This document shows, piece after piece, positions 1-64,000 of a stretch of DNA of 64,000 nt; the stretch's first letter is position 1, and every line of letters starts with the position of its first letter. The notes under the pieces were generated by a model. The model was not told where the DNA came from and searched no databases. It saw nothing but the letters and a program-made list of their open reading frames with translations. The position numbers and the translations under genes were made by a program. The stretch comes from an uncultured archaeon (GTDB taxonomy: Archaea > Asgardarchaeota > Thorarchaeia > Thorarchaeales > Thorarchaeaceae): contig CAZLEV010000005.1 in the NCBI GenBank assembly GCA_964558645.1, forward strand, positions 160,001-224,000, read 5' to 3'.

Positions 1-116
1 CAGACAATCCATTCCTGCATCCGGTGGCACTCTTCATAACACTGCTCGGAGCCTCTATTGCCGCAGTCTTTGGAGGGCTTCTGGTTCGCCACAGGCTCAG
101 TCGTCATTCTACATAG
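1..116 (+). CDS. 3' end (partial) of a duplicate of the NosD/CASH beta-helix surface protein gene at 7421-8854
   Basis: 1-116 is identical to 8739-8854 (encodes ...DNPFLHPVALFITLLGASIAAVFGGLLVRHRLSRHST*); the gene start lies outside the window. Confidence 0.8.
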   Translation, partial: DNPFLHPVALFITLLGASIAAVFGGLLVRHRLSRHST

Positions 117-173
117 GTCCTCTTCGCTCAGAGTACTCTTAAAGAAATAAGAAGTTCAGACACTCCGAGAATT

Positions 174-203
174 CTACCCAGTCAGACGGTATCTGTGCCT
201 GCC
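174..203 (-). repeat. Displaced nrdD 3' terminus, copy A (putative att scar)
   Basis: Minus strand encodes GRHRYRLTG*, versus true NrdD end DRHRYSLTG* at 14855-14884. Confidence 0.85.
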
Positions 204-329
204 CGGGATCACAGCACGGCGTACCCATCTACGTTTTCCACAACAAAAGAAAAGGGAGGAAGATGGGAATCCAATATCTCCAGCTCAGGAGATGGGAGGG
301 CCATCGAAGTCAGCACCGATGATGTCACG

Positions 330-426
330 CTACCGGTTCTGCATCGTCTCGTCTGCCAACACACTCTCACGGATCATCTTCTGGCAGTACGTGCACTTGT
401 ACCAATGAACGCCATTGTCGTCAACA
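330..426 (-). pseudogene. 5'-truncated copy of the small zinc-ribbon gene at 9068-9223
   Basis: Encodes VDDNGVHWYKCTYCQKMIRESVLADETMQNR*; the N-terminal HKDC half is missing where the repeat breaks at 426. Confidence 0.7.
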
Positions 427-786
427 GAGTGGAAGAAAGGGCTCGTCAACCACGAATATGTAATGAGGATAATTGAGGAGCTGATTCCAAGAATCATCTT
501 CACAGAACAGGGAGAGGAAGGGATCGTCGACCTGTTGGATCGCAAAGTGGAGTATCAACGGAAACAAACCTCTGCAGACCCGATCGAGCAGGCCGACCTT
601 GCGGAGGTTCTTGTGTAATACGCTCAGGCCCTGTTGAAAGACGAGAAATCTTCTGCAGCAAGGGACCATGGGGAAGAAGCAATCAGTATCTACGAGAAGC
701 AACTAGAGAAATGGGGGAGTGAAAATATACGACTGGAACTTGAAACAGCGAAAGAATTCTTGAAAGATTTGAAAGAGAGAGAATAG
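427..786 (+). pseudogene. C-terminal remnant of a TPR-like helical protein with a premature stop
   Basis: Frame continues through TAA 616-618: ...DLAEVLV*YAQALLKDEKSSAARDHGEEAISIYEKQLEKW...KERE* (TPR-like pattern); no credible start. Confidence 0.55.
676..738. repeat. Diverged direct repeat (partner 4327-4390) flanking the ABC exporter module
   Basis: gaagcaatcagtatctacgagaagc-aactagagaaat vs gaagcaatcagcatctacgagaagccaactggagaaat; weaker similarity continues to tggaa. Confidence 0.75.
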
Positions 787-936
787 CAGCTATATGGCAC
801 ACTCACTTTTCTCTGATTGTTTGTATTGTTTCATCAAATTAGGTTCAGGCGTGTGTCCCAAAATAAAGGTTAGCCTTATAAACAACTTACTCTAATTATA
901 AATGAGGGTTTCAATAACCGTCAGGAGTGTAGTAAT

Positions 937-1602
937 TTGGGAAGAAGAGTCAGATTATGCTTAGTTATGATTGCAGTTACCATTCTAGCATCGAATGTTT
1001 CTGATGTTTCAGCGCTATGGTTAGGTAATGCTACCGCACCTTACGACGATTCGGATACCTATGAAACCACACCCGGTGAATACCATACTGTGGATGGTGA
1101 CGCAATATCAGGAATATGTGAAATTCAAGTGGATCCAAAGGTTTGGCCCCTTTGGTATGGTAAAGGACTCTACGGAGAGGCGTGGATTGCTGAAGATGTA
1201 GAAATGTCTGAAACTATTACATCTACGTGGTATTTCACAGCTCAATGGGATATCGACTTTCGATTGAATTGTGGATGGGGTGGCAAAGTAAAAATTGAGG
1301 TCCGCTTTCTTGTCATGGATGCAAACGGGGATGAAAAACAATCCAAGAGCGCATGGTCATACACATTCACAGGCCCTGCTTTTAGCTGGGATGATTACGA
1401 GAATGTCATTACAGATGATAGCGAGACTGAGGCTTTCAGCTGTTATCTGTATAGCGGTTACACATACAAATTCGCTGTTGTCTTAAGAGTCACTGTAATG
1501 AACGACTCCGGTGCAATAGATGTAAACGCTCGAACCGATCATTACGCCCCTGCCGAACTCACGGTCGATCAGATCACATGGTCAGAAACCCCTCCAGACT
1601 AG
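937..1602 (+). CDS. Secreted hypothetical protein, beta-strand-rich
   Basis: TTG start after aggag; basic + hydrophobic signal peptide ending VSA; Trp/Tyr/Thr-rich mature part with no anchor; TATA-like ttataaa at ~876. Confidence 0.75.
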   Translation: MGRRVRLCLVMIAVTILASNVSDVSALWLGNATAPYDDSDTYETTPGEYHTVDGDAISGICEIQVDPKVWPLWYGKGLYGEAWIAEDVEMSETITSTWYFTAQWDIDFRLNCGWGGKVKIEVRFLVMDANGDEKQSKSAWSYTFTGPAFSWDDYENVITDDSETEAFSCYLYSGYTYKFAVVLRVTVMNDSGAIDVNARTDHYAPAELTVDQITWSETPPD

Positions 1603-1688
1603 TTAAAAGGGATATAGTTCTTTTCAATGGAAAGGAACTATTCCTTCTTCTTATTTCCAAGGTGCAAAGAAAGCGGTGATGGCATATA

Positions 1689-2669
1689 ATGAATAAACGA
1701 GAAAGGAGGAATAGTGATTCTCTACTCAAGCTCAAAGACCTATCTAAGACCTATCGAAACATAACTCTCGATGGCTTCATCCCAAGACACAAACAGGTAC
1801 GCGCGCTTGTGAGCGTGTCTGGTTCCTTTGAGGGCGGCATTCTTGGGCTAGTGGGGCCGAATGGTGCAGGGAAAACTACACTAATCAAGATAATTGCGGG
1901 GTTGTTGCATCAATCTTCTGGTAATCTTGAAGTCCTCGGTTATGACCCGTGGTCCGAATCGACAACAATGAAGGTAGAAATGGGATTCCTTCTTGAAGAA
2001 CCACAATACCCCCCGCTGAGCGGGCGGAAATACCTGAAGTATATATGTGAAATAAGAGGGTTTGACGGAAGCTCGGCTGAGAAGGAAACAGAGAGTCTCT
2101 TGGACCAGGTTGGGTTGTCGGGGGCCCAAAACAGAAAAATCTCAACGTATTCAGCAGGAATGCGTAGACGTCTGGGTCTTGCAGTAGCGCTGGTTGGATT
2201 GCCACGATTTGTGGTTCTGGATGAGCCAACAAAGTCTCTTGACCCTGATGGGCGAAGACTGTTCATGGAAACAGTGAATCAATATTACAAGGAGCACAAC
2301 ACTAGTTTTCTCATCTCAAGTCATATCCTGGCTGACTTGGAGCGGATCTGCACGAACGCATGGATCATCTCAGAAGGGGAGATCATAGCAGCTGGGACCA
2401 TGGCCGAGATTGCTGAGATGAAACGACCGACCAGATTTCTGATAGAGGTGGACAAACCGGAGGTGCTCTACGAGTATCTCCAGACGAATGGCTCTCTTAA
2501 AGAAGTAACAAGGGATGGACATCGATTGTATGTCAGGGGTGAGGAGAAAACCCTCTTCGATCTGATATCGAGGGGAGTACACCACCATGGACTAACTATG
2601 CAGAGATTTGAACCTGCAAAAGGAGAACTAGAGCGAATCATGTTCGGAGAAGATGATGGTGATGACTGA
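1689..2669 (+). CDS. ABC-2/CcmA-type exporter ATP-binding subunit
   Basis: Walker A GPNGAGKT, signature YSAGM, Walker B VVLDEP, H-loop SSH. Confidence 0.92.
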   Translation: MNKRERRNSDSLLKLKDLSKTYRNITLDGFIPRHKQVRALVSVSGSFEGGILGLVGPNGAGKTTLIKIIAGLLHQSSGNLEVLGYDPWSESTTMKVEMGFLLEEPQYPPLSGRKYLKYICEIRGFDGSSAEKETESLLDQVGLSGAQNRKISTYSAGMRRRLGLAVALVGLPRFVVLDEPTKSLDPDGRRLFMETVNQYYKEHNTSFLISSHILADLERICTNAWIISEGEIIAAGTMAEIAEMKRPTRFLIEVDKPEVLYEYLQTNGSLKEVTRDGHRLYVRGEEKTLFDLISRGVHHHGLTMQRFEPAKGELERIMFGEDDGDD

Positions 2670-3549
2670 TATGAGCAATTTGAGGAGATTGGGAACAAGA
2701 CTGCGGTCGTCACTGAGATCGTTTTTAGCTCTGATGAAAATTACCCTATCTCACAGTATCAGCGGGCTGTTTCTGATAGCATTGGCCTTCATTATAGTCT
2801 GGGGCCTCTGGGACATCTTCCGGATTCTACCAGGCTTCATGCAGAACCATATAACACAGATAGCTGATTACGACATGCCAAGCGATGCTATGTACGGCCT
2901 AGCGTTCAGCATGCGGTCGATTCAGTTTTCGATTCAGAATCTTATTCTTCCGGCTCAAACCTTTGTCATATTCCATGCCCTGACCGACACAATAGAAGCG
3001 GAGGATAAGACATTGATGACTCAACCAATCAGTAGTCGAGCTCTCTCTATCGCACGGTCTCTTGCCGCCATTAGTCCTATGATTGTATGCCGCTTAGGTC
3101 TATTGGTACTAGCAATCGTAACCTATTCGATAAATATCGCATCCGTGAATCTGGATTTTTCTCTGTTGCTCATTCAGACGATGGGAATCCCGATATTCGT
3201 CTATCTAATCCATGATGTCTTCCTGTTTTCTTTGGCCTACTTGTTGGGGAAGCTACTAAGGAACCCGATTCTTGGAGCGGTGGCAGCATATATGATGTTC
3301 TTCCCCTCCCCTCTTTCCAATTACTTGGATACGATACCTGTAGAAGGAGCTGGACTTAGACATTCTGAGTTCCTTGTGCTGTATGTGTTCTATCAGCCCA
3401 TATTCAACGCGAGATACGCAAGGTCGGTATGGAATTTGATGGGAGTCCCCATATCAGCACTCAGAACAGTAGTCAATATTTGGATTATTGGAGGTATATT
3501 GTTCATTGTAGTGCTTACAGAAATCCAAAGACGAATACTCTTGAGATGA
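2653..3549 (+). CDS. ABC exporter permease
   Basis: About 6 TM helices, LMTQPISSR (ABC-2 'PISR' motif); overlaps the ATPase stop. Confidence 0.75.
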   Translation: MMVMTDMSNLRRLGTRLRSSLRSFLALMKITLSHSISGLFLIALAFIIVWGLWDIFRILPGFMQNHITQIADYDMPSDAMYGLAFSMRSIQFSIQNLILPAQTFVIFHALTDTIEAEDKTLMTQPISSRALSIARSLAAISPMIVCRLGLLVLAIVTYSINIASVNLDFSLLLIQTMGIPIFVYLIHDVFLFSLAYLLGKLLRNPILGAVAAYMMFFPSPLSNYLDTIPVEGAGLRHSEFLVLYVFYQPIFNARYARSVWNLMGVPISALRTVVNIWIIGGILFIVVLTEIQRRILLR

Positions 3550-3552
3550 AGA

Positions 3553-4326
3553 TTGATGCAGCGTGTCAAGCTAACAGCGCGAAAAGCGTTCATACTGGCT
3601 AAGAGCACAGAGTGTTTCAAGTTCGCAAGTATCGCGGTAGCAATACTATGGATTATCAGGGCTGTTGTGTATCTCGAATTCCCCTTTGAGGGCTCATCCC
3701 CGTATTTGGGCATTGTCCTGCAGATTGAGTTCATGCAGGGTGGGACATTCCTCATGGTCCAGCTCATATTTGCAGGTCTCTTCTACCAGCTGTTCCTCTC
3801 AGAAAAACAGAACAAGATTGAAACCACGGTATTGCAGCAACCCATTTCAAAACGGTTTCTTATTGGCACCAAGATAGTAGTTCTTTCATTGGTGATATTG
3901 CTCTTTGAGGGGGGGCTCCTGATGCAATACTGGCTCCTTTCTGCCAGCGCGGTCGACATCCTTTCAATTGGATTTGCGATGATGGTCCTCCATTTGGCTG
4001 GCTTATTTCTTGTTACTGGAATCGGTTTCCTGTTGTATGTCCTTCCTGGACGAGGAACCGAAAAAATGATAGTGCACGTGTTCATGTTGTTTTTGCTTTA
4101 CATCCCGAATGTGTTCTTGGGCTTTGAAAGCGGTGATCTATTCCATTTCTTGCTCCCCCTTTTGTCCATCTCTTTGCCTGACGCTCAGAAAGCGTTACTT
4201 GAAGCGTTTCTCATGACAAATATTAGTCCGTCTATAATGCCGCTTATTTCCAGCTTTGGATTCTTTCTGACTGCCGGGCTGGTATTTTCACTAGTCATCA
4301 GATACACTGAAACCCATGGCAAGTAG
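3553..4326 (+). CDS. ABC exporter permease (second subunit)
   Basis: About 6 TM helices, E....I...LQQPISKR..LIGTK ABC-2 motif. Confidence 0.78.
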   Translation: MMQRVKLTARKAFILAKSTECFKFASIAVAILWIIRAVVYLEFPFEGSSPYLGIVLQIEFMQGGTFLMVQLIFAGLFYQLFLSEKQNKIETTVLQQPISKRFLIGTKIVVLSLVILLFEGGLLMQYWLLSASAVDILSIGFAMMVLHLAGLFLVTGIGFLLYVLPGRGTEKMIVHVFMLFLLYIPNVFLGFESGDLFHFLLPLLSISLPDAQKALLEAFLMTNISPSIMPLISSFGFFLTAGLVFSLVIRYTETHGK

Positions 4327-4390
4327 GAAGCAATCAGCATCTACGAGAAGCCAACTGGAGAAATAGGATGATGACGGTACGCGAATGGAA
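4327..4390. repeat. Diverged direct repeat (partner 676-738)
   Basis: Begins right after the permease stop; degraded copy of the TPR-remnant sequence. Confidence 0.7.
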
Positions 4391-4536
4391 AGGCTGAACG
4401 ATGATCATTCTTGAGACGACTTCATAGAGGAGATACTACGAAAGGAACAGAAAGAGAAGGAGGAGGGTCGTGACCGCAGTGCGGCCGACGACTGATTCTA
4501 ACCTGTTAGACTGTATCTGTGCCTGTCGATAAACTC
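4386..4536. repeat. Relic copy of the nrdD 3' end plus downstream flank (copy C; partner 14743-14893)
   Basis: Gapless 151-bp alignment at offset 10357, about 33 mismatches by eye (~78%); 4498-4536 minus strand encodes EFIDRHRYSLTG* vs EFLDRHRYSLTG*, mostly with synonymous changes. Confidence 0.9.
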
Positions 4537-4590
4537 CGGTCATTCGGACTGGTAGCGCCTAACGTTGCTACTGTGATCCCTATGACAGCA

Positions 4591-5559
4591 TTATATCTCG
4601 CGCCTCTTGTAGAAGACCACGAGAGCCACGATGCCAACCGCTACTCCAGTTCCCAAGATGAGCATAGATAGATAGTCCTGGCTAGAGGGATCGCCTTCTC
4701 CAATAAGGACCTGCCGTTGCATCTGTATCAGGTTCCCGTCGAATGCTACTGAGAATACAGTGGTTATAGTCAAATCATACCATGCATATTCTATGGGACG
4801 ATTATTCTTCATCATCCAGAGCCTGTATGTGGCCTCCGTCCTAAGTTCCCAGTGCAGTCTTGCAAGCATGCTGTCTGCATCGGAGTGCCGCCACAGAACG
4901 GCACTGAGGGGTGAATCAGAAAACCAGAAGGAGTGTCCAGTATAGTTGCTGCTCCAGAGAAGGACAAACACTGGGGGCCAGTTTTCTCTGACTGGTTCCT
5001 CCCAGCTGATGACATTCAGATTCCGTGTCAGATTCTCTCGAATCACGCAGGAGAGAGCCGTCTTCAGTGTGTCAACGTACTGTATCCCTGAGAAGACTTG
5101 CATCGAGTCAACTATGTCGGGATGGGGCCAGTTGTCAGTTGAGTTCGGGCCATAGTGTGAACTGAAGAGGGCTTGTGTGAAACAGGACTCGTTCATAGCA
5201 ACAAAGGCGTCGAATCGGGTGAAAGGATAGGTCGTGGTGCCGTTGGCCTCCTGCTCCTCCTGCACCTCGGTATGTTGGAGGAACAGAAGGGACTGATTGT
5301 ACTGCCCCATCAGCTCACTCGCGGTCTGATTGGAGAGGAGATGAGGACTGTACGTCTCTGCATGACCCCATACGTCCAGTCCCAAGAACAGGACCTCGTG
5401 GTCTTCGACGGTCAGGGTAACATTGTGGGGAGGACTACCCTCGGCGGGAATGTGAGGCCAATCCCAAGCATACGTTGGGTACATTGCCCCACGTTTCCCT
5501 GAAACAACGGCTCCCAGTGTTAGGAGAAGGATGAATATCGCCACGAGCTCCTGTCGCAT
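4591..5559 (-). CDS. Membrane-anchored surface hypothetical protein
   Basis: Signal peptide MRQELVAIFILLLTLG, NxS/T sequons, C-terminal TM + KRR; start moved to ATG 5559 to avoid overlap. Confidence 0.75.
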   Translation of the reverse strand: MRQELVAIFILLLTLGAVVSGKRGAMYPTYAWDWPHIPAEGSPPHNVTLTVEDHEVLFLGLDVWGHAETYSPHLLSNQTASELMGQYNQSLLFLQHTEVQEEQEANGTTTYPFTRFDAFVAMNESCFTQALFSSHYGPNSTDNWPHPDIVDSMQVFSGIQYVDTLKTALSCVIRENLTRNLNVISWEEPVRENWPPVFVLLWSSNYTGHSFWFSDSPLSAVLWRHSDADSMLARLHWELRTEATYRLWMMKNNRPIEYAWYDLTITTVFSVAFDGNLIQMQRQVLIGEGDPSSQDYLSMLILGTGVAVGIVALVVFYKRREI

Positions 5560-5569
5560 TACTCGCACC

Positions 5570-6916
5570 TCAGTAGGTGTTGTACCAATAGTCATACAGG
5601 ACTATCCATTTCCAGTCATTCCCACTAAGTTTTCCATTTGTGTGGCTGCCATCATAGATATCCCACGTCCCGATACTATCATCTGCGCAAGAAAGGATTT
5701 TGACCGAGTTGAACACAATTCCCTTTCTGTAATAATAGCAGCCAGGATTATTGAACTCGTTCCAAGTTGCATCAATATGAATCCAGTAATCTCCGGTCCA
5801 CACCTCATTCCAGGCATGGGCCTTCGAGTTTCCCTGATTATCAGTGAAGTAACCAACCAGATATCGAGACGGCAGTCCTATCACGCGTAGAAATGAGCCA
5901 AGCACTGCAGCGTATTCATCACAGAGTCCACGCCAATTATAGTTGTACGTCCACATATCTGCGTTTGTGGTCCAAGAGGTATCGTCGTCCTTGTAATAGC
6001 TCATCAGGTTATGGACACGGAAAGACAGAATATACGCAGTGGTCGCAGGCTCGCTCCATTCGTTATCTACTAGGAAACCGGCTTGATAGACAATTGGTGG
6101 TTCTGTACACCTGTGCAGAGCATATAGAACAAATATGTTGTAACCATCGTCTGGCATACCCTCCCAGTAGTAGTCGGGGTTCTGTGACGCTGCAGTCATG
6201 CTATCGCTAGGAGGCAGGCCACCATATTTCTGCAAGTCAGCCGGACCATACCGCGCAACAAACTCATAGTCCCATTCCCAACCGCGGGATACCCAGTCCC
6301 AAGACATCCCTGGAGCCGCTTCAGGTTCCACAGTTGTTACTCCATATGGCACTATACTCCCGCTCTTGTAGTAGGCCTTGCCAGATACTTGTACCTCGGC
6401 CCGCTTCAGCCCAACAGAATAGGAGGAAGAGAGATAGCACGCCAATGAATACTCGTCAGTTGGGCCGTCAATCCTGACATTCGAGGCGGATGAATAGACC
6501 TCTCTCTGCTCACCACCATCACCATCATGGTCAAAGCCCTCGAATACGAAGTCAAGATCTGCATAGACGTAGCCGTCCATATATACGTCAAACTGAACGT
6601 AGAAATACTCGGTCCTGGTCCAAAGAGATGGGACAGTCACTACAATGGTGATGCTTCGTGCATAGGCCTCTACCGTTTCCCCTTCCAGAATGTAGAGTGT
6701 CCTCACTGAAACAACTGACCCATCCTCCAACCTAGTCATATTCGGTATTGTCAGAGGCATTTCAAAATGCTCGATATCACTCGAATTTCCATTGCCTGTT
6801 GTCCCAGATAGGGGAGATTCCATCGGTATTGGAGCCGCCTGCACCATGACAGTGAAATTGGCTCCCATCCCGAACACTATAAGAAGTAATACCAGTACTG
6901 TAAGATAATTTCCCAT
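5570..6916 (-). CDS. Secreted transglutaminase-like (papain-fold Cys-His-Asp) protein
   Basis: GLCDEYA...LRVIGLPSR...HAWNEVW...WIHIDATW; signal peptide MGNYLTVLVLLLIVFG...VQA-AP. Confidence 0.85.
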   Translation of the reverse strand: MGNYLTVLVLLLIVFGMGANFTVMVQAAPIPMESPLSGTTGNGNSSDIEHFEMPLTIPNMTRLEDGSVVSVRTLYILEGETVEAYARSITIVVTVPSLWTRTEYFYVQFDVYMDGYVYADLDFVFEGFDHDGDGGEQREVYSSASNVRIDGPTDEYSLACYLSSSYSVGLKRAEVQVSGKAYYKSGSIVPYGVTTVEPEAAPGMSWDWVSRGWEWDYEFVARYGPADLQKYGGLPPSDSMTAASQNPDYYWEGMPDDGYNIFVLYALHRCTEPPIVYQAGFLVDNEWSEPATTAYILSFRVHNLMSYYKDDDTSWTTNADMWTYNYNWRGLCDEYAAVLGSFLRVIGLPSRYLVGYFTDNQGNSKAHAWNEVWTGDYWIHIDATWNEFNNPGCYYYRKGIVFNSVKILSCADDSIGTWDIYDGSHTNGKLSGNDWKWIVLYDYWYNTY

Positions 6917-7420
6917 CTGAATCCACCACGAATTCGTCAAATAATATGCGGACATCTATGATAAGTCTTTCGAGGCGTCAGTCTCTGTAGAAAAATCAGT
7001 GCGATCATGGTCGTGGGGATTGTAATCGTCATCAATTCCTAGACACAGTGCTAGCAGTCCGACATTCCAAGATGGAAACAAGACTCACTTCGATACTTTA
7101 CTGTGAATTATTCTACAGAGCCGAGTCGTCATGTATAGGTCGGTCATCAACTCTGTGGTGACGGGGCAATCCCACAGCCAGCATACCGCTCTTTCCTACC
7201 TAAGAAGACGTAAAGAATATGGGCCATGTCTATAGTGCATCAGATCAATGAATCGGTTGAGAGTTGTTGCCACCCTCCAAATAGAGCAGTTGTTTCTCTG
7301 CTACTGAGTACTTGCGTCTGGAGGAAAGTTGGCGTTGTACTTATTGGGGTCTCTCCATCAGAGTTTTATGCCATCTTTTCTATCTTCAACACTAGAAAGC
7401 CGGCTTTAGGGAGAATTCAA

Positions 7421-8854
7421 TTGAAACCGGGAACGACCACCTTGGTTGCGCTCACCGTAGCGTTGTTAATTATCTCACATATCTGCATCACAACGAATCA
7501 ACCACCTACTCTGCGTTCTGGACTAAAGGATTCGCTACCGGCATCTTATGTTGACCATGATCCCATCGTCATCAACGACAACCAGGGCTTCGCAGATCAG
7601 GGCTGGCCGGGCTCCGGCACGGAGGAGGACCCCTACGTCATCTCTGGCCTGAACATCACGAGTAACGACATCTGCATTTTCATCTACGGAACGAGCATGT
7701 ATTTCATTATCCGTGATTGTGTAATCTCTTCTGCCGGCACATCCTTGGGATATGGCATCCACGTTGTGGGAGCCCAGCATGGATCCATACAGAAATGCAT
7801 CGTCAGCCACCATACTGTCGGCATCTCCATCATGGGCTGTACCGATTGTGCCTTGAAGAACAATACAGTGAGCCAGTGCGAGAGAGGAATGGACCTGCAG
7901 GGTGCCGAAGACTGTAGAGTGATTGGCAATACCGTCACGGAGAATAATGTCTACGGAGTAGTCATCGTCGAGTCGTCTGACTGCACAATCACCAACAACA
8001 CAGCCATCGAGAACAAGAGGGGATTTCTTCTGACTGGTTCAGACAGGATACTCCTGACAAACAACATTGCCACCCATAGCAATAGGATTGGGTTTCATAT
8101 CAGTGGCATCCCCCGTCATGGCTCCGTAGTCACCTCGGATGACTGCATTCTGAGTAACAACACGGCCATTGCAAACACAGAAAGCGGGTTCCTGTTAGAT
8201 TACACAAGGAACTGCACGCTTGTAGAGAACACAGCAGAACAGAACCAGTACGGTGTCTACCTGTCAGAAGCGTCTCGCAGTAGCTTGGTCTACCTGAATG
8301 CACTGTTCAATAATACCGTGAATGGATTTGACAATGGCACCCTGAACCGGTGGGATAATGGAACCCACGGCAACTACTGGGGCGACTATGATGGCACAGG
8401 CCCCTACGATGTCCCCGGGCCAGCTCAGAGCGCCGACGACCATCCCTTTGTCTACGGACTCGTTCCACCCCAGATAGACCAGCCGCCCGACGTCGAATAT
8501 GAGGTGGGGACAGCAGGACACTCGATCCAATGGAATCCCTCGACCTCGCATTCTGACTCGTATGACCTCTTCCTGAATGGCACCCTCATAGAGTCTGGCG
8601 AATGGGAGGAGAACAACTTCACCGTTGATGTCGATGGGCGGGATGCGGGAGTGTACAATTACACATTGGTGGTCCGGGATATCACCGGAAACACTGCGCG
8701 GGACACTGTGATGGTCGTCGTCAAGCCCTCTGCGCTCCCAGACAATCCATTCCTGCATCCGGTGGCACTCTTCATAACACTGCTCGGAGCCTCTATTGCC
8801 GCAGTCTTTGGAGGGCTTCTGGTTCGCCACAGGCTCAGTCGTCATTCTACATAG
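7421..8854 (+). CDS. NosD/CASH right-handed beta-helix surface protein with Ig-like domain and C-terminal TM anchor
   Basis: GWPGSGTEEDPYVI motif, repeated C.[IL].NNT..N..G beta-helix turns, GNYWGDY; likely TTG start 7421 after agggag. Confidence 0.85.
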   Translation: MKPGTTTLVALTVALLIISHICITTNQPPTLRSGLKDSLPASYVDHDPIVINDNQGFADQGWPGSGTEEDPYVISGLNITSNDICIFIYGTSMYFIIRDCVISSAGTSLGYGIHVVGAQHGSIQKCIVSHHTVGISIMGCTDCALKNNTVSQCERGMDLQGAEDCRVIGNTVTENNVYGVVIVESSDCTITNNTAIENKRGFLLTGSDRILLTNNIATHSNRIGFHISGIPRHGSVVTSDDCILSNNTAIANTESGFLLDYTRNCTLVENTAEQNQYGVYLSEASRSSLVYLNALFNNTVNGFDNGTLNRWDNGTHGNYWGDYDGTGPYDVPGPAQSADDHPFVYGLVPPQIDQPPDVEYEVGTAGHSIQWNPSTSHSDSYDLFLNGTLIESGEWEENNFTVDVDGRDAGVYNYTLVVRDITGNTARDTVMVVVKPSALPDNPFLHPVALFITLLGASIAAVFGGLLVRHRLSRHST

Positions 8855-9164
8855 GTCCTCTTCGCTCAGAGTACTCTTAAAGAAATAAGAAGTTCAGACA
8901 CTCCGAGAATTCTACCCAGTCAGACGGTATCTGTGCCTGTCCGGGATCACAGCACGGCGTACCCATCTGCGTTTTCCACAACAAAAGAAAAGGGAGAAAG
9001 ATGGGAATCCAATATCTCCAGCTCAGAAGGCGGGAGGGCCATCGAAGTCAGCATCGATGATATCACGCTACTGGTTCTGCATCGTCTCGTCTGCTAGTTC
9101 GCTCTCACGAATCATCTTCTGGCAGTACGTGCACTTGTACCAATGAACGCCATCGTCGTCGACA
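8739..9164. repeat. Long direct repeat, copy 2 (copy 1 at 1-426)
   Basis: See copy 1. Confidence 0.95.
8912..8941 (-). repeat. Displaced nrdD 3' terminus, copy B (putative att scar)
   Basis: Minus strand gacaggcacagataccgtctgactgggtag = DRHRYRLTG*. Confidence 0.87.
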
Positions 9165-9223
9165 TATTGTTCCACTATGTACCCACCACAGTCCTTGTGC
9201 CTGATTCGTGCCGTGGTCCTCAT
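9068..9223 (-). CDS. Small (51 aa) zinc-ribbon protein, absent from the ORF track
   Basis: MRTTARIRHKDCGGYIVEQYVDDDGVHWYKCTYCQKMIRESELADETMQNQ*: HxxC...CxxC; differences to the truncated copy at 330-426 keep both Cys and about half are synonymous. Confidence 0.7.
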   Translation of the reverse strand: MRTTARIRHKDCGGYIVEQYVDDDGVHWYKCTYCQKMIRESELADETMQNQ

Positions 9224-9769
9224 GGTTCGTGGCGTCCCTCTTCATCTGATACATCATCGTGGGAATGGCTCGGGTCAGCTGTTATGTACCTAGCCACGTC
9301 ATCAGGGACGTTCCCCCGTTGACATCCGCGATACGCCTAGTGGCAGTGTATAAGCGTCGTGGTATGACCCATAGTGTTATCGCGATGCTGTGTCTTGATA
9401 AACATACACACAAGGAGTGGTATGAAGCCCGCATGTCATAGAACGGGGAGTGAGAGGGGCGATTCATGCGACCTGTCAATGCCAGTGGGAAAAGAACTCA
9501 CCTTGATAGAATATGAAACGATAAGGCGTGGGAATAGACCGAATCAGTTGTTAGAACCATTCCGGAGTGGTACGTAAACAACCATCGTTCCACCTCTTTC
9601 TATCCTTCCTTTAGTTTTTCCACTCTTCACTCAATATCATCTGGGGAATGACTCTTTTGTCTATAGGTTAAATGAAAGAGAATGCATAGCAAAGAAAGAC
9701 GTTAGGTATCTGGAATGAAGGCCAAATGGTTATAAGCTCAAAAGAGATTTAGCTTGGGAGCTGATTCGC

Positions 9770-12700
9770 GTGAGAATGAGGAGATATCAGATCCTAGCCG
9801 CCATTTTGATTGTTTCATTTGTCGTGAATCCGATAGTAGCGATATCTAACTCAGGTCAAATCACTGATGTTAAGATGTTCTCGACAAACATGGAATCAAA
9901 ATCGCGAAATAATGAATACAGAGTGAATATTCTCTTTGATGCGAGTGATATTACCTGTGTTCGAGCAGCACGAGAACTTGAGACAAAGTTACAGAGTACT
10001 GAGCTGATACTCAGGATGATAGCAGTAGACTCTGAGGAGACCCTGTTCATATACACGAAGAACTCGGAGATGAATGTCTATATCTTTCATGGGACACAAC
10101 GGGGGATGTTGCTAGCATCAGAACTCATTCACTGGCAAACAATTGACCGTCTGGTGAGAGATTCAAGAACAGAACATCATATCTTCCAAGTGTGCCATTC
10201 AAACATACTAGAGATGATTCTGCCAGGCTTTGGTGTCCATGGTCTTCAAGGGACAATCGATCGAGAGATTGCTCTCTTTGGTGCCCTGAGTACTATATAT
10301 GAGATTCTGGATGGTTCTCCACTCTATGCAGAACTTGCTGACTCTGTCTTTGAAATCACAACTTCCTATCTCTTGGAGAACTTGTACGATATCCTCCAAC
10401 GGGGTCTTGAACCTAGAGAAACTCTCGATGGGTTCTATATTGACTATGGGCAGACTAAAACAGACTCCAGAGGACCTTGGGGGTGGATTATTGATGTCAT
10501 CCAAGGACTTCTTCTAATTGCTGGATTCGACACAAACTCTTGGTTCACGAACACGAATTCCACCCATATTGAGTTCGATAGAAGTGCGATAAAGGGAGGG
10601 GCAAGTGACAGCGGGTCCCTTGAGATGGAAGATATGGGTAAGGGCGATTCTGAAACTGGAGAGTTCCCCTTCGATATTCCACTAGACTTTCAGGTTACTC
10701 CCAGAATCGGTACAGGTCCTTGGTATATGCCCGAATACGTAGACCTCGTCTTCACAGTCCAAGCTGAGGGTGGAGCACTAGATCTCGGAGAGGTCATTGG
10801 ACTCAAGCAGGTAATGCAGGCTGCAGGATATGATGTCAAATTAGAACTCACACCAAAACTGCAGGCAACTCTAAGAATTGGCAACTTCATAGACCAAATA
10901 GGGAATGCAAATCCCTCAATTGATGAGAGTCCCTTCAAGTTCATGGGAGGATCCCTATCCATTGAACTCGGTTTTGAACTTGGGATTCCCTTGGCAACCT
11001 TTCTCGACTATCTGATTCCCGGGACAGGAAAGACTGTCAAGACCATTATGGACGTTCTGAACATGAAGGTCAATCTGGTCAACTATCTTGCACTCGCACT
11101 GGGAATGAGTTACAACACCACTACTGAGGCCTCTACACAGGATGTCACTCTAAAGGTTGGCTTTGGCTTGGATATATCACTGAAACTTCCTTCTCCAGCG
11201 AGTTACATCAAGAAAGCAATCGGAGTCAGTCTCCCTCTAGATTTCATTAAACTCGGTATGGAGCTGAGGGCAAAGACTGGCATCATCGCTAAGGCCACTT
11301 TCGGTCATAAGGGAGACTCTTTCAAAGTGGGCCTATTTTACAATCTGTTCTTCAAGTTCTATGCCGCCATCTTTTGGATATTCAAGTTTGATGTGACCAA
11401 GGAATGGAAGGACACCATCTGGTTCATAGAGGTTCAGGGTTCGAGCTCCGGTCCTCCACCCACCAACGATCATGCTAATCTGGACCTTGACGGTGACGGA
11501 CTGTGGGATGATCTGGAGATAAGTATGGGCTTGGATCCTACAAATGCAGATACGGACGGAGATACACTCTCTGACGGAAATGAATTGCTTTTCTATTTCA
11601 CCAGTCCCTTCCTTCAAGACAGTGATTCGGATGGGCTTCGGGATGATGTTGAGATTGCTGCGTTCTATGCAGTGAATCTTGATCCCTTTGCAGATTATGA
11701 TAATGACGGATTACCCTGTATCATTGACTATGATTCCGATAACGATGGTCTCAATGATAAGGATGAACTAGTTGGAAGGAATAGTGCTTACTGGATGGAA
11801 ACCAATCTTAAGACAGATCCTTCTCTTCCCGATACCGACTTTGATGGGTTCACAGATTCAGAGGAATGGGCCTTTGCCGGACCCGCACTTGAATTGCCTC
11901 ATCCAGACCCTCGAAAGAGGGATTCTGACTCGGATGAGTTGTGGGACTTTTTCGAATACAATTGGTACGAGAGTGAATACGGGGTCTCCGACCCATCAAC
12001 CCGAGTGAACTATATTCTCAATCCTGATGTCGATGGTGAGGGTCTCAATGATGGTCTGGAATATACCTATCGCACATCACCTCTCGACATTGACACAGAC
12101 GGTGACTACGACCTAAACGACGACAACATCATCGACACGGCTGAACGGAACAACGCTATCAATAATGGGTACTATGGTGATTTCACAGATTATGGAGAGG
12201 TCATGGGAAATGTCTGGTCGGCTCATCCCTTCGGCTTGGATGACTGTGTCCCACCTAATCCTACCGTGACAAATCCATTGCGAGCTGACTCGGATAACGA
12301 TGGAATCTCAGATGTAGATGAGTATACAGCTGATACTCTCCCTGTTGGATATGACCATGATGGTGATGGTATTGAAGATGTTGCAGACAAGTATTTCTTC
12401 CATGCAAACTGCACGAAGCAAGATACGGACAATGATGGTATTCCGGATGGAATTGAGGTCAACTACTTCAATCTGACACGAGGTATCTCAAATACCACCA
12501 TCGCCAACCTGCAGTATCTCAACGACCCAGATGTTGATGACGATGGTGTTCCCGATGGACTTGAGCTGAGGATTGGTACTGATCCATTGAACAATGATAC
12601 TGATGATGATGGACTCTTGGATGGAGAAGAACTTGAAATTGGTTCTGATCCACTAATTCCAGATACTGATGGAGATGGCCTCCTAGACGGTGAAGAAGTA

Positions 12701-14500
12701 CATATCTATGGTTGTAGCCCCTTGCGGATAGATACTGATAATGATGGATTACCAGATTCCATGGAAGTTCAGGAGACCACTATCTGGATTCTCTATCACG
12801 GGAACTTCACTTATGTCACAGATCCAAATGACCCAGATACAGACGGTGACCAAATCTGTGATGGTGAGGAATACTATGGGTGGAACTGGGCTCTTAATAG
12901 AAGTGTGCTTCCAGGAGCCCATGTGATTACCGAACCCCTGCAAGAAGAGGATGATGAGTACATTCTCGTGCAATACTACGGTGCACCTGACCCATATCGT
13001 GCTCGCTTCCAGACACATCCAAACAATCCTGATACCGATTTCGATGGAATCCCAGATGGTGTTGAAAAGAACATCGTCCTCTCTCCTGTGACCAACGACA
13101 CCGACGCAGATGGATGGCTCGACCTCGATGAGATTGGAGCGATGGAGGCAAGATTTGGTGTGCCATGGAACCAAGTCCCAGCAGATATCTGGCATTATTT
13201 CGACTATGATCAGGACGGTCTAAGTGACTTTGCTGAAGTGCACTATGGGACAGACATGCTCAATCCTGATACAGATATGGATGGGCTTGATGACTGGACC
13301 GAGCTTTTTGTTGCTGCATCTGTTGCCACTTATGACTACGAGTTCTTTGATCCAGTGGTAGGAATCACGATGACCACCAACACATCACTATCTGATAATA
13401 AGAGATACACAAGTCCCACTTTGCCGGATACTGACCTTGATGGTATCAGTGATTACTGGGAAATCCAGTACGGAACTGATCCTACTCATCCAGACACTGA
13501 TGAGGATGGTCTCTCAGATTATGATGAGCTTGTGACCTATCATACCTTCGAGGGACTAAACAGAGTGTCTTTAGATCCCTTAAGCAACGATACAGATGCG
13601 GACGGTATTTCGGATCTTGACGAGGTGAATATCTGCATTGCAAGATACAACGTAAGTGGTAACCCATTGCATCTCCCCTTGGGTGACTATGATGGAGATG
13701 GAATCGTCAATATTCTAGACTATGACTCAGATGGTGATGGGATCTACGACTCCTTTGAGTTCTACGAGTATGATGATCCGTCATGGAGTTGGTATCCATT
13801 AGGTACGGACATGTTCGATGCAGACCAGAACGCAGATATGTGGGTGGATGGAATGGACACGGATTTTGACCACGATGGATTATCAGACTATCATGAGTTG
13901 ACAATGATTATCCCGGGTTACACCTACACGGGACTTGGTGATGAGAACACCACTGCTCGGCACTATTCACATCTACTGAATCATACAATCTGCACGCTAT
14001 ATGATACAGATGGAGATGGGTATTCTGATGGGTATGAAATCGATTTCGGATCGGACCCCCTCAACAAGTACAGCTTACCGAACACCTTTCTATGGACATT
14101 ACCAGACCTTGGGTATCGGGTTGGCTTCTGGTCCTCATCAAACATAGAGAACCTGCAATTCAACGTTGAGCTTGGGTCGATAGAATTTGATGTGAGCGGG
14201 CCTGATCACACATACGGGTTCTGCAATGTCAGTGTACCAATGGACCTACTCTTCTCTCCAGTAAATGAGTGGGAGGTCTTGTTGGATGGTGAACCCATCG
14301 AGTATGTAGCAACAATGAATGCGACTGCGACCTTGCTTCACTTCGAGTACTTCCACAGCACCCATCATATCACCATTCGAGGTGCTCAAGTCCTAGATCC
14401 ACCTGGTGGTTTTGATCCGCTATTACTGATTGTGATTGGCTCACTAGCAGGAGTTGTCGTAGTAATAATCCTCGTGTACCTATTAAAGAAAAGAACCTAG
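9770..14500 (+). CDS. Large (1576 aa) surface protein with many Ca-binding thrombospondin type-3-like (DxDxDG) repeats
   Basis: Signal peptide; dozens of P...D[TS]DxDG[LI]xDxxE units; C-terminal TM + KKRT. Confidence 0.88.
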   Translation: MRMRRYQILAAILIVSFVVNPIVAISNSGQITDVKMFSTNMESKSRNNEYRVNILFDASDITCVRAARELETKLQSTELILRMIAVDSEETLFIYTKNSEMNVYIFHGTQRGMLLASELIHWQTIDRLVRDSRTEHHIFQVCHSNILEMILPGFGVHGLQGTIDREIALFGALSTIYEILDGSPLYAELADSVFEITTSYLLENLYDILQRGLEPRETLDGFYIDYGQTKTDSRGPWGWIIDVIQGLLLIAGFDTNSWFTNTNSTHIEFDRSAIKGGASDSGSLEMEDMGKGDSETGEFPFDIPLDFQVTPRIGTGPWYMPEYVDLVFTVQAEGGALDLGEVIGLKQVMQAAGYDVKLELTPKLQATLRIGNFIDQIGNANPSIDESPFKFMGGSLSIELGFELGIPLATFLDYLIPGTGKTVKTIMDVLNMKVNLVNYLALALGMSYNTTTEASTQDVTLKVGFGLDISLKLPSPASYIKKAIGVSLPLDFIKLGMELRAKTGIIAKATFGHKGDSFKVGLFYNLFFKFYAAIFWIFKFDVTKEWKDTIWFIEVQGSSSGPPPTNDHANLDLDGDGLWDDLEISMGLDPTNADTDGDTLSDGNELLFYFTSPFLQDSDSDGLRDDVEIAAFYAVNLDPFADYDNDGLPCIIDYDSDNDGLNDKDELVGRNSAYWMETNLKTDPSLPDTDFDGFTDSEEWAFAGPALELPHPDPRKRDSDSDELWDFFEYNWYESEYGVSDPSTRVNYILNPDVDGEGLNDGLEYTYRTSPLDIDTDGDYDLNDDNIIDTAERNNAINNGYYGDFTDYGEVMGNVWSAHPFGLDDCVPPNPTVTNPLRADSDNDGISDVDEYTADTLPVGYDHDGDGIEDVADKYFFHANCTKQDTDNDGIPDGIEVNYFNLTRGISNTTIANLQYLNDPDVDDDGVPDGLELRIGTDPLNNDTDDDGLLDGEELEIGSDPLIPDTDGDGLLDGEEVHIYGCSPLRIDTDNDGLPDSMEVQETTIWILYHGNFTYVTDPNDPDTDGDQICDGEEYYGWNWALNRSVLPGAHVITEPLQEEDDEYILVQYYGAPDPYRARFQTHPNNPDTDFDGIPDGVEKNIVLSPVTNDTDADGWLDLDEIGAMEARFGVPWNQVPADIWHYFDYDQDGLSDFAEVHYGTDMLNPDTDMDGLDDWTELFVAASVATYDYEFFDPVVGITMTTNTSLSDNKRYTSPTLPDTDLDGISDYWEIQYGTDPTHPDTDEDGLSDYDELVTYHTFEGLNRVSLDPLSNDTDADGISDLDEVNICIARYNVSGNPLHLPLGDYDGDGIVNILDYDSDGDGIYDSFEFYEYDDPSWSWYPLGTDMFDADQNADMWVDGMDTDFDHDGLSDYHELTMIIPGYTYTGLGDENTTARHYSHLLNHTICTLYDTDGDGYSDGYEIDFGSDPLNKYSLPNTFLWTLPDLGYRVGFWSSSNIENLQFNVELGSIEFDVSGPDHTYGFCNVSVPMDLLFSPVNEWEVLLDGEPIEYVATMNATATLLHFEYFHSTHHITIRGAQVLDPPGGFDPLLLIVIGSLAGVVVVIILVYLLKKRT

Positions 14501-14518
14501 GATAAACGAGGAGTTGGA

Positions 14519-14556
14519 ACGGGAGGGTTGCTCTTCCCTCTCGTTTACTCATTTTT
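14519..14556 (+). terminator. Hairpin + T-tract downstream of the TSP3-repeat gene
   Basis: acgggaggg-loop-ccctctcgt followed by ttactcattttt. Confidence 0.45.
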
Positions 14557-14742
14557 GGTGCTTTGTCTCTTAGGGCACCTAGGTCTTTTCGGAGCCTCTC
14601 AGCATCTTCTGGACCTTCTAGCGATATGACTCTGTAGCCCATGCTCTTCAGCCGTTCTCTCCTCCTCATCTGCCTCGACATCGCAAGCCCCACTCCGTTC
14701 GCTCTTAGACGCCTATCGATGGCCGCGGAAAGAGGGCGCGTC

Positions 14743-14893
14743 TGGAAAGGCTTAACGATGGTCGATATTGGGATGACTCGATAGAAGATACGCTACGAGA
14801 GCAGCAAAAAGAGAGGAAGGAGGGTCGTGACAGCGCTGCGGCCGACGACCGACACTACCCAGTCAGGCTATATCTGTGCCTGTCCAAGAACTC
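14743..14893. repeat. True nrdD 3' end and flank, homologous to 4386-4536 (tail also at 174 and 8912)
   Basis: Direct alignment; the plus strand carries a convergent ORF remnant LERLNDGRYWDDSIEDTLREQQKERKEGRDSAAADD. Confidence 0.9.
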
Positions 14894-17800
14894 TTGGCGC
14901 TTAGATTGATTCCACGTTGAGAGACTCTGGACGTACCCGGTAATTCTCGAGAAAATATCGCACCCAATGTGTCCACAGCGCGGGCAGGGGATGTTTTCCA
15001 GCTCCTCGATTGAACTGAACTTCGTCGAGCGCCAGTCGATACTGCTCTGATAGGCGCATTCCGGGCATAGAATTACATCTTTAGTAAAAGCAAAATATGA
15101 ATTAAGTGTTGTTTCAGCAATCTTCCTCGTCAGCGCCCACAGTGCGTTAGGGTCAGGGTTGGCCTCACCTAGGTACACATGCGTCAACGCGCCACCGTCG
15201 AGGAACGGATGGAACATACCCTCCTTCTTGATTCGCTGGCTCAGCGGCAGGTCGGCTGCCACATCGAGGGTCGTGCTGTTCGTGTAGTAGACATTGGGCG
15301 CATCGCCCTTCAGATACTTGCGGATGCCTGGATATGAGCGATAGTCCTTAGCAGCCAACCGACCGGCAGCGCTCTCTGCGGGAGTACGCGTCACACCAAA
15401 GTGCAGCCCGGTCTCCTCTCGATACTCATCAGCCCGCTTCTTGAGATGCTTGAGCACCTTGATGCCGAAGCGTGTGCCGTCTCGCTCGTGGAGATGCTGA
15501 CCGGTCTGAATCAGAGCCATCTCTTCAAAGCCCACTGTTCCCAGCAGGAATTCTCTGGTGGACATGTTAATCAAGGGGTCACCGTTGGGCTTTGGTTGCG
15601 TGTAGAACGGAACGCTGCCGCTTGCGATGAGCTTGTCCATGAGGCGTTTCTTCTCCAGAATGACCTCCTTTGACAGTTCGAGGTACTCATCGACCTTCTC
15701 AAAGAAGCGGTCCTCGTCGGAGCGACCGATATAGGCGGCCCTCCCGAAGTTGGGAGTGACCATCTGCGAAGCACCGAAGACCATGTTGCCTGAGAGGAAC
15801 TCCTCCATCTCCTCGTCGGTGCTAGCGGTCCAGAGGTGAGAGCAACAGCTGCTGCAGCCTGCCTCTATCTTAGAGCGCCAGTTCAAGTAGTTCTCGAAAT
15901 AGGGACTACCATGAAGCGCCGTGAGCTCGGCGACCTTTCTCCATGACTCGTCATAATCGTTCTTCATGAACTCTTTTCTGAGCACTATGTTGGGCTTCGG
16001 GAAGCTGAAGGCCTTACCCTTATGGTCACCCTTTATCATGACCTCCATGAAGGCATCAAAGAACTGATTGGCCTCGTCCTCGAAATCACCATAGGTGTCA
16101 CGGCCCGTCTTCCCACCTGGAAGCACTGCCTCCACATCTCGCATGATCTTTGGAATACCGGGTGTCAGGTCCACACTTGAGAAAATGACCTGGCCGCCCC
16201 GGGCGACGTATTGCTGCGTGAGTGTGAATATCAGCTGCTGAGCGGCCTGCTTGATCTCCTTGTACGACTTGCCCGCCATGAAGGGCGCGAGGAATGTGTT
16301 GAAGAAGAAATACCCTTGGCCGCCGGAATTGTGCAGAATTATCCCGCCGTGTCCGCCTATGAAGTTCTCATAATCATCAACGGACAAGTCATAGACTTGA
16401 CCCTCGAAGCTCTCTCGTTCGATGACTTCGACTATGTCAAAAGCCACATCCCCACTAGTAAGATGCCGTAACGACTCAATCTCGTCTGAGTAATCAACGG
16501 CAGTGTCTGAGAATTCGATTAACTGGTCAAGGACAGCACCAAAGAGATGAGGGGCCATATGCTGCTTCTGGAATATTGCATTGATTCTTGGTATTTTGCT
16601 ATGTGTATGTGGCACTCCCATCTTGCTGATGAGTTCTCGCACGTTCGTTTTCTCAATTGGAATCGCATCGGGAAGCGAGGTTGTTGTTAGCTTTCGAGTC
16701 TTGTATTCGAAGTCCTCAGTGGTAATATCGGGAATGTGTGCTGCAAACCGTCGTATGTTCTCCCGGCCATAAATAGAAGTGCGATAACCAACACTCTTCC
16801 GTATCGTACGATTACCGATCTTGTGGCTTGATGATCTATGGGTCCTCTGCCTGGCAATGATACCCAGCTGGAGAAGGAGATAGAGCAAATCGGTGCTTAG
16901 CCCTTCTGTAACTGAAGTGAACTCGATGCTTCTTCTGTGTATATGACCATCGCAGAAGTATCCATTCAAGAACTCCCACTTAATCTCGGCAGAACCGGAT
17001 AGCACTACGGGCGGAATCCTCTTGTCTTTAGCATTCCGACCTGTTCTGAGAATCTCTGTCATGATAAGAGCGACTAATTTGTTGCAGATAACAAGCTGAA
17101 TCTCGGTCTCATGGGGGCGTTGTACATTGATATCAGCACCCCATACACATCGGATGCATTTCTTCGCATCTTCAATTCGGTGTTTCTCATGAACGCCAAA
17201 GCTGAGCACTATTGCATTTGGCTCCTTGTGGCGGTCAAGACCGATATTTCCCTCCGCAGCGAAATATCCTAAGAACCGGGACAATTCACGACTAATGTCA
17301 ATCTCGGCAGGCAATTCGTAAGATGATCGTGATAGACTTAACAGAGAACCTGAGAAGTCAATATCGCGATTGTGATCTCGAACCTTCAATAGTGAAACGC
17401 TGTTGCGTCTTCTTTCCCATTCCTCCAGCTCACTCAACTGATCGGCAATACCCTTGACATACACAGAAGAGATCTTGTCTTCGCCAAGCTCAAGAAGGGC
17501 ATGGGCTATATCAAGAGTATTGGGACCATCGCCATTAGGGAGCACACGGGGTACTGCAATCAAGTCGCCTTCCTTCAAGTTGATCACTGCGATGGGTTTG
17601 ACCTTTCCATTCTCAAGCGTGAATAGACTGTGTGAACCTGTACACCGGATTTCGCGTCCAGTACGAGTACGTATTCTGTATACATCGTCTGATATCGGAT
17701 GACGAATGACCCTGTTGATCTCCTTTCGTTCAATTATCATTGTTTCAGGGTTGAAAGCATAAGTATAGAGACCGTCCCCTGTGATATCAGCAACCTCGCC

Positions 17801-18598
17801 ATTCACCTGCGGAATCCGTTTGCATGGTTTCTGTTCCATTATCCTGTCCACAAGAGGGCCGATGGGGATAAGTCGAGTCCCTTGCTCGTCCGATAATAGG
17901 ACTTCTTGTTCAGGAGTAACTGAGAAAGAGCTCTGTGCTGCTGCAAGCCAGATTGCTGAGTGATTGATGGCCACCGGAAGATGTTGCGCGGGCCCGGCTG
18001 CTGATGAGTGCATCCCACCGAGACCGTCCGGTGCGATGCCTAGCTTGAAGATCTGTCGCAGGTCCCAGGTGGCACAGTAGTCACGGGTCGAGAAGTATTC
18101 GCGGTCCTTGATGTAGATGTCACCGCTCAGGTGGGCATCGGCAAGGTGCGGCGGAATGGTGAGGAAGGTGTGCTGTTCCATGACCTCGTCGTGAACCAGT
18201 TTGGCTATGGTCTCGGGGTTCCGCATGAGGTTAGCGTTCGATGTGTGATGAGCTGGGTTGTTGATCAGCTTATCTAGATCGTACATGGGAACTCCAACGC
18301 GAGTATAAGAGATTCGCTCCCGTTCGAAACCCATCTCCGCAAGAACACTGTTGCACATCTCTCGGATGAGCGGTCCTGACAGAAACTTGATACCTGAGGC
18401 GGCAATCCTGTCCATGACTCTTACTGCAACCAGTTGGGCATCGCCCCGACTAAGACTTGCCTCCTCAATCAGACTATCGATGATACGCTGCGCGTCAAAT
18501 GGTTCCATGGTGCCCTTGGTCGATCGGACCTTGGGCAGCTTCTTCTCGCGCTTTCTCACTTCTTCACTACTCACCAATGAGCTTCTGATATCCGTCAA
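14855..18598 (-). CDS. nrdD: Anaerobic (class III) ribonucleoside-triphosphate reductase with ATP cone, intein-containing
   Basis: N-terminal ATP cone, AHLSGDIYIKD, YC, QSSF|SGGQ, FPKP, SCCS finger loop, TPAES, YYTNS, CPEC/CPRC Zn site, glycyl-radical RITGY. Confidence 0.96.
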   Translation of the reverse strand: MTDIRSSLVSSEEVRKREKKLPKVRSTKGTMEPFDAQRIIDSLIEEASLSRGDAQLVAVRVMDRIAASGIKFLSGPLIREMCNSVLAEMGFERERISYTRVGVPMYDLDKLINNPAHHTSNANLMRNPETIAKLVHDEVMEQHTFLTIPPHLADAHLSGDIYIKDREYFSTRDYCATWDLRQIFKLGIAPDGLGGMHSSAAGPAQHLPVAINHSAIWLAAAQSSFSVTPEQEVLLSDEQGTRLIPIGPLVDRIMEQKPCKRIPQVNGEVADITGDGLYTYAFNPETMIIERKEINRVIRHPISDDVYRIRTRTGREIRCTGSHSLFTLENGKVKPIAVINLKEGDLIAVPRVLPNGDGPNTLDIAHALLELGEDKISSVYVKGIADQLSELEEWERRRNSVSLLKVRDHNRDIDFSGSLLSLSRSSYELPAEIDISRELSRFLGYFAAEGNIGLDRHKEPNAIVLSFGVHEKHRIEDAKKCIRCVWGADINVQRPHETEIQLVICNKLVALIMTEILRTGRNAKDKRIPPVVLSGSAEIKWEFLNGYFCDGHIHRRSIEFTSVTEGLSTDLLYLLLQLGIIARQRTHRSSSHKIGNRTIRKSVGYRTSIYGRENIRRFAAHIPDITTEDFEYKTRKLTTTSLPDAIPIEKTNVRELISKMGVPHTHSKIPRINAIFQKQHMAPHLFGAVLDQLIEFSDTAVDYSDEIESLRHLTSGDVAFDIVEVIERESFEGQVYDLSVDDYENFIGGHGGIILHNSGGQGYFFFNTFLAPFMAGKSYKEIKQAAQQLIFTLTQQYVARGGQVIFSSVDLTPGIPKIMRDVEAVLPGGKTGRDTYGDFEDEANQFFDAFMEVMIKGDHKGKAFSFPKPNIVLRKEFMKNDYDESWRKVAELTALHGSPYFENYLNWRSKIEAGCSSCCSHLWTASTDEEMEEFLSGNMVFGASQMVTPNFGRAAYIGRSDEDRFFEKVDEYLELSKEVILEKKRLMDKLIASGSVPFYTQPKPNGDPLINMSTREFLLGTVGFEEMALIQTGQHLHERDGTRFGIKVLKHLKKRADEYREETGLHFGVTRTPAESAAGRLAAKDYRSYPGIRKYLKGDAPNVYYTNSTTLDVAADLPLSQRIKKEGMFHPFLDGGALTHVYLGEANPDPNALWALTRKIAETTLNSYFAFTKDVILCPECAYQSSIDWRSTKFSSIEELENIPCPRCGHIGCDIFSRITGYVQSLSTWNQSKRQEFLDRHRYSLTG
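16328..17923 (-). mobile_element. Intein (532 aa) with LAGLIDADG homing endonuclease in NrdD
   Basis: Begins S-VTPEQEVLL; block B TGSH; endonuclease motifs FLGYFAAEG and FLNGYFCDG; block F VYDLSV; ends ILHN followed by Ser+1; splicing restores QSSF-SGGQG. Confidence 0.93.
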
Positions 18599-18601
18599 TC
18601 T

Positions 18602-18880
18602 TCACTGCACCTCTAGTGCGTCCCGGATTCCGTCGAGAGTTGGTATCTCTCCGCTGTAGAGCATCTGGAGGGATCCGTTGTTCTCAACTATTATACTGGG
18701 GGTTGAAGCAATGAAGACCTGTTCCTCGAGCAGTCTGAACTCGAAGTCAGAATCCATCTCTGCGAGGTCAATCTCCGTTATCTGCACACCGGTTCCATCC
18801 AAGGCCTCATACACAACCTGTTTTGCGGCGGGGCAATTCACACAGTTCTGTTGTGTGACAAGGTATAGAGTCGGTGGCAT
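18602..18880 (-). CDS. nrdH: Thioredoxin/glutaredoxin-like redoxin (NrdH-like) directly upstream of nrdD
   Basis: CVNC motif, cis-Pro STP; ATG 18880 with gggagg RBS; 3 bp from the nrdD start. Confidence 0.75.
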   Translation of the reverse strand: MPPTLYLVTQQNCVNCPAAKQVVYEALDGTGVQITEIDLAEMDSDFEFRLLEEQVFIASTPSIIVENNGSLQMLYSGEIPTLDGIRDALEVQ

Positions 18881-19281
18881 GTTTTTCCTCCCGGCGACTG
18901 TCTCAGCACCCTCTCCCAGTTGAGGGGACATTGAGGCCTTTGCCGCCAGTGGCATAAAAGGATTTACCTCCACTGAGAGATTCTCTGGATGGGACAGACG
19001 GCCTCGAGAGCGGGATTCATTCGGGGGGCGCTTGGACACACCCCTATTTCCTTTGACCGACTATTAAGGTCGTACATATTGTCAACTTGACCTTGAATAG
19101 AGGGCTCACAGACTGCACCTCCGAGCATCCCATCGGACCGAAGTTGAACGAGCAGGTCATGATTCTCCAACTCGGAACCGCGCCAAAGAGTGAACCATAG
19201 TTAAACGAGGGAAGAGTGATAAGACGATATTCTCGTTCAATGGTCCAAGAAACCTCAACGCATTGACAGGGAGCAGAAGCA

Positions 19282-19905
19282 ATGGCCACCTATCTCAGAG
19301 CACGGACACCAGTGGACGGATGGAAGAGAGTCATCCGGAAGATTATGGGCTTCGGCATGACAAGAACAGACGAACGCGGAATGAGGACGAGATGGCTTGA
19401 CAATGTCATGGTGCATATTGTCGAACCCTACAAGGACAGAGTCACTGACTTGTATCCCTTCAGTGAGAAGGTTCTCAAGGAGAAATACGCCACCCAACTG
19501 CTGAGTCCCGATCGTCTGGATTTTGAGTATACGTATGGTGAACGACTCAACGCTTGGGGTGACGAGGAGATAGACCAGATCGAATACGTTGTACGCAAGC
19601 TGAAGGAGAACTTTCATAGCCGAAGGGCGGTGGCCACAACCTGGGACCCACGAGTCGACTCAAATCATGACGAAGTCCCATGTCTGAACCATTTTGTGTT
19701 CATGGAGCGGGATGGGCTCCTAGACCTTTCAGTGATGATCAGATCCAACGATATGTATGGGGCATGGCCTGCCAATGTGTATGCCATAGGCGAGCTTCTC
19801 AGAGATGTCGGAGGAAAGACAGGTCTCAGACCCGGGCATCTCACAACGGTATCTGTAAATGCGCACATCTACGAACATGACTGGAGCAGAGCTGCGCAGC
19901 TCTAA
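19282..19905 (+). CDS. thyA: Thymidylate synthase, archaeal ThyA type
   Basis: YTYGERL, SRRA, catalytic PC, RSND, WPAN, AHIY. Confidence 0.92.
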   Translation: MATYLRARTPVDGWKRVIRKIMGFGMTRTDERGMRTRWLDNVMVHIVEPYKDRVTDLYPFSEKVLKEKYATQLLSPDRLDFEYTYGERLNAWGDEEIDQIEYVVRKLKENFHSRRAVATTWDPRVDSNHDEVPCLNHFVFMERDGLLDLSVMIRSNDMYGAWPANVYAIGELLRDVGGKTGLRPGHLTTVSVNAHIYEHDWSRAAQL

Positions 19906-19999
19906 CCAAACATAAGGCGTGCTATTCATATAGTGCTTTAACTAACCTGTCACAAAAGGTTACCATATGTAATCTGGAAAACACCCACTCTGTGGGGGG

Positions 20000-20623
20000 T
20001 TGGCTCAGGTGGACAACATAGACAAAGAAATCATTTCGATTCTGTACAGAGATGGTCGAACTACGCTATCAGACATGGGCGACCAGCTGGGCATGTCACA
20101 TGTGGCTGTGAGCAAGAGATTGGACAGTCTCGTGAAAGAGGGGCTACTGCAGGTCACAGCCGCCGTGAGTGCCGAGAGGATGGACATGAAGATGCTGTTC
20201 ATGGGAATCGAGACCGAAAACATGGATGTAGCGGATAGGATAACCGAGAAGTACGAGGACTGTCCACGTCTTCTGATGCTTGCGCCGGTGACAGGGCGAT
20301 ACAACTTGTTTGCGGTGATGCTTGCAGAAGATACATGGAGCCTTGAGTCAATCATCGGAACCTGTAGCATGCGGACGGAACCAGGGGTGAGAAGATCTGA
20401 GACTTGGTTCGGAAACGCGCCGCTCGTCCCCGAGTATCTGCCGGTAGACCTCGCGCCGGAAAGAGAAGACAGCACTATCTCGCCCTGTGGAAGAAACTGT
20501 CTGAAGTGCCGCCGATATGAGAACGAGAAGTGTATAGGCTGCCCACCAACAGACTCCTACAAAGGCCTGCTCTGGGTCTCTCCGAAGACAAAACCGAAGC
20601 GGTCACGAAAAGGCAAGAGTTAA
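20000..20623 (+). CDS. Lrp/AsnC-family regulator with C-terminal Cys-rich metal-binding extension
   Basis: [16 protein letters not shown] HTH, RAM domain, C-terminal CGRNCLKC...CIGC. Confidence 0.85.
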
Positions 20624-20658
20624 TTTCTGTCACTGCCCGCCACACCCATGTGAACGAG

Positions 20659-21249
20659 ATGAGTGGTCCATTCATACATGACTTGGCTGTTGTAGACGAA
20701 GGAGCTCAGATCGGCAACGGGACACGTGTTTGGCATTTCGCGCATGTCAGAGGGTCCGCAAGAATCGGCAGGGATTGCATCATTGGAAAGGATGTCTATG
20801 TGGACGCAGATGTGGTCATCGGCGACCGGGTGAAGATTCAGAATGGGGTCTCCGTGTACCATGGAGTAACAATTGAAGATGATGTGTTCTGTGGACCACA
20901 CATGACCTTTACCAATGATATGTATCCCCGAGCCTTCAGTGAGACTTGGAGCGTCGTAAAGACTCTTGTGAAGAGAGGTGCCTCAATTGGAGCCCACGCA
21001 ACAATTGTCTGCGACACGACCTTGGGAGAATACTGCATGGTAGGAAGCGGCGCCGTGGTGACAAGAGACGTGCCAGATCACGGACTGGTCATTGGCAATC
21101 CAGCACGTCTAATAGGATTCGTGTGTACCTGTGGTCAACCTCTGAAGAAGGAAATCGAGCGGGATGACAAGACAGTAACGTTCGAATGCGGTGGATGCGG
21201 AGAAACAATCATCATCCCTAGGGAAGACTTCAAGCATAAGGTAAGGTAA
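20659..21249 (+). CDS. Hexapeptide-repeat N-acetyltransferase (WbpD/WlbB-like) with C-terminal Zn finger
   Basis: [34 protein letters not shown]...CGGC; start moved to ATG 20659. Confidence 0.87.
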
Positions 21250-21255
21250 TAGCCC

Positions 21256-23337
21256 GTGTCACATGTTTACAAGAGATTCGTCCAAGAGAAGATAGCAGGT
21301 CTAATCGGCAATACGGAGAACATCAGAAACTGCACAGTCATTGCTCACATTGATCACGGTAAGACAACTCTCACTGATTCCTTGATTGCGGCATCGGGAC
21401 TCCTATCAGATCGCGTGGCTGCCAGAGCCAGGCTTCTTGACTACGACATGATAGAACAAGAGAGAGGCATCACTATCAAGGCATCTGGCATCTCGCTTCT
21501 TCACAAGCGAGGGGAGAGGAAACATCTCATCCACCTTATTGACACCCCGGGCCACATAGACTTCTCCAGTCATGTCACCAGAGGGCTCCGGCTTACTGAT
21601 GGAGCCATTGTTGTCGTGGATGTTATCGAAGGTATCATGGTGCAGACTGAAACGGTGACGCGTCAGGCCATGCAGGAACTGGTCAGACCCCTGCTCTTCA
21701 TCAACAAGATCGATAGACTGGTCAATGAGAAGAAACTTGATGCAAAGAAGATTGCATCTGAGATCAGCAAGGTGACACGCGAGTTCAATGGAATGCTCGG
21801 GAAGTATCTTGACGACGAGTGGCTGGAAGAATGGGAGGTATCATTCAACAAGAACTCTCTTGTAATCGGTTCAGCCCTCGACAAATGGGGAATTTCGCTC
21901 TCTACACTTCTCACTAAGACAGATGGAAGCAAGAACGAGACCCGTCTTGCGGAGGCCTTTCTTCACGTACTCAGCGAAGTCGTTGATTGCTACAAGAACA
22001 ACGACGAGGAGTCCCTCCACGATAAGTACCCTGTAGCCCCGGTGCTTCTTGATTCTCTTGTTGAGGTCATTCCAAACCCACCATCAGCTCAAAGGTACCG
22101 GATGGAGAGAATCTGGGAGGGGGACGTCGGTTCAGAAGCCGCAAGACCTTTTGTCGAGTGTGACCCGAAGGGCCCAACCGTGATTCTCGTGGGCAATGTT
22201 GAACCCGACCGACACGCCGGGACTGTTGCATCTGTACGCATATTCTCGGGTCAGCTTGAGAGAGCTGCACCCCTTAGAAACCTCAGATCAGATACGGTGA
22301 GCAAATCACTCCAGATTGGAATCTCAATGGTGAAGTCAAGAGTAGCCCTGCCATCGATTCCAGCTGGCAATCTTGCCTTTGTCACGGGAATGAGAAACAT
22401 CGCAATTGGAGATACGTTGGTGACGAGCGATACGGACATGGACACCCCCATGAAGGGGCTTCAATATCCAACAGAGCCAGTCGTTACCTACACCGTTGAA
22501 CCACAACTACTAAGAGAGCTTGCTGAGGTTCAGGAGGAAATCGCAGAATTCGCTGAGGCCGATCCCGCATTGGACTTCTATGTGAATCCCGAGACTGGAG
22601 AGATGTTGCTCTCTGGTGCTGGAGAACTTCACATCGAGATTACGGTGGAGAAGCTCGCAAGACAGGGAATACGAGTCAGGCTTGGAGAGCCAATAGTACT
22701 GCTGAAGGAACAGATGGCCAAGGACGGGGCGAGCAGCTCAGCAGGAACTGAGGAAGCAAGCAGCTTCACTGTCCGTGCAGTAATCACTCGCGAGGACGAG
22801 TCAGTGAGAGAGCTTGGTACGGTGATTGCATCGCACCTGTCCTCCTCATGCTATTTGATTGACCAGACTGGGAAGGTCGGGCCATACGATGACGAGACTG
22901 AATGGATACGAGAGGCATTTAATGCTGTAAGGAGAAGTGGGCCAGTTGCAGGAGAGCGTATGCGGAAAGTCACGCTGTTGATAGAGAAGGCAAGCATCAA
23001 GATGGAGTCACCCGAAACCTCTTGGAGAGACATAACTCAACCGCTCGTCAAGGCCTCTCGTCAGAGCATCAAGTCTGGCGAACCCAGAGTACTCGAACCT
23101 TGGATTCGCCTTGAAATCAGTGCACCGGAAGACTACGTGGGCGCCACAACCTCTATTCTTGCGAGAAGAAAGGGAAACATCATTGCAATCGATTCCGAGA
23201 AGATGCTGTACCATATCGAGGCAGAGATTCCTGTTCGCGAGTCCTTTGGTCTGGCCAACGAACTCCGAACATCGACGTCAGGTTGGGTCACGTGGGGAGC
23301 AAGACCCGGCGAATACAGAGAGATGCGATCTCCATAG
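21256..23337 (+). CDS. fusA: Elongation factor 2 paralog (aEF-2p type) lacking the diphthamide loop
   Basis: AHIDHGKTT, RGITI, DTPGH, NKID, GELHIE, C-terminal domain V; no HRG diphthamide motif in domain IV. Confidence 0.88.
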   Translation: MSHVYKRFVQEKIAGLIGNTENIRNCTVIAHIDHGKTTLTDSLIAASGLLSDRVAARARLLDYDMIEQERGITIKASGISLLHKRGERKHLIHLIDTPGHIDFSSHVTRGLRLTDGAIVVVDVIEGIMVQTETVTRQAMQELVRPLLFINKIDRLVNEKKLDAKKIASEISKVTREFNGMLGKYLDDEWLEEWEVSFNKNSLVIGSALDKWGISLSTLLTKTDGSKNETRLAEAFLHVLSEVVDCYKNNDEESLHDKYPVAPVLLDSLVEVIPNPPSAQRYRMERIWEGDVGSEAARPFVECDPKGPTVILVGNVEPDRHAGTVASVRIFSGQLERAAPLRNLRSDTVSKSLQIGISMVKSRVALPSIPAGNLAFVTGMRNIAIGDTLVTSDTDMDTPMKGLQYPTEPVVTYTVEPQLLRELAEVQEEIAEFAEADPALDFYVNPETGEMLLSGAGELHIEITVEKLARQGIRVRLGEPIVLLKEQMAKDGASSSAGTEEASSFTVRAVITREDESVRELGTVIASHLSSSCYLIDQTGKVGPYDDETEWIREAFNAVRRSGPVAGERMRKVTLLIEKASIKMESPETSWRDITQPLVKASRQSIKSGEPRVLEPWIRLEISAPEDYVGATTSILARRKGNIIAIDSEKMLYHIEAEIPVRESFGLANELRTSTSGWVTWGARPGEYREMRSP

Positions 23338-23339
23338 TT

Positions 23340-25628
23340 CTAGCGTCGAATGTAGAACCGACGACTCATCTCTTCACCGAGAAAAGCAAGCACGCGTCGA
23401 TCTACCATGGCAACATCATCCATCATCTTCAGAGCACGCGCCATATTGGAGAAGATGGCATTGAGATACGGTTGAGACCTCAGAGTCTCTGATTGATCAA
23501 CCATCTGCAGATAGGCCTCTGTTATCTTGATCAGACCCAGCCAGTCATCTGATAGTATGAAACTGAAGTGCGTATCTGAGAAGCGCTCGGCCAACCTTGG
23601 CTGCTGGGTGCGGTCAATTTTCGCGCTGTACCGGTTCTCCAGAACTAGAGCGAACTGAAAGAGGACACTTGAGAGGGACAATGCAGTCGCCTTGATGAAC
23701 TCCAAGGACTCGTCAAATGAAGAAACACTGGCCTCAACCTCCTGAAGCTTGACAGCTGAGTCATACAGACCAGAAGCAAGTTCTGAATAGTCTCTGTTCC
23801 GATAGAACAAATGAAGCGTCTTAGCCAAGCCCGTCTGGCCCCTCCAGTATTGAGCAAGAAGGGGGTCAGTGTTCTGCACGCTCTGTGTCACAGGGTCCGT
23901 GACCTCACCTGTCATCTCAAGCTTCACAGCATCGAGATTCAGCTTCGAAATAGCAAGAGCCTGCATCAGAGGGACAACATCCATGATTCCATTGTCCTGA
24001 CTAGCAAGAGACCTACAACGATTTCGAAGAGTCAGCCATGAATTGTTCATGAATGGTACGACAAGCGCTACGCCATCGATGAATACATCATCATTCGTTG
24101 CTCGAGCATCGGACAACATCCTATCGATGTCATCGAGAAGTCTCAGGAAACGATGCGGCATGGAGCCTCCGTGTCGAAGAGTCAACCAGACAGTGTTGTA
24201 TGTCGCTATTGCAACTTCTGTGAATGCACGGGTGTCAGTTGGAAACAAAGGCGTGTATTGGACTAGTAGACTTCGAATAGGCGCGTAATCATCTCCAATG
24301 GGAGTCTCAAGCTTACGAAGCCTTGACAATTCTAGACCGATCTGGCTTCCGAGCAGCACCAGTTCCGATATCTTTCCGTCGCCGAGGAGTTTCTTTCTCA
24401 TATCAACTGCACGTTCGAAGGCCTCAATGCCCGTGTCCCATAACTCATTGGACTCACACCCAAGACATAGCCAGCCTATCGAGTGCTCACAGACCGACAG
24501 CTCAACTTCTGCATCCTCGATTTGCTCAAGGATAGAACGGGCGCGGGAGAGATACTCTAGAGAGAGGGTGATGTTTCGATGGTCGCTCTGAAGACCGTGT
24601 GCGAATCCAAGGGCTGCAAGGCATCTGTAAAGGTGCATGTTCTGCTCCTGGGTAAGACCTTCCATGTCCTCATAGATGCTCAGGCACTCCTCCAGTCGCT
24701 CAATGGCTTCAGGAACTCCTTCAAACCACCCGTTTGCTAGGATGTTCGACCCAATCAGGAGATAGGCGAAACCGAGGTCATCTTTCGAAGCAAGTTCAAT
24801 ATTCACCGCTTCTCGGAACAGAGAAGTCGCTGTATCAGCTAGTGCTCTGGCGGTCTTGTGATGAACTGCGTCATCACGGGTCTCGTTGATGGCCAACTGG
24901 AGGGTCACATCCGCCAATTTGATGCTGTCATGCTCCTTCTTAGCAACGTCGGCAAGATTGTGCAAGATGGTACGCGACTGCTGGTACATTCCCAGCTCCG
25001 TCAGAACGGCAGCTTCATCCAGAGATACATCGAAATGTGTCGCCTCCATGTCCATGTCTTGAGAGAAACCAATCAGGCGGTTCAGCAGGACATCAGCACA
25101 GTCAAACATACCTTCACGAAGAAGCATGTGAATGGCATAGTGAGACTCATGGATAGCCAGTCTGGTAGACGCTTCATGACCACGTGCGAAGAGGGCCTCA
25201 AGGGTCAGCAAAGCTTCATCGGTGAGAAAGGGCAATAGGGGGCGCAGGTTGAGACTCATGGCCATGTACATGGACTGGGTGAGGTCACCCAGAATATCCA
25301 GTAAGACTGGGATTGCATGCACATCCGGGAGTAGCTCGCTCTCTTCTCGTCTATGTGCCGTTGTAAACCTAGTATCTAGTAGCTGAAGCATCTGAGGAAG
25401 GGTTCGGTCCTGCCTGAACGAAAGACGCACCGACAGTTCGGTGAGCTTTGCGCTGGCAATACCCGGCCTTCGAAGGAGGATCTCCTCAACTGCCCGGGCA
25501 ATCTCGAACGCAAGATCGACATCGTCTTCTCTCCGTCTTGATATGTTCTGAATCGCTGACAACCCGTCATCAAGAGACATGGCTCCACAGAGGATGTCTC
25601 TCAGTGTGACGATTGCCATTGATTCCAA
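23340..25628 (-). CDS. Large alpha-solenoid/TPR-like protein
   Basis: 762 aa helical Leu/Ala-rich protein with TPR-like units (LGFAYLLIG...EAIERLEECLSIYE; IEAFERAVDMRKK). Confidence 0.7.
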   Translation of the reverse strand: MESMAIVTLRDILCGAMSLDDGLSAIQNISRRREDDVDLAFEIARAVEEILLRRPGIASAKLTELSVRLSFRQDRTLPQMLQLLDTRFTTAHRREESELLPDVHAIPVLLDILGDLTQSMYMAMSLNLRPLLPFLTDEALLTLEALFARGHEASTRLAIHESHYAIHMLLREGMFDCADVLLNRLIGFSQDMDMEATHFDVSLDEAAVLTELGMYQQSRTILHNLADVAKKEHDSIKLADVTLQLAINETRDDAVHHKTARALADTATSLFREAVNIELASKDDLGFAYLLIGSNILANGWFEGVPEAIERLEECLSIYEDMEGLTQEQNMHLYRCLAALGFAHGLQSDHRNITLSLEYLSRARSILEQIEDAEVELSVCEHSIGWLCLGCESNELWDTGIEAFERAVDMRKKLLGDGKISELVLLGSQIGLELSRLRKLETPIGDDYAPIRSLLVQYTPLFPTDTRAFTEVAIATYNTVWLTLRHGGSMPHRFLRLLDDIDRMLSDARATNDDVFIDGVALVVPFMNNSWLTLRNRCRSLASQDNGIMDVVPLMQALAISKLNLDAVKLEMTGEVTDPVTQSVQNTDPLLAQYWRGQTGLAKTLHLFYRNRDYSELASGLYDSAVKLQEVEASVSSFDESLEFIKATALSLSSVLFQFALVLENRYSAKIDRTQQPRLAERFSDTHFSFILSDDWLGLIKITEAYLQMVDQSETLRSQPYLNAIFSNMARALKMMDDVAMVDRRVLAFLGEEMSRRFYIRR

Positions 25629-25685
25629 TATTCTTATCCCTCGACTAGGTCGAACTCGATGTGTTCCATGTTAAAAGCCTTCACG

Positions 25686-26393
25686 CTACTCAATCAAGAA
25701 CTCATTCCACGAACGTGAGGTCTCTGTCCCCCGCATTCGCTCCATCCTCACGTAATGACTGGGTCCTGAATCGGAATCTTCAATTCTGAATCGTAGGACA
25801 GCATCAGCGATGTATGAAAACGTCGCATAGGTCTTGTCATCGTGAACACCCTCCTCGAGAATGTACATGATACTGTGTGAGCCCTGTTTGAGTCGTCCGC
25901 TCAGACGTTGAACCGCACGGGGCATCTTGGCAGGATTGGAATGAAGGATAAGTGTCGAGAGGCTATCGATGACAACTCGGGCAACAACAAGGTTCTCAAG
26001 CACTTCCGAGAGAACTATCCCCAACTCACTGATATCATCCACCTTTGCAAGAGAGTAAGAACTCTTACTCTGAGGAGCGCCCATGCGTTCAGAGTAACCA
26101 TCAATGAAGACGAATTGGCCGGATTCTTCGTAGTCCTCAATCGACCAACCATGACGACTCATGTCATTTCGAATGACCCTGGGAGAAACGTCGGTGGTAA
26201 CAAATACTGCTGGAAATCCAAGACGAAGTCCCTCTGCAAGATAGCCCTCAGCATAGGTTGTCTTACCCGAACCTATCGGCCCGAGAAGCATGATTGATAC
26301 TTGCGTCAGCTGGCCGAATTCCACCAGATCGCCAAGCATGGGAGTGACTTTGGCCGGTTCTGAACCAGATGTCTCCGAGACCTTATCGTTCAT
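25686..26393 (-). CDS. Single-domain KaiC-like RecA-superfamily ATPase (degenerate catalytic EE)
   Basis: GPIGSGKT, TTDV in place of TxEE, RVVIDSLS, FSYIADAV, RMRG. Confidence 0.85.
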   Translation of the reverse strand: MNDKVSETSGSEPAKVTPMLGDLVEFGQLTQVSIMLLGPIGSGKTTYAEGYLAEGLRLGFPAVFVTTDVSPRVIRNDMSRHGWSIEDYEESGQFVFIDGYSERMGAPQSKSSYSLAKVDDISELGIVLSEVLENLVVARVVIDSLSTLILHSNPAKMPRAVQRLSGRLKQGSHSIMYILEEGVHDDKTYATFSYIADAVLRFRIEDSDSGPSHYVRMERMRGTETSRSWNEFLIE

Positions 26394-26411
26394 CTACAAT
26401 ACCTCTTCAGT

Positions 26412-27155
26412 CTAGCTGCCAGGACTGATCTCACCCGGCCATACTCTGATACCTTCATCAGTAATCCGCATAGAGTGAATGCGTGAGCTATGTTTCGAAC
26501 CCCTCAATTTCAGTACTTCTATCGATCGCGACCTTGATGTATCACTGATCTTCTCGTTGTAGAGCACTACTACGCCGGATGCCAGGAAGGCCTCTATGTC
26601 AAAGACACCAAGTCCCGTATCCCGGGCGGGTATCTCGCTGGTCAGGAGTAGGGTGGTGCCCTTCGCGGTTATGCTGGCACATAGTTTGAAGAATTCCTCT
26701 CGCAGAATGTCCCGGCTCTTGAACTTGTATGCCAGAATCGAGAGGGTGTCGATCACTACTCTCTTCGCATTGATTCGATCGATGTGGCTGTGGATTATCG
26801 CCTCCAGCCCTGAAAGGTCAAAGCTGGGATACTCATACAGGTTCTTCGGTTGAGGCCGTGCAGGAGACAGGTCAACAATGGCCATCTTCTCCTGTTTCAC
26901 CATCTTTTCCAGATCCATACCGAATCTCATCATGTTCCGCTTGATTGCACTGGGGGCCTCCTCTAGAGTTACCAGAACGCCAGGTTCGTCGTAGACGGCG
27001 GCGCCCTTGTAGATGAACTGATTGGCAAGAATGCTCTTGCCAGTGCCCGCCTTCCCTGCAACAAGTATCGTGTCACCCTTGGGAAATCCGCCCTCAATCA
27101 GGTCATCCAGACCAGGGATGCCTGTCTTAATCCGCTCAATTGTGTAGTCATTCAT
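26412..27155 (-). CDS. Single-domain KaiC-like ATPase
   Basis: TGIPGLDDLIEGGFP, GKAGTGKS, TLEE, RVVIDT, KLRGSKH. Confidence 0.92.
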   Translation of the reverse strand: MNDYTIERIKTGIPGLDDLIEGGFPKGDTILVAGKAGTGKSILANQFIYKGAAVYDEPGVLVTLEEAPSAIKRNMMRFGMDLEKMVKQEKMAIVDLSPARPQPKNLYEYPSFDLSGLEAIIHSHIDRINAKRVVIDTLSILAYKFKSRDILREEFFKLCASITAKGTTLLLTSEIPARDTGLGVFDIEAFLASGVVVLYNEKISDTSRSRSIEVLKLRGSKHSSRIHSMRITDEGIRVWPGEISPGS

Positions 27156-27484
27156 TAGTCAACACCTCTGCCATGTGAAAGACGAGACCCAAGTATCATC
27201 TTCAGGAGTGCCTCGGGTTCGGGTATGCCCGTGACAGCCACCCCTCCAATCATTATCGTAGGCAATGCAAAGACTCCGTATTCTTCTGCAACCTCGGGGT
27301 TCTCAGAGACATTGATTGTATTGACTCTGAACATGTCAGACTCGAACTCACCGATGGTCTCCAACAGAACTTCTTCAGCACGGGGACAGAAGGCACAGGT
27401 GTCAGACTTGAAGAAGACTATCTCTATCTGAGAGAAATCAGCGTCTTGTTCGACCGCTTCTTGACTCTCTCCATCTTCAACCAA
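27155..27484 (-). CDS. Thioredoxin-fold protein (CAFC), translationally coupled to the KaiC-like gene
   Basis: CxxC, NPEVAEEYGVFALPT; stop overlaps the next start (TAATG). Confidence 0.85.
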   Translation of the reverse strand: MVEDGESQEAVEQDADFSQIEIVFFKSDTCAFCPRAEEVLLETIGEFESDMFRVNTINVSENPEVAEEYGVFALPTIMIGGVAVTGIPEPEALLKMILGSRLSHGRGVD

Positions 27485-27573
27485 TGAACCGTCTCCTGGA
27501 CCGCACCGAGGCTAAGGCGCATGAGGTAACAAATCACTTGAATGTTTCTCACACATCTCTCTGTTGTTGGAGG

Positions 27574-27951
27574 CTATTCCATGAGATGTCGAATCTTGGT
27601 GGCGGCCTTACCAACAGCCCGTGCATGGTATCTGATTCGCTTTGGCATGAGGGCTGCAAGAATGAACGGCTGACGTGTTCCTGTAACCTTCTTGAAGACT
27701 GCTTTTCCCTCAGAACAGCGAACAGTGATATCGCGGAGCTGTCCCAAGCTCAGTTCATCTCTCATCCGTTCAACAGTAGATGCAACATACCCCGACATAG
27801 CAGCGACCACCTCTCGATTTGTGGTAGGGCTTGCAGCAGAGGCCATGAGCAGGCCGTCTTCTCTAGCCAGTATGGACGCGCGAAATCCGCCCTCTCTGTT
27901 CATCTCTTCCAGGATATCTGCCAAGGCTCTGTAGTCAGGACGCTTATCCAT
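27574..27951 (-). CDS. Roadblock/LC7 (MglB-like) protein
   Basis: ASILAREDGLLMASA...VAAM; typical 125-aa size. Confidence 0.88.
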   Translation of the reverse strand: MDKRPDYRALADILEEMNREGGFRASILAREDGLLMASAASPTTNREVVAAMSGYVASTVERMRDELSLGQLRDITVRCSEGKAVFKKVTGTRQPFILAALMPKRIRYHARAVGKAATKIRHLME

Positions 27952-28110
27952 GTCTCACACCCGGTCCTAGGACCGCATGCTCAGAATTGCGCATTGCTTA
28001 TTAAACTATGACCTGCTCTACTCTAAACCAGTAAGTATTCTCTCTGTTGAAGGATGTGTTCCGTCACAGTAGGATTTTAAGGCCGATTACTTATCAGAGA
28101 TTATAGGGAA

Positions 28111-28653
28111 GTGAATAGTGTGCCAGCCGAATACCGATTCAAGGTCGTCATGCTGGGAGATGGAGCAGTAGGCAAGACTGCGCTAACCACACGGTTCACT
28201 CAAGATCATTTTAGTGCTGATTACAAGCGTACGATTGGAAGCGATTTTGCTGTCAAGCGGTTGGTTCTACCTGAACAAGACAGTAATGTCACCCTTCAAG
28301 TCTGGGATCTTGCAGGTCAGCCCAGATTCGAAATCGTTCGACAGTCATTCTATCGCGGGGCAAGAGGTGCACTCCTTGTCTACGATGTCACCCGAAGGAG
28401 GACATTCCTCAATCTCGACCGCTGGCGAAAGGAAGCGTATGATAACACAGGCCGCGAGATTCCAGTAATTGTCGTCGCAAACAAAGTGGACCTTGAAGAC
28501 AGCAGAGTAGTGCAGCCCGAGATGGGCGAGCAGTATTCCGAGAGCATCGGCTCCATATACGTTGAGTCAAGCGCATTGACCGGGGAGAACGTTGAGAAGG
28601 CATTTGAGCAGCTATGCAAGGTCATGATTGACTCGAGTAGAAGCAGGTCCTGA
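28111..28653 (+). CDS. Rab-like small GTPase
   Basis: GDGAVGKT, TIGSDF, WDLAGQ, FYRGA, NKVD, ESSA; no C-terminal prenylation Cys motif. Confidence 0.93.
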   Translation: MNSVPAEYRFKVVMLGDGAVGKTALTTRFTQDHFSADYKRTIGSDFAVKRLVLPEQDSNVTLQVWDLAGQPRFEIVRQSFYRGARGALLVYDVTRRRTFLNLDRWRKEAYDNTGREIPVIVVANKVDLEDSRVVQPEMGEQYSESIGSIYVESSALTGENVEKAFEQLCKVMIDSSRSRS

Positions 28654-28662
28654 AACGTACGA

Positions 28663-29802
28663 TTATTTCATGCGCCTCGGTTTCCCCTTCAGCAGACCAA
28701 GACCTTTCTTGCACTGCCATAAGACGTAGAAGACTCGCTTGTCACGCAGGACCTCTGGATCATATTGACTACGAAGATCTTCAAATTTCTGGATAAGCTC
28801 ATTGCGTCTCGAGCCGCTTGTATCTGACTTGACCTCATCCAAGAGCTGCTCAAAAGGTTCCATCACACGATCCAGCTCGGCGATGTCCCAGCGGATGATG
28901 GCTCCACTACCATCAGAGGTCAAGAATCCTCGCTCATTGTGAATCCATTCGATTCCGTCGATCTCGCTATCTGTTGTGGCTTCACCCTCTACTCTGCCGG
29001 TCTCGAGGTTCCACACGAAGAGGTTCTTGTTGGCAGACCCAGACACCAAGTACTTGTTATCCGTACTGAACACAACGGAACGTACCTCCCCTGAGTGCCC
29101 CCGTAAGACACATTTCTTCGTTAGCTCTTCTCCTGAGGAGTTCCAGACGATGATATCGTGATCGGAGGACCCGGAAGCCACGAGAGAACCATCAACGGAG
29201 AAGCGGACAACCTGCACAGCGGTTCGATGCTCTTCAATCCATTGCTTCTTCTCGCCGGTATTACCATCCCACAAGCCGATTGATGCATCAACGCTTGCCG
29301 ACACTATTTTCTCGTTCACCGGAGACCATTCGCAGCTCACTACGTAGAGGGAATGACCCTTCATCCTGTGTATCTTCTCTCGATCATCAACATCCCAGAT
29401 GATCATGGTTGTATCGCCGCTCCCAGAGAGCAGCTTGCTGCCATCGGGTGAGAAAGAAAGTGACAGGACTGGGTAAGTGTGTCCTTCTAGCCTGGCCAAG
29501 CATTCACCGGTTCGTATATCCCAAAGCTTCACCACACGATCGACGCCACCTGATGCGATGATGTCGCCACGCGGGCTGAAGGCGATGGATGTGCAGAGAA
29601 ACTCATCCTGAAGGCGCTGAATCTCTTCACCGTTAGAGACATCGTATAGCCGAATAGCACGGTCTTGAGTAGCTGAGGCAATCATGCGCCCAACCTTATT
29701 CATTGCGAATCTACGAGTGATATCGCCAGCTACCTCTGCAGGAGGTTTCAATACCTTAGGTCGCAGGAAAAGGGTAATCTCTGGTCCTTCCATCTGGTTC
29801 AC
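28663..29802 (-). CDS. WD40 beta-propeller protein with C-terminal helical domain
   Basis: About 7 GH...[SF]SPDG...SGS.D..I.IWD repeats. Confidence 0.93.
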   Translation of the reverse strand: MNQMEGPEITLFLRPKVLKPPAEVAGDITRRFAMNKVGRMIASATQDRAIRLYDVSNGEEIQRLQDEFLCTSIAFSPRGDIIASGGVDRVVKLWDIRTGECLARLEGHTYPVLSLSFSPDGSKLLSGSGDTTMIIWDVDDREKIHRMKGHSLYVVSCEWSPVNEKIVSASVDASIGLWDGNTGEKKQWIEEHRTAVQVVRFSVDGSLVASGSSDHDIIVWNSSGEELTKKCVLRGHSGEVRSVVFSTDNKYLVSGSANKNLFVWNLETGRVEGEATTDSEIDGIEWIHNERGFLTSDGSGAIIRWDIAELDRVMEPFEQLLDEVKSDTSGSRRNELIQKFEDLRSQYDPEVLRDKRVFYVLWQCKKGLGLLKGKPRRMK

Positions 29803-29885
29803 CCTGAGAAGACTTGAGTTCTCGGCGAGATGTATTTGCTAAAAGTGTTATGAATCAAGAAGGCGCGTACATATTCAGAGACCTT

Positions 29886-30452
29886 CTACATCATGCCACC
29901 GTCTTCGAGAATCTTGATTGCCAGCTCCAAGAAAGAGGCCTCAACATTCTCTCCGGTCTTGGCAGAGGTCTCGATGAACGAAGATTGAACTCCCTGATTC
30001 CCAATGCTCTCGGCGAATGCCTGACCCTCCTCAGTTGTCACGATTGTCTGCTTCATGACAGGGTTGTCCTGGAACTGCTCCCTCAGGTCAATCTTGTTGC
30101 CTATGACCACGACAGGGATCTTCTTTCCTGCATTCTTCCAGCATTCATCAAGCCAGTTGGGCAGGTTCTCAAACGAGGCTCGTTCCACAGTAGAGTAGAC
30201 AGCAAGTGCGCCTTGAGCCCCTCGGTAGAACGTCGAACGGACGCTCTTGAAGTGCTCCTGGCCTGCAAGGTCCCAAATCTGGATACTCACATCGTGACCA
30301 CCCTCAAGGGACATCTTTTTCACGGCAAAGTCAGCACCAATAGTGATCATATAGCTCGCCCTGAAACCCTCGCCCATGTACGTTCTTCGTAGCGAGGTCT
30401 TCCCTACCGAGCCATCTCCCATGAGAACGATCTTGAACAACGCTGTAACCAT
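29886..30452 (-). CDS. Rab-like small GTPase
   Basis: GDGSVGKT, TIGADF, WDLAGQ, FYRGA, NKID, ETSAK. Confidence 0.93.
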   Translation of the reverse strand: MVTALFKIVLMGDGSVGKTSLRRTYMGEGFRASYMITIGADFAVKKMSLEGGHDVSIQIWDLAGQEHFKSVRSTFYRGAQGALAVYSTVERASFENLPNWLDECWKNAGKKIPVVVIGNKIDLREQFQDNPVMKQTIVTTEEGQAFAESIGNQGVQSSFIETSAKTGENVEASFLELAIKILEDGGMM

Positions 30453-30773
30453 TTTGTAACCACCCTGCGGCCTGTGAGGCTCAGAGCCGGCATCGGCCTA
30501 GTAGACCAGTTGGCCTAGGTAAGCTGGTACGACTATTTGACGTTTCCCCTACTAGATTCAACCAGTCAGTTTGATGTGGTGAGTCTTCTAACCTGCAATA
30601 AGAAGCTTCCTTGTTTCTTTTCACACAATAGTTTCGGCAACCAGCCACCTCTCGAGATGTTTATCCAATACAACGATGGTGTCGCGAAAATGTCAGAATT
30701 GTATGGGAGGAAGGTATGTTCTGAAGGTCAACAGAGGGATTACCTCTGAGCTCGTCACAGAGAGGAGAAATCG

Positions 30774-31040
30774 ATGGGTCGCACAGCACGAACATTCAGA
30801 GATGCTCTTGATATCGAAGAAAGACGCTGGGAAGAATTCAGACGCACCCTGAGGGCCTCACAGAGAGGACTCCTTGACAGGGTCTTTGAAAAGGCACGAC
30901 AGCACGCTGATGCAGGTTCCATGATTATCACCCCCCGAATCATGGAGGTTGTTCTTGTAGCGGCATTGATGGAATTGACGGCAGACCTTGAGCGACTAGA
31001 TGGTCGACTCTCCCAGCTTGAACAGCAGCTTGGAAAATGA
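30774..31040 (+). CDS. Small helical protein of the PolB2 operon (arCOG07300/PPB2-like)
   Basis: MGRT..TFRD..IEE..RW..FRRTLR...DRVFEKAR.HADAG signature; ATGA overlap with polB2. Confidence 0.82.
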   Translation: MGRTARTFRDALDIEERRWEEFRRTLRASQRGLLDRVFEKARQHADAGSMIITPRIMEVVLVAALMELTADLERLDGRLSQLEQQLGK

Positions 31041-33316
31041 CGAAGATGAGAGAAATAGGATGGCTAATGGATGCCAGCATAGACACACAACAGCATGCTC
31101 TCACTCTGTGGATCAAGATCGGTGGTAAGACCCGGGGATACACCTATCACGACTTCAAGCCCTCGGTCTTTGTTTCCACCGATCTGTTGAAAGACGCTGA
31201 ATGGACCAAAGACAGAATCATAGGATTGGTGGAGGAACACCCTCTCGTTGTAGATTCGCAGGTGGTCCGGCGTTTCGTGGACGTATATGATGTTGAACCA
31301 CAAGAGGTCATTGAGGTGTTCTCATCCCCCGATTCGATTCGGGAGCTGGCCGAGGATCTGGAGAGGCTGCCAGGTGCAACGGTGTTCAACGCAGATATAG
31401 ATCCGATTCAGCAGTTCTTCATAACGCGAGAGATATTTCCCTTCGGACGAGTAGAGTTGCAATTCACCGAACAGACTGTCACCAACATCAGGTGTATCGA
31501 CAGTAGAGAGGCAGTTCAGTATGAGGTGCCATATCTCCGAGAGATTCGGATTGAGGTCTTTGTGGATACAGACAGGTTGTTTCCAAGATTGGAAGACCCG
31601 ATTCATCACATCGAGATAGAGAGCGACGGAGAGATCATCACCATAAAGGAGAGAAGCGAACGGGAAACCTTGGAGAGATTTCAGAGGACCATCGACGACA
31701 TAGACCCGGACATCATAGTGACACAGGGGGGTGACGAGGACCTGTTCCGCTATCTCACTATCAGATGCAGAGTCAATGATTTCGAGCTGGTTCTCTCCCG
31801 TGACGATACACCACTCCGGGTGCAATACCGTGAGCCGACCTCGTTCTGGCAATATAATAGAGTCGTGTACCGCTCCGGCAACCAAGTCATGTTCAACGGT
31901 AGAATGCATATCGATCGAACTGAAGGTTTCTCCTATTCCCCCTCGGGCATGGAAGGAATCATCGAGGGGTGTAGACTTGCATTTGCACAGCCTCAACGCG
32001 TTGCACGGATGTCTATTGGTGGGGTGAATGCTGCGGTTCAGTTCTATAATGCATATCAGATGGGGATGCTGATTCCACCAGTAAAGAGAAACCCTGAGTT
32101 TCTCAAGTCGGTCAATGAACTAGCCACTATCGACCGTGGAGGACTAATTCTTCAACCTCAACCTGATATCTATGAGAACATAGCAGAATGCGACTTCTCG
32201 TCCATGTATCCAACGCTCATGGTGACCCGGAACATAAGCCCCGAAACCATCTGCACACGGGAAGACTGCCCCTTTGACTACGAGCACTGTATAGAGGTAC
32301 CGGGTCTTAACTTCCGCCTGTGTAATCAGAAGCGTGGGATAGTAGCTAAGTCACTCGAACTGATTCTCAAGAAGAGGAAGGAGTTCAAGAGACTCATCCG
32401 AGAGGGAACGGACACTGCACGGTATGAGCGGATGCAAAACACTCTGAAGGGAATCCTGGTCTCCTGCTTCGGATACCTCGGGTTCAAGAATGCAAAGTTT
32501 GGACGAGTAGAGGCCCACACTGCAGTCACCGCACTGGCCAGAGATGTACTGCTAAGGACCCAAGAGATAGGAGAGGAGATGGGGCTGGAGATGGTTCACG
32601 GTATCGTAGACTCACTCTGGGTGAAGTCTGACAGCCCGATAGACTATGAGCATGTGAGGGACTTCTGCGAACGGGTCACAGAAACAGTGGGAATCGAAAT
32701 GTCATTGAAGGGCATCTATCGATGGATGGTGATTCCTTCGTCAAGACTTCATCCCACAATAGCTCCCTTGAACCGGTACTACGGCGTCTATAGAAATGGG
32801 GCGATAAAGACCAGAGGGATTGAAACGCGGCGGCGCGACACATGCCTCTATGTAGGGGACTGCCAACAGGAGATGATCAAGGTCCTTGCTCGTGGTAAGG
32901 ATAAGGAGGGGTTTCTCGACAGAATACCGGATGCATATGAGACGTGTAGAAGATACATACAAAGGCTCAATGAGGGGGATGTTGATATCCGGGATTTGAT
33001 TTTGAACTCCCGTCTGACCCGAGAGCCACAGGATTATCGGACAACCTCACGCGCCTCAATTGTTGCACAGCAGCTCATCAAGGCAGGAAGGGAGCTACAC
33101 GCCGGGCAAAAGGTACGATACATCATGGTGGATGCAAGTTCTCAGAATCCACTCAGGAGAGTGAAAGCTCTAGAACTTCTCAATAAGAACACGCATTACG
33201 ATGCCGCAGCCTATGCAACACTGTGTTTCAGAGCCTTTGAGAATCTGATACCGGCCCAGTACATCTCAAGAACTGAGGCGTATCCCGTGTATCAATATAC
33301 CAACCATGCTCACTGA
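31037..33316 (+). CDS. polB2: Family B DNA polymerase, PolB2 (Dpo2) type
   Basis: DFSSMYP, KGILVSCFGY, HGIVDSLW (instead of YGDTDS), RGIETRRRD; degenerate exonuclease domain. Confidence 0.9.
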   Translation: MTKMREIGWLMDASIDTQQHALTLWIKIGGKTRGYTYHDFKPSVFVSTDLLKDAEWTKDRIIGLVEEHPLVVDSQVVRRFVDVYDVEPQEVIEVFSSPDSIRELAEDLERLPGATVFNADIDPIQQFFITREIFPFGRVELQFTEQTVTNIRCIDSREAVQYEVPYLREIRIEVFVDTDRLFPRLEDPIHHIEIESDGEIITIKERSERETLERFQRTIDDIDPDIIVTQGGDEDLFRYLTIRCRVNDFELVLSRDDTPLRVQYREPTSFWQYNRVVYRSGNQVMFNGRMHIDRTEGFSYSPSGMEGIIEGCRLAFAQPQRVARMSIGGVNAAVQFYNAYQMGMLIPPVKRNPEFLKSVNELATIDRGGLILQPQPDIYENIAECDFSSMYPTLMVTRNISPETICTREDCPFDYEHCIEVPGLNFRLCNQKRGIVAKSLELILKKRKEFKRLIREGTDTARYERMQNTLKGILVSCFGYLGFKNAKFGRVEAHTAVTALARDVLLRTQEIGEEMGLEMVHGIVDSLWVKSDSPIDYEHVRDFCERVTETVGIEMSLKGIYRWMVIPSSRLHPTIAPLNRYYGVYRNGAIKTRGIETRRRDTCLYVGDCQQEMIKVLARGKDKEGFLDRIPDAYETCRRYIQRLNEGDVDIRDLILNSRLTREPQDYRTTSRASIVAQQLIKAGRELHAGQKVRYIMVDASSQNPLRRVKALELLNKNTHYDAAAYATLCFRAFENLIPAQYISRTEAYPVYQYTNHAH

Positions 33317-33318
33317 CA

Positions 33319-34665
33319 TCATTCGGTGACTGCATGTGCCTGCAGTGCCACTCGCGGCTTAAGCTCTCGCACAGGGATTCCCGTCTCCGCTGACACCTTC
33401 ATTATATCATCAGCCTCAGGCTTGATGTTGATTATGCTGCCGTCTGGTCCTCTTGATATCTTCACACGAACCATGTAGTCCTTATTATCGATCTCCAGCT
33501 TACAGACAATAGTCTCGCGGGCAGCCTTCAGACGTTGCCATGATGTGTACCGGATTCCCAGAGTACCTAGGTGACGAATCATGATTTCGGCAATGCTCTT
33601 CAGACCGGTCTTGGCTGCGATGACTTTGACCACAAAGCAGGGTCGATTCTTCTTACCATATGCCGGGATCATCACCACATCGTAGGCCAATCCCTCCGAG
33701 AGTAACGTGTCGAAGAGACTGCCCATGACTTCGCCATCAACGTCGTCTACATTTGCTTCAATCACAATAACGCTATCATCGTTCCATTGTTCAAACACTT
33801 CAGCCCTCTCCTCTCCACGAGTCGGCGGACTCACCACTTGAGAAGCCTTTCGTTCAGTCTTCTCAGAACTCTTGGGTTCTGGAGCCTCTGCAACGCCCTC
33901 TGCCTCCTTGAAATTGCCAAGGGATATCTTCATTCTGTTGGGAACTTCCCCAAGGTCGCGTGAGCCAAACCCGGTACCCTGTTGTGCAAGGACAAAATCC
34001 TCAGTCGAATCTACATACTCCTGAGCGAGGGATACCAGAAGGGCCGCTCCAGTGGGAGTCAGGATTTCAGTTTCGGCTTTGCCGGTGAGAAATGGAACAT
34101 CATGAGCAACCAATATCTCAGCCACTGCGGGAACTGGAACCTCCAGCTCGCCATGCTCGGTTTCGATGGTGCCACTGCCAACTGCAACTCTTGTCGCCAC
34201 AAATCTCACTTCATTCAGAAGGCCCATCTTCTCGAGGAGATACACTGTTCCGACAATATCTAGAACAGTATCAACTTGGCCAGTTTCGTGGAGGTGTAAC
34301 TGCTCAATAGGGGTATCGTGTGCGCGCACCTCGGCCTGAAGAATCTCATCCAGTGCCCTCTCTGCCAGCTTTGCTGCTGTCTTGGAGAGCTCGAGTTCCT
34401 CACAGACAGTCTGTAACACTTCCAGCATCGACTTCGGACTGAGTCGGATACCCTTGTCCCCCACGACCTCGAGTCGCTTACCGTTCACTCCAGCCTTTTC
34501 CTCTTGAACAACCTTGACACGCAGAGTCGGATCGTAGATAAGCAGGGCTGCAGCAACAGGCAACAAGGCATCGTCTTCTCCCATCAAATCGAGAAGAGCA
34601 GCTAGAAACATATCTCCTGATGCACCAGCTTCATGAACATCGATTAGAGCAGTCTTCTTGGTCAA
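33319..34665 (-). CDS. larC: Nickel pincer cofactor biosynthesis protein LarC
   Basis: GASGDM, HLHE, HG.L.VPVPAV, TPTGAA, EANVDD, KKNRP, GTLGIR; likely TTG start 34665. Confidence 0.9.
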   Translation of the reverse strand: MTKKTALIDVHEAGASGDMFLAALLDLMGEDDALLPVAAALLIYDPTLRVKVVQEEKAGVNGKRLEVVGDKGIRLSPKSMLEVLQTVCEELELSKTAAKLAERALDEILQAEVRAHDTPIEQLHLHETGQVDTVLDIVGTVYLLEKMGLLNEVRFVATRVAVGSGTIETEHGELEVPVPAVAEILVAHDVPFLTGKAETEILTPTGAALLVSLAQEYVDSTEDFVLAQQGTGFGSRDLGEVPNRMKISLGNFKEAEGVAEAPEPKSSEKTERKASQVVSPPTRGEERAEVFEQWNDDSVIVIEANVDDVDGEVMGSLFDTLLSEGLAYDVVMIPAYGKKNRPCFVVKVIAAKTGLKSIAEIMIRHLGTLGIRYTSWQRLKAARETIVCKLEIDNKDYMVRVKISRGPDGSIINIKPEADDIMKVSAETGIPVRELKPRVALQAHAVTE

Positions 34666-34831
34666 TGGAATTGGTTCTCCTTTCTTTAGAGGTCTGCAAC
34701 TGCAGGCTGACACTGCAATCCTTTTCTTTCTTTCGCAGTCAGGAGTCAGGACGTAACACGACAAGGTCAATCCGTTCTTAAATAAAAACCTGCGACGGGG
34801 ACAGTCACTGTGATTAGTGCTTCACTGTGGC

Positions 34832-35611
34832 CTATTCAGCCATGCCCCGTCTCCATTGTTCGAAGATTGCCATGTACATGCACTCAGCAGGGCTTATCCA
34901 CATTGCAGACGAATCAAAGGCCTCGTCAACCAGTTCGACTGGGGCATCACGAATAAGCACAGCAGGTATAGACTCGTCAGACTCGCCCATAAGCACGGTA
35001 CATGCAGATGCCAAGTTGTCTGCCACTGCTCTGCGAGTTATACGGAGCTCGTTGCCGAAGAGATCTCTACGTCCTCGGTCGTCCATGACAGGCCGAAATC
35101 CGGCCACGCCTAGGGCCATCCCAATATTGCCGAGCCTGAGAGGTTGCGTCCTGCTGTCAATGATGATCACTCCAAGCCTCAATCCCCATCGTCCCAGAAT
35201 TTCTTGACGGATTCGAGCAGCACTGGCCTTTGCATCGACTGGCAAGAGCGAGGCATAACCAGCCGGAACGTTTGACTTGTCAACCCCAGCATTCGCCATG
35301 AGGGTATTGTTCTTGATGGTCAATACAACACGAGGAATACCACCAAGAATCTCATCCGCCTCATCTAGTACCAGCTGTGCCACTGCAGGAAGGATGTCAT
35401 ACTTCGTGCCTAGATTGCGAGCCTCATCAGTCACACTGACATCGTTCAATCTAACAACCCTACCTTCAGTCGTCCCCAACGGAGTCTCGGCAATGCCCAT
35501 GATGTCACCCTCCTTGGGGTCGAGATCTTGGGACTTCATGGATTGCGAAATCACGCTGAGGAAGTCATCTTCTCTTGTGATGGTACGAGTCTTTATCGGA
35601 AATAGTTCCAA
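34832..35611 (-). CDS. cofE: Coenzyme F420-0:gamma-glutamyl ligase
   Basis: EGRVV.L, ANAGVDKSN, LLP.D...SA, GVIIIDS...PLRLG, DLFGNEL, MGE.DE.IP. Confidence 0.92.
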   Translation of the reverse strand: MELFPIKTRTITREDDFLSVISQSMKSQDLDPKEGDIMGIAETPLGTTEGRVVRLNDVSVTDEARNLGTKYDILPAVAQLVLDEADEILGGIPRVVLTIKNNTLMANAGVDKSNVPAGYASLLPVDAKASAARIRQEILGRWGLRLGVIIIDSRTQPLRLGNIGMALGVAGFRPVMDDRGRRDLFGNELRITRRAVADNLASACTVLMGESDESIPAVLIRDAPVELVDEAFDSSAMWISPAECMYMAIFEQWRRGMAE

Positions 35612-35700
35612 TGCACAGCCTCAATACTTCCGCGAGGAGAACTGCAAATAAAGCATACCTATCTCTCAGTCGGCTATATCATGGTGCAAGACGATGGAGA

Positions 35701-37116
35701 CTATTCTCTCTGAAGCTTCATCCGCGCACCCATTATACACGAGTCCCCTCTTCGACCGCCCATCGGATTCTCTCGCGTCCCCATTGAGTTCATGCATCTA
35801 GCGGTCACAGCAGCACCCATGGCGAGCCCGTCCTCGACAAATACAACCTGGCGTGATGGTTCCGGAGGCATCAGCTTGCCACTCAGGAGTTCAGCAAGAA
35901 GAAGGGCCGGTTTCTGCCCTGTCACGAGTGCCCGTCCTGTTAGCCCAAAAGAGGTTTCAGGGCGCACCAGTTTCCTGAAGTCACAGATGCTTATCAAGCG
36001 ATATGCCAGTCGGGCCATCAGCAGGTCCACGACAGCCAAGAATAGACCTTTTCCGCCCTCCTCGACTATCTCAAAACCATGTCGTGACAACAGAGGCAAG
36101 TCTGAACCATTGTCGCCAACGTCTATGCCGATGAGCAGGGTCCCGGACTCGGCGGCTGCATCGGTATTAACAGGAACTGTACCGTACTGCTCCACTCCAT
36201 CTGGAACCTCCTCAATCTGGATTATCTTCTCAAGACGCTCAACCCATTGCTCTACCTTCAGATCAGTAGTCCTTGTGGATTGCGATGACAAATCGAGCAT
36301 GACTGCATCAGTTCTGCTCGAGAGTCCTGACCCCTTTGCCAGAGCATCAGGAATGGCCCCTGCAAGCCCTGCGAATGAACCAGTAGTATGAGCATAGGGA
36401 TAAGAGTCATCAACGACTCTTCCAGCAAGAGTTGTCCCAAAGTCCAACGTGAGAACAGGATTTCGAAAGTCGATATCTGTGCCTTTGACAGCACCTTTGA
36501 TTCCTGCAGTGACCAGCTCCCCTTCCATCTCATTTGCCACGATTTCTGTATTCGCTGGGGGAAGGCAGCTTGCGACGGCTCCATCGAAATACACCTTCTT
36601 AAGCCAAGTGTACCCTCGAACGCCTGGAGGGAGATTCTCAGGAGACAGCGATGCAGTCATCTTTCGCGGTGGAACACCAGCATCAAGACAGCCCTGTGCC
36701 AGCGCCTTGATTATGCAGTGGACTTCTTGTGGCGTCGTGAATCCTGCATTTATGCCTGTAGACCTGACCACGAAGTGAATGTCATTCTCTATGTCGAGCT
36801 TGGCCTTTGATACTGCACTTGTGAGGAGGTCAGCAACCATCTCAGTGACGGAGTTCTCTGTCAATGGCACGCCTGTGATTGTTTCTCCAAAGCTCGACTC
36901 GTCGTCTCCTGGCGGACGAATGTCCCGTGTCATGCGTACCTCTTTTGCCACCTCAAAGATCTCGGCAGTCTCGAGATTGGTGGCCACTATGATGCACTTG
37001 GTGGTCGTATTTCCCAGCTCTACTGACACAACCGTATAGAATGGACCAACCTTCAGTGAGGATGCACTGATTCTTCGAGGATGTACTATTTCAGGTCTCA
37101 TCAGTGTCAACACCAT
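35701..37116 (-). CDS. Methanogenesis marker 14 (DUF2114) family protein, ASKHA-fold
   Basis: SVELGNTTTKCI, FVVRSTG, ANEMEGELVTAGIK, DFGTTLAG, DGLA.GAAV.ARCMNS.G; directly downstream of mtrH. Confidence 0.85.
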   Translation of the reverse strand: MVLTLMRPEIVHPRRISASSLKVGPFYTVVSVELGNTTTKCIIVATNLETAEIFEVAKEVRMTRDIRPPGDDESSFGETITGVPLTENSVTEMVADLLTSAVSKAKLDIENDIHFVVRSTGINAGFTTPQEVHCIIKALAQGCLDAGVPPRKMTASLSPENLPPGVRGYTWLKKVYFDGAVASCLPPANTEIVANEMEGELVTAGIKGAVKGTDIDFRNPVLTLDFGTTLAGRVVDDSYPYAHTTGSFAGLAGAIPDALAKGSGLSSRTDAVMLDLSSQSTRTTDLKVEQWVERLEKIIQIEEVPDGVEQYGTVPVNTDAAAESGTLLIGIDVGDNGSDLPLLSRHGFEIVEEGGKGLFLAVVDLLMARLAYRLISICDFRKLVRPETSFGLTGRALVTGQKPALLLAELLSGKLMPPEPSRQVVFVEDGLAMGAAVTARCMNSMGTRENPMGGRRGDSCIMGARMKLQRE

Positions 37117-37123
37117 CAGTTTG

Positions 37124-38059
37124 TCAGAGTAGTTTCTTGAATGGGTGTTCGTTGGAGGGTTCAATGCCAAGCTCGGCCTTGACAGACTCCGCGGTGAAAA
37201 TGTCAGCCATACTAGCTACAGGAAAGACACGTTTTGCATTGTTCAGCGGCCCGTAGAGGACGAAATCAGCACCCATCATCTGGAGCATCAGACTGGAGGC
37301 AACATCGCAAATCATGTAAGCCTCCTTGTCTACCTTCTTTCGGTTCTTCAGCCAGGTCCAAGATGCCGGTGCATTGTGGATTCCTGATCCGGTAGGCAAC
37401 CCGTAGACAGACTTCGAAACAAAGGTGAAGGCCACTGCAGAACCTGCACCAGCACCCATGGCTGTGGTTGCGGTATCGATAAGCGGCTTCTGAACGCCAA
37501 CCTCCTTCGCAAGGGCAAGAAGACCCGAAGAACTATCGTCGATTCCGGTATCCAACACTGCCCTCCGTCCGCCGATGGAAGAATCACGAGGATTGAATGC
37601 AAGGATGATAGCTGATTCTGGACCGATCGCATCAATCGCTTCGAGTTCTTTGCTCTCCACGGAAACACTGATTGAATTGTAGATTGCTCTGTCAAGGCAG
37701 CCAATCTCCTCAGCGTGTCGAAGCCCTGCCACTCGAACTTCAGATTCTGTTGAATCAATCAGGAAGGGGACATCAGAGACCTCAGTGACAAAATCAATGA
37801 ACTTGCACATGGCCTCATCGGTCTGTGAGCATATCTGTAACATACAGGGATTCCCCGTGATCTCGGACATCTCTTCTTGGGTAGCTATCTGCTCTTCTGC
37901 CTTCGCCCTGTCGAAGCTGCCCTTCTTGGCGTCTTCCAGCAGTTTGTCTCCATGATAGAAGATTGTGCCCACAAGAACAGTTGGCAACTCACCAGGCGAA
38001 CCTCCTATCTCGACATCACCGATTCTGTGGATGACCTGTTCTTTCTCAAATACAAACAT
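37124..38059 (-). CDS. mtrH: Methyl-pterin:corrinoid methyltransferase MtrH family
   Basis: MFVFEKEQ...GGSPGELPTVL.GTIFY, PFLIDST, RAIYNS, G.P.GSGIHN.P.SW.WL, GADFVLYGP. Confidence 0.95.
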   Translation of the reverse strand: MFVFEKEQVIHRIGDVEIGGSPGELPTVLVGTIFYHGDKLLEDAKKGSFDRAKAEEQIATQEEMSEITGNPCMLQICSQTDEAMCKFIDFVTEVSDVPFLIDSTESEVRVAGLRHAEEIGCLDRAIYNSISVSVESKELEAIDAIGPESAIILAFNPRDSSIGGRRAVLDTGIDDSSSGLLALAKEVGVQKPLIDTATTAMGAGAGSAVAFTFVSKSVYGLPTGSGIHNAPASWTWLKNRKKVDKEAYMICDVASSLMLQMMGADFVLYGPLNNAKRVFPVASMADIFTAESVKAELGIEPSNEHPFKKLL

Positions 38060-38061
38060 AT

Positions 38062-38766
38062 CTACATCTCCTTTCCAATCAAGACAGTACCAGACTCCAT
38101 CTCGCGAACTTCAATTCCCACATTGGTGGGATGTAGTGAAAGAGAAGCTCCCAGAGCAAACTGCTCCAAAAGAGATGTCATCGGGTCCAAGTATACATCA
38201 AACTCCGGAAGGACGGCAATTCCTGCACCGAGGGTTCTATGAGCGGCACGTTCGGCCTCCACAGTGAACTCCACCCAGAAAGGACCCTCAGGAAACGGGC
38301 CAATCTGGTGAGCAAGAAGAGATTCAGCCTCATCACGAATCGTGTCCGGGTCTGTAACGTTCATCAAGTCGATGAGTTGCACTTGCCCTCTGAATCGGTC
38401 TATTGCCTCCATTGGAATGTTCTCAATATAGGGGATTGCACCCGGCGCATTCAGAATCTTTCGATTGTCGTGGCTGACACCATATTGATGGAGACAGCTC
38501 AATGATGCACCCGTCCTATGTCCCGGTACTTCTGGACCACAGAGAATGAGATATCGGATGTTTGGATTCGAGATGATATTGACGACCACACGCTCAATGC
38601 CAATATTCTCGGTCTTGCATGTCCCGATTATGGCATACCTGCTGTTGACTTCAATCTTCTTCCCCAGAGTGCATATGGCAACACTCAGCGATGGATCACC
38701 TACTTCAAAATCTCCAGCAACAACAGGCCAATCTCGAGTGTTTTGTTCACCAGACATCTTCTTCAC
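38062..38766 (-). CDS. mtrA: Soluble MtrA corrinoid protein (no TM anchor) with MtrB-like C-terminal segment
   Basis: WP.V.GD..VGDP, KTENIGIE, NIISNPNIR, EVPGH (Co ligand), GAIPYIEN; no hydrophobic C-terminal helix. Confidence 0.92.
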   Translation of the reverse strand: MKKMSGEQNTRDWPVVAGDFEVGDPSLSVAICTLGKKIEVNSRYAIIGTCKTENIGIERVVVNIISNPNIRYLILCGPEVPGHRTGASLSCLHQYGVSHDNRKILNAPGAIPYIENIPMEAIDRFRGQVQLIDLMNVTDPDTIRDEAESLLAHQIGPFPEGPFWVEFTVEAERAAHRTLGAGIAVLPEFDVYLDPMTSLLEQFALGASLSLHPTNVGIEVREMESGTVLIGKEM

Positions 38767-38768
38767 CT

Positions 38769-39686
38769 TTAGGTGTACGTTGGGGGATCAAACAGCTCTG
38801 CATCGCGTCCAAGAGTCCGACTGGCCTCAGCAACAGCTGTTGCCAGTGCGTTCCCAATCAATGCAACAGCTGCATATACTTCCTTTGTACGGACCATTGA
38901 CCCATACATTATGCAGTCAGTAGCAAACAGCTGGGCTGCAACGGTTGATGCAACAACCGTAGAGAGATGAGTAATCTCATCATCTAAGCCCTCTTGGCGT
39001 ATGAACTTCCAAGCCGATGGCGCATTGTGGGGACCAAGACAGGTGGGGAGGCCTAGCTCGGACTTGATGGCAAGAATTGTCCTGTACTCAAGACCGTATC
39101 CTGCACCGACTGGTAGAGTTGCGGGATCCACCAACACTTTCTCAACGGCCATTGAGTGGGAGTCTTCGAGCATCTTCTTGACGGTGTCCATTCGGTCGGA
39201 TAAGTTGGTTGCACGTGGAGACCAACCCAGAACAACAGCCATGTTCAACGAGCTCTCTCGAAGCAACGCTTTCTCATCATCCTTCATCGAGAGATTGATT
39301 GAGTTGTAGATTGCTCGATCAGAGAGACCGGTCTCATCACAGTATTCAATTCCGCGTTTTCGGGCTTTCGCACTGGTAGACTCGAACATAAAGGGGCCCT
39401 CGAAGGAATCAGCAAGCCAAGAGATGTGCTTCTCCATCGCCTCAGGTGTCCGCCCGAATGCCTGAATCACGAGGGGATGACCCGTTCGTTCCTCCATTTC
39501 CACGCCGGTGGCAATCCAGTCAGAGGCCAGTTCCTCATTAAACAATCCCTGTTTCGTGTTCTCCACAATTGGCTGCCCCTTGAAAAAGAGACCACCTATG
39601 AGGACGGTGGGGTTCTCTCCGGGCTGACCGCCTATGGTCACACCGCCGAAATCGTATGATACCTGGTTCTTCTTGAACACGAACAT
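38769..39686 (-). CDS. mtrH: Second, divergent MtrH paralog
   Basis: MFVFKKNQ, GGQPGENPTVL, RAIYNSIN, HNAPSAW; PFMFES replaces PFLIDS; ATG 39686 after ggtga. Confidence 0.88.
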   Translation of the reverse strand: MFVFKKNQVSYDFGGVTIGGQPGENPTVLIGGLFFKGQPIVENTKQGLFNEELASDWIATGVEMEERTGHPLVIQAFGRTPEAMEKHISWLADSFEGPFMFESTSAKARKRGIEYCDETGLSDRAIYNSINLSMKDDEKALLRESSLNMAVVLGWSPRATNLSDRMDTVKKMLEDSHSMAVEKVLVDPATLPVGAGYGLEYRTILAIKSELGLPTCLGPHNAPSAWKFIRQEGLDDEITHLSTVVASTVAAQLFATDCIMYGSMVRTKEVYAAVALIGNALATAVAEASRTLGRDAELFDPPTYT

Positions 39687-39696
39687 AACGACTCTT

Positions 39697-40671
39697 TCAC
39701 CTAGGTCTTGGGTAGAGGCCTGCACCTTTAACTAGTTCGGGGATTGCGCTCTCCCAGCCCACGCCCATGATATGAATCCCATCCACTCCGTTTATCTTAC
39801 GAATGTTTTCGATTGTTTCTGAGGCCATAAGGAGTCCCTCTGCTCTAACAGCTTCGCGCTTGTCAGCACCCTTTAGACCTCTCCCTGCCTCATCAAGCCG
39901 GGAAATCATAGAATCGGGAATCTTAATGCCAGGAATGCGCTTGTTCATGAATCTGGCCATCTTAGGACCCTTCAGAGGGATGATTCCAGCTAGGACTCCA
40001 GCATCAAGTCCTTCGATGCCCTTCATAAACTCCTGCAGACGGCTTGTATCATAGATGGCCTGGGTCTGAAAGAACCTAGCCCCCGCTGCCTGTTTCTTCT
40101 CAGTCCGCCAGATATGCATCTCAAGGGGATCAGCATAGGGATTGAAAGTAGCTCCGATGAAGAATGTTGGAGTCCCCTCCAGTTCTTGCCCGGAGAGGTC
40201 TGTTCCGTGCATAAGATGCTTGGTAACCTGTAGCGCTTGGATAGAGTCCATGTCAAAGACCATCTTTGCCTCTGGATGGGATCCGAGCAGAGTATGATCG
40301 CCTGTGATGAACATGAGATTACGCACGCCGAGCGCGTAGGCGCCATAGAGCTCGCTCTCAAACAGGATTCGGTTCCTGTCTCTCGCAGACATCTGCATTA
40401 TGGGCTCGGCCCCAGCCTGAAGAATGAAATGGGCACAGACCATGCTGCTCATTGTCGGTATACCCCGAACGTTATCAGTGATGTTGATTGCATCACAGTA
40501 TTCAGCAACCAGATGGGTGTGCTCACGGATTATGTTGGCGTCGGAACCATGAGGAGGTGTGATCTCACCTGTTACAACGAACTCATTGTTCTCAAGTAGG
40601 GAATCTAGATGACTGATTGGCAGGTTTGATTTCTCCAGATTATTTGCTTGCACCAGAGCGACTCTCTCCAC
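39697..40671 (-). CDS. metF: 5,10-methylenetetrahydrofolate reductase MetF
   Basis: GEITPP, NITDN, RDRNRI, ITGDH, K..AGARFFQTQ, GIHIM. Confidence 0.92.
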   Translation of the reverse strand: MERVALVQANNLEKSNLPISHLDSLLENNEFVVTGEITPPHGSDANIIREHTHLVAEYCDAINITDNVRGIPTMSSMVCAHFILQAGAEPIMQMSARDRNRILFESELYGAYALGVRNLMFITGDHTLLGSHPEAKMVFDMDSIQALQVTKHLMHGTDLSGQELEGTPTFFIGATFNPYADPLEMHIWRTEKKQAAGARFFQTQAIYDTSRLQEFMKGIEGLDAGVLAGIIPLKGPKMARFMNKRIPGIKIPDSMISRLDEAGRGLKGADKREAVRAEGLLMASETIENIRKINGVDGIHIMGVGWESAIPELVKGAGLYPRPR

Positions 40672-40750
40672 CCTTATTTCATTTCCGAGCCCAAGAGATG
40701 TCAGTCACCATGTCGTACGCACGCTTCTAAGATGCAGCGCAGGACGATGT

Positions 40751-41410
40751 CTAGAAGAAAGCTCCGTGTTCAAGCTTTCGAGGACCGCGAGCAAGGCTCC
40801 AGTCCTTGAGGGCCCAAATCTTCTTGATATTCTCTTCTTTCCCGAGAGCCTTGAGGCGGTCGTATATCAACTGCCATACACACTCAGTATCTTCATCTCT
40901 CTCGCACATACCATCCATTGAACCACCACACGGACCATTCAAGATGCCCTTGGCACAGCGCGCGATGGGGCAGATGCCCCCTGTAAGATCAAGGATGCAT
41001 TCTCCACACATGACACACTGCTCATGATGGTGAAATCTCTCGGGCATGTTTCCAAGAAACTCAGAGTCAGTTGCAGGGAACGATTCTTTCTCAGAATGCA
41101 GCTGAGTTAGTGTCTGGGTAGCAACGCCGCATGCTTGAACAAGGAAGGCATCGGCCTTCTCAACAATCTCTTTGTTCGCTTCGAGTTCTTGCTTGAACGC
41201 ATTGATATCACACATTCCGCCCTCAACGAAGACGTATCCAAGCACCTCCTTGCCATTCTCTTCAAGGAAGTCACCCATGTCCTCAAGCTGAAGGATGCCC
41301 CCAACGTCACACATCTGTGCGCAGCCAGAGTCTCCAAACAGGACAATGCGATGTTTCCCTTCTAGCATCTCGAGAATCTTCTCGGGCGATTTCAGTTCCA
41401 TGACAATCAA
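40751..41410 (-). CDS. metV: MetV (Fe-S/Zn partner subunit of MetF)
   Basis: GCAQMC..GG, ACGV.TQ, C.MCGEC.L..TGGICPI.RCAKG.LNGPCGG...CE...CVW; likely TTG start 41410. Confidence 0.9.
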   Translation of the reverse strand: MIVMELKSPEKILEMLEGKHRIVLFGDSGCAQMCDVGGILQLEDMGDFLEENGKEVLGYVFVEGGMCDINAFKQELEANKEIVEKADAFLVQACGVATQTLTQLHSEKESFPATDSEFLGNMPERFHHHEQCVMCGECILDLTGGICPIARCAKGILNGPCGGSMDGMCERDEDTECVWQLIYDRLKALGKEENIKKIWALKDWSLARGPRKLEHGAFF

Positions 41411-41477
41411 GCAGCAATTCACCCAGTTTGTGGAGCGCAGAAACGACTAAAAGCTATTGCCTGACTGCATTCCTGTT

Positions 41478-42782
41478 TCATTCACTAGGCACAAATCGCT
41501 CCATTCTCTTGAGAGCGCCTTCAGGCAGCATCGTGAACAAGCGTTGGACAGTATCATAGCTGAGACGTGCTTCCACAGTGATTACATTCTCGCCAAATTC
41601 TTCTTTCTCCACATGACCGTTATCGTGCAACCAGGACAGCATTGCCATTCCCGATGACTCGTAGGGAATAGTGACATGGTATCTGTGAAGGACCGGTAAA
41701 CTGCGTCTGACTTCAAGAATCAGTTCTTCAAGGTTCGTTTCTTCCTTTGCGGATATTGGAACAACAGCACGCCCGATATCTTGCAGCATAGTCATCCGTT
41801 CACGTACAGAGATGTCCTCCACAAGGTCAATCTTATTCAGGGCCACTACCAGAGGAATGCCATTCACCCCAATCTCCTTGAAAGTGTCAATACAGGCGCC
41901 GACCTTCCGATTCATCTCATAGACCGAGTCACTGGCATCCACCACCAGAACGATGACGTCAGCGTTCCCAATCTCCATGAGAGTAGTATTGAAGGCATCA
42001 AGAAGCTCAGGTGGGAGATCACTGATGAAACCTACAGAGTCGCTTACCACGACCTGTCGGCCAGGAATGTCAAGGCGCCGGGTCTTCGTTGATAGCGTTG
42101 TGAATAGCTGGTCGGCGACCTTTACCTCGGAACCTGTAAGAGTGCGGTGCAGAGTGCTCTTTCCTGCATTGGTATAGCCTGTCAGAGTCACTTCCAAGAA
42201 GCCGACCTTCGACCTTCTCTTTCGTTTCAATTCCTGAATATCGGATATCTTTTCTAGTTTGGAACGAATGGTGGCAATGCGTCTACGAAGTTCCATGGTT
42301 CGGATATTCAGCAGGTCTTCTCCTGCACCCACTTGTTCTCCCACAGGTCGGGCACCAGTGTGTTCACTCTGAAGTTGTATGCGTAGCTGATGTCGGATAA
42401 AGGGGAGCTCATACTCAAGTCGCGCTTGTTCAATCTGCAGCTTGGCCTGGGGTGTCCTTGCGTGCTTACCGAATATCTCGAGTATCAGCTGGTTTCTATC
42501 ACGAACCTCAACATCCCATTTCTCCATGAGGCGATACATCTGACTGGACTTCAATTTGGGGGAGAAGAGTACAACATCAGGTTTGCTGATATCAATATGA
42601 GTTGCAATCTCTTCGACCTTGCCCGATGATATGGCAAAACGAGCCGATTTCGGACCCACAATATCCATTGCCTCGACCACAGTATAACCCGCGGTCTCAG
42701 CTAGTGCCTGGAATTCATCCAGAAGATCATGTTCGCCGTATTCTCGGCTCTGAACCAGGAGAGCTCTCAGGGATTCCATCAT
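41478..42782 (-). CDS. hflX: GTPase HflX
   Basis: DR.QLILEIF..HART..AKLQIE.A.L.YELP, GYTNAGKST, LFTTL, DSVGFI, NKID. Confidence 0.95.
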   Translation of the reverse strand: MMESLRALLVQSREYGEHDLLDEFQALAETAGYTVVEAMDIVGPKSARFAISSGKVEEIATHIDISKPDVVLFSPKLKSSQMYRLMEKWDVEVRDRNQLILEIFGKHARTPQAKLQIEQARLEYELPFIRHQLRIQLQSEHTGARPVGEQVGAGEDLLNIRTMELRRRIATIRSKLEKISDIQELKRKRRSKVGFLEVTLTGYTNAGKSTLHRTLTGSEVKVADQLFTTLSTKTRRLDIPGRQVVVSDSVGFISDLPPELLDAFNTTLMEIGNADVIVLVVDASDSVYEMNRKVGACIDTFKEIGVNGIPLVVALNKIDLVEDISVRERMTMLQDIGRAVVPISAKEETNLEELILEVRRSLPVLHRYHVTIPYESSGMAMLSWLHDNGHVEKEEFGENVITVEARLSYDTVQRLFTMLPEGALKRMERFVPSE

Positions 42783-42884
42783 GCAATGTCAAAAGCCAAG
42801 TGTCTTAAACGGTTTGATTCGTGAATTGACCCAACAATGGCCAGCAGTTGCTTTGTATCGCATTGAAGAACTAGGGTTGGTATA

Positions 42885-44918
42885 ATGGAACACTTTGAGA
42901 TAAAGAACAAGGACTTTCTTGCAAGGTTGGGCAGATTCTCAACAAGGCACGGGGATGTTGACACACCACTTCTCATGCCCGTTATCCATCCGGGTAGATC
43001 CGAGATCAGGCCGCGACAGCTAAGAGAGCAGTTTGGCTACCAGATGGTTATCACTAATTCATACATCATCAAGTCAAAGCAGGAATTCCGCGAGCGAGCC
43101 CTTCAGGAGGGAGTCCATGGCCTGCTGGACTTCGATGGGCCAATAATGACTGACTCTGGTACATTCCAGATGTACTTCCATGGGCTGCCGGAGGGAGAGA
43201 TCGATCCCTTGGACATAGTGCGGTTCCAAAGGGAGATTGGCAGTGACGTTGGGACCATTCTTGATGTGTTTTCTGAACCTGATGCGGGGAAGATGAGGGT
43301 TGAAGGGGATGTAAATACGTCGCTAGAGAGAGCTAGAAAATCCGTAGCGGAGAAGGGCGACATGTACTTAGCAGGTACTGTCCAAGGCGGAGTCTACGAA
43401 GACCTGAGGAGGAGGGCTGCACATGAAATGGCCGCCTTAGATATCGAGATTCACCCGATAGGGGGTGTTGTTCCGCTGATGGAACGATATAGATTTGCTG
43501 ATGTCATCAGAGCAACTCTTGCTGCGAAGAGTCGACTTCCCCCGAATAGGCCAATACATCTCTTTGGATGTGGGCATCCGATGTTCATGGCCATCGCAGC
43601 CTTAGCCGGATGTGATTTCTTCGATTCGGCCTCCTATGCAAAGTTCGCCGATGCCGGCAGAGTTCTGTTACCAACGGGCACAGTGCATCTGGAGAACCTG
43701 CGTGAACTGCCCTGCGATTGCCCGGTGTGTAGTGGAACCACTGCAGATGATTTGAAACAATTGCCGGAGAAAGAACGTGTGACGGCCCTCATGCGCCACA
43801 ACCTTTACGTGACGGCATCTGAGATGCGACGAATACGTCAGTATATCGTTGACGGAAAGCTCATCGAGTTGGCTTCGGCCCGAGCCCGAGGTCATCCTAC
43901 CCTTCAGGAGGCCCTTCAAGTCATCATAAACAGTCAGGCAATGCTTGAAGAGAATGACCCTGTTGGGAAGGGCGCGTCTATCTTCTACACTGGCCCCGAA
44001 ACAGCAATCCACCCGGCCTTTGTCAGACAGCATCTTAGAATCATGAGACGGTATCCCTATTGGACCACAGATACACTGCTTCTTGTCCCCCATTTGGGAG
44101 ATCGCCCCTTTTCTGATACAACAGGGCAGATAGCCGATGCTGTTCGAGCGGTTGCCCCAGAGCGTGCCATCCTAGTCTACGTAACACCCTTCGGTGTGGT
44201 GCCACTGGAGCTTGAGCATGCATATCCTGCCCAACAGACCCTATTCCCAACAACAATCGACGCCTATACGGTAGATACAGCCAAAGCGCGGGTACTAGAA
44301 CTAGTAGAGAAGATGCGATTCAGGAAGGCATACTGGTTCCTGAGGGATGTATATACAAGCACGTTTCTCTCAGCAGTCACTCCTGTCATCGACATCGAAA
44401 CTCTTGACAGCGCAACCGCCGTGGCCGAAGTCATTCCGAGGGAAGACGAGAAGAAGGAGGATGCTTTGAGAAAACTCCGTGCACTCTTCGCCTATCAATG
44501 GGAAATCGATGTTTCGGACACCTTCCTGAAGAGTTTGGAGGTCGTTTACTCAAGGTCAACGGGAAAGATACGCCATCTTAAGCGCGAGGGAGATATTCTC
44601 TTCACCGTCGTGCCAACAACAGGGATGCTTACCCCCACATTCGAAGGGGGCCTCGAACTTCTTGTTCAGGACATCCCGGGAGAGTATATCGTCACAATGG
44701 AGGAAGAAGCCTCGATGTTTGTTGCTGCAGGGAAGTCCGCATTGGCCAAGTTCGTGACAAACGCAAGCCACACACTGCGGGCAGGCGAAGAAACTCTCAT
44801 TGTTGACCCAGCAGGAGATCTTGTCGGAGTGGGGAAGGCAATCCTGAATGGCCGCGAAATGCTGGCATTCGATAGAGGCGTAGCAGTGATGACTAGGCAC
44901 TCGAAGAAGCGCGGCTAG
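42885..44918 (+). CDS. tgtA: tRNA-guanine(15) transglycosylase (archaeosine) with PUA domain
   Basis: TPLLMPV, MTDSGTFQ, VQGG, HLFGCGHP, DFFDSA, CDCPVC...HN Zn site, C-terminal PUA. Confidence 0.95.
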   Translation: MEHFEIKNKDFLARLGRFSTRHGDVDTPLLMPVIHPGRSEIRPRQLREQFGYQMVITNSYIIKSKQEFRERALQEGVHGLLDFDGPIMTDSGTFQMYFHGLPEGEIDPLDIVRFQREIGSDVGTILDVFSEPDAGKMRVEGDVNTSLERARKSVAEKGDMYLAGTVQGGVYEDLRRRAAHEMAALDIEIHPIGGVVPLMERYRFADVIRATLAAKSRLPPNRPIHLFGCGHPMFMAIAALAGCDFFDSASYAKFADAGRVLLPTGTVHLENLRELPCDCPVCSGTTADDLKQLPEKERVTALMRHNLYVTASEMRRIRQYIVDGKLIELASARARGHPTLQEALQVIINSQAMLEENDPVGKGASIFYTGPETAIHPAFVRQHLRIMRRYPYWTTDTLLLVPHLGDRPFSDTTGQIADAVRAVAPERAILVYVTPFGVVPLELEHAYPAQQTLFPTTIDAYTVDTAKARVLELVEKMRFRKAYWFLRDVYTSTFLSAVTPVIDIETLDSATAVAEVIPREDEKKEDALRKLRALFAYQWEIDVSDTFLKSLEVVYSRSTGKIRHLKREGDILFTVVPTTGMLTPTFEGGLELLVQDIPGEYIVTMEEEASMFVAAGKSALAKFVTNASHTLRAGEETLIVDPAGDLVGVGKAILNGREMLAFDRGVAVMTRHSKKRG

Positions 44919-46056
44919 TCGGCGCCGGTGCTTGGAAGAGGGGATGACCGGGAACCTTCCGAAGAGCCTCCACACCACCGACAGGAAGTATCATGACTTC
45001 GGGACGGGGCGCATAGAGACGAAGCTCCTGCCCGCCCTCAATATCTGATTCTGGGGGCAATAGAGCCTGTGCGGAGATGTCACCCACATTGAAATAGATC
45101 TCAAGGGAGTTCCCGACAAATATCGTTCGTTCAACTTCGCCCACAATCATGTTGTCCCTCGGATCGGTCTTCTCCAGATGCAAGTCCTCAGGGCGAATGG
45201 CGCACTTCACAATCTCTCCTTTCTCGAATGGATAGTCCGGGATTGTGCTCTTACCAGCGATGGTCTGCCCTTTGGGAATAGCGACTTCTATGTAATCTGA
45301 GAGTGATGTTATCTCTCCATCAACAAAGGTACACTGACCGATGAAATCTGCTACAAAGACAGTCTGAGGATATGAGTATATCTCCCTGGGGGGGCCAAAC
45401 TGCTGAATGTATCCGTGGTCCATCACAGCCAGTTTGTCCGATATGCTCAATGCCTCGTGCTGGTCATGAGTGACATAGACGGTAGTGATGCCCAGCTCCC
45501 TTTGTATCCGGATGATTTCTTCACGCATCTCAACACGCAGCTTGGCGTCCAGATTTGACAGAGGTTCATCCAACAGCAAGACATCAGGTTCGATGACCAA
45601 GGCTCTCGCAAGCGCAACACGTTGCTGCTGGCCTCCAGACAGCTGATGAATATGTCTCCTCTCAAGACCCTCCAGACGCACAAGCCTCAAGACCTCTCTG
45701 ACACGTTTATCAATGGCCGCTTTGGTGTATTTCATCCCTTTGACACGCTTCAGTTTCAGACCGTATGCAATATTCCCATATACATCCATGTGAGGCCAAA
45801 GAGCATAATTCTGGAAACACATTCCGGTATTGCGTTTGTGAGGGGGTACATCTGTTACGTCCCTATTATCGAAGTATACGTGACCTCGATCAGGTTTGTA
45901 GAAACCAGCAATCAGGCGCAACAGAGTTGTCTTTCCACATCCCGAGGGCCCGAGGAGAGTAGAGAGCTCTCCTTCTTCCAGTATCATGTTCACTTCATCA
46001 GTAGCAACGATTTCACCGAATGTCTTTCGGAGGTTTTCTAGTCGAATTTCTACCAT
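44893..46056 (-). CDS. ABC importer ATP-binding subunit (FbpC/PotA type) with TOBE domains
   Basis: GPSGCGKT, FQNYALWPH, LSGGQQQR, DEPLSNLD, VTHD; start moved to MVEIRL. Confidence 0.92.
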   Translation of the reverse strand: MVEIRLENLRKTFGEIVATDEVNMILEEGELSTLLGPSGCGKTTLLRLIAGFYKPDRGHVYFDNRDVTDVPPHKRNTGMCFQNYALWPHMDVYGNIAYGLKLKRVKGMKYTKAAIDKRVREVLRLVRLEGLERRHIHQLSGGQQQRVALARALVIEPDVLLLDEPLSNLDAKLRVEMREEIIRIQRELGITTVYVTHDQHEALSISDKLAVMDHGYIQQFGPPREIYSYPQTVFVADFIGQCTFVDGEITSLSDYIEVAIPKGQTIAGKSTIPDYPFEKGEIVKCAIRPEDLHLEKTDPRDNMIVGEVERTIFVGNSLEIYFNVGDISAQALLPPESDIEGGQELRLYAPRPEVMILPVGGVEALRKVPGHPLFQAPAPTSRASSSA

Positions 46057-46066
46057 CCATAACACC

Positions 46067-48310
46067 TCATATACCTGTGATTGCCGAAGACCTAGCACCA
46101 AGGATTTTGTTTGTTATAGTAATAACAATCATTTGGAGTACCATCATGAGTACTCCTAGGCAAGCAGCATTGAAGTACCCACCATATTGACCCGTTGCAT
46201 TCAGCACCTCATTGGTCCAGAATGTCATAGGCGCCCAATTTCTTCCTACGCTGCCCAGTATCAGACTAGTACTAACCTCACTCACCGAATACACAAACGA
46301 GAGCAATGACCCTGCAAGTACACTCACACCAATCAGAGGCATCGTGATTCTGGCGAAAGTCTGGTTCTTGCTCGCACCCACGTTCATGGATGCCTCCTCC
46401 AGTGCAACAGGCGTTGATAGAAGCCCGGCGTATGCAGCCCTTACCGTGAACGGAAACTTGCGTATTGTATAAGACATTGTTATGAGAAACGCTGGAAACC
46501 CAGCTGGAAAGAAGGGACTACCATAGAAAAGCGTGAAGTAGCCCGTTGCAATGACAATTCCCGGAAGTGCAATAGGGGAGGTCACCAGTAAGTCCAGCCA
46601 GGTCTTACCTGGAACATCACGTCGTGCAATGAGGTATGCTGCACTTGTTCCGAGCAATACAATGAAGACTGTAGCAACGGCACCATAAAGCAAGGTTAGA
46701 TTGATTGACTGGGCAACATTGGTATACTGCCAGAGAACGGAGTAGTTATCCAACGTCCATGCTGTCGGAAGTGGAGAGTCGGTCGCCCAGTTACCTGCAA
46801 ACGAGAGAACAATCACACTGATCTGTGGTATCAGGGCCAGAAACAGCACCGGAATGAGAACAGCGTAGAGCAGGAAGCTCGTGGGAATACGAATGCGACT
46901 CTTGAGAATCCATTCGGGAAGCTTATCCCGATACTTCGAAATCCGAGATAGAGCAGTATGGAAAGCAAGAAGAGCAAACAGAAGAATGGTTGAAACATTG
47001 AACCCTGTGCGAAGGACGAGAACACCCTCGAAGAACCAGCCTAAGGCAAGAACGGCACCATTGACCGAGAGCCCTTGAGACTGGAGTCTCCTCGTTCGTG
47101 GATTCCACTGTCCGCCCTTTGAGCCAGAAGCGTAAGACCGGAGCGATGTGTATTTTCGAATCGCTAAGAAGCCAGTCAAGGCGAATATCAGGAGGAGAAT
47201 CCCAATCGCGGGTCCAGCAGGGTCTATCTGGCCGCTCTGGGTGGCAATACTCGCGAAGACCTGGTAGGCCAAAGTCTTCTGCGCCTGCTGATGCTCATAG
47301 TACACAATTGGTGTGCCGAGATCTTCAATACTGAGAATGAAGGTCAGGATTGCTCCAGCCTGAATGCCGGGCATGGCAAGAGGGAGTGTAACGGACCTGA
47401 AGAGCTTGAAGCCCGTGGCACCCAGATTCTCCGCTTGCTCTTCCAGTGATGGATCGATGCTCATGAAAGACGAATATGCATTGAGATATACAAGCGAAAA
47501 GAAAGAGAGCGACTGCACGAAGATAACTGCAGCAAGGCCTTGGAACTCGAAGCGAAATGGCGTCACACCAAGCATTGTGTAGAAGAGGTTGTTGAAGAAT
47601 CCTCTTGGCCCAAGGAAACGCTTGATGCCGATTGCACCAATGAAGGGAGTGGCGAGGATTGGAAATATCAAAGCAGTTCGAACGATAGATTTGCCCGGAA
47701 ACTCATACCTGGCGATGATAAATGCGAAGAAGACGCCGATGACTACGGAGAAGGCTGTTACCACCAAGGCAACATATATCGAGTTGAGAACGGCTCCCAA
47801 ATCAACTCCACGGATGACCATCAGGTCGCCCGCAAAGAGAACTGTCCTGAGGTCGATATAGCTGTCCCACTGACCAGTATTGGAGTTCCATTGCCAAGGC
47901 CAGAAGTTCGAGTCCGAGAACAGATTGGAGATGTGGAATAGAGAGGGGAGTCCAGTGTTTGGGTCAACCAAGGAGAACGCCACCACACTCACGAGAGGTG
48001 CTATCAGAAAGAGACCGAAGACAATGATGACTGCAGCTAGCTGCAGTGCTGAGAGGGCATCCAGTTCCTCCCTCAGCTTCGTATAGGTCTTCCGAATACT
48101 TCCCAAGGGATCTCTGGCAAAGGAGAGCAGAGCGTGTCCGCTATTCCTGATGAAGGCAACAACCTGACGGCCAAATGTCAGACTGCGACTCTTGATTCCA
48201 CCAGGAATCCTCTTGACTCCTGATACAATCTGGTCGGTCACTCTTACTGACTCGAGTTCTTCACTCTCTTCAAGAGGTCTCTCGTCCTCTTTGCTCTCCT
48301 GCAGTGCCAT
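46067..48310 (-). CDS. ABC importer permease, fused two-domain (FbpB/ThiP type)
   Basis: Two EAA-type loops (SLEEQAENLGA; LEEASMNVGA), more than 12 TM helices. Confidence 0.9.
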   Translation of the reverse strand: MALQESKEDERPLEESEELESVRVTDQIVSGVKRIPGGIKSRSLTFGRQVVAFIRNSGHALLSFARDPLGSIRKTYTKLREELDALSALQLAAVIIVFGLFLIAPLVSVVAFSLVDPNTGLPSLFHISNLFSDSNFWPWQWNSNTGQWDSYIDLRTVLFAGDLMVIRGVDLGAVLNSIYVALVVTAFSVVIGVFFAFIIARYEFPGKSIVRTALIFPILATPFIGAIGIKRFLGPRGFFNNLFYTMLGVTPFRFEFQGLAAVIFVQSLSFFSLVYLNAYSSFMSIDPSLEEQAENLGATGFKLFRSVTLPLAMPGIQAGAILTFILSIEDLGTPIVYYEHQQAQKTLAYQVFASIATQSGQIDPAGPAIGILLLIFALTGFLAIRKYTSLRSYASGSKGGQWNPRTRRLQSQGLSVNGAVLALGWFFEGVLVLRTGFNVSTILLFALLAFHTALSRISKYRDKLPEWILKSRIRIPTSFLLYAVLIPVLFLALIPQISVIVLSFAGNWATDSPLPTAWTLDNYSVLWQYTNVAQSINLTLLYGAVATVFIVLLGTSAAYLIARRDVPGKTWLDLLVTSPIALPGIVIATGYFTLFYGSPFFPAGFPAFLITMSYTIRKFPFTVRAAYAGLLSTPVALEEASMNVGASKNQTFARITMPLIGVSVLAGSLLSFVYSVSEVSTSLILGSVGRNWAPMTFWTNEVLNATGQYGGYFNAACLGVLMMVLQMIVITITNKILGARSSAITGI

Positions 48311-48346
48311 ATCGTTCTCCTCTGCGACTCGTTTCGATGTCTTCCA

Positions 48347-49792
48347 CTACGGCAGCAATGCCAGCACCTGATTTCTTACGCTATCATACTGGGCCTTCGC
48401 AGCCGTCGTCCATAGCGATTGCATTTGCGAGGCATACACGCTGTCATAGATCATGTCATCATTGATTTCTATGGCGTACTCAACTGTGAACTCCCGGTCC
48501 AGACCCGAGTCCGGGTCTTCAATTGTAACAGGGGTACCCATAAGAGATGCGTAGTAATCCAGCTCTGTTTCATCGATGTGTCCGTCGTAGTATGCGTCTA
48601 CAATGGTCTGCCAGGTGTCGACAAGCTGAGTGTGAGAATTGGTGAAGACAGACTCGAAGTACTTGACAAATGCTGCATTCATCTGGAGCGACAAGGTATC
48701 ATTGAAATCGATTCCTGTGGTCTGCACAGTCTTGTTGAAAGTGTTGTAGAGCTCAGGATTCGCCTGACCCAGAGGCTGGTCAAAAGCCTCACGCATAACA
48801 GGCATGCGAAGGATGTTCTCATGCATCCACAGTGACTGTGCGTACGGCGAAAGAATCCAGTCTAAGAATGCCTCTGCATGACCCGGGTTGGGAGCGTTGT
48901 GAGCAACCGCAATCGGGTCACCGTTCACGATAGACTGGCCTTCGGGCAGGATGTATTCACAGTCGGGGTTCTTTGACTGGGTGAGATAGCCGTAGAAGTC
49001 GATGGACATTGAAATCCCCACTTGGCCGTTCTCAGCTGCGGACTGTGTTTCAACTGAGCCCACGTAGATATTGGAGCTTCCGGCCATCCGAGCCATGTTG
49101 ATCCATCCTTCATCCCACCCCAGACCTTGGGTCATAATCTCATAGATTCGAGTGTTCGACGTTGTGCCAGGAGCATTTCCCATGGCGATGGTTGGAATCG
49201 TGGGGAGGAGGCTTCCATACGTGGCATTTGCCAGATCGGTCCACTTGCGGGGCACGGGCAAGTCGTAATCATCAAGGAATGCATGGTTTACAGTGAAGCC
49301 AAACGAAGATATCGCAGCAGCGACCCACACTGGTTCACCCTCGGAGTTGTTGCGCTTCATGTTCGCGCCAGCCAATGTATCATTCACTCGGCCCAGGGCA
49401 CTCTGCATCAACGGGCTGGTAAGAGGACGCAAAAGCTCGTCACGCATCAGTTGGTCGAACAGTGTCGGGCCACCACCCCAGCAAACATCAACCTCTCCAG
49501 CATCAATGAGGTTGTTCCAGAACTCGGCGCTGGGAGTCCTCCAGACTATATCGGTGATGGAGTTCTCTTGTGCATACTCACTTGCGAGAAACTCGCCCTC
49601 GTAGACACTGTGGATGGCAACATCGTGCCGTGTAAGAATCGTGATCGACTGTCCTTCTCCGTCCGTTGGAGTGGTTGGACCACCGCCACCCCACAACAAG
49701 AACCCTGCAATTCCACCAACAGCAACGATGGCAATCACTACGATGGCAATCACTATCGTCCTAGTGTTCCTAGTGCTTTCAAACTCGCTCAT
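48347..49792 (-). CDS. ABC importer substrate-binding protein (AfuA/FbpA cluster)
   Basis: N-terminal TM anchor, ILTRHD, WGGGP, P..W.DL, S..T, IDFYGY, DPIA, A..FLDWILS..AQ. Confidence 0.88.
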   Translation of the reverse strand: MSEFESTRNTRTIVIAIVVIAIVAVGGIAGFLLWGGGGPTTPTDGEGQSITILTRHDVAIHSVYEGEFLASEYAQENSITDIVWRTPSAEFWNNLIDAGEVDVCWGGGPTLFDQLMRDELLRPLTSPLMQSALGRVNDTLAGANMKRNNSEGEPVWVAAAISSFGFTVNHAFLDDYDLPVPRKWTDLANATYGSLLPTIPTIAMGNAPGTTSNTRIYEIMTQGLGWDEGWINMARMAGSSNIYVGSVETQSAAENGQVGISMSIDFYGYLTQSKNPDCEYILPEGQSIVNGDPIAVAHNAPNPGHAEAFLDWILSPYAQSLWMHENILRMPVMREAFDQPLGQANPELYNTFNKTVQTTGIDFNDTLSLQMNAAFVKYFESVFTNSHTQLVDTWQTIVDAYYDGHIDETELDYYASLMGTPVTIEDPDSGLDREFTVEYAIEINDDMIYDSVYASQMQSLWTTAAKAQYDSVRNQVLALLP

Positions 49793-50079
49793 TTTTCTAA
49801 TCCTCTCTCAGAATCTTCTGTGTTCCCTATCCTAAGTCATAGGCAGACTGACCCTTGTACCCCGGTAATTAAGCCTTTTCGAAAAGAGAAAAAGCAACAT
49901 ACCTACTAGACAATGAAACAGGCACGTGAGCTTTCAGCCTGAGTGGTTGATATCCCCGTTTCATGTTGACCTTTCGTAAGCTCCGAATGCGCATTCGCTC
50001 CTCGAAAAGGTTTTATCATGGTGGTGAAGACTGATTCATTAGTCTTCATTCAAGAAGATATACGGAGGACACGAAAGAG

Positions 50080-51102
50080 ATGGATTCAAGATTGTACGCA
50101 AAAAGAGCAGCAGCAGTGTTGCTGATAGCAGCCCTGTTTGCACCATTCTTCGTTGGTCCTGTACCGGTCAGAGCTCAAGATGCTCCCGTGATAGTCCTAG
50201 ACTATTCCCATGGGCAGTACGCTTCGAAGCTCGTGAATACTACTGATCTGCAACTGGAGAACAACCTCACCGCACTGGGCTACGAAGTAGTCTGGGCCTG
50301 GGGTGGAATCAACTCTAGCATTCTTGCAGATGCAGATGGTCTGGTACTGGCATCAATATACGGAGAATCAAATGCCTTCCTTGCAAGTGAAATCACAGCG
50401 ATTGCCGATTGGTTCAACGCTGGAGACAAGTTCATGTGGGTCGCCTACGACTCGGACTATGGTGGTGGCAAGTACATCAGCGACGACATGACTGCGATCC
50501 TTGAGGAGGTGGGTTCACACATCTACGGGGAACCGACTTCAGTCGAGGACCCTGTGGAGAACTGTGGTGCTCCATATCGACCCGTCACAAATAGTACTAG
50601 TGATGACCCCTTTGTGGCCGATATAGTGGAGGGCGTAGACAAGGTCCTCATGCATGGGCCCACACTGGTCTACGGTAGCGACAGCGCCACTCCTGGTGCG
50701 GATGTGAATCCTGTTGCCCTTGAGACAGAGTCGATTGCCAACGTATACCCGTTGCTCTACTACAGCCCCAATGCTACCATTACCGACGCAGACACAACGT
50801 ACCCCTATGCGCATGAGGACGGCGACAAGGGCGCGTTTGTTGGAGCAGCATTGGAGGTCAATGCAGGTGCTGCAGGCACTGGCGCCCTTATTGTGTCAGG
50901 TGCATCACCCTACGGCGACTACCAGCCGATGAGTTCTTGGGAGTACTACGACGTTGAGCTCTCCGCGAATTTCGTCGTGCAGGCAATACACTTCGGTATG
51001 ACCTACACTCCACCCATGGACATGACCCTTCTGTTGGTCGGCGGTGGTATCGGAGCTGTAGTCATCATCATACTGATTGTCGTACTCGTCAAGAAGAAAT
51101 AG
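50080..51102 (+). CDS. Membrane-anchored surface protein with GIFT (GldG/IFT52, DUF4350-like) domain
   Basis: Signal peptide, IVLDYSHGQ, L..LGYEV, EI.AI.DWF..G.K; C-terminal TM + KKK. Confidence 0.75.
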   Translation: MDSRLYAKRAAAVLLIAALFAPFFVGPVPVRAQDAPVIVLDYSHGQYASKLVNTTDLQLENNLTALGYEVVWAWGGINSSILADADGLVLASIYGESNAFLASEITAIADWFNAGDKFMWVAYDSDYGGGKYISDDMTAILEEVGSHIYGEPTSVEDPVENCGAPYRPVTNSTSDDPFVADIVEGVDKVLMHGPTLVYGSDSATPGADVNPVALETESIANVYPLLYYSPNATITDADTTYPYAHEDGDKGAFVGAALEVNAGAAGTGALIVSGASPYGDYQPMSSWEYYDVELSANFVVQAIHFGMTYTPPMDMTLLLVGGGIGAVVIIILIVVLVKKK

Positions 51103-51111
51103 TATAACATC

Positions 51112-51151
51112 GAGTAGGCAGCTAACTTGCCTACTCACAACCTCTTTTTAT
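51112..51151 (+). terminator. Hairpin + T-tract after 50080-51102
   Basis: gagtaggca-7 nt loop-tgcctactc (9-bp perfect stem) then ctctttttatt. Confidence 0.55.
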
Positions 51152-51256
51152 TCTCACTAGTCGCTTTCCATGAAATGCATCCACTAGCCCAGATGACTCT
51201 GTGGTAATGCTTATCACTTCCAGCTTCATCCATTAAGTGTCTGGAGGAAACCCAAT

Positions 51257-53647
51257 TTGCGAAAGAAGCAACTGATTCCCGTCTTTGCGTTTGTGATAAT
51301 AGCCATCATCGTGGCACCTATCGAAGCTCCATCTGTCAGATACAACATGCCAATCAAGGTGACAGATGCCGCGGCAGAAGTATACTCTGGAAAAGTCTTG
51401 TTTGACGAAGCGCACACGGCAAATGCAAGCGCCCTGTGGACGCCAGGGAATGCCTCACTCTTCGGATGGATGCTGACCCAGAATGGCTACAACACTTCAA
51501 TGAACCTTGAACACGAGATCACATCGGGTATGCTCGGCGCTTATGATGTGTTCGTTCTCTTCTTTCCCATGGTATCATTGACTAGCAGTGAAGTCTCTGC
51601 ACTTACCTCCTTCGTTAGCAACGGAGGCGGACTTCTCCTTGTGGGAATACAGCAAGAGGCCAACTGGGGATATGATTCATCAAGACTGAACCCGATCTCT
51701 GAAGAGTATGGGGTCACCTTCAACAATGACGTCATTGGGGGAAGCACTGACAGTCTAGAAACTCACCAGATAACCACTGATGTGACCCAGATAGCTCTAG
51801 AAGATGATGCATTTGGAAGCTGCTCGATTAATGTAGCAGCACCTGCAGAGAGCATCGTAAGCAAGGATGGCTCTGATATCGTAGCCTATGCTACATCCGG
51901 CAGTGGACGTGTGGTTATGGTCAGTTCAACAGCACCATTCCTATCTTACAGACGAGAGGCGCGTGGCTTTGGGCAGGATCATTTTCAGTTCTCGCTGAAT
52001 GTCATAGACTGGCTTGCTGGGAACTCCCAGCGAGAAGCGCAGGTCCCGGAGATTGCTGAGATCACTGTCGGAAGTGGACCGAGCCTGAGTCCAGCTGAAC
52101 TAGATGAGTACAGCACCTTTGTCGGTCTGTACCATGATCACACAACCCATAGCGATGGACAGGATACTGTTGAGAAGATGGTTGAGACTGGTATCTCACG
52201 GGGTCTTGATTTCATGATCCTCACAGAACATTCTCACAACACACCAGTCACGATAGGTGGCATCACTGGGGCTCTGGCGGCAAGGGACCTTGTTGAGAGA
52301 TATGGACTGGATATCAACCAGTATATTGGAGCCGAGTTGTCAACTGTCAGACATACTGTCGGGTTTCCGCTCACAGAGAACATTTTCACCGCTGACCAGC
52401 AAGAGGCAGTAGATGAGATACATGCACAGGGAGGGATTGCAGTTCTCTGTCATCCAACCATAGGGTTCACATACGCTGATGTATACGAGTCGCTAGACGA
52501 TCTCGGATATGACGCTTATGAGGTTAACAATGGGGGTTGGATGTATGGCTCAGGAGAAGGCGGCCTAGTTCATAACTTCATTGGCGCAAGTGACGGACAT
52601 CGCGCATCTTTTGTGGGAAAGGTACTCAACGCGGTGTTTGTCAAGAATCCGTCTGGACCTAACGGGGAGATGACAGGACAAGATCTGGCTGACGCCGTAC
52701 TTGACAGGAGAATCGTGATTCTGGACCGCATCAACGATCTGGTCTACGGTGAGAAGGTCTGGGTCGACCGATTCATGGAGATGCTGGATGAAGCGGAAGA
52801 TATCATTGAAGACGCCGAACTAGTCATTGAAAACGAACAAGCACTGGGCAGTGATGTTTCACTGTCCGAGATGTACTTGGACTTGGCAAAGAATGCGCTC
52901 GAATACTGGAACCCAAGTCGTGCCATTCGTCTTGCGGCCAACGCGACCTCTGCAACCGCACTGGCCATCAATATCGAACTCGTCACCCCAAGAGTGGTCG
53001 ACCCCAATGCGAACTTCGACATCGTCCTCGATGTGGAGAACAACAACGAGTTCCCCATATCTATGAATAGCACGGTCTATCAGAGGGGGTCGGTGACTGT
53101 TGACACACTGAATGCTGTCATAGACATTGCAGCAGGGGATGCTGTAGCCACCACCAGAATCGGCACAGCGTCTTCTCAGGGACTTCTCGCATTCTGGGTT
53201 GTCATTCCGAGCTTCAACACAAGCCAGTCGTTAGCACCACTCTTGATTCCATGGACTGCAGCAATCGATAATGTAACAGCACTACCCGTAGAAGGCGGTT
53301 CGGGCTATTCTGCTGATGTGCGCTGGCATATGGATTCGTCCTCAAGGAAACTGGTATCTGCAGTGCGAATTGCTTACGATGATGGCGAAACAGCCGAAGA
53401 GGTGAATATGAACCCAGCTTGGAATTGGTATGAGTTTCGCCTTGGGCCTTACTCTACGACAACAAACGTCACTGTCACCATAACTGTCATTGATACTGAT
53501 GGAATGGAGTATGGGCTCTCAACACGCGTCATAACAGTCGGACCCACAGTCGCACCAGCACCCGATATCACCCTCATCATTGCAGGCATCGGAGTAATAG
53601 CCGTAGTTGCAGTTGTCATCCTGTTCGTGAAACGGAAACAAACATAG
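51257..53647 (+). CDS. Surface protein: GIFT domain + PHP-family metallophosphoesterase + Ig-like domains + TM anchor
   Basis: KVLFDEAH...FV.NGGGLLL (GIFT); HDHTTHSDG, TEH, GAE, CHP, EV.NG, GASDGH (PHP). Confidence 0.85.
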   Translation: MRKKQLIPVFAFVIIAIIVAPIEAPSVRYNMPIKVTDAAAEVYSGKVLFDEAHTANASALWTPGNASLFGWMLTQNGYNTSMNLEHEITSGMLGAYDVFVLFFPMVSLTSSEVSALTSFVSNGGGLLLVGIQQEANWGYDSSRLNPISEEYGVTFNNDVIGGSTDSLETHQITTDVTQIALEDDAFGSCSINVAAPAESIVSKDGSDIVAYATSGSGRVVMVSSTAPFLSYRREARGFGQDHFQFSLNVIDWLAGNSQREAQVPEIAEITVGSGPSLSPAELDEYSTFVGLYHDHTTHSDGQDTVEKMVETGISRGLDFMILTEHSHNTPVTIGGITGALAARDLVERYGLDINQYIGAELSTVRHTVGFPLTENIFTADQQEAVDEIHAQGGIAVLCHPTIGFTYADVYESLDDLGYDAYEVNNGGWMYGSGEGGLVHNFIGASDGHRASFVGKVLNAVFVKNPSGPNGEMTGQDLADAVLDRRIVILDRINDLVYGEKVWVDRFMEMLDEAEDIIEDAELVIENEQALGSDVSLSEMYLDLAKNALEYWNPSRAIRLAANATSATALAINIELVTPRVVDPNANFDIVLDVENNNEFPISMNSTVYQRGSVTVDTLNAVIDIAAGDAVATTRIGTASSQGLLAFWVVIPSFNTSQSLAPLLIPWTAAIDNVTALPVEGGSGYSADVRWHMDSSSRKLVSAVRIAYDDGETAEEVNMNPAWNWYEFRLGPYSTTTNVTVTITVIDTDGMEYGLSTRVITVGPTVAPAPDITLIIAGIGVIAVVAVVILFVKRKQT

Positions 53648-53658
53648 TTCCAAAAAAG

Positions 53659-53701
53659 GGCTGGCAGGGCAAAAGACGCGCCCTCCAGCCATTCAGTTTT
53701 C
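53659..53701 (+). terminator. Hairpin after 51257-53647
   Basis: ggctgg-c-agggc...gccct-ccagcc followed by attcagttttc. Confidence 0.45.
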
Positions 53702-53744
53702 TTACCGTTACTGATTAATACAAGACCCTGTAATAGACTAGGAT

Positions 53745-55625
53745 ATGAACCATCGATATTGCGCTCTGTTTCTGATCCTATCTGGAATAGCTCTCCCCGC
53801 AGTTGTGCTTCCCACAGCAGTTACCACGGAGGCGTGGGGGTTGAATACTCATCTATTCATCGCGTCCGAGGCCATGGGAGCCATCACCAATCAGAGTTGG
53901 TATGATGCCTTTGCACTGTACGCTGCAGAGGTGCTCGCCGGTAGTACTACGCCAGACCAAGAGTGGCAGGACTGGGACAATCATCTGTACTATCCTGAAA
54001 CAGGAGAGTATAATGCGCCCTGGGCAGCTGAACACTGGTTCAACATGACGAGAGATAACTTCTCAGCGGGAAACTGGGAAGATGGGTTCTTTGCAGTCGG
54101 GGTCATGACACACTACTTCGCGGATCCTTGCATTCCAGTTCATACCGATGAGTACTGGGACGGCCATGTTGGCTATGAGCGCGATATCAACGAGAACCTT
54201 GGAACTCTTGACTTGGAGGTCCCAACCGAGGTGCTCATCGAAAATGTCAGCCAATTTGTCATAGACTGTGCAACGTATTCACACCAGTATTATGATACTG
54301 TGCGCGCTGCATATGACAACAATGACTCGAGGTCCCTTGACGACCCCACAATAAAGGCATTGACCGAGGACTGTCTCTCCATGGCCATCAATGGTTGTCT
54401 GAGTCTCTTCTACACTCTCCAGCAGTATGCCGAGCCACCTGATACATCGCTAACATTCCAGTACAAAGCACTGATTGACTATGCACACTCAAACGACTAC
54501 ATAGATTATAGCGGAGAATCGCAATTGACCTCGCTGGAGCTCACTCTTGAGAGAGAAGGTTTTGAAACATTTCGCCAAGAACAGCCCTTCTCAACTGAAG
54601 CCCTCAGTGACATCGATCTTCTGGTGATAACCTGTGCGCTGGATGCATACACTCAAGCCGAGCTGACCGCAATCGCTGATTGGGCAGATTCAGGAGAGAG
54701 GTCCCTTCTCGTCACCAGTCGGGGGGACTTCTCTACGTATACTGACATTGCGCAGGTCAATGCAATTCTGGCTGAGCTTGGTTCCATGATGCGTTCGAAT
54801 GATGATAACGTCTACATGGAGGGGACATATCAACCATGGTACAACGACCTGACCTCTGTACCAGAAGCTGAGGACACCTTGAATCTCACAGGTGATGTTA
54901 CCAGTTTGACGCTCTTCTCCCCGACCAGTCTCTATTTCTTGAACGAGAATCCAGTTCTGCCCCTGGCGTTTGCAGATGCCTCCGCATACCAAACAGACCA
55001 GACTGGACCGGAACCTGAAGTACTCTACGACATCGTTCAGGATGGAATTTATGGAGACCAGATACCCCTCATAGCGGCTGAAGAGATAGGCGCTCTAAGG
55101 GTTCTTCTCAGTGGAACCACGTTCTTCAGCAACTTTGACTACGGTAGATCTTCGTTTGACAATGTCCAACTACTGAAGAACTTCTTAGAATGGGCTGTAG
55201 AGGATCGACCTCTGAGAGAGATAGAGGATATTGACCAGATAGGACCAAGGATCTCGAATCCTGAGGTGTCTTATAGCTCGGAGGACGAGGCATTTCTCAT
55301 GCGCATCAACATAACTGATGCAAGTGCCATAGAGAGCGTCATCGTTAAGTTTCAGGCCGCCGAGGGTACAGACCAGTTCAACATGACTCATGTTGAAGGA
55401 AACTTGTATGAGGCAATCGTTCCAGAAGAGGCCACAGCGTCACCGTACCTCAGGGTCATTGCCTCCGATGCGGCGGGAAACACTGGTACACGAATCTTCC
55501 ACGATATCGATATGACAACCTCAACCACAACGCCCATCATCGGACTGCCAATCGAGTTGATTCTCGTTGCCGGCATTGCTGCTGTTGTGTTAGTTGCAGC
55601 AGTAGTGGTAGCGAAGAAACGGTAA
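53745..55625 (+). CDS. Surface protein: Zn-dependent phospholipase C / S1-P1 nuclease-fold domain + GIFT domain + Ig-like + TM anchor
   Basis: Mature N-terminal W (EA-WGLNTH), PD, NH, HYFAD...P.H, H..YE zinc ligands; LIDYAH.ND GIFT domain. Confidence 0.85.
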   Translation: MNHRYCALFLILSGIALPAVVLPTAVTTEAWGLNTHLFIASEAMGAITNQSWYDAFALYAAEVLAGSTTPDQEWQDWDNHLYYPETGEYNAPWAAEHWFNMTRDNFSAGNWEDGFFAVGVMTHYFADPCIPVHTDEYWDGHVGYERDINENLGTLDLEVPTEVLIENVSQFVIDCATYSHQYYDTVRAAYDNNDSRSLDDPTIKALTEDCLSMAINGCLSLFYTLQQYAEPPDTSLTFQYKALIDYAHSNDYIDYSGESQLTSLELTLEREGFETFRQEQPFSTEALSDIDLLVITCALDAYTQAELTAIADWADSGERSLLVTSRGDFSTYTDIAQVNAILAELGSMMRSNDDNVYMEGTYQPWYNDLTSVPEAEDTLNLTGDVTSLTLFSPTSLYFLNENPVLPLAFADASAYQTDQTGPEPEVLYDIVQDGIYGDQIPLIAAEEIGALRVLLSGTTFFSNFDYGRSSFDNVQLLKNFLEWAVEDRPLREIEDIDQIGPRISNPEVSYSSEDEAFLMRINITDASAIESVIVKFQAAEGTDQFNMTHVEGNLYEAIVPEEATASPYLRVIASDAAGNTGTRIFHDIDMTTSTTTPIIGLPIELILVAGIAAVVLVAAVVVAKKR

Positions 55626-55757
55626 CGGGAAGGGTGATTCCGCTCATATCTCTTCGAAATATCGAAGAGGGGGCCGTTTACTCGAACTCTGGCCAGTCCT
55701 GCATATCTTCATATGTGTTGGTTGCATATCTATAGTGAACCTGAGGGAGATGAAGAG

Positions 55758-56363
55758 ATGTCGGAGATGACCATGCAAGGTCCCGAGAGTGAGATTGAAA
55801 GAGACATCCTCAGGGCTTTCGGGTGGTCCATCATCGAATTCGAAGGGGTTCTCTTCCAGAAGTTCTTGCTCATAGCTGGGCTAAATACGATCATGACCCC
55901 AGAGACCTTCAGAAAGCATCTCTCTAGAATGGAGTCAAAAGGTTATGTGGCTCCCCTCAGATTCCAAGGCATTCCCTCTTGGAAGAAGCTCGTCGTCGAA
56001 GACAGAATAGAAGACACACTGCATCCGAGAAGAATTGAGAAACGACCCTACTCACAAGAGAGGAAGAAGACAAGACCTGAGGAGCATATGGTCACGGATA
56101 CCCGTATCTTAGCTGAGGACATCCTGAAGATACTCAAAAGCAAGATGTTTCCAGGAAGGGCAAGGGACGAGATTACCGACCATGTCCTGAGGAATCATGT
56201 GATGGAGATGCGAAGAGCTCTGAGCGAATCAGAGGCTAGCTTCTTGCAGTACTTGGACGAGCATTTGGCCACAGTGAAGCCAGAACTGGAACAGATACTC
56301 AGGGCTCGCGGCGAGAACCTTATGATGCTCAGTCTGCGGCTCGCAGAGAGCCATAATCTCTAG
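55758..56363 (+). CDS. Hypothetical protein, possible N-terminal winged helix
   Basis: Typical codon use; FRKHLSRMESKGYV resembles a wHTH recognition helix and wing; start moved to ATG 55758. Confidence 0.65.
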   Translation: MSEMTMQGPESEIERDILRAFGWSIIEFEGVLFQKFLLIAGLNTIMTPETFRKHLSRMESKGYVAPLRFQGIPSWKKLVVEDRIEDTLHPRRIEKRPYSQERKKTRPEEHMVTDTRILAEDILKILKSKMFPGRARDEITDHVLRNHVMEMRRALSESEASFLQYLDEHLATVKPELEQILRARGENLMMLSLRLAESHNL

Positions 56364-56366
56364 TCC

Positions 56367-57479
56367 TTAATACTTCCTCTTGATGAGAAACTCGGAGAGT
56401 TCCAAGAGAAACTTGCGGTACTTGTCATCGAAAGCAGGTTCTGCTTGACCTAATGCGGATCGCCCCTCATTCAAGAGATTCTCCATTATGCCCTTGGCTT
56501 CCTCCAGAGCCCCAGTATCTCTAAAGACACCCCTCACTGTATCAACTTCCTGTGAAGACATCTCTGGCTTCCCCAGGAGCTTATTCAGAATGTCCTTCTG
56601 CCCAGGGTCTGCACGATTGAAGGCCTCAATGACTAAGAGGGTCTTCTTACCCTCACGGATATCACCATCTGCAGGTTTCCCCGTGACATCCTCATCACCG
56701 AAAGATCCCAGGATATCATCCTGAATCTGGAATGCCTGACCCACCTTGGTACCAAACTCGCTGAGGGCTTCCATCTGGGAACTGCTTGCTCCTGCAATGA
56801 CACTCCCTATGAGCAAAGACTTCTCAATGAGAACTGCGGTCTTCATGCGGACCATGTCTAGGTATGTTTCTGAAGGAGTAGAGGGCTGCTGGACCAAGTT
56901 CATCTCAAGAAGGACGCCATCGGCAAGATCGTGATAGGCCGACTGGTAGTATTCCAGACAGCGAACAGTAGTCTGAGCCTCCAATCGAGCAGAGGTTATG
57001 ACCTCGGCACCCATGTTGAGAAGAGAATCCCCACCGAGAATCGCCATGGCCATTCCGAAATCCTCTGCCTTGTCCTTTGAACTACTCGTCTTCTCTCGGA
57101 ACCAATCGCGATAGTAAGCGTGGATAGTCTTTCCGCCGCGTCGGGTTTCATCATGATCGATGAGGTCATCATGAAGTAGAGAACCGTTGTGCAGAAGCTC
57201 TACAGAGCAAGAGGCAAGATACAGATTACGAGGAGCGTCTGCACCCTTGACTGCTTTGTAACCGCCAACCACGAGAACTGGTCGAAGGCGTTTCCCACCC
57301 CTCATCAAGTAGTCCTTCACCACGCTGTAATACTGCTTGTGAATTGGACCAAGTCGCCCAATCTCCTTTATCCGCGAATCGAAGTAGTCTGAAAGCGCTT
57401 CGTTGACTCTCTCTACTTCTTGTTCCATGATGGCTTCGTAGTCGGACAATGCTGACCCCTTACCTACTAGGGCGTGCAA
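56367..57479 (-). CDS. idsA: Polyprenyl (geranylgeranyl) diphosphate synthase
   Basis: GGKRLRP, HDDLID.D..RRG, KT, FQIQDDILG, GK; true start may be TTG 57449. Confidence 0.92.
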   Translation of the reverse strand: MHALVGKGSALSDYEAIMEQEVERVNEALSDYFDSRIKEIGRLGPIHKQYYSVVKDYLMRGGKRLRPVLVVGGYKAVKGADAPRNLYLASCSVELLHNGSLLHDDLIDHDETRRGGKTIHAYYRDWFREKTSSSKDKAEDFGMAMAILGGDSLLNMGAEVITSARLEAQTTVRCLEYYQSAYHDLADGVLLEMNLVQQPSTPSETYLDMVRMKTAVLIEKSLLIGSVIAGASSSQMEALSEFGTKVGQAFQIQDDILGSFGDEDVTGKPADGDIREGKKTLLVIEAFNRADPGQKDILNKLLGKPEMSSQEVDTVRGVFRDTGALEEAKGIMENLLNEGRSALGQAEPAFDDKYRKFLLELSEFLIKRKY

Positions 57480-57571
57480 ACAAAGTGGTATTTAGGCATT
57501 TCTGCTTATGTCGAACCAATCTTCGCTGATTAGCTTACCGATGGCTGGAGACGGGCCCTGACTAGTAATGC

Positions 57572-58933
57572 CTATTGGCCTACAAGGTCTACTCCCGAGA
57601 ATCCAAGTGTTGGCATGACATATTGACTGTTCACTTCAAGGTCTGAACCAACTAGGACTTCTCTCTGAATGGACTCGTAGAGGTTCCCAACTAGGAGAGC
57701 ATTCCTAATCTTCTCGGTCAGCTGGCCATCTTGGATTAAACGTGCATTCCGAAGCTCATTGGAAAAGGTGCCTGATATTGGATTGACAAGCGGCCACGCG
57801 AAATGCTCAATGTAAACACCCCTATCAACCCGTTCGATGATTTCGTCTGGAGTCATTGAACCTGGTTTCATCTCCAGGGTAGACACAGCACATACAGCCG
57901 GTCTTGTGAACAGTCCCTGTGCCTCACGGGGTTCTCGCCTCATTCCGTTCCCCGTGGAGTCGAGGTTCATGATGTTGGCGTTGTAGCTATCGAAAATATA
58001 CGATCGTAGCATTCCATCCTCAATGAGTAATGTATCCTCCGACGGTAGACCTTCGTCATCGACTACAGAAGATAGAAGCCCTCTTTCAGAGCGGCCATTA
58101 TCTGATATATTCAGGGTCTTGTGAGCAACCTGCTCGCCCAGTCTGTCAGCCCATGGGCTGGACCGCTTGTTCACGTTCTCGGAAGATGTCGAAAATCCGA
58201 CCAAGGACCCAAGCATCTGGGATCCTTCACTTGGGGCAAGCACTCCGACAATGTCTTCCCACTTATCATGAAACGGTCTAGAACTGAGCACATCTCGCGC
58301 CTGATAGTTCAACTTGGATCCAATACCTGCAAAATCGATGTCCTCAATCCGACGCGACCAACAGCGCTGTACGCCTTCACCCACGCGTCCACTGTCTTCT
58401 GATTTTGCTGTGAAGAACCCGAAGACCATTGTTGAGCTGGATTGAGCATCAATGCCCAATGAATTCATGACCTTGAAATCAACGGAGCTTACACGGAGGA
58501 CACCGTTGGGAACAGTCACATGTTTGTCCAGTGTGGCCTTAACCAGTTCCATGACGCAAGCCACAAGGTATTCACTGTCAACTTCCGCAGTAGTATCGTC
58601 GCGAAAGTAGTTGGGCGCACCCGAGACCTTCACTGGTTCAGGCAGGGATTCAAACTTGGGATCTGCACTGGTCACTGATGCAATGGACTTGGCACGGTCA
58701 ACCACATCAGATGGGGACTCAGCTAGAAGGGTGGAACTCGTGAAACCAATCTTCTTCCCCACTACATACTTCAGGCCAACTCCAGTCTCTTTCTTGACAT
58801 CTGCTACCTTCGGAATACAGTCGTCAATGTATACACTGCGCGTCATAGCCCGTATAGCATATACTTCGGCTTGGCTGGCACCTGCCTCCTCAGACTGTTT
58901 GAGTAATGCAGCGGCTATCGAATCCAGAGGCAT
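57572..58933 (-). CDS. pmbA: PmbA/TldE-family protein
   Basis: DDEG.P, STGNG.R, NP.SG.FS; no HExxxH; directly downstream of tldD. Confidence 0.9.
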   Translation of the reverse strand: MPLDSIAAALLKQSEEAGASQAEVYAIRAMTRSVYIDDCIPKVADVKKETGVGLKYVVGKKIGFTSSTLLAESPSDVVDRAKSIASVTSADPKFESLPEPVKVSGAPNYFRDDTTAEVDSEYLVACVMELVKATLDKHVTVPNGVLRVSSVDFKVMNSLGIDAQSSSTMVFGFFTAKSEDSGRVGEGVQRCWSRRIEDIDFAGIGSKLNYQARDVLSSRPFHDKWEDIVGVLAPSEGSQMLGSLVGFSTSSENVNKRSSPWADRLGEQVAHKTLNISDNGRSERGLLSSVVDDEGLPSEDTLLIEDGMLRSYIFDSYNANIMNLDSTGNGMRREPREAQGLFTRPAVCAVSTLEMKPGSMTPDEIIERVDRGVYIEHFAWPLVNPISGTFSNELRNARLIQDGQLTEKIRNALLVGNLYESIQREVLVGSDLEVNSQYVMPTLGFSGVDLVGQ

Positions 58934-58934
58934 G

Positions 58935-60323
58935 CTAACCACCTCCCACAACAATTCTAGCCCTCATATGTGGACCCCCAGATGAAACAGGAACCCAATC
59001 TTCTTCACCTTTACCGCATGTACCCGCAGAGAACTCGAGCTCATCCCCAACTGCATCCACCGTCTTTAGAATCTCCAGTACCTGACCGGTGAGGCTCATA
59101 CTTCGAACGAGATCTTTGAGCTGGCCATCCTTGATGATATAGCCTTTCAACGCAGAGGCTTGAACTCCTCCGCCGACCACATCTTCCATTCCTGACGATG
59201 CGCGAATAACATAGAGCCCGTCTTTTGTTTCGGAGATTATCTCGCCTCTGGTCCAGTCACCCCGTTCAAAGAAAGTGTTCGACATGCGAGCAAAGATGCG
59301 CCTATTGTAGTCTTGAGCCCTTCCGTTTCCAGTAGGAACCACGCCCATCAACGCAGCCGTTTCCAGTGTATGGAGATAACCACTATAGACTCCCTCACTG
59401 ATTATCTCAGACCTTGAAGAAGGCGTACCTTCGGAATCGTAGGGGTAGCTTCCAGGTAGTCCATCCATTGTGCCGTCATCCACCATTGTGACATGTTCAG
59501 TAGCCACGTTCTTGCCTACCATGCCCGTCAAGAAAGAACGTTCCTTAACAATCTCATCAGCTTCACTTGCATGACCGCAGACTTCGTGTGCTATAAGGCC
59601 AGCAACATTCCCATCCAGTACCACAGTCATCTCACCTGATGGGGGTTTCGATGCCGACAAGAGATCGATGGCACCCTTACCAACTGCCTCGCCGATCTCT
59701 CGAATATCGATTTCTCGAACCATCTCAAAGCCTGCCAGTCCACCCTTCGAATCATAGTCGTACTGCGTCCGCGCACCCTCCTTGGCCACTGCCTGAGCCA
59801 CAAGATAGGTCCTTACTTCGTCCCAGTATATCCTCGACCCCATGCTATTCACTAAGTAGAACTCACGTTCATTGTCACGATACATAGAATTCGTGTTGAC
59901 TATACGTTCGTCAACGCGTTGGGCCTCATCTAGCATTCGCACCGCCTCAAGCTTGTCTTCACTGTTCACTTCCAAGGGGTCTTCCTTTACTGATTGGATA
60001 CGCTCGTCTTCAACAACATATTCCTTGGGCAGGTCAATTGACTTGCGCGAATACTTCGCACTGGCCTTTGCCATGCTCGCCGCCTGAGAGAGAATACCAA
60101 GCATGTTTTCAACAGTCACATCATCGGTTGTTGAAGCCTGACCCCAGCATTCCCCGACCAATGCCCTTGCAACAGTGCCAGATCTTCCACCTTTGTTAAA
60201 GCGCCGGAGTACTCCGTTAACCATCAACATATCTGTGCCTTGACGAACCTCGTGACGGACGTCCGCAAACGCGACATCGGCTTCTGAAAATCGATCCATC
60301 GCAGCCTGGATTGTATCCAACAT
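58935..60323 (-). CDS. tldD: TldD-family metalloprotease
   Basis: HEVCGH..EAD, YDSEG, TGNGRA, RMSNTF, G.CGK...VPVS.GGP. Confidence 0.93.
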   Translation of the reverse strand: MLDTIQAAMDRFSEADVAFADVRHEVRQGTDMLMVNGVLRRFNKGGRSGTVARALVGECWGQASTTDDVTVENMLGILSQAASMAKASAKYSRKSIDLPKEYVVEDERIQSVKEDPLEVNSEDKLEAVRMLDEAQRVDERIVNTNSMYRDNEREFYLVNSMGSRIYWDEVRTYLVAQAVAKEGARTQYDYDSKGGLAGFEMVREIDIREIGEAVGKGAIDLLSASKPPSGEMTVVLDGNVAGLIAHEVCGHASEADEIVKERSFLTGMVGKNVATEHVTMVDDGTMDGLPGSYPYDSEGTPSSRSEIISEGVYSGYLHTLETAALMGVVPTGNGRAQDYNRRIFARMSNTFFERGDWTRGEIISETKDGLYVIRASSGMEDVVGGGVQASALKGYIIKDGQLKDLVRSMSLTGQVLEILKTVDAVGDELEFSAGTCGKGEEDWVPVSSGGPHMRARIVVGGG

Positions 60324-60389
60324 TAGGGTAGCACCAGAATCAGGCCAACCCCGAGCAGAGATAAGGTTTTGCAGGCGAGTAATCCCTCT

Positions 60390-61304
60390 CTAAAAGTACA
60401 GCTTGCCCCGGAGAATGATAACTCCCGTTCCACTCACCTTGACGCTTTGAATTGCCTCTTTGTCCCCCCGCACTTCCACGAATATCTTTCCCGGTCGGTT
60501 GACGTAGCTTCCCTGCTCAATAACGATACTGGTCACTGGGTATGACGCATCGAGTATGCCGTAGCGAACCATATACCAGCACATACTTCCTGCGGCTGAA
60601 CCGGTCACAGGGTCCTCGTTGATACCCAGAGCTGGAGCGAAGTGGCGAACATGAACATCTGGCGTAGGTTTTTCAGTTTCGGGAGAGAAGACCTGTATTG
60701 ATATCCAATCCGAGTCTTGCTGGAGCTCGTTGAGTCGTTCCCAGTCTGGCCGTATTCGCTCCAACGATCTTGGCGTATTCACCGGAATCATAAGCTGTGG
60801 CGTTCCAGCGCTCACAGTCTGGATGGGGTGAGGAGTCATGATGTCGGCAAGACTGAGACCCAGGGCTTCTGTATAGTCTACAGGGTCGTAGGCCTCCATG
60901 AACGCCACTTTTTCGTGAGTGACCTGTATCTCGTGGAGACCGGTCTGCTCATTCTTTACGACCTCTACTTGAAGCATGCCTGCTCTTGTTTCTAATTCAA
61001 ACATCGTCACATCTTGTGGTATCTCGGCGAGCCCAACCTCAATCAATGCGATGAATGCAGCCACGGTTAGATGGCCTGAGAAGTTCATCTCTCCCCCTGG
61101 AGTCCAATAGGAAAACCGATAGTCCGCCTTTTCGGAACTCATGACGAAGACTGTCTGACCAGCGCCCATCTCACTAGCAATAGTACGGATACTCTCATCA
61201 GAGAGACGGTCAGCTCCCAGAACAACTATGGCAGGGTTTCCACCGTAGGGTGTATCGGTGAATGCATCAATCTGGATCACATCAAGCGCTCGCTTTGGCT
61301 GCAT
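60390..61304 (-). CDS. PhzF-family (DAP epimerase fold) isomerase
   Basis: DAFT..P.GGNPA, TP..E..F.GH, RHFAP..GI.EDP.TGSA, EQG....RPG. Confidence 0.9.
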   Translation of the reverse strand: MQPKRALDVIQIDAFTDTPYGGNPAIVVLGADRLSDESIRTIASEMGAGQTVFVMSSEKADYRFSYWTPGGEMNFSGHLTVAAFIALIEVGLAEIPQDVTMFELETRAGMLQVEVVKNEQTGLHEIQVTHEKVAFMEAYDPVDYTEALGLSLADIMTPHPIQTVSAGTPQLMIPVNTPRSLERIRPDWERLNELQQDSDWISIQVFSPETEKPTPDVHVRHFAPALGINEDPVTGSAAGSMCWYMVRYGILDASYPVTSIVIEQGSYVNRPGKIFVEVRGDKEAIQSVKVSGTGVIILRGKLYF

Positions 61305-61753
61305 CTCTCAATAACCTCAGTTTCTGTATCTCCAACGATGGATTTAGGCTTTTATCTATCAGGATTGTGTGTCATTATGGGCAGTGCAGAGAGTAGACTG
61401 CCTTGGGGCGAAACAAGTGGCAATCTCAGGGGAAACAAACAAACGATGCCCTGCTTCTCTGCAATGTGCCAGAAGATTCAACATATTTCCAAAGCAGTGA
61501 GCGCACGCTCCGAACGTATGTAAGGTTGGCCGCACTTGTTCACGTGGAATCGCACTCCTTCGTGAACCTGTCCTACAGTCGTCTTATTGTCTGGCTACGT
61601 CACTTCAAGAATAAAACATCAGAAGAGGAATTCTCACGCAACCTGGAGTGGTTTCCGATGGATCAAATAGAAGCTAGGTGATTTACGCCACTGATTACAT
61701 TTCATCATTGAATATCAAAGCATCGTAATCATAGAAGAGAGAGTGTGTGTGAA

Positions 61754-61878
61754 GAATAGAAGGTGGCGGGCACAAGGGTAATCGTGGTAGGAGGGGGGAG
61801 TTTCGTAATTGAGGGCATGTAACGAAAAACTAGCCCATGCACCCGCCTTGTTGACTTTTTTCTATCCGCCTACCATTC
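61754..61878 (-). ncRNA. Candidate structured (pseudoknotted) non-coding RNA
   Basis: Three nested helices plus crossing pairings; mismatches become G-U only on the minus strand; BRE/TATA-like aaaccttaatat (61906-61917, minus) about 28 nt upstream; no credible ORF. Confidence 0.4.
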
Positions 61879-62180
61879 TTTTAATGCTCTTCCTCTTGGG
61901 AGAGCATATTAAGGTTTCGTTGGGGCAATTGAAAAAACTGCCCTTGATCTGTTGCTCTGCCTCTAGCATCTGGTTCTGCTCTTGAATAGTCGATGACTGT
62001 CGTCTGATTAGTTAGACAACGGTGTCATTTTTACAAGAGTTTCGAAATCATACCTCATCTATGACGACGGTGAGTGACCAGCCAATGAAAGAAGCATAGG
62101 AGCACCGAGAGGGTTTCTGACAGCGGCGTAGGAGTGGGACAGAGTTGGACATCAATCAGACACCTATCCAAAGGTAGAGT

Positions 62181-62430
62181 ATGTACTCTGTGTCACAGGC
62201 CGCCCTCCGCCTAATAGTATGCGCCAAGACCATGCGTCGCTGGGATGCCCGCGGGCTCATCCCCTGCCATCGAACCCAGGAACCACCGCACAATCACCTT
62301 GCTCAGGATAGATCGGCTCCTTGGAGTCCTTCACCAGGAAACAGATATGCACCCGGTCACGAGGCGCTGTGCCATCTATGCCAGGGTCTCTGGACACCGT
62401 CAGAGGACCGATGGGGACCAGGGCCGGAAG
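62181..62430 (+). pseudogene. tnpA: IS607-family TnpA (MerR-HTH + serine recombinase) relic, frameshifted and truncated
   Basis: MYSVSQAA..L.VC.KTMRRWD..G.I...RT / NHR...AIYARVS...Q..D in two frames (shift near 62278); GACA repeats at 10-11 bp spacing upstream (62138-62162); no tnpB. Confidence 0.85.
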
Positions 62431-63040
62431 GCCCCACAGGAAGAATCGACGGGGTTCCTGCACAAAAGGGTGCAGGATTGTGCTGCGCAGTCCCCAGAGC
62501 ATGGTCAGGATGGTCAGGTGGCTCTGCGAGCTGACCAGTACTCGGTCAGCTGTGTCGTACCTGCTGATAGATCGTCGCAGGTCAGTTGTCTGACTCGAGC
62601 ACATCTCCGGGAGCAGGTCCAGAAGCATCCATGTTCACCTATAGAGATGTTCTCTCTGGAGAGGCATTCAGTTCTCGCCAGCATGGCGACACGGGCAGCG
62701 GTCTCTGTACCGATGTGCTTGGATCCATAACGACACCGTATTGTGACCAAGAGAATTTCATAGCTGTTCTCTGGGATCCAAGGCATTGGATAGACGTCAT
62801 TGTAGAACCCCATTGGACAGATATGTACAAGAAACGCCCTGGATTCGTTTCCGTTTCCTCACCGCCCCTTCTGTCCATCGTCATGCGGTGCTTTCCGCTG
62901 TGCTATTCAGGCCCCGTCTTGGTTTGATCTGTCTGCTTGGGCGGGACAAGCCAGAAGAAGCGATGGTGTAATCCGGCAGATATTGTGAGAAAGGCATATT
63001 AGAAAGTGCGCCCCAGGTATCTGCGGAGTTGTTTCGTACA

Positions 63041-64000
63041 ATGGGGCACAGACATTCAAGAGAGATACATTTACTCGTTCTGTTCCTCTGGATTGCAACT
63101 GGGTTCATGGTCTTCGTCCCGGGTCAGGTAAGGGCAGCGCCCCTTGATGCCCTCATGAACAAGGTGCGACCCACCGCATGTGGGAGATTCTTCGAGGATA
63201 CCACGCTGTGTATCGGTGTTGAGCTTGAGAATGCCCTCTCCTCGCCGGTCTCGCTGCGGGCCAATCTCACCTTCCCCTTGAACTTCACACAACGCATCGA
63301 GAACCTCACAAGAACGTCTACGCAGCCGTACTTCACCCATGGAATCAGCGGGGCCACCGGCAACTGCACATACATCCCTGCGAACGCATCAGCTCGTTCG
63401 ATCTTCTCCTTTCCAACCAATGGCTCCTTCCTGGAGAGCGAGTACTACAACCTGGAACTCCAGTGGAAGACCATCCACGGTCTCGAGGACGAGGCATCGG
63501 AGAACCTCGAATATACCCAGAGCTTCAATGTCACTCCCTTCGAGTGGATAGACCAGGAAACCATGCAGCCAAAGGTCGAGGATGGAGGACTGAGAACAGA
63601 CCCGTTTGATCTCCGGATAACCAATGTGCTTCTTACTGCTGCTCTCTTCTACAAGGGGGATTCCGTTTCAGCGCGAGTCACTGTCCATAACTATGGTCTC
63701 TACGGCATGAAACCCTATCTGAAGGCCCAAGTCAGAGAGACCAGCGGTCTCTACATCGGATTCGACAGAGGGGTGTGGTCGCACTACGGTGACGGGGTTG
63801 ATATGCAGTTGTATGTCAACCCGGGAGACACCTACACGTTCGACTTCGAGTTCGGGCCAGTACTCTATGATGACACGCGGGGCATCTGGGCACTCAATGG
63901 CCGACTTGATACGGAAGACCCGAATGACTTCAATGCCAAATCAATCGTGTACAATCTGTACGAGGTCCAGCTCAGAGGTTGGTGGCTGTATACCTTCTAC
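63041..64000 (+). CDS. Secreted protein with Ig/CARDB-like domain, partial (runs off the window)
   Basis: Open frame from ATG 63041 to the window end: MGHRHSREIHLLVLFLWIATGFMVFVPGQVRA-AP signal, NxS/T sequons, DLRITNV...VSARVTVHNYG; absent from the ORF track because it has no stop. Confidence 0.8.
   Translation, partial: MGHRHSREIHLLVLFLWIATGFMVFVPGQVRAAPLDALMNKVRPTACGRFFEDTTLCIGVELENALSSPVSLRANLTFPLNFTQRIENLTRTSTQPYFTHGISGATGNCTYIPANASARSIFSFPTNGSFLESEYYNLELQWKTIHGLEDEASENLEYTQSFNVTPFEWIDQETMQPKVEDGGLRTDPFDLRITNVLLTAALFYKGDSVSARVTVHNYGLYGMKPYLKAQVRETSGLYIGFDRGVWSHYGDGVDMQLYVNPGDTYTFDFEFGPVLYDDTRGIWALNGRLDTEDPNDFNAKSIVYNLYEVQLRGWWLYTFY

Follow-up and report, generated by a model that had tools for sequence, protein, structure and literature searches.

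Integrons and CALINs, arrays of gene cassettes, have been described in archaea (PMC9668308). In Dehalococcoides, about half of the islands that accumulate at ssrA carry a serine-integrase module, and the repeats that separate them have a conserved upstream motif of 15 bp (PMC3146451). Displacement arrays are also found at T6SS effector-immunity and rhs loci, where it is the variable, functional toxin tip of the C-terminus that is swapped (PMC5361080). The nrdD gene is itself a target of Tn7-like elements in archaea, including Asgard archaea, and in bacteria; these depend on TniQ and TnsBC, insert outside the gene and leave its tail unduplicated (10.1101/2025.07.27.667033). Here we report that in Thorarchaeota gene cassettes accumulate as an array behind the 3' end of nrdD. 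We found no earlier description of this array in the literature; it resembles an integron, but an integrase that builds it was not found.

Tail copies and cargo in the window

The window analysed is a stretch of 64,000 nucleotides from a contig of an uncultured Thorarchaeal archaeon. Its live nrdD (14855..18598, minus strand; Pfam NRDD and translation) encodes a class III ribonucleotide reductase of 1247 aa, the N-terminal half of which contains a LAGLIDADG intein (Pfam Intein_splicing and LAGLIDADG_3). The glycyl-radical Gly codon occupies 14938-14936 and is followed directly by the Tyr codon that opens the repeated unit, which runs to the stop codon (14855..14935, minus strand) and whose left boundary is taken from displaced tails across the family. 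The original prediction placed same-orientation copies of the nrdD end at 14855, 8912, 4498 and 174, and all four lie there on the minus strand. Scored against the last 30 nt of nrdD, displaced tail 1 (DRHRYRLTG*, 8912..8942, minus strand), which lacks its left part, aligns with 27/30 matches, tail 2 (EFIDRHRYSLTG*, 4498..4536, minus strand) with 25/30, and tail 3 (GRHRYRLTG*, 174..204, minus strand), a duplicate of tail 1, with 26/30. A fifth copy (HRHGCSLTG*, 25/30) is found 4042 bases left of the window, at about 155,958 of the contig. Tail 2 represents an allele different from the live one; six of its seven changed codons are synonymous, and the proposal that tails come from other or earlier nrdD alleles is supported. 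Beyond the known tails, the next best match in the 3.6-Mb genome scores 20/30. Of the genome's 1519 ORFs of at least 300 aa, five are followed within 25 kb by a copy of their tail, more than two copies are seen only for nrdD, and no other gene has three or more displaced tails. The left arm is absent from all four displaced tails of this genome, so that the G|Y edge described below cannot be seen in the window.

The 118 nt past the live stop (14737..14854, plus strand) look like a decayed remnant, the 3' end of a convergent TPR-like gene, a likeness judged from the translation alone, and are a 78% repeat of 4380-4497, downstream of the 4498 tail. Block 1 carries a TSP3-repeat surface protein of 1576 aa with a signal peptide and C-terminal anchor (9770..14500, plus strand; Pfam TSP3_bac, with NCBIfam CglD-like stretches), which has a 94% identical counterpart at a later array rank in G001, a genome of the same genus. 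What had been read as a Zn ribbon is a broken CxxC-bearing remnant (8941..9164, minus strand), duplicated at 203-426, that precedes the same tail in a second genome of the genus, G002. Block 2 holds a beta-helix (NosD-like) membrane-anchored protein (7226..8854, plus strand; Pfam) of the commonest cargo family in relatives' arrays (10 loci), a transglutaminase-like protein (5570..6955, minus strand; Pfam Transglut_core) and a 334-aa protein of no family with a signal peptide and C-terminal anchor (4591..5595, minus strand). A MITE-like insert of about 145 bp with terminal inverted repeats (6981..7125, no strand assigned) is newer than block 2, being missing from the G002 ortholog and from the second copy of the block, and has several dispersed relatives in G001. 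In block 3 a secreted protein, an ABC ATPase (Pfam ABC_tran) and two membrane proteins (937..4326, plus strand), not found in G001 or G002 by DNA search, adjoin a decayed convergent TPR-like gene end (4327..4497, plus strand), the first 41 nt of which recur at 676-715, so that this remnant brackets the ABC genes. Block 4, left of the window, is a repeat of block 2, with the fifth tail at its end.

Tails 174 and 8912 lie within a duplication of about 3 kb (window -2444..426 against 6140..9164, 86-90%) that reaches about 250 nt upstream of the tail, and they therefore represent one junction copied twice. The predicted cargo types (TSP3, beta-helix/NosD, transglutaminase and ABC ATPase) are confirmed by Pfam, but the blocks do not each hold different cargo, as two of them are one duplicated unit. 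We conclude that the array in this window is old and reworked, its blocks partly duplicated and eroded, and is not a set of four clean independent insertions.

Arrays across the family and the junction inside nrdD

Displaced nrdD tails were found in 32 of 86 Thorarchaeal genomes, with 177 tails in 90 loci (some of them redundant), none on the opposite strand and up to ten in one array; these counts leave out 11 matches that were live nrdD ends. No displaced tails were seen downstream of nrdD in the approximately nine loci read from outside the family. A single ORF is present in 92 of 127 cassettes, whose median length is about 970 bp-1 kb, and the membrane-rich cargo, in mixed orientation (77 vs 92), includes small membrane proteins, surface proteins, restriction-modification systems and other defence-like genes. 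Tails show more decay towards the distal end of an array (Spearman -0.37, p=0.005, a significance that is overstated as kin are not independent). One cassette of about 980 bp occurs at ranks 1-3 with differing neighbours, G001 and G002 have the same pieces as the window array in other orders, and assemblies are often broken at the tails. The view of the nrdD 3' end as an insertion hotspot thus holds family-wide, with polarised growth, and the richness of the arrays in membrane and secreted proteins bears out the suggestion of an integron-like, variable locus.

Intact displaced tails have a sharp start at the Tyr codon that follows the glycyl-radical Gly (RITG|Y), where they are joined to unrelated DNA; the repeated unit is the last ~75 bases of nrdD. 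Measured on 68 non-redundant, in-register junctions from at least five genera, invariant bases were matched at 83/272 positions just upstream of this point and at 188/272 just downstream. The GG of the Gly codon is retained in 11/68 junctions, compared with a background of 3.8%, and the edge is therefore bimodal. The 113 flanks upstream of junctions are unrelated to each other, and no common motif, hairpin or arm was found in them; on the donor side one cassette family has several different ends, and a few displaced copies extend further upstream, to about -120 to -205. The terminal TA of the tail is preserved almost as well as internal bases. An attC-like hairpin was not detected, either as inverted matches between the tail start and the upstream flank (7.4 vs 7.4 expected) or by folding 19 clean junctions without dedicated attC models (z about -0.8 to 0), and Rfam and promoter scans found nothing. 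Duplication of the whole tail as a target site was ruled out, since identity between the live tail and the first one is very rare. The idea that the T4 sunY intron sits at this codon boundary was likewise rejected, the annotated intron lying in mid-gene.

Where pairs of arrays have upstream cargo at least 95% alike, the left arm of the tail is 94% identical and the right arm 84%; where they have downstream cargo in common the values are 58% and 88%. In strain pairs the left half of the tail tracks upstream cargo and the right half downstream cargo, which indicates that crossover inside the tail swaps cassettes, and switch points fall at -45 to -25 or -66 to -61. Between two genera with nrdD genes of 72% identity, the ~980-bp cassette is 87% identical, and its left arm is of donor type and its right arm of host type. 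Such swaps by crossover inside the tail thus occur even across genera. Identical runs are longer between live and first tails than between unrelated tails (14.5 vs 9.9 nt), and identical cassette ends can be joined to live-like tails that differ from base -61 onward.

Search for an integrase, and competing explanations

A check for an integrase beyond the left edge of the window had been suggested, and none was found in the 40 kb read there (Pfam on the nearer 20 kb, with a genome-wide search also made). The genome has one tyrosine recombinase, on another contig, which was rejected as the builder because it is a provirus-type gene of patchy distribution; no serine recombinase, resolvase, IS110, Y1 transposase or reverse transcriptase was found in this genome. 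Across the 86 family genomes a tyrosine recombinase is present in 29, a large serine recombinase in two, IS110 in 13 and TniQ over cut-off in none (control genomes also hold none), and none of these tracks with the arrays. PF00589 occurs on a contig with a live nrdD end only in G095, a complete chromosome, about 320 kb away, and was not found in the array-rich G007, G022, G031, G085 and G086. Y1 transposase was likewise not found in five array-rich genomes, and LAGLIDADG was seen only in long frames, in two of the five. The nrdD intein is present in only 3 of ~30 family nrdD genes and absent from the array-rich genus, and is thus an unlikely cause; a NERD nuclease in one first cassette was ruled out as not recurrent. 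No cassette examined carries an integrase, and the only match on viral contigs was a virus's own nrdD. In G005, one displaced tail lies on a provirus-like contig, 11 kb from a tyrosine integrase and together with a D5-type primase and two weak HNH matches; copies of this integrase 95-97% identical to it sit beside core genes on tail-free contigs, and no full-length homologs were found at the threshold set. Of the proposal that nrdD is an attB, the 3'-end hotspot stands, but a classical attB with its integrase is not supported: no integrase tracks with the arrays in the 86 genomes, there is no common upstream arm, and many exchanges lie inside the tail and not at one crossover base.

The explanation we favour, with a chance that we put at about even, is that these polarised arrays arise by a site-specific break at the G|Y boundary followed by short-homology exchange. 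In a first step, DNA would be broken at a single fixed position, where the glycyl-radical Gly codon meets the Tyr codon behind it; a putative enzyme acting in trans would probably make the cut, with a stagger of about 4-5 nt. The Tyr-codon end would be joined to unrelated DNA, and the incoming DNA would supply the copy of the tail that completes nrdD, leaving cargo between two ~75-bp tails and the NrdD enzyme intact. In a second step, crossover between tails, at the switch points observed and with a presumed enzyme, would allow cassettes to be gained, lost and reordered, mostly where the tail encodes the conserved NPAKKQEF and in some cases at the junction; this would probably proceed by host recombination and by way of either circular intermediates or donor DNA. 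New cassettes would enter beside the live gene while older tails are displaced outward and erode from their left side. More tentatively, this could be a dedicated archaeal capture system, in which a trans-acting enzyme cuts at the glycyl-radical codon after recognising sequence in the nrdD tail, to one side alone, and in which every displaced tail can be used again. If so, excision and insertion of cassettes would need neither an integrase gene nor an attC hairpin, and Thorarchaeota would have in common a cross-genus pool of single-gene cassettes.

A clearly less probable account dispenses with a dedicated enzyme and invokes homology-facilitated illegitimate recombination anchored in nrdD, a model with precedent in the T6SS and rhs displacement arrays (PMC5361080), with spread by ordinary recombination between tails; a single founding event, or a small number of them, would have produced the G|Y edge, which conversion from live alleles would then maintain as the neutral flank diverged. 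Crossovers within the best-conserved block and at no single base, the longer identical runs of live and first tails, the fruitless recombinase search and duplication units in the window that are not bounded by tails would all fit. However, an illegitimate join has no reason to favour one codon, whereas the edge is at the same codon in several genera, beside 113 unrelated flanks and with genus-specific left arms; the terminal TA, preserved almost as well as internal bases, and the identical cassette ends on tails differing from -61 also speak against it. We consider it unlikely that nrdD is a classical attB for the tyrosine (or serine) integrase of a passing virus or plasmid, with cassettes as integrase-less, cis-mobilisable islets accreting in tandem as at ssrA in Dehalococcoides. 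The fixed edge, the restored gene, a bimodal 4-5-nt edge that could be an overlap or coupling sequence, and the G005 tail near an integrase are in its favour, but the displaced tail has no conserved arm comparable to the 15-bp motif at ssrA islands (PMC3146451), cargo is free of integrases in every case examined, the near-identical G005 integrase copies are on contigs without a tail, and switch points are often 20-40 nt into the tail. Local tandem duplication or mis-assembly in one genome, with no capture system, is very improbable and already largely refuted by the family survey: two of four blocks are a duplication, with tails 174 and 8912 as one junction, and tails often break assemblies, but the 10-14% difference between the copies rules out a collapsed repeat, G001 and G002 reorder the same pieces, and dozens of independent assemblies contain arrays of unrelated single genes.

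Significance and relation to known systems

The nrdD array represents a platform, present across the family, through which these Asgard archaea gain genes. Lacking an integrase, attC and tRNA, it would escape programs that look for integrons and islands. Its membrane, surface, restriction-modification and defence-like cargo suggests that arrays may drive cell-surface and anti-virus variation. They also bear on how new gene cassettes first arise and account for frequent assembly breaks at nrdD. Because the site is defined to one codon of an enzyme required for anaerobic DNA synthesis, a search for the enzyme or for circles is directly testable.

As in integrons and CALINs, the arrays consist of mostly single-gene cassettes with the newest beside a fixed platform site, and cassettes are reordered and common to several species and genera; unlike them, they have neither IntI nor attC hairpin, their repeat is copied from the end of a coding gene, their cargo genes point either way and many exchanges fall inside the repeat. 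With the Dehalococcoides ssrA islands and CIMEs they have in common a restored target, a former 3' end that persists downstream as a direct repeat, and tandem accretion of members without integrase. They differ in that all cassettes examined lack an integrase and are ~1 kb, the repeat is ~75 bp of protein-coding tail, no element-side arm is conserved and switch points fall in two zones. Tn7-like elements also use nrdD as a landing site, but such a transposon was rejected here, as TniQ was not found over cut-off in the 86 family genomes and the junction is within coding sequence. Like the T6SS and rhs arrays, nrdD arrays are polarised, without integrase in the cassettes examined, and made of displaced 3' ends probably spread by homologous recombination, and their donor-side ends vary. 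In contrast, the nrdD tail is functionally constant, the cargo is unrelated to the anchor gene and the recipient-side edge, which in HFIR displacement arrays would be a variable illegitimate junction, is fixed at one codon, at G|Y.

Copies of the nrdD end beside the gene

The window (G000:C5:160001-224000), from a family whose members are titled Thorarchaeota, carries nrdD on the minus strand at 14855-18598, with a LAGLIDADG intein inside; this intein is present in just 3 of some 30 nrdD genes of the family. A thioredoxin-like gene lies immediately upstream, and the neighbouring genes that were scanned included no activase gene. The original prediction that the end of nrdD is repeated in one orientation was borne out, as further copies of its last 30 bases lie at 8912 (27/30), 4498 (25/30) and 174 (26/30), with a fifth end copy beyond the window edge, at -4042 (25/30). 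All copies are co-oriented, and a search of the whole genome gave no comparable other site (next best, 20/30). Among 1519 long ORFs of this genome, nrdD alone had more than two downstream tail copies. The left part is missing from all four displaced tails.

Counting from nrdD, the first block encodes a TSP3-repeat surface protein, the second a beta-helix protein, a transglutaminase and an anchored protein, the third an ABC transporter and a secreted protein, and the fourth, past the window edge, is a second beta-helix/transglutaminase block of 86-90% identity. Each block is followed by a tail, the last of which leads into conserved genes. The expectation that each block has different cargo is correct for the TSP3, beta-helix/transglutaminase and ABC blocks, but not for the duplicated one. 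Since the duplication includes a broken CxxC remnant and extends about 250 bases beyond the tail on its upstream side, the tails at 8912 and 174 represent a single junction that was copied. Past the tail, the 4498 copy and the live end have 118 more bases in common, which resemble a convergent TPR-like gene end; this remnant also lies on both sides of the ABC genes, suggesting a second gene-end duplication, on the opposite strand. Three decayed copies of this TPR-like 3' end were located (427-789, 4327-4497 and 14737-14854), two of them flanking the ABC genes.

The same-genus genomes G001 and G002 hold the same pieces in a different order. In G001 the TSP3 block (94%) follows a tail that matches the -4042 tail in its left flank, and G002 has a single beta-helix block with a different gene before it and no ABC block that we could find. 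We conclude that the locus is real, variable and old. A MITE-like element of about 145 bp at 6981-7125, with terminal inverted repeats and a degenerate target duplication of about 9 bp, is single-copy in this genome and has at least five near-identical relatives scattered in G001.

Displaced tails across the family and their fixed left edge

DNA downstream of relatives' nrdD was collected, and 86 family genomes and metagenome contigs were scanned for tails. Displaced tails occur in 32/86 family genomes, and in 26 of the 49 with a located live end. The family survey gave none on the opposite strand, a reversed-pattern control scan gave zero matches, and about nine non-family nrdD loci had none. 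The longest arrays have 8 tails (G083) and 10 tails (a metagenome contig whose cassettes mostly consist of a single small membrane gene). Single-ORF cassettes make up 92 of 127 distinct cassettes, median length is about 970 bp, and ORFs lie in both orientations. A hydrophobic segment is present in 59% of cassette ORFs versus 28% in the window's own genome, with length cut-offs that differ between the sets; cargo further includes restriction-modification genes and enzymes. Tail decay is polarised, rising with distance from nrdD, so the array grows at the nrdD end.

When tails were aligned on the DRHRY codons, likeness to nrdD ended at one point, namely the Tyr codon that follows the glycyl-radical glycine in RITGY. 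Across 68 non-redundant junctions, picked by positions further right, the four invariant bases just upstream of this edge matched in 83/272 cases, near background, and the four just downstream in 188/272. The GG of the Gly codon was retained in 11/68 junctions (3.8% expected), nearly always with TA behind, a two-state edge consistent with a short staggered cut or overlap. To the left of the junction, different cassettes have unrelated DNA, in which no motif or hairpin was seen, and a single cassette family shows at least three kinds of end. A few copies reach beyond this edge on the upstream side, and several of these carry a lesion at the radical glycine or just ahead of it.

Near one end of locus L138 is an empty cassette, in which a second tail starts exactly at the live tail's stop codon, the TA of the stop replacing that of the Tyr codon in a 72-nt repeat. 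In a one-scaffold genome, two tails remote from nrdD (L102, G026:C1 at about 400-402 kb, and L050) adjoin N gaps, as does the live nrdD end there, and probably reflect mis-scaffolding from repeats.

Hybrid tails and transfer between genera

In strain-level pairs the tails are hybrids. Where upstream cargo was shared at ≥95%, the left arm of the tail was 94% identical and the right 84%; where downstream cargo was shared, the values were 58% and 88%, against backgrounds of 43% and 70%. Mapped to the base, switch points within tails fall mostly at -45 to -25, in the conserved NPAKKQEF codons, and no one base accommodates all; in three cases, including two live alleles, the switch is at the junction itself. 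Over the 7 codons that follow the radical Gly, live tails of close relatives frequently differ sharply, and Ser codons there alternate between TCN and AGY (G082 and G088 are 94% identical upstream and 64% in those codons), a sign of swapped tails.

Cassettes have also passed between genera. Nine genomes contain a luciferase-like cassette of about 980 bp, whose rank from the live nrdD ranges from 1 to 3 and whose neighbours vary. The copy in G067 is 87% identical to that of another genus, although nrdD differs by 28% between the two; its left arm is donor-type, and on the right it agrees with the live tail of G067 itself. Mis-binning could still account for this identity, although a right arm of host type speaks against that.

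Possible mechanisms and known systems

No array-building enzyme was found in the 86 family genomes, which are drafts, so that a miss does not mean absence. Tyrosine recombinases occur in 29/86, with none found in several array-rich genomes, large serine recombinases occur in 2/86 and IS110 in 13/86, TniQ in 0/86 above the cut-off, and the cargo examined held no recombinase-like gene. In G005, one displaced tail lies within a provirus-like contig (C17; L104:1-11500, L276) with a tyrosine integrase, a D5-type primase, two weak HNH-like genes and a TIR-domain gene; near-identical integrases are located elsewhere without tails. Elements of this type may carry cassettes between cells. A large virus-like contig (L117, L125, L126, L146, L158) carries an nrdD of its own that contains two inteins, ends in a very similar motif at the C-terminus and adjoins a thymidylate-synthase-like gene.

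We give an even chance to a joint account in which a site-specific break at the Gly/Tyr codon boundary would create the junctions and short-homology crossover would move the cassettes. Recombination alone, with the edge inherited, is possible but doubtful, and an integrase acting in trans, with accreting islets, appears unlikely. Local duplication or artefact is highly improbable.

Our search, within an incomplete coverage of the literature, found no published description of the nrdD array, which is possibly a new capture system. In archaea, nrdD is a target of Tn7-like elements, but their insertions lie outside the gene (10.1101/2025.07.27.667033). An integron array works alike, but the nrdD array fails the IntI and attC tests (PMC9668308). 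Gene restoration and tandem accretion are shared with ssrA islands, which in contrast have an integrase module and a flanking motif (PMC3146451). The displacement arrays of T6SS/rhs loci also resemble the nrdD array, which differs from them in its constant tail, unrelated cargo and fixed edge (PMC5361080).

What the first reader, a model, noticed from the sequence alone, without database searches (positions are those of the whole stretch)
34832..41410. metV-metF-mtrH'-mtrA-mtrH-marker14(-cofE): candidate soluble methyl bridge between folate and methanopterin C1 pools
Seen: a tight operon with MetVF, two clearly different MtrH paralogs flanking one MtrA that has no membrane anchor, then marker 14 and cofE. 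No mtrCDE or mcr genes in the window. Established: MetVF makes or oxidises methyl-H4folate in acetogens; MtrH moves methyl between a methyl-pterin and the MtrA corrinoid; Na+ pumping and CoM methylation need MtrCDE. Inference: one MtrH serves methyl-H4folate and the other H4MPT, with MtrA as shuttle, giving a methyl-H4F:H4MPT transmethylase that joins bacterial- and archaeal-type Wood-Ljungdahl methyl branches in a non-methanogen. Alternative: the two MtrH form a heterodimer with one non-catalytic copy (PFMFES vs PFLIDS), or one takes a methylated substrate.
Basis: partly seen in the sequence, partly recalled or inferred. Interest (0 to 1): 0.85.

Follow-up and report, generated by a model that had tools for sequence, protein, structure and literature searches.

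The report
Soluble Mtr-derived methyl shuttle, Thorarchaeia
An Asgard archaeon (Thorarchaeia) keeps a membrane-free, rebuilt piece of the methanogens' vitamin-B12 methyl-transfer pump, wired to a folate-pathway reductase; the machine is real and family-wide, but its far-side partner is unknown, and the proposed folate-to-methanopterin bridge is possible, not shown.

Summary
Observation confirmed: metV-metF-mtrH'-mtrA-mtrH-marker14-cofE, gaps of 2-89 nt, in a Thorarchaeia genome where MtrC/D/E and Mcr were not found. The H'-type gene is in 76 of 86 family genomes and one other Asgard genome. MtrAH plus marker 14 in Thorarchaeia is published as a methanogenesis remnant, and this scan noted the operon before in other genomes.

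New here: (1) MtrA's tail is the MtrB N-terminal hairpin that docks MtrH; the Glu-Arg docking pair survives with H' only. (2) H' keeps the pterin-binding Gln/Asn/Asp/His-Asn, with fixed D103E. Like MetF, it evolves faster where metV is lost (7/7 contrasts); MtrH, MtrA and marker 14 do not. So H' looks like the MetVF-side transferase. (3) Marker 14 has an ASKHA fold.

Against a bridge between two Wood-Ljungdahl branches: this genome has deleted mer and shows no ACS. The methanopterin gene mptG was not found in 60 of 61 relatives. Genomes without Mer, ACS and Mtd keep the operon unrelaxed. Both MtrH derive from canonical MtrH, not folate-type MtgA.

Best reading (0.4): MetVF-coupled soluble methyl hub with an unidentified outlet. 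Folate-methanopterin bridge: 0.3.

The parts
40751..41401 (-). metV, Fe-S/Zn partner subunit of MetVF-type methylene-pterin reductase (216 aa)
   Evidence: PF12225 114 bits; single copy; nearly mutually exclusive with ACS in the family
39697..40671 (-). metF, the only MTHFR-family gene found in the genome (324 aa, start uncertain)
   Evidence: PF02219; one match per genome in 56/61; Glu/Asp/Gln motif residues kept
38769..39686 (-). mtrH' (H1), diverged MtrH paralogue, 305 aa. Keeps N129, D196, H229, N230 (all 35) and Q75 (33/35); fixed T32G and D103E, near-fixed Y35F/H38Q; keeps R211 (own R202); lacks the K242/K243 patch
   Evidence: rate tied to metV presence; numbering of M. mazei MtrH from PMC12774963
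38062..38757 (-). mtrA, soluble cobamide-binding subunit (231 aa) with the axial His (own H80) invariant and no membrane anchor
   Evidence: PF04208; alignment; model matches 5LAA/9QTR at about 1 A over about 155 residues; hydropathy
38158..38220 (-). MtrB-like N-terminal docking hairpin fused into the MtrA tail (residues 180-200; invariant P184-E185, aligned to MtrB P8-E9)
   Evidence: top PDB hit 8q3v_B MtrB, E 0.012; Pfam MtrB in 8/30 members; hhalign 94%, E 1e-7, on the pre-cut hairpin and E 2.6e-4 on the whole tail
37124..38059 (-). mtrH (H2), canonical-type MtrH, 311 aa. Keeps T32, Y35, Q75, D103, N129, D196, H229, N230 and the basic patch; lost R211
   Evidence: TIGR01114 373 bits, over the cut-off
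35701..37113 (-). methanogenesis marker 14 (DUF2114, m26): ASKHA-fold protein, probable ATPase; candidate activator or chaperone of the MtrA cobamide (inference)
   Evidence: TIGR03285 570 bits; model pLDDT 79; fold searches return ASKHA proteins, RACo 3ZYY at rank 2 among many
34832..35611 (-). cofE-like gamma-glutamyl ligase; possibly a FolC substitute rather than the F420 ligase (inference)
   Evidence: weakest of three paralogues against CofE (186 vs 225 and 273 bits) and best against TIGR04132 (103 vs 83, far below its cut-off of 350); FolC not found with an E. coli query; precedent CT611 (PMC1971073)

Best explanation
A soluble, rebuilt remnant of the methanogen Mtr complex, coupled to MetVF. 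MtrA lost its membrane stalk and gained MtrB's MtrH-docking hairpin (shown by sequence). This tethers its cobamide domain by a flexible linker to one MtrH dimer, most likely an H'/H heterodimer (inferred). H' exchanges methyl between the methyl-pterin made or oxidised by MetVF (most likely methyl-H4folate, the only carrier whose synthesis genes were found) and the MtrA cobamide (inferred from kept pocket residues and rate coupling). Marker 14 is an ASKHA ATPase that probably activates or loads the cobamide (inferred). The methyl on MtrA then leaves to, or arrives from, a partner outside the Mer/ACS branch that is not yet identified. Thiol-methylating MtaA/CmuA-type enzymes are the best candidates in this genome. 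With MetV the reductive direction, an electron sink for ACS-less fermenters, is the likelier one (inferred from the redox potential recalled from the literature). Where a second pterin pool exists, the same machine could also equilibrate the two.
For: MtrB hairpin. Docking pair: MtrB Glu9 binds MtrH Arg211 (PMC12774963); Glu185 of the tail is invariant; Arg is in 35/35 H' and 0/33 H; the acidic position 5 is kept in H (31/33) and is Lys in H' (33/35). H' pocket kept. Rate coupling: between-genus identity falls from 69 to 59% (H') and from 65.5 to 48% (MetF) where metV is lost, while MtrA, H, marker 14 and five neighbours do not move; 7/7 sister contrasts for H', 2/7 for H. Relaxed H' sites include loops that contact MtrA (PMC10998594). 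In this genome no AcsE/MetH pterin domain, MetE, Hcy-methyltransferase or CdhD/E was found, so the two MtrH are the only recognised handlers of MetF's methyl product. The module stays under full constraint without Mer, ACS and Mtd. Two MtaA/CmuA-like genes flank a corrinoid protein on C7.
Against: No outlet is shown. MtaC-type corrinoid proteins were not found in three good genomes that keep the operon (G014, G017, G021), and no enzyme is known to take methyl from MtrA to an MtaA-type acceptor. H keeps a complete canonical pterin pocket that this reading leaves without a clear separate substrate. The closed chromosome CP070761.1 and G015 lack metVF yet keep H'. Which pterin MetF and H' use cannot be read from sequence. 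The sister contrasts share outgroups, one is only +0.02 and one sister pairing is unresolved in the tree.
Confidence: 0.4

Rival explanations
1. One reading: a methyl-H4F:H4MPT transmethylase. H' serves folate, H serves a (salvaged) methanopterin, and MtrA swings between the two sites, joining MetVF to Mer or to ACS.
For: H keeps the basic patch proposed to bind the methanopterin tail (PMC12774963) and H' has lost it but keeps the basic residue matching MtgA Arg236 (PMC7154762). H' tracks MetVF and H does not. 34 of 42 metF-bearing genomes at least 85% complete have Mer or ACS, and ten have ACS without Mer, all with metF. The one non-Thorarchaeia genome with H'-A-H has mptG. The mer loss in this genome is recent: the sister species keeps it.
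Against: mptG not found in 60/61 family genomes. This genome shows neither Mer nor ACS. Six genomes lack Mer, ACS and Mtd, four of them have mch without ftr/fwdC beside it, and in five H and MtrA are not relaxed. H' has Gln75 like canonical MtrH, not Asp75 like MtgA, and nests in the canonical clade. A polyglutamyl folate could also use the basic patch.
Confidence: 0.3
2. One carrier only. MetVF is a Mer substitute on the same pterin that Mch/Mtd/Mer/CdhDE use (as proposed for ANME-1), and H'/H is a specialised heterodimer with one main catalytic site feeding MtrA.
For: mptG not found while DHPS and MptE-like genes are present. MetF is absent where Mer is present in the closed genome. ANME-1-type MetF branches with Asgard sequences and was proposed to act on H4MPT (PMC9012536). 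In Mtr only the proximal MtrH is thought to serve MtrA (PMC12774963). One docking hairpin suggests one dimer.
Against: Both copies keep invariant pterin-binding residues, and H' but not H tracks metV, which implies different jobs. Whether this MetF is ANME-1-type was not tested.
Confidence: 0.2
3. H' is a dead or purely structural subunit, or H' is a substrate-specific demethylase (MT1) for a non-carrier methylated compound, with H as the only pterin transferase.
For: D103E is fixed, and D102A abolishes MtgA activity (PMC7154762). H' sits on a long branch and holds the docking Arg.
Against: N129, D196, H229 and N230 are invariant in 35 H'. H' is more conserved than H among metV genomes (69 vs 62%). 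Asp to Glu keeps the acid and comes with T32G.
Confidence: 0.1

Closest known systems
Thorarchaeia 'canonical MtrAH' plus marker m26/DUF2114, described as methanogenesis remnants (Adam et al. 2022, PMC9635834)
   Same: Same genes and lineage; function stated there as unclear, hypothesised to funnel methyl into the Wood-Ljungdahl pathway.
   Different: In the passages searched there is no mention of a second MtrH, the MtrB fragment on MtrA, the metVF link, the near exclusion of metV and ACS, or missing mptG.
Membrane Mtr complex MtrABCDEFGH of methanogens (PDB 9QTS, 8Q3V; PMC12774963, PMC10998594)
   Same: MtrA fold and His ligand, canonical MtrH pocket in H, MtrB N-terminal hairpin with the Glu-Arg docking pair, marker 14 as neighbour.
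   Different: No MtrCDE/F/G or membrane anchors found, so no CoM site or Na+ pumping; two diverged MtrH instead of a homodimer; MtrB piece fused to MtrA.
MtgA of Desulfitobacterium hafniense and MT2-type MtrH relatives (PDB 6SJ8; PMC7154762)
   Same: Same TIM-barrel family; cobamide-to-pterin methyl transfer; basic residue at the Arg236 position.
   Different: H' and H have Gln/His75, not Asp75, score far below the MtgA cut-off (163 and 200 vs 550) and lie in the canonical MtrH clade. Some relatives carry a separate Asp75-type third MtrH beside corrinoid and activator genes.
MtxXAH of some methanogens (PMC3087415) and MtrAH fusions of Atabeyarchaeia/Freyarchaeia (PMC11291895)
   Same: Soluble MtrA- and MtrH-like parts without the membrane subunits; function unresolved.
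   Different: One MtrH; MtrA only 34-37% identical to this one; no MtxX here; fusions sit beside a thyA-like gene, not metVF.
MetVF of acetogens and ANME-1 (PMC8515935, PMC8760232 by abstract; PMC9012536)
   Same: metV-metF pair with the conserved MTHFR motif residues.
   Different: No rnfC2 or hdr-mvhD beside it; linked to Mtr subunits; metV mostly lost where ACS is present.

Membership tests
Energy-conserving Mtr complex | Membrane subunits MtrC, D, E (CoM and Na+ sites) | tested here: not met
   PF04206 no match; phmmer with MtrC/D/E finds nothing; genome 92.8% complete
Energy-conserving Mtr complex | MtrA with a membrane anchor in an MtrABFG stalk | tested here: not met
   no hydrophobic helix; tail is beta-hairpins; no separate MtrB/F/G found
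Energy-conserving Mtr complex | MtrA cobamide domain with axial His | tested here: met
   H80 invariant in 29; fold match to 5LAA/9QTR
Energy-conserving Mtr complex | MtrH with D103, N129, D196, N230 and basic tail patch | tested here: met
   H keeps all; over the TIGR01114 cut-off. H' has D103E and no patch
MtgA-type (folate) MT2 | Asp75/Asp102 pair and placement with MtgA-like proteins | tested here: not met
   Gln75 in H' and H; both in the canonical clade (SH-aLRT 90 and 99, quick tree); NF047990 163 and 200 bits vs cut-off 550
H4F:H4MPT methyl bridge (proposed) | Folate branch enzymes present | tested here: met
   Fhs, FolD, FTCD, GcvT/H, GlyA-like, DHPS, MetVF
H4F:H4MPT methyl bridge (proposed) | A producer or consumer of methyl-H4MPT (Mer or CdhDE/ACS) in the genome | tested here: not met
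   mer reduced to a stub inside an intact contig; CdhC and CdhD/E not found. Met in 34 of 42 metF-bearing relatives
H4F:H4MPT methyl bridge (proposed) | Methanopterin synthesis (beta-RFAP synthase) or salvage | tested here: inconclusive
   mptG not found in 60/61 family genomes, found in 51/121 across the phylum; salvage cannot be tested
H4F:H4MPT methyl bridge (proposed) | Different pterin specificity of the two MtrH | not testable with these tools
   only indirect: pocket differences and rate coupling
ANME-1-type MetF (Mer substitute) | Phylogenetic placement with ANME-1 MetF | not tested
   no ANME-1 sequences could be fetched; the atlas look-up gave only generic MTHFR clusters
RACE/RACo corrinoid activators (for marker 14) | ASKHA ATPase fold | tested here: met
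RACE/RACo corrinoid activators (for marker 14) | Specific likeness to RACo, with its Fe-S domain | tested here: inconclusive
   3ZYY is rank 2 in Foldseek but tied with unrelated ASKHA proteins (TM 0.34); kinases and activators tie in VIA-align; a true RACo-like gene lies elsewhere
CofE (F420 ligase) versus FolC2 (CT611-type) | Score over the curated family cut-off | tested here: inconclusive
   186 vs cut-off 181 for TIGR01916; 103 vs 350 for TIGR04132; two paralogues fit CofE better

The most novel reading that the evidence does not exclude
A soluble heterodimeric MtrH'/MtrH enzyme, tethered to an MtrA-MtrB(N) fusion, moves methyl groups directly between tetrahydrofolate and a methanopterin-type carrier. 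It would be the first described enzyme linking the two C1 pools at the methyl level, built from the wreck of the methanogen Na+ pump in an Asgard lineage.
Probability: 0.3. Interest if true: 0.85.

Novelty: new variant of a known kind. Interest (0 to 1): 0.6.

Why it matters
What MtrAH does outside methanogens is an open question in the literature. This operon makes it testable with five or six soluble proteins, and gives concrete predictions: a heterodimer, docking through MtrA Glu185 and H' Arg202, and H' as the MetVF-side enzyme. The fused MtrB hairpin indicates that Thorarchaeia descend from a carrier of a fuller Mtr complex and rebuilt it rather than letting it decay. Marker 14, kept with only the soluble subunits, is narrowed to an ASKHA protein likely acting on MtrA or MtrH, which bears on methanogens too. 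The patchy ACS, Mer and Mtd and the missing mptG also question the common statement that Thorarchaeia run two Wood-Ljungdahl pathways.

Tried and rejected
Complex prediction of H + H' + MtrA tail gave no verdict (score 0.30, mark 0.32); it is not used as evidence either way.

A second MtrB-like repeat in the tail (which would suggest two homodimers) was rejected: no match to MtrB or to the first hairpin. An MtrB profile built only from Methanobrevibacter-like sequences does not rank this genome's tail in a whole-proteome search, so the homology rests on profile-level matches and context.

H' as an MtgA orthologue: rejected. The Mer-like luciferase-family gene on C2 as a hidden Mer: rejected; 186 bits against a cut-off of 349, in a conserved AOR-linked cluster. 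Missing mer as an assembly gap: rejected; the flanking genes are contiguous. MtrA as donor for a core methionine synthase (PMC7857596): no PF01717 or PF02574 match here. H/H' as MT2 for outside corrinoid systems: weakened, since such clusters bring their own third MtrH in G011, G026, G031; MttB not found here.

The metV/ACS exclusion is not significant once kinship is counted (4 same, 0 opposite, 3 tied; p 0.125). Marker 14 could not be pinned to RACo or DdrA. The promoter/terminator scan was at chance level. Liu et al. 2018 was not held. The non-Thorarchaeia genome G045 could not be named.
Full report
Observation. They match MetV, MetF, MtrH (twice), MtrA, marker 14 and CofE families. The two MtrH are 36% identical. 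Close homologues are named Candidatus Thorarchaeota. The assembly is 92.8% complete; MtrE, McrA and the other Mtr membrane subunits were not found. MtrA was found in 36/36 family genomes first searched. The order H'-A-H-marker14 holds in every locus long enough to show it. An H' profile finds the H' type in 76 of 86 family genomes and in one other Asgard genome among 400 searched.

MtrA. The cobamide domain is canonical: His80 is invariant and the model overlays 5LAA/9QTR at about 1 A. There is no membrane helix. The last 70 residues form two beta-hairpins (low confidence there). The first is the N-terminal hairpin of MtrB: best PDB hit is MtrB (E 0.012), Pfam MtrB is the only family hit by several members (8/30), and profile comparison gives E 2.6e-4 for the whole tail and 94% probability for the cut-out hairpin. 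In M. mazei this stretch docks the MtrH dimer through MtrB Arg5-MtrH Asp5 and MtrB Glu9-MtrH Arg211 (PMC12774963). The tail's invariant Glu185 aligns with Glu9. Arg211 is kept in 35/35 H' and in no H, while position 5 is acidic in H and Lys in H'. The second hairpin is not MtrB-like. One docking site with split contacts is most simply read as an H'/H heterodimer tethered to MtrA. This is inference; acidic position 5 is also common in MtrH relatives without MtrB.

The two MtrH. H keeps all pocket residues of canonical MtrH and the basic patch proposed to bind the methanopterin tail. H' keeps N129, D196, H229, N230 in all 35 sequences and Q75 in 33, with fixed T32G and D103E and no patch. D102A kills MtgA (PMC7154762), but Glu keeps the acid. 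Both copies lie in the clade of true MtrH, whose members sit in mtrF-G-H or mtrE-H operons, apart from the Asp75 MtgA-like majority. So H' is a remodelled MtrH, not an imported folate enzyme. Where metV is lost, MetF and H' diverge faster (65.5 to 48% and 69 to 59%), while H, MtrA, marker 14 and five neighbours do not. Sister contrasts agree in 7/7 for H' and 2/7 for H; they share outgroups, so this is support, not a clean test. Relaxed H' sites (23 against 6 tightened; 2 against 4 in H) include loops that contact MtrA (PMC10998594). H' is therefore best read as the active, MetVF-side transferase.

Genome context. The folate side is rich: Fhs, FolD and FTCD together, GcvT/H beside DHPS and an MptE-like gene, a GlyA homologue. 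Methanopterin-type Ftr, FwdC-like, Mch and Mtd are present. But mer is deleted in place, leaving a stub between intact neighbours, while the sister species keeps it. CdhC, CdhD/E, AcsE/MetH pterin domains, MetE, Hcy-methyltransferase and MttB were not found. Across 61 family genomes: Fhs 57, Mch 57, MetF 56, Mtd 39, Mer 32 over the cut-off, MetV 28 (one in a probable contaminant cluster), CdhC 23, mptG 1. Other Asgard families have mptG. Among 45 genomes at least 85% complete, 22 have metV only, 17 ACS only and one both; with kinship counted this is not significant. Six lack Mer, ACS and Mtd; five of them were compared and show no relaxation of any operon gene. A closed chromosome (CP070761.1) lacks metVF but keeps H'-A-H-marker14.

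Accessory genes. Marker 14 folds as an ASKHA protein; RACo is among the top matches but not distinguishable from kinases. Its retention with only soluble subunits points to a target on MtrA or MtrH (inference). The cofE-like gene is the weakest of three paralogues as an F420 ligase, FolC was not found, and a CofE homologue replaces FolC in Chlamydia (PMC1971073); a folate glutamylase role is possible.

Mechanism. Shown: gene set, conservation, MtrB fragment, residue patterns, rate coupling, absences in the searched genomes. Inferred: MetVF interconverts methylene- and methyl-pterin; H' passes the methyl to or from the tethered MtrA cobamide; H is the dimer partner with a second pterin site; marker 14 maintains the cobamide. 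The far-side partner is unknown. Because constraint persists without Mer, ACS and Mtd, I put a MetVF-coupled methyl hub with an outlet outside those branches at 0.4, the folate-methanopterin bridge at 0.3, a single-carrier Mer substitute at 0.2, and a dead or MT1-type H' at 0.1.

Known work. MtrAH and m26 (DUF2114) in Thorarchaeia are published as remnants of unclear function (PMC9635834); both pterin branches and patchy cdh in Thorarchaeota are noted (PMC6737245). My paper searches found no report of the second MtrH, the MtrA-MtrB fusion or the metVF coupling, though the library is incomplete. Earlier notes of this scan describe the same operon in other genomes; none matched the hairpin/heterodimer words. 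Verdict: real, a new variant of a known kind, first reading partly supported, interest 0.6.

Noticed in passing
G000 contig C24:17337-17429 (outside the window): mer is deleted in place, leaving a short 5' stub between intact neighbours; the sister species has the whole gene. Mer has been lost many times in the family (10 changes on a 32-genome tree).
   Followed up: yes
family-wide: metV and acetyl-CoA synthase are nearly mutually exclusive in Thorarchaeia, with within-genus exceptions (G031, G036, G012); most genera lack ACS.
   Followed up: partly
family-wide; L110: beta-RFAP synthase was not found in 60/61 Thorarchaeia although Mch is in 57/61. The one copy (G008) sits among Thorarchaeia-like genes. 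Mch stands without ftr/fwdC in four genomes checked and may work on folate.
   Followed up: partly
window 19282-19905 (+); L072:5722-8505; L090:4028-6871: A methanogen-type thymidylate synthase (TIGR03283) lies 15 kb from the operon. In other Asgard the MtrAH fusion is directly followed by a longer thyA-like gene, a possible functional link.
   Followed up: partly
G000 C7:142962-145989 (L075): Two MtaA/CmuA-like methyltransferases flank a corrinoid protein, with no MttB or pterin-binding MT2 beside them; a candidate outlet or inlet for MtrA methyl.
   Followed up: partly
G000 C6:146185-148115 (L109): DHPS with a C-terminal extension of about 130 aa beside MptE-like and gcvT/gcvH genes; FolA and FolC not found. 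The extension may be a pteroate-reductase domain (recalled resemblance, untested).
   Followed up: partly
G000 C5:94755-96494 and C3:15066-16331: RACo/RamA-like corrinoid activator homologues exist apart from marker 14.
   Followed up: no
L196, L200, L201: Some Thorarchaeia carry a third, Asp75-type MtrH beside a corrinoid protein (with an activator gene in two of the three).
   Followed up: partly
L065 (G045:C86): One Asgard genome outside the family has H'-mtrA(with hairpin)-H, plus mptG and a separate MtrAH fusion; the contig ends before any metF.
   Followed up: partly
L088:1851-4048: An unnamed metagenome contig has a canonical-clade mtrH directly followed by marker 14, with no mtrA just upstream.
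   Followed up: no
L111 (G062:C133): A bacterial-type metF-metV-activator-corrinoid-AcsE-MttB cluster in a Thorarchaeia bin, probably contamination.
   Followed up: partly
window 28111-28653 (+), 29886-30452 (-), 28663-29802 (-): Two Rab-like small GTPases around a WD40 protein, typical Asgard eukaryote-signature genes (judged from motifs).
   Followed up: no
L035, L037, L043, L047, L056, L059: Genes for proteins resembling ABC peptide-binding proteins are repeatedly inserted between metV (or hflX) and metF in several genera.
   Followed up: no
window 14855-18598 (-), 21256-23337 (+), 31037-33316 (+), 33319-34770 (-), 41478-42782 (-), 42885-44918 (+): Housekeeping neighbours: ATP-cone ribonucleotide reductase-like, EF-2-like, PolB, LarC, HflX, TgtA. 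The last four are syntenic across the family.
   Followed up: partly
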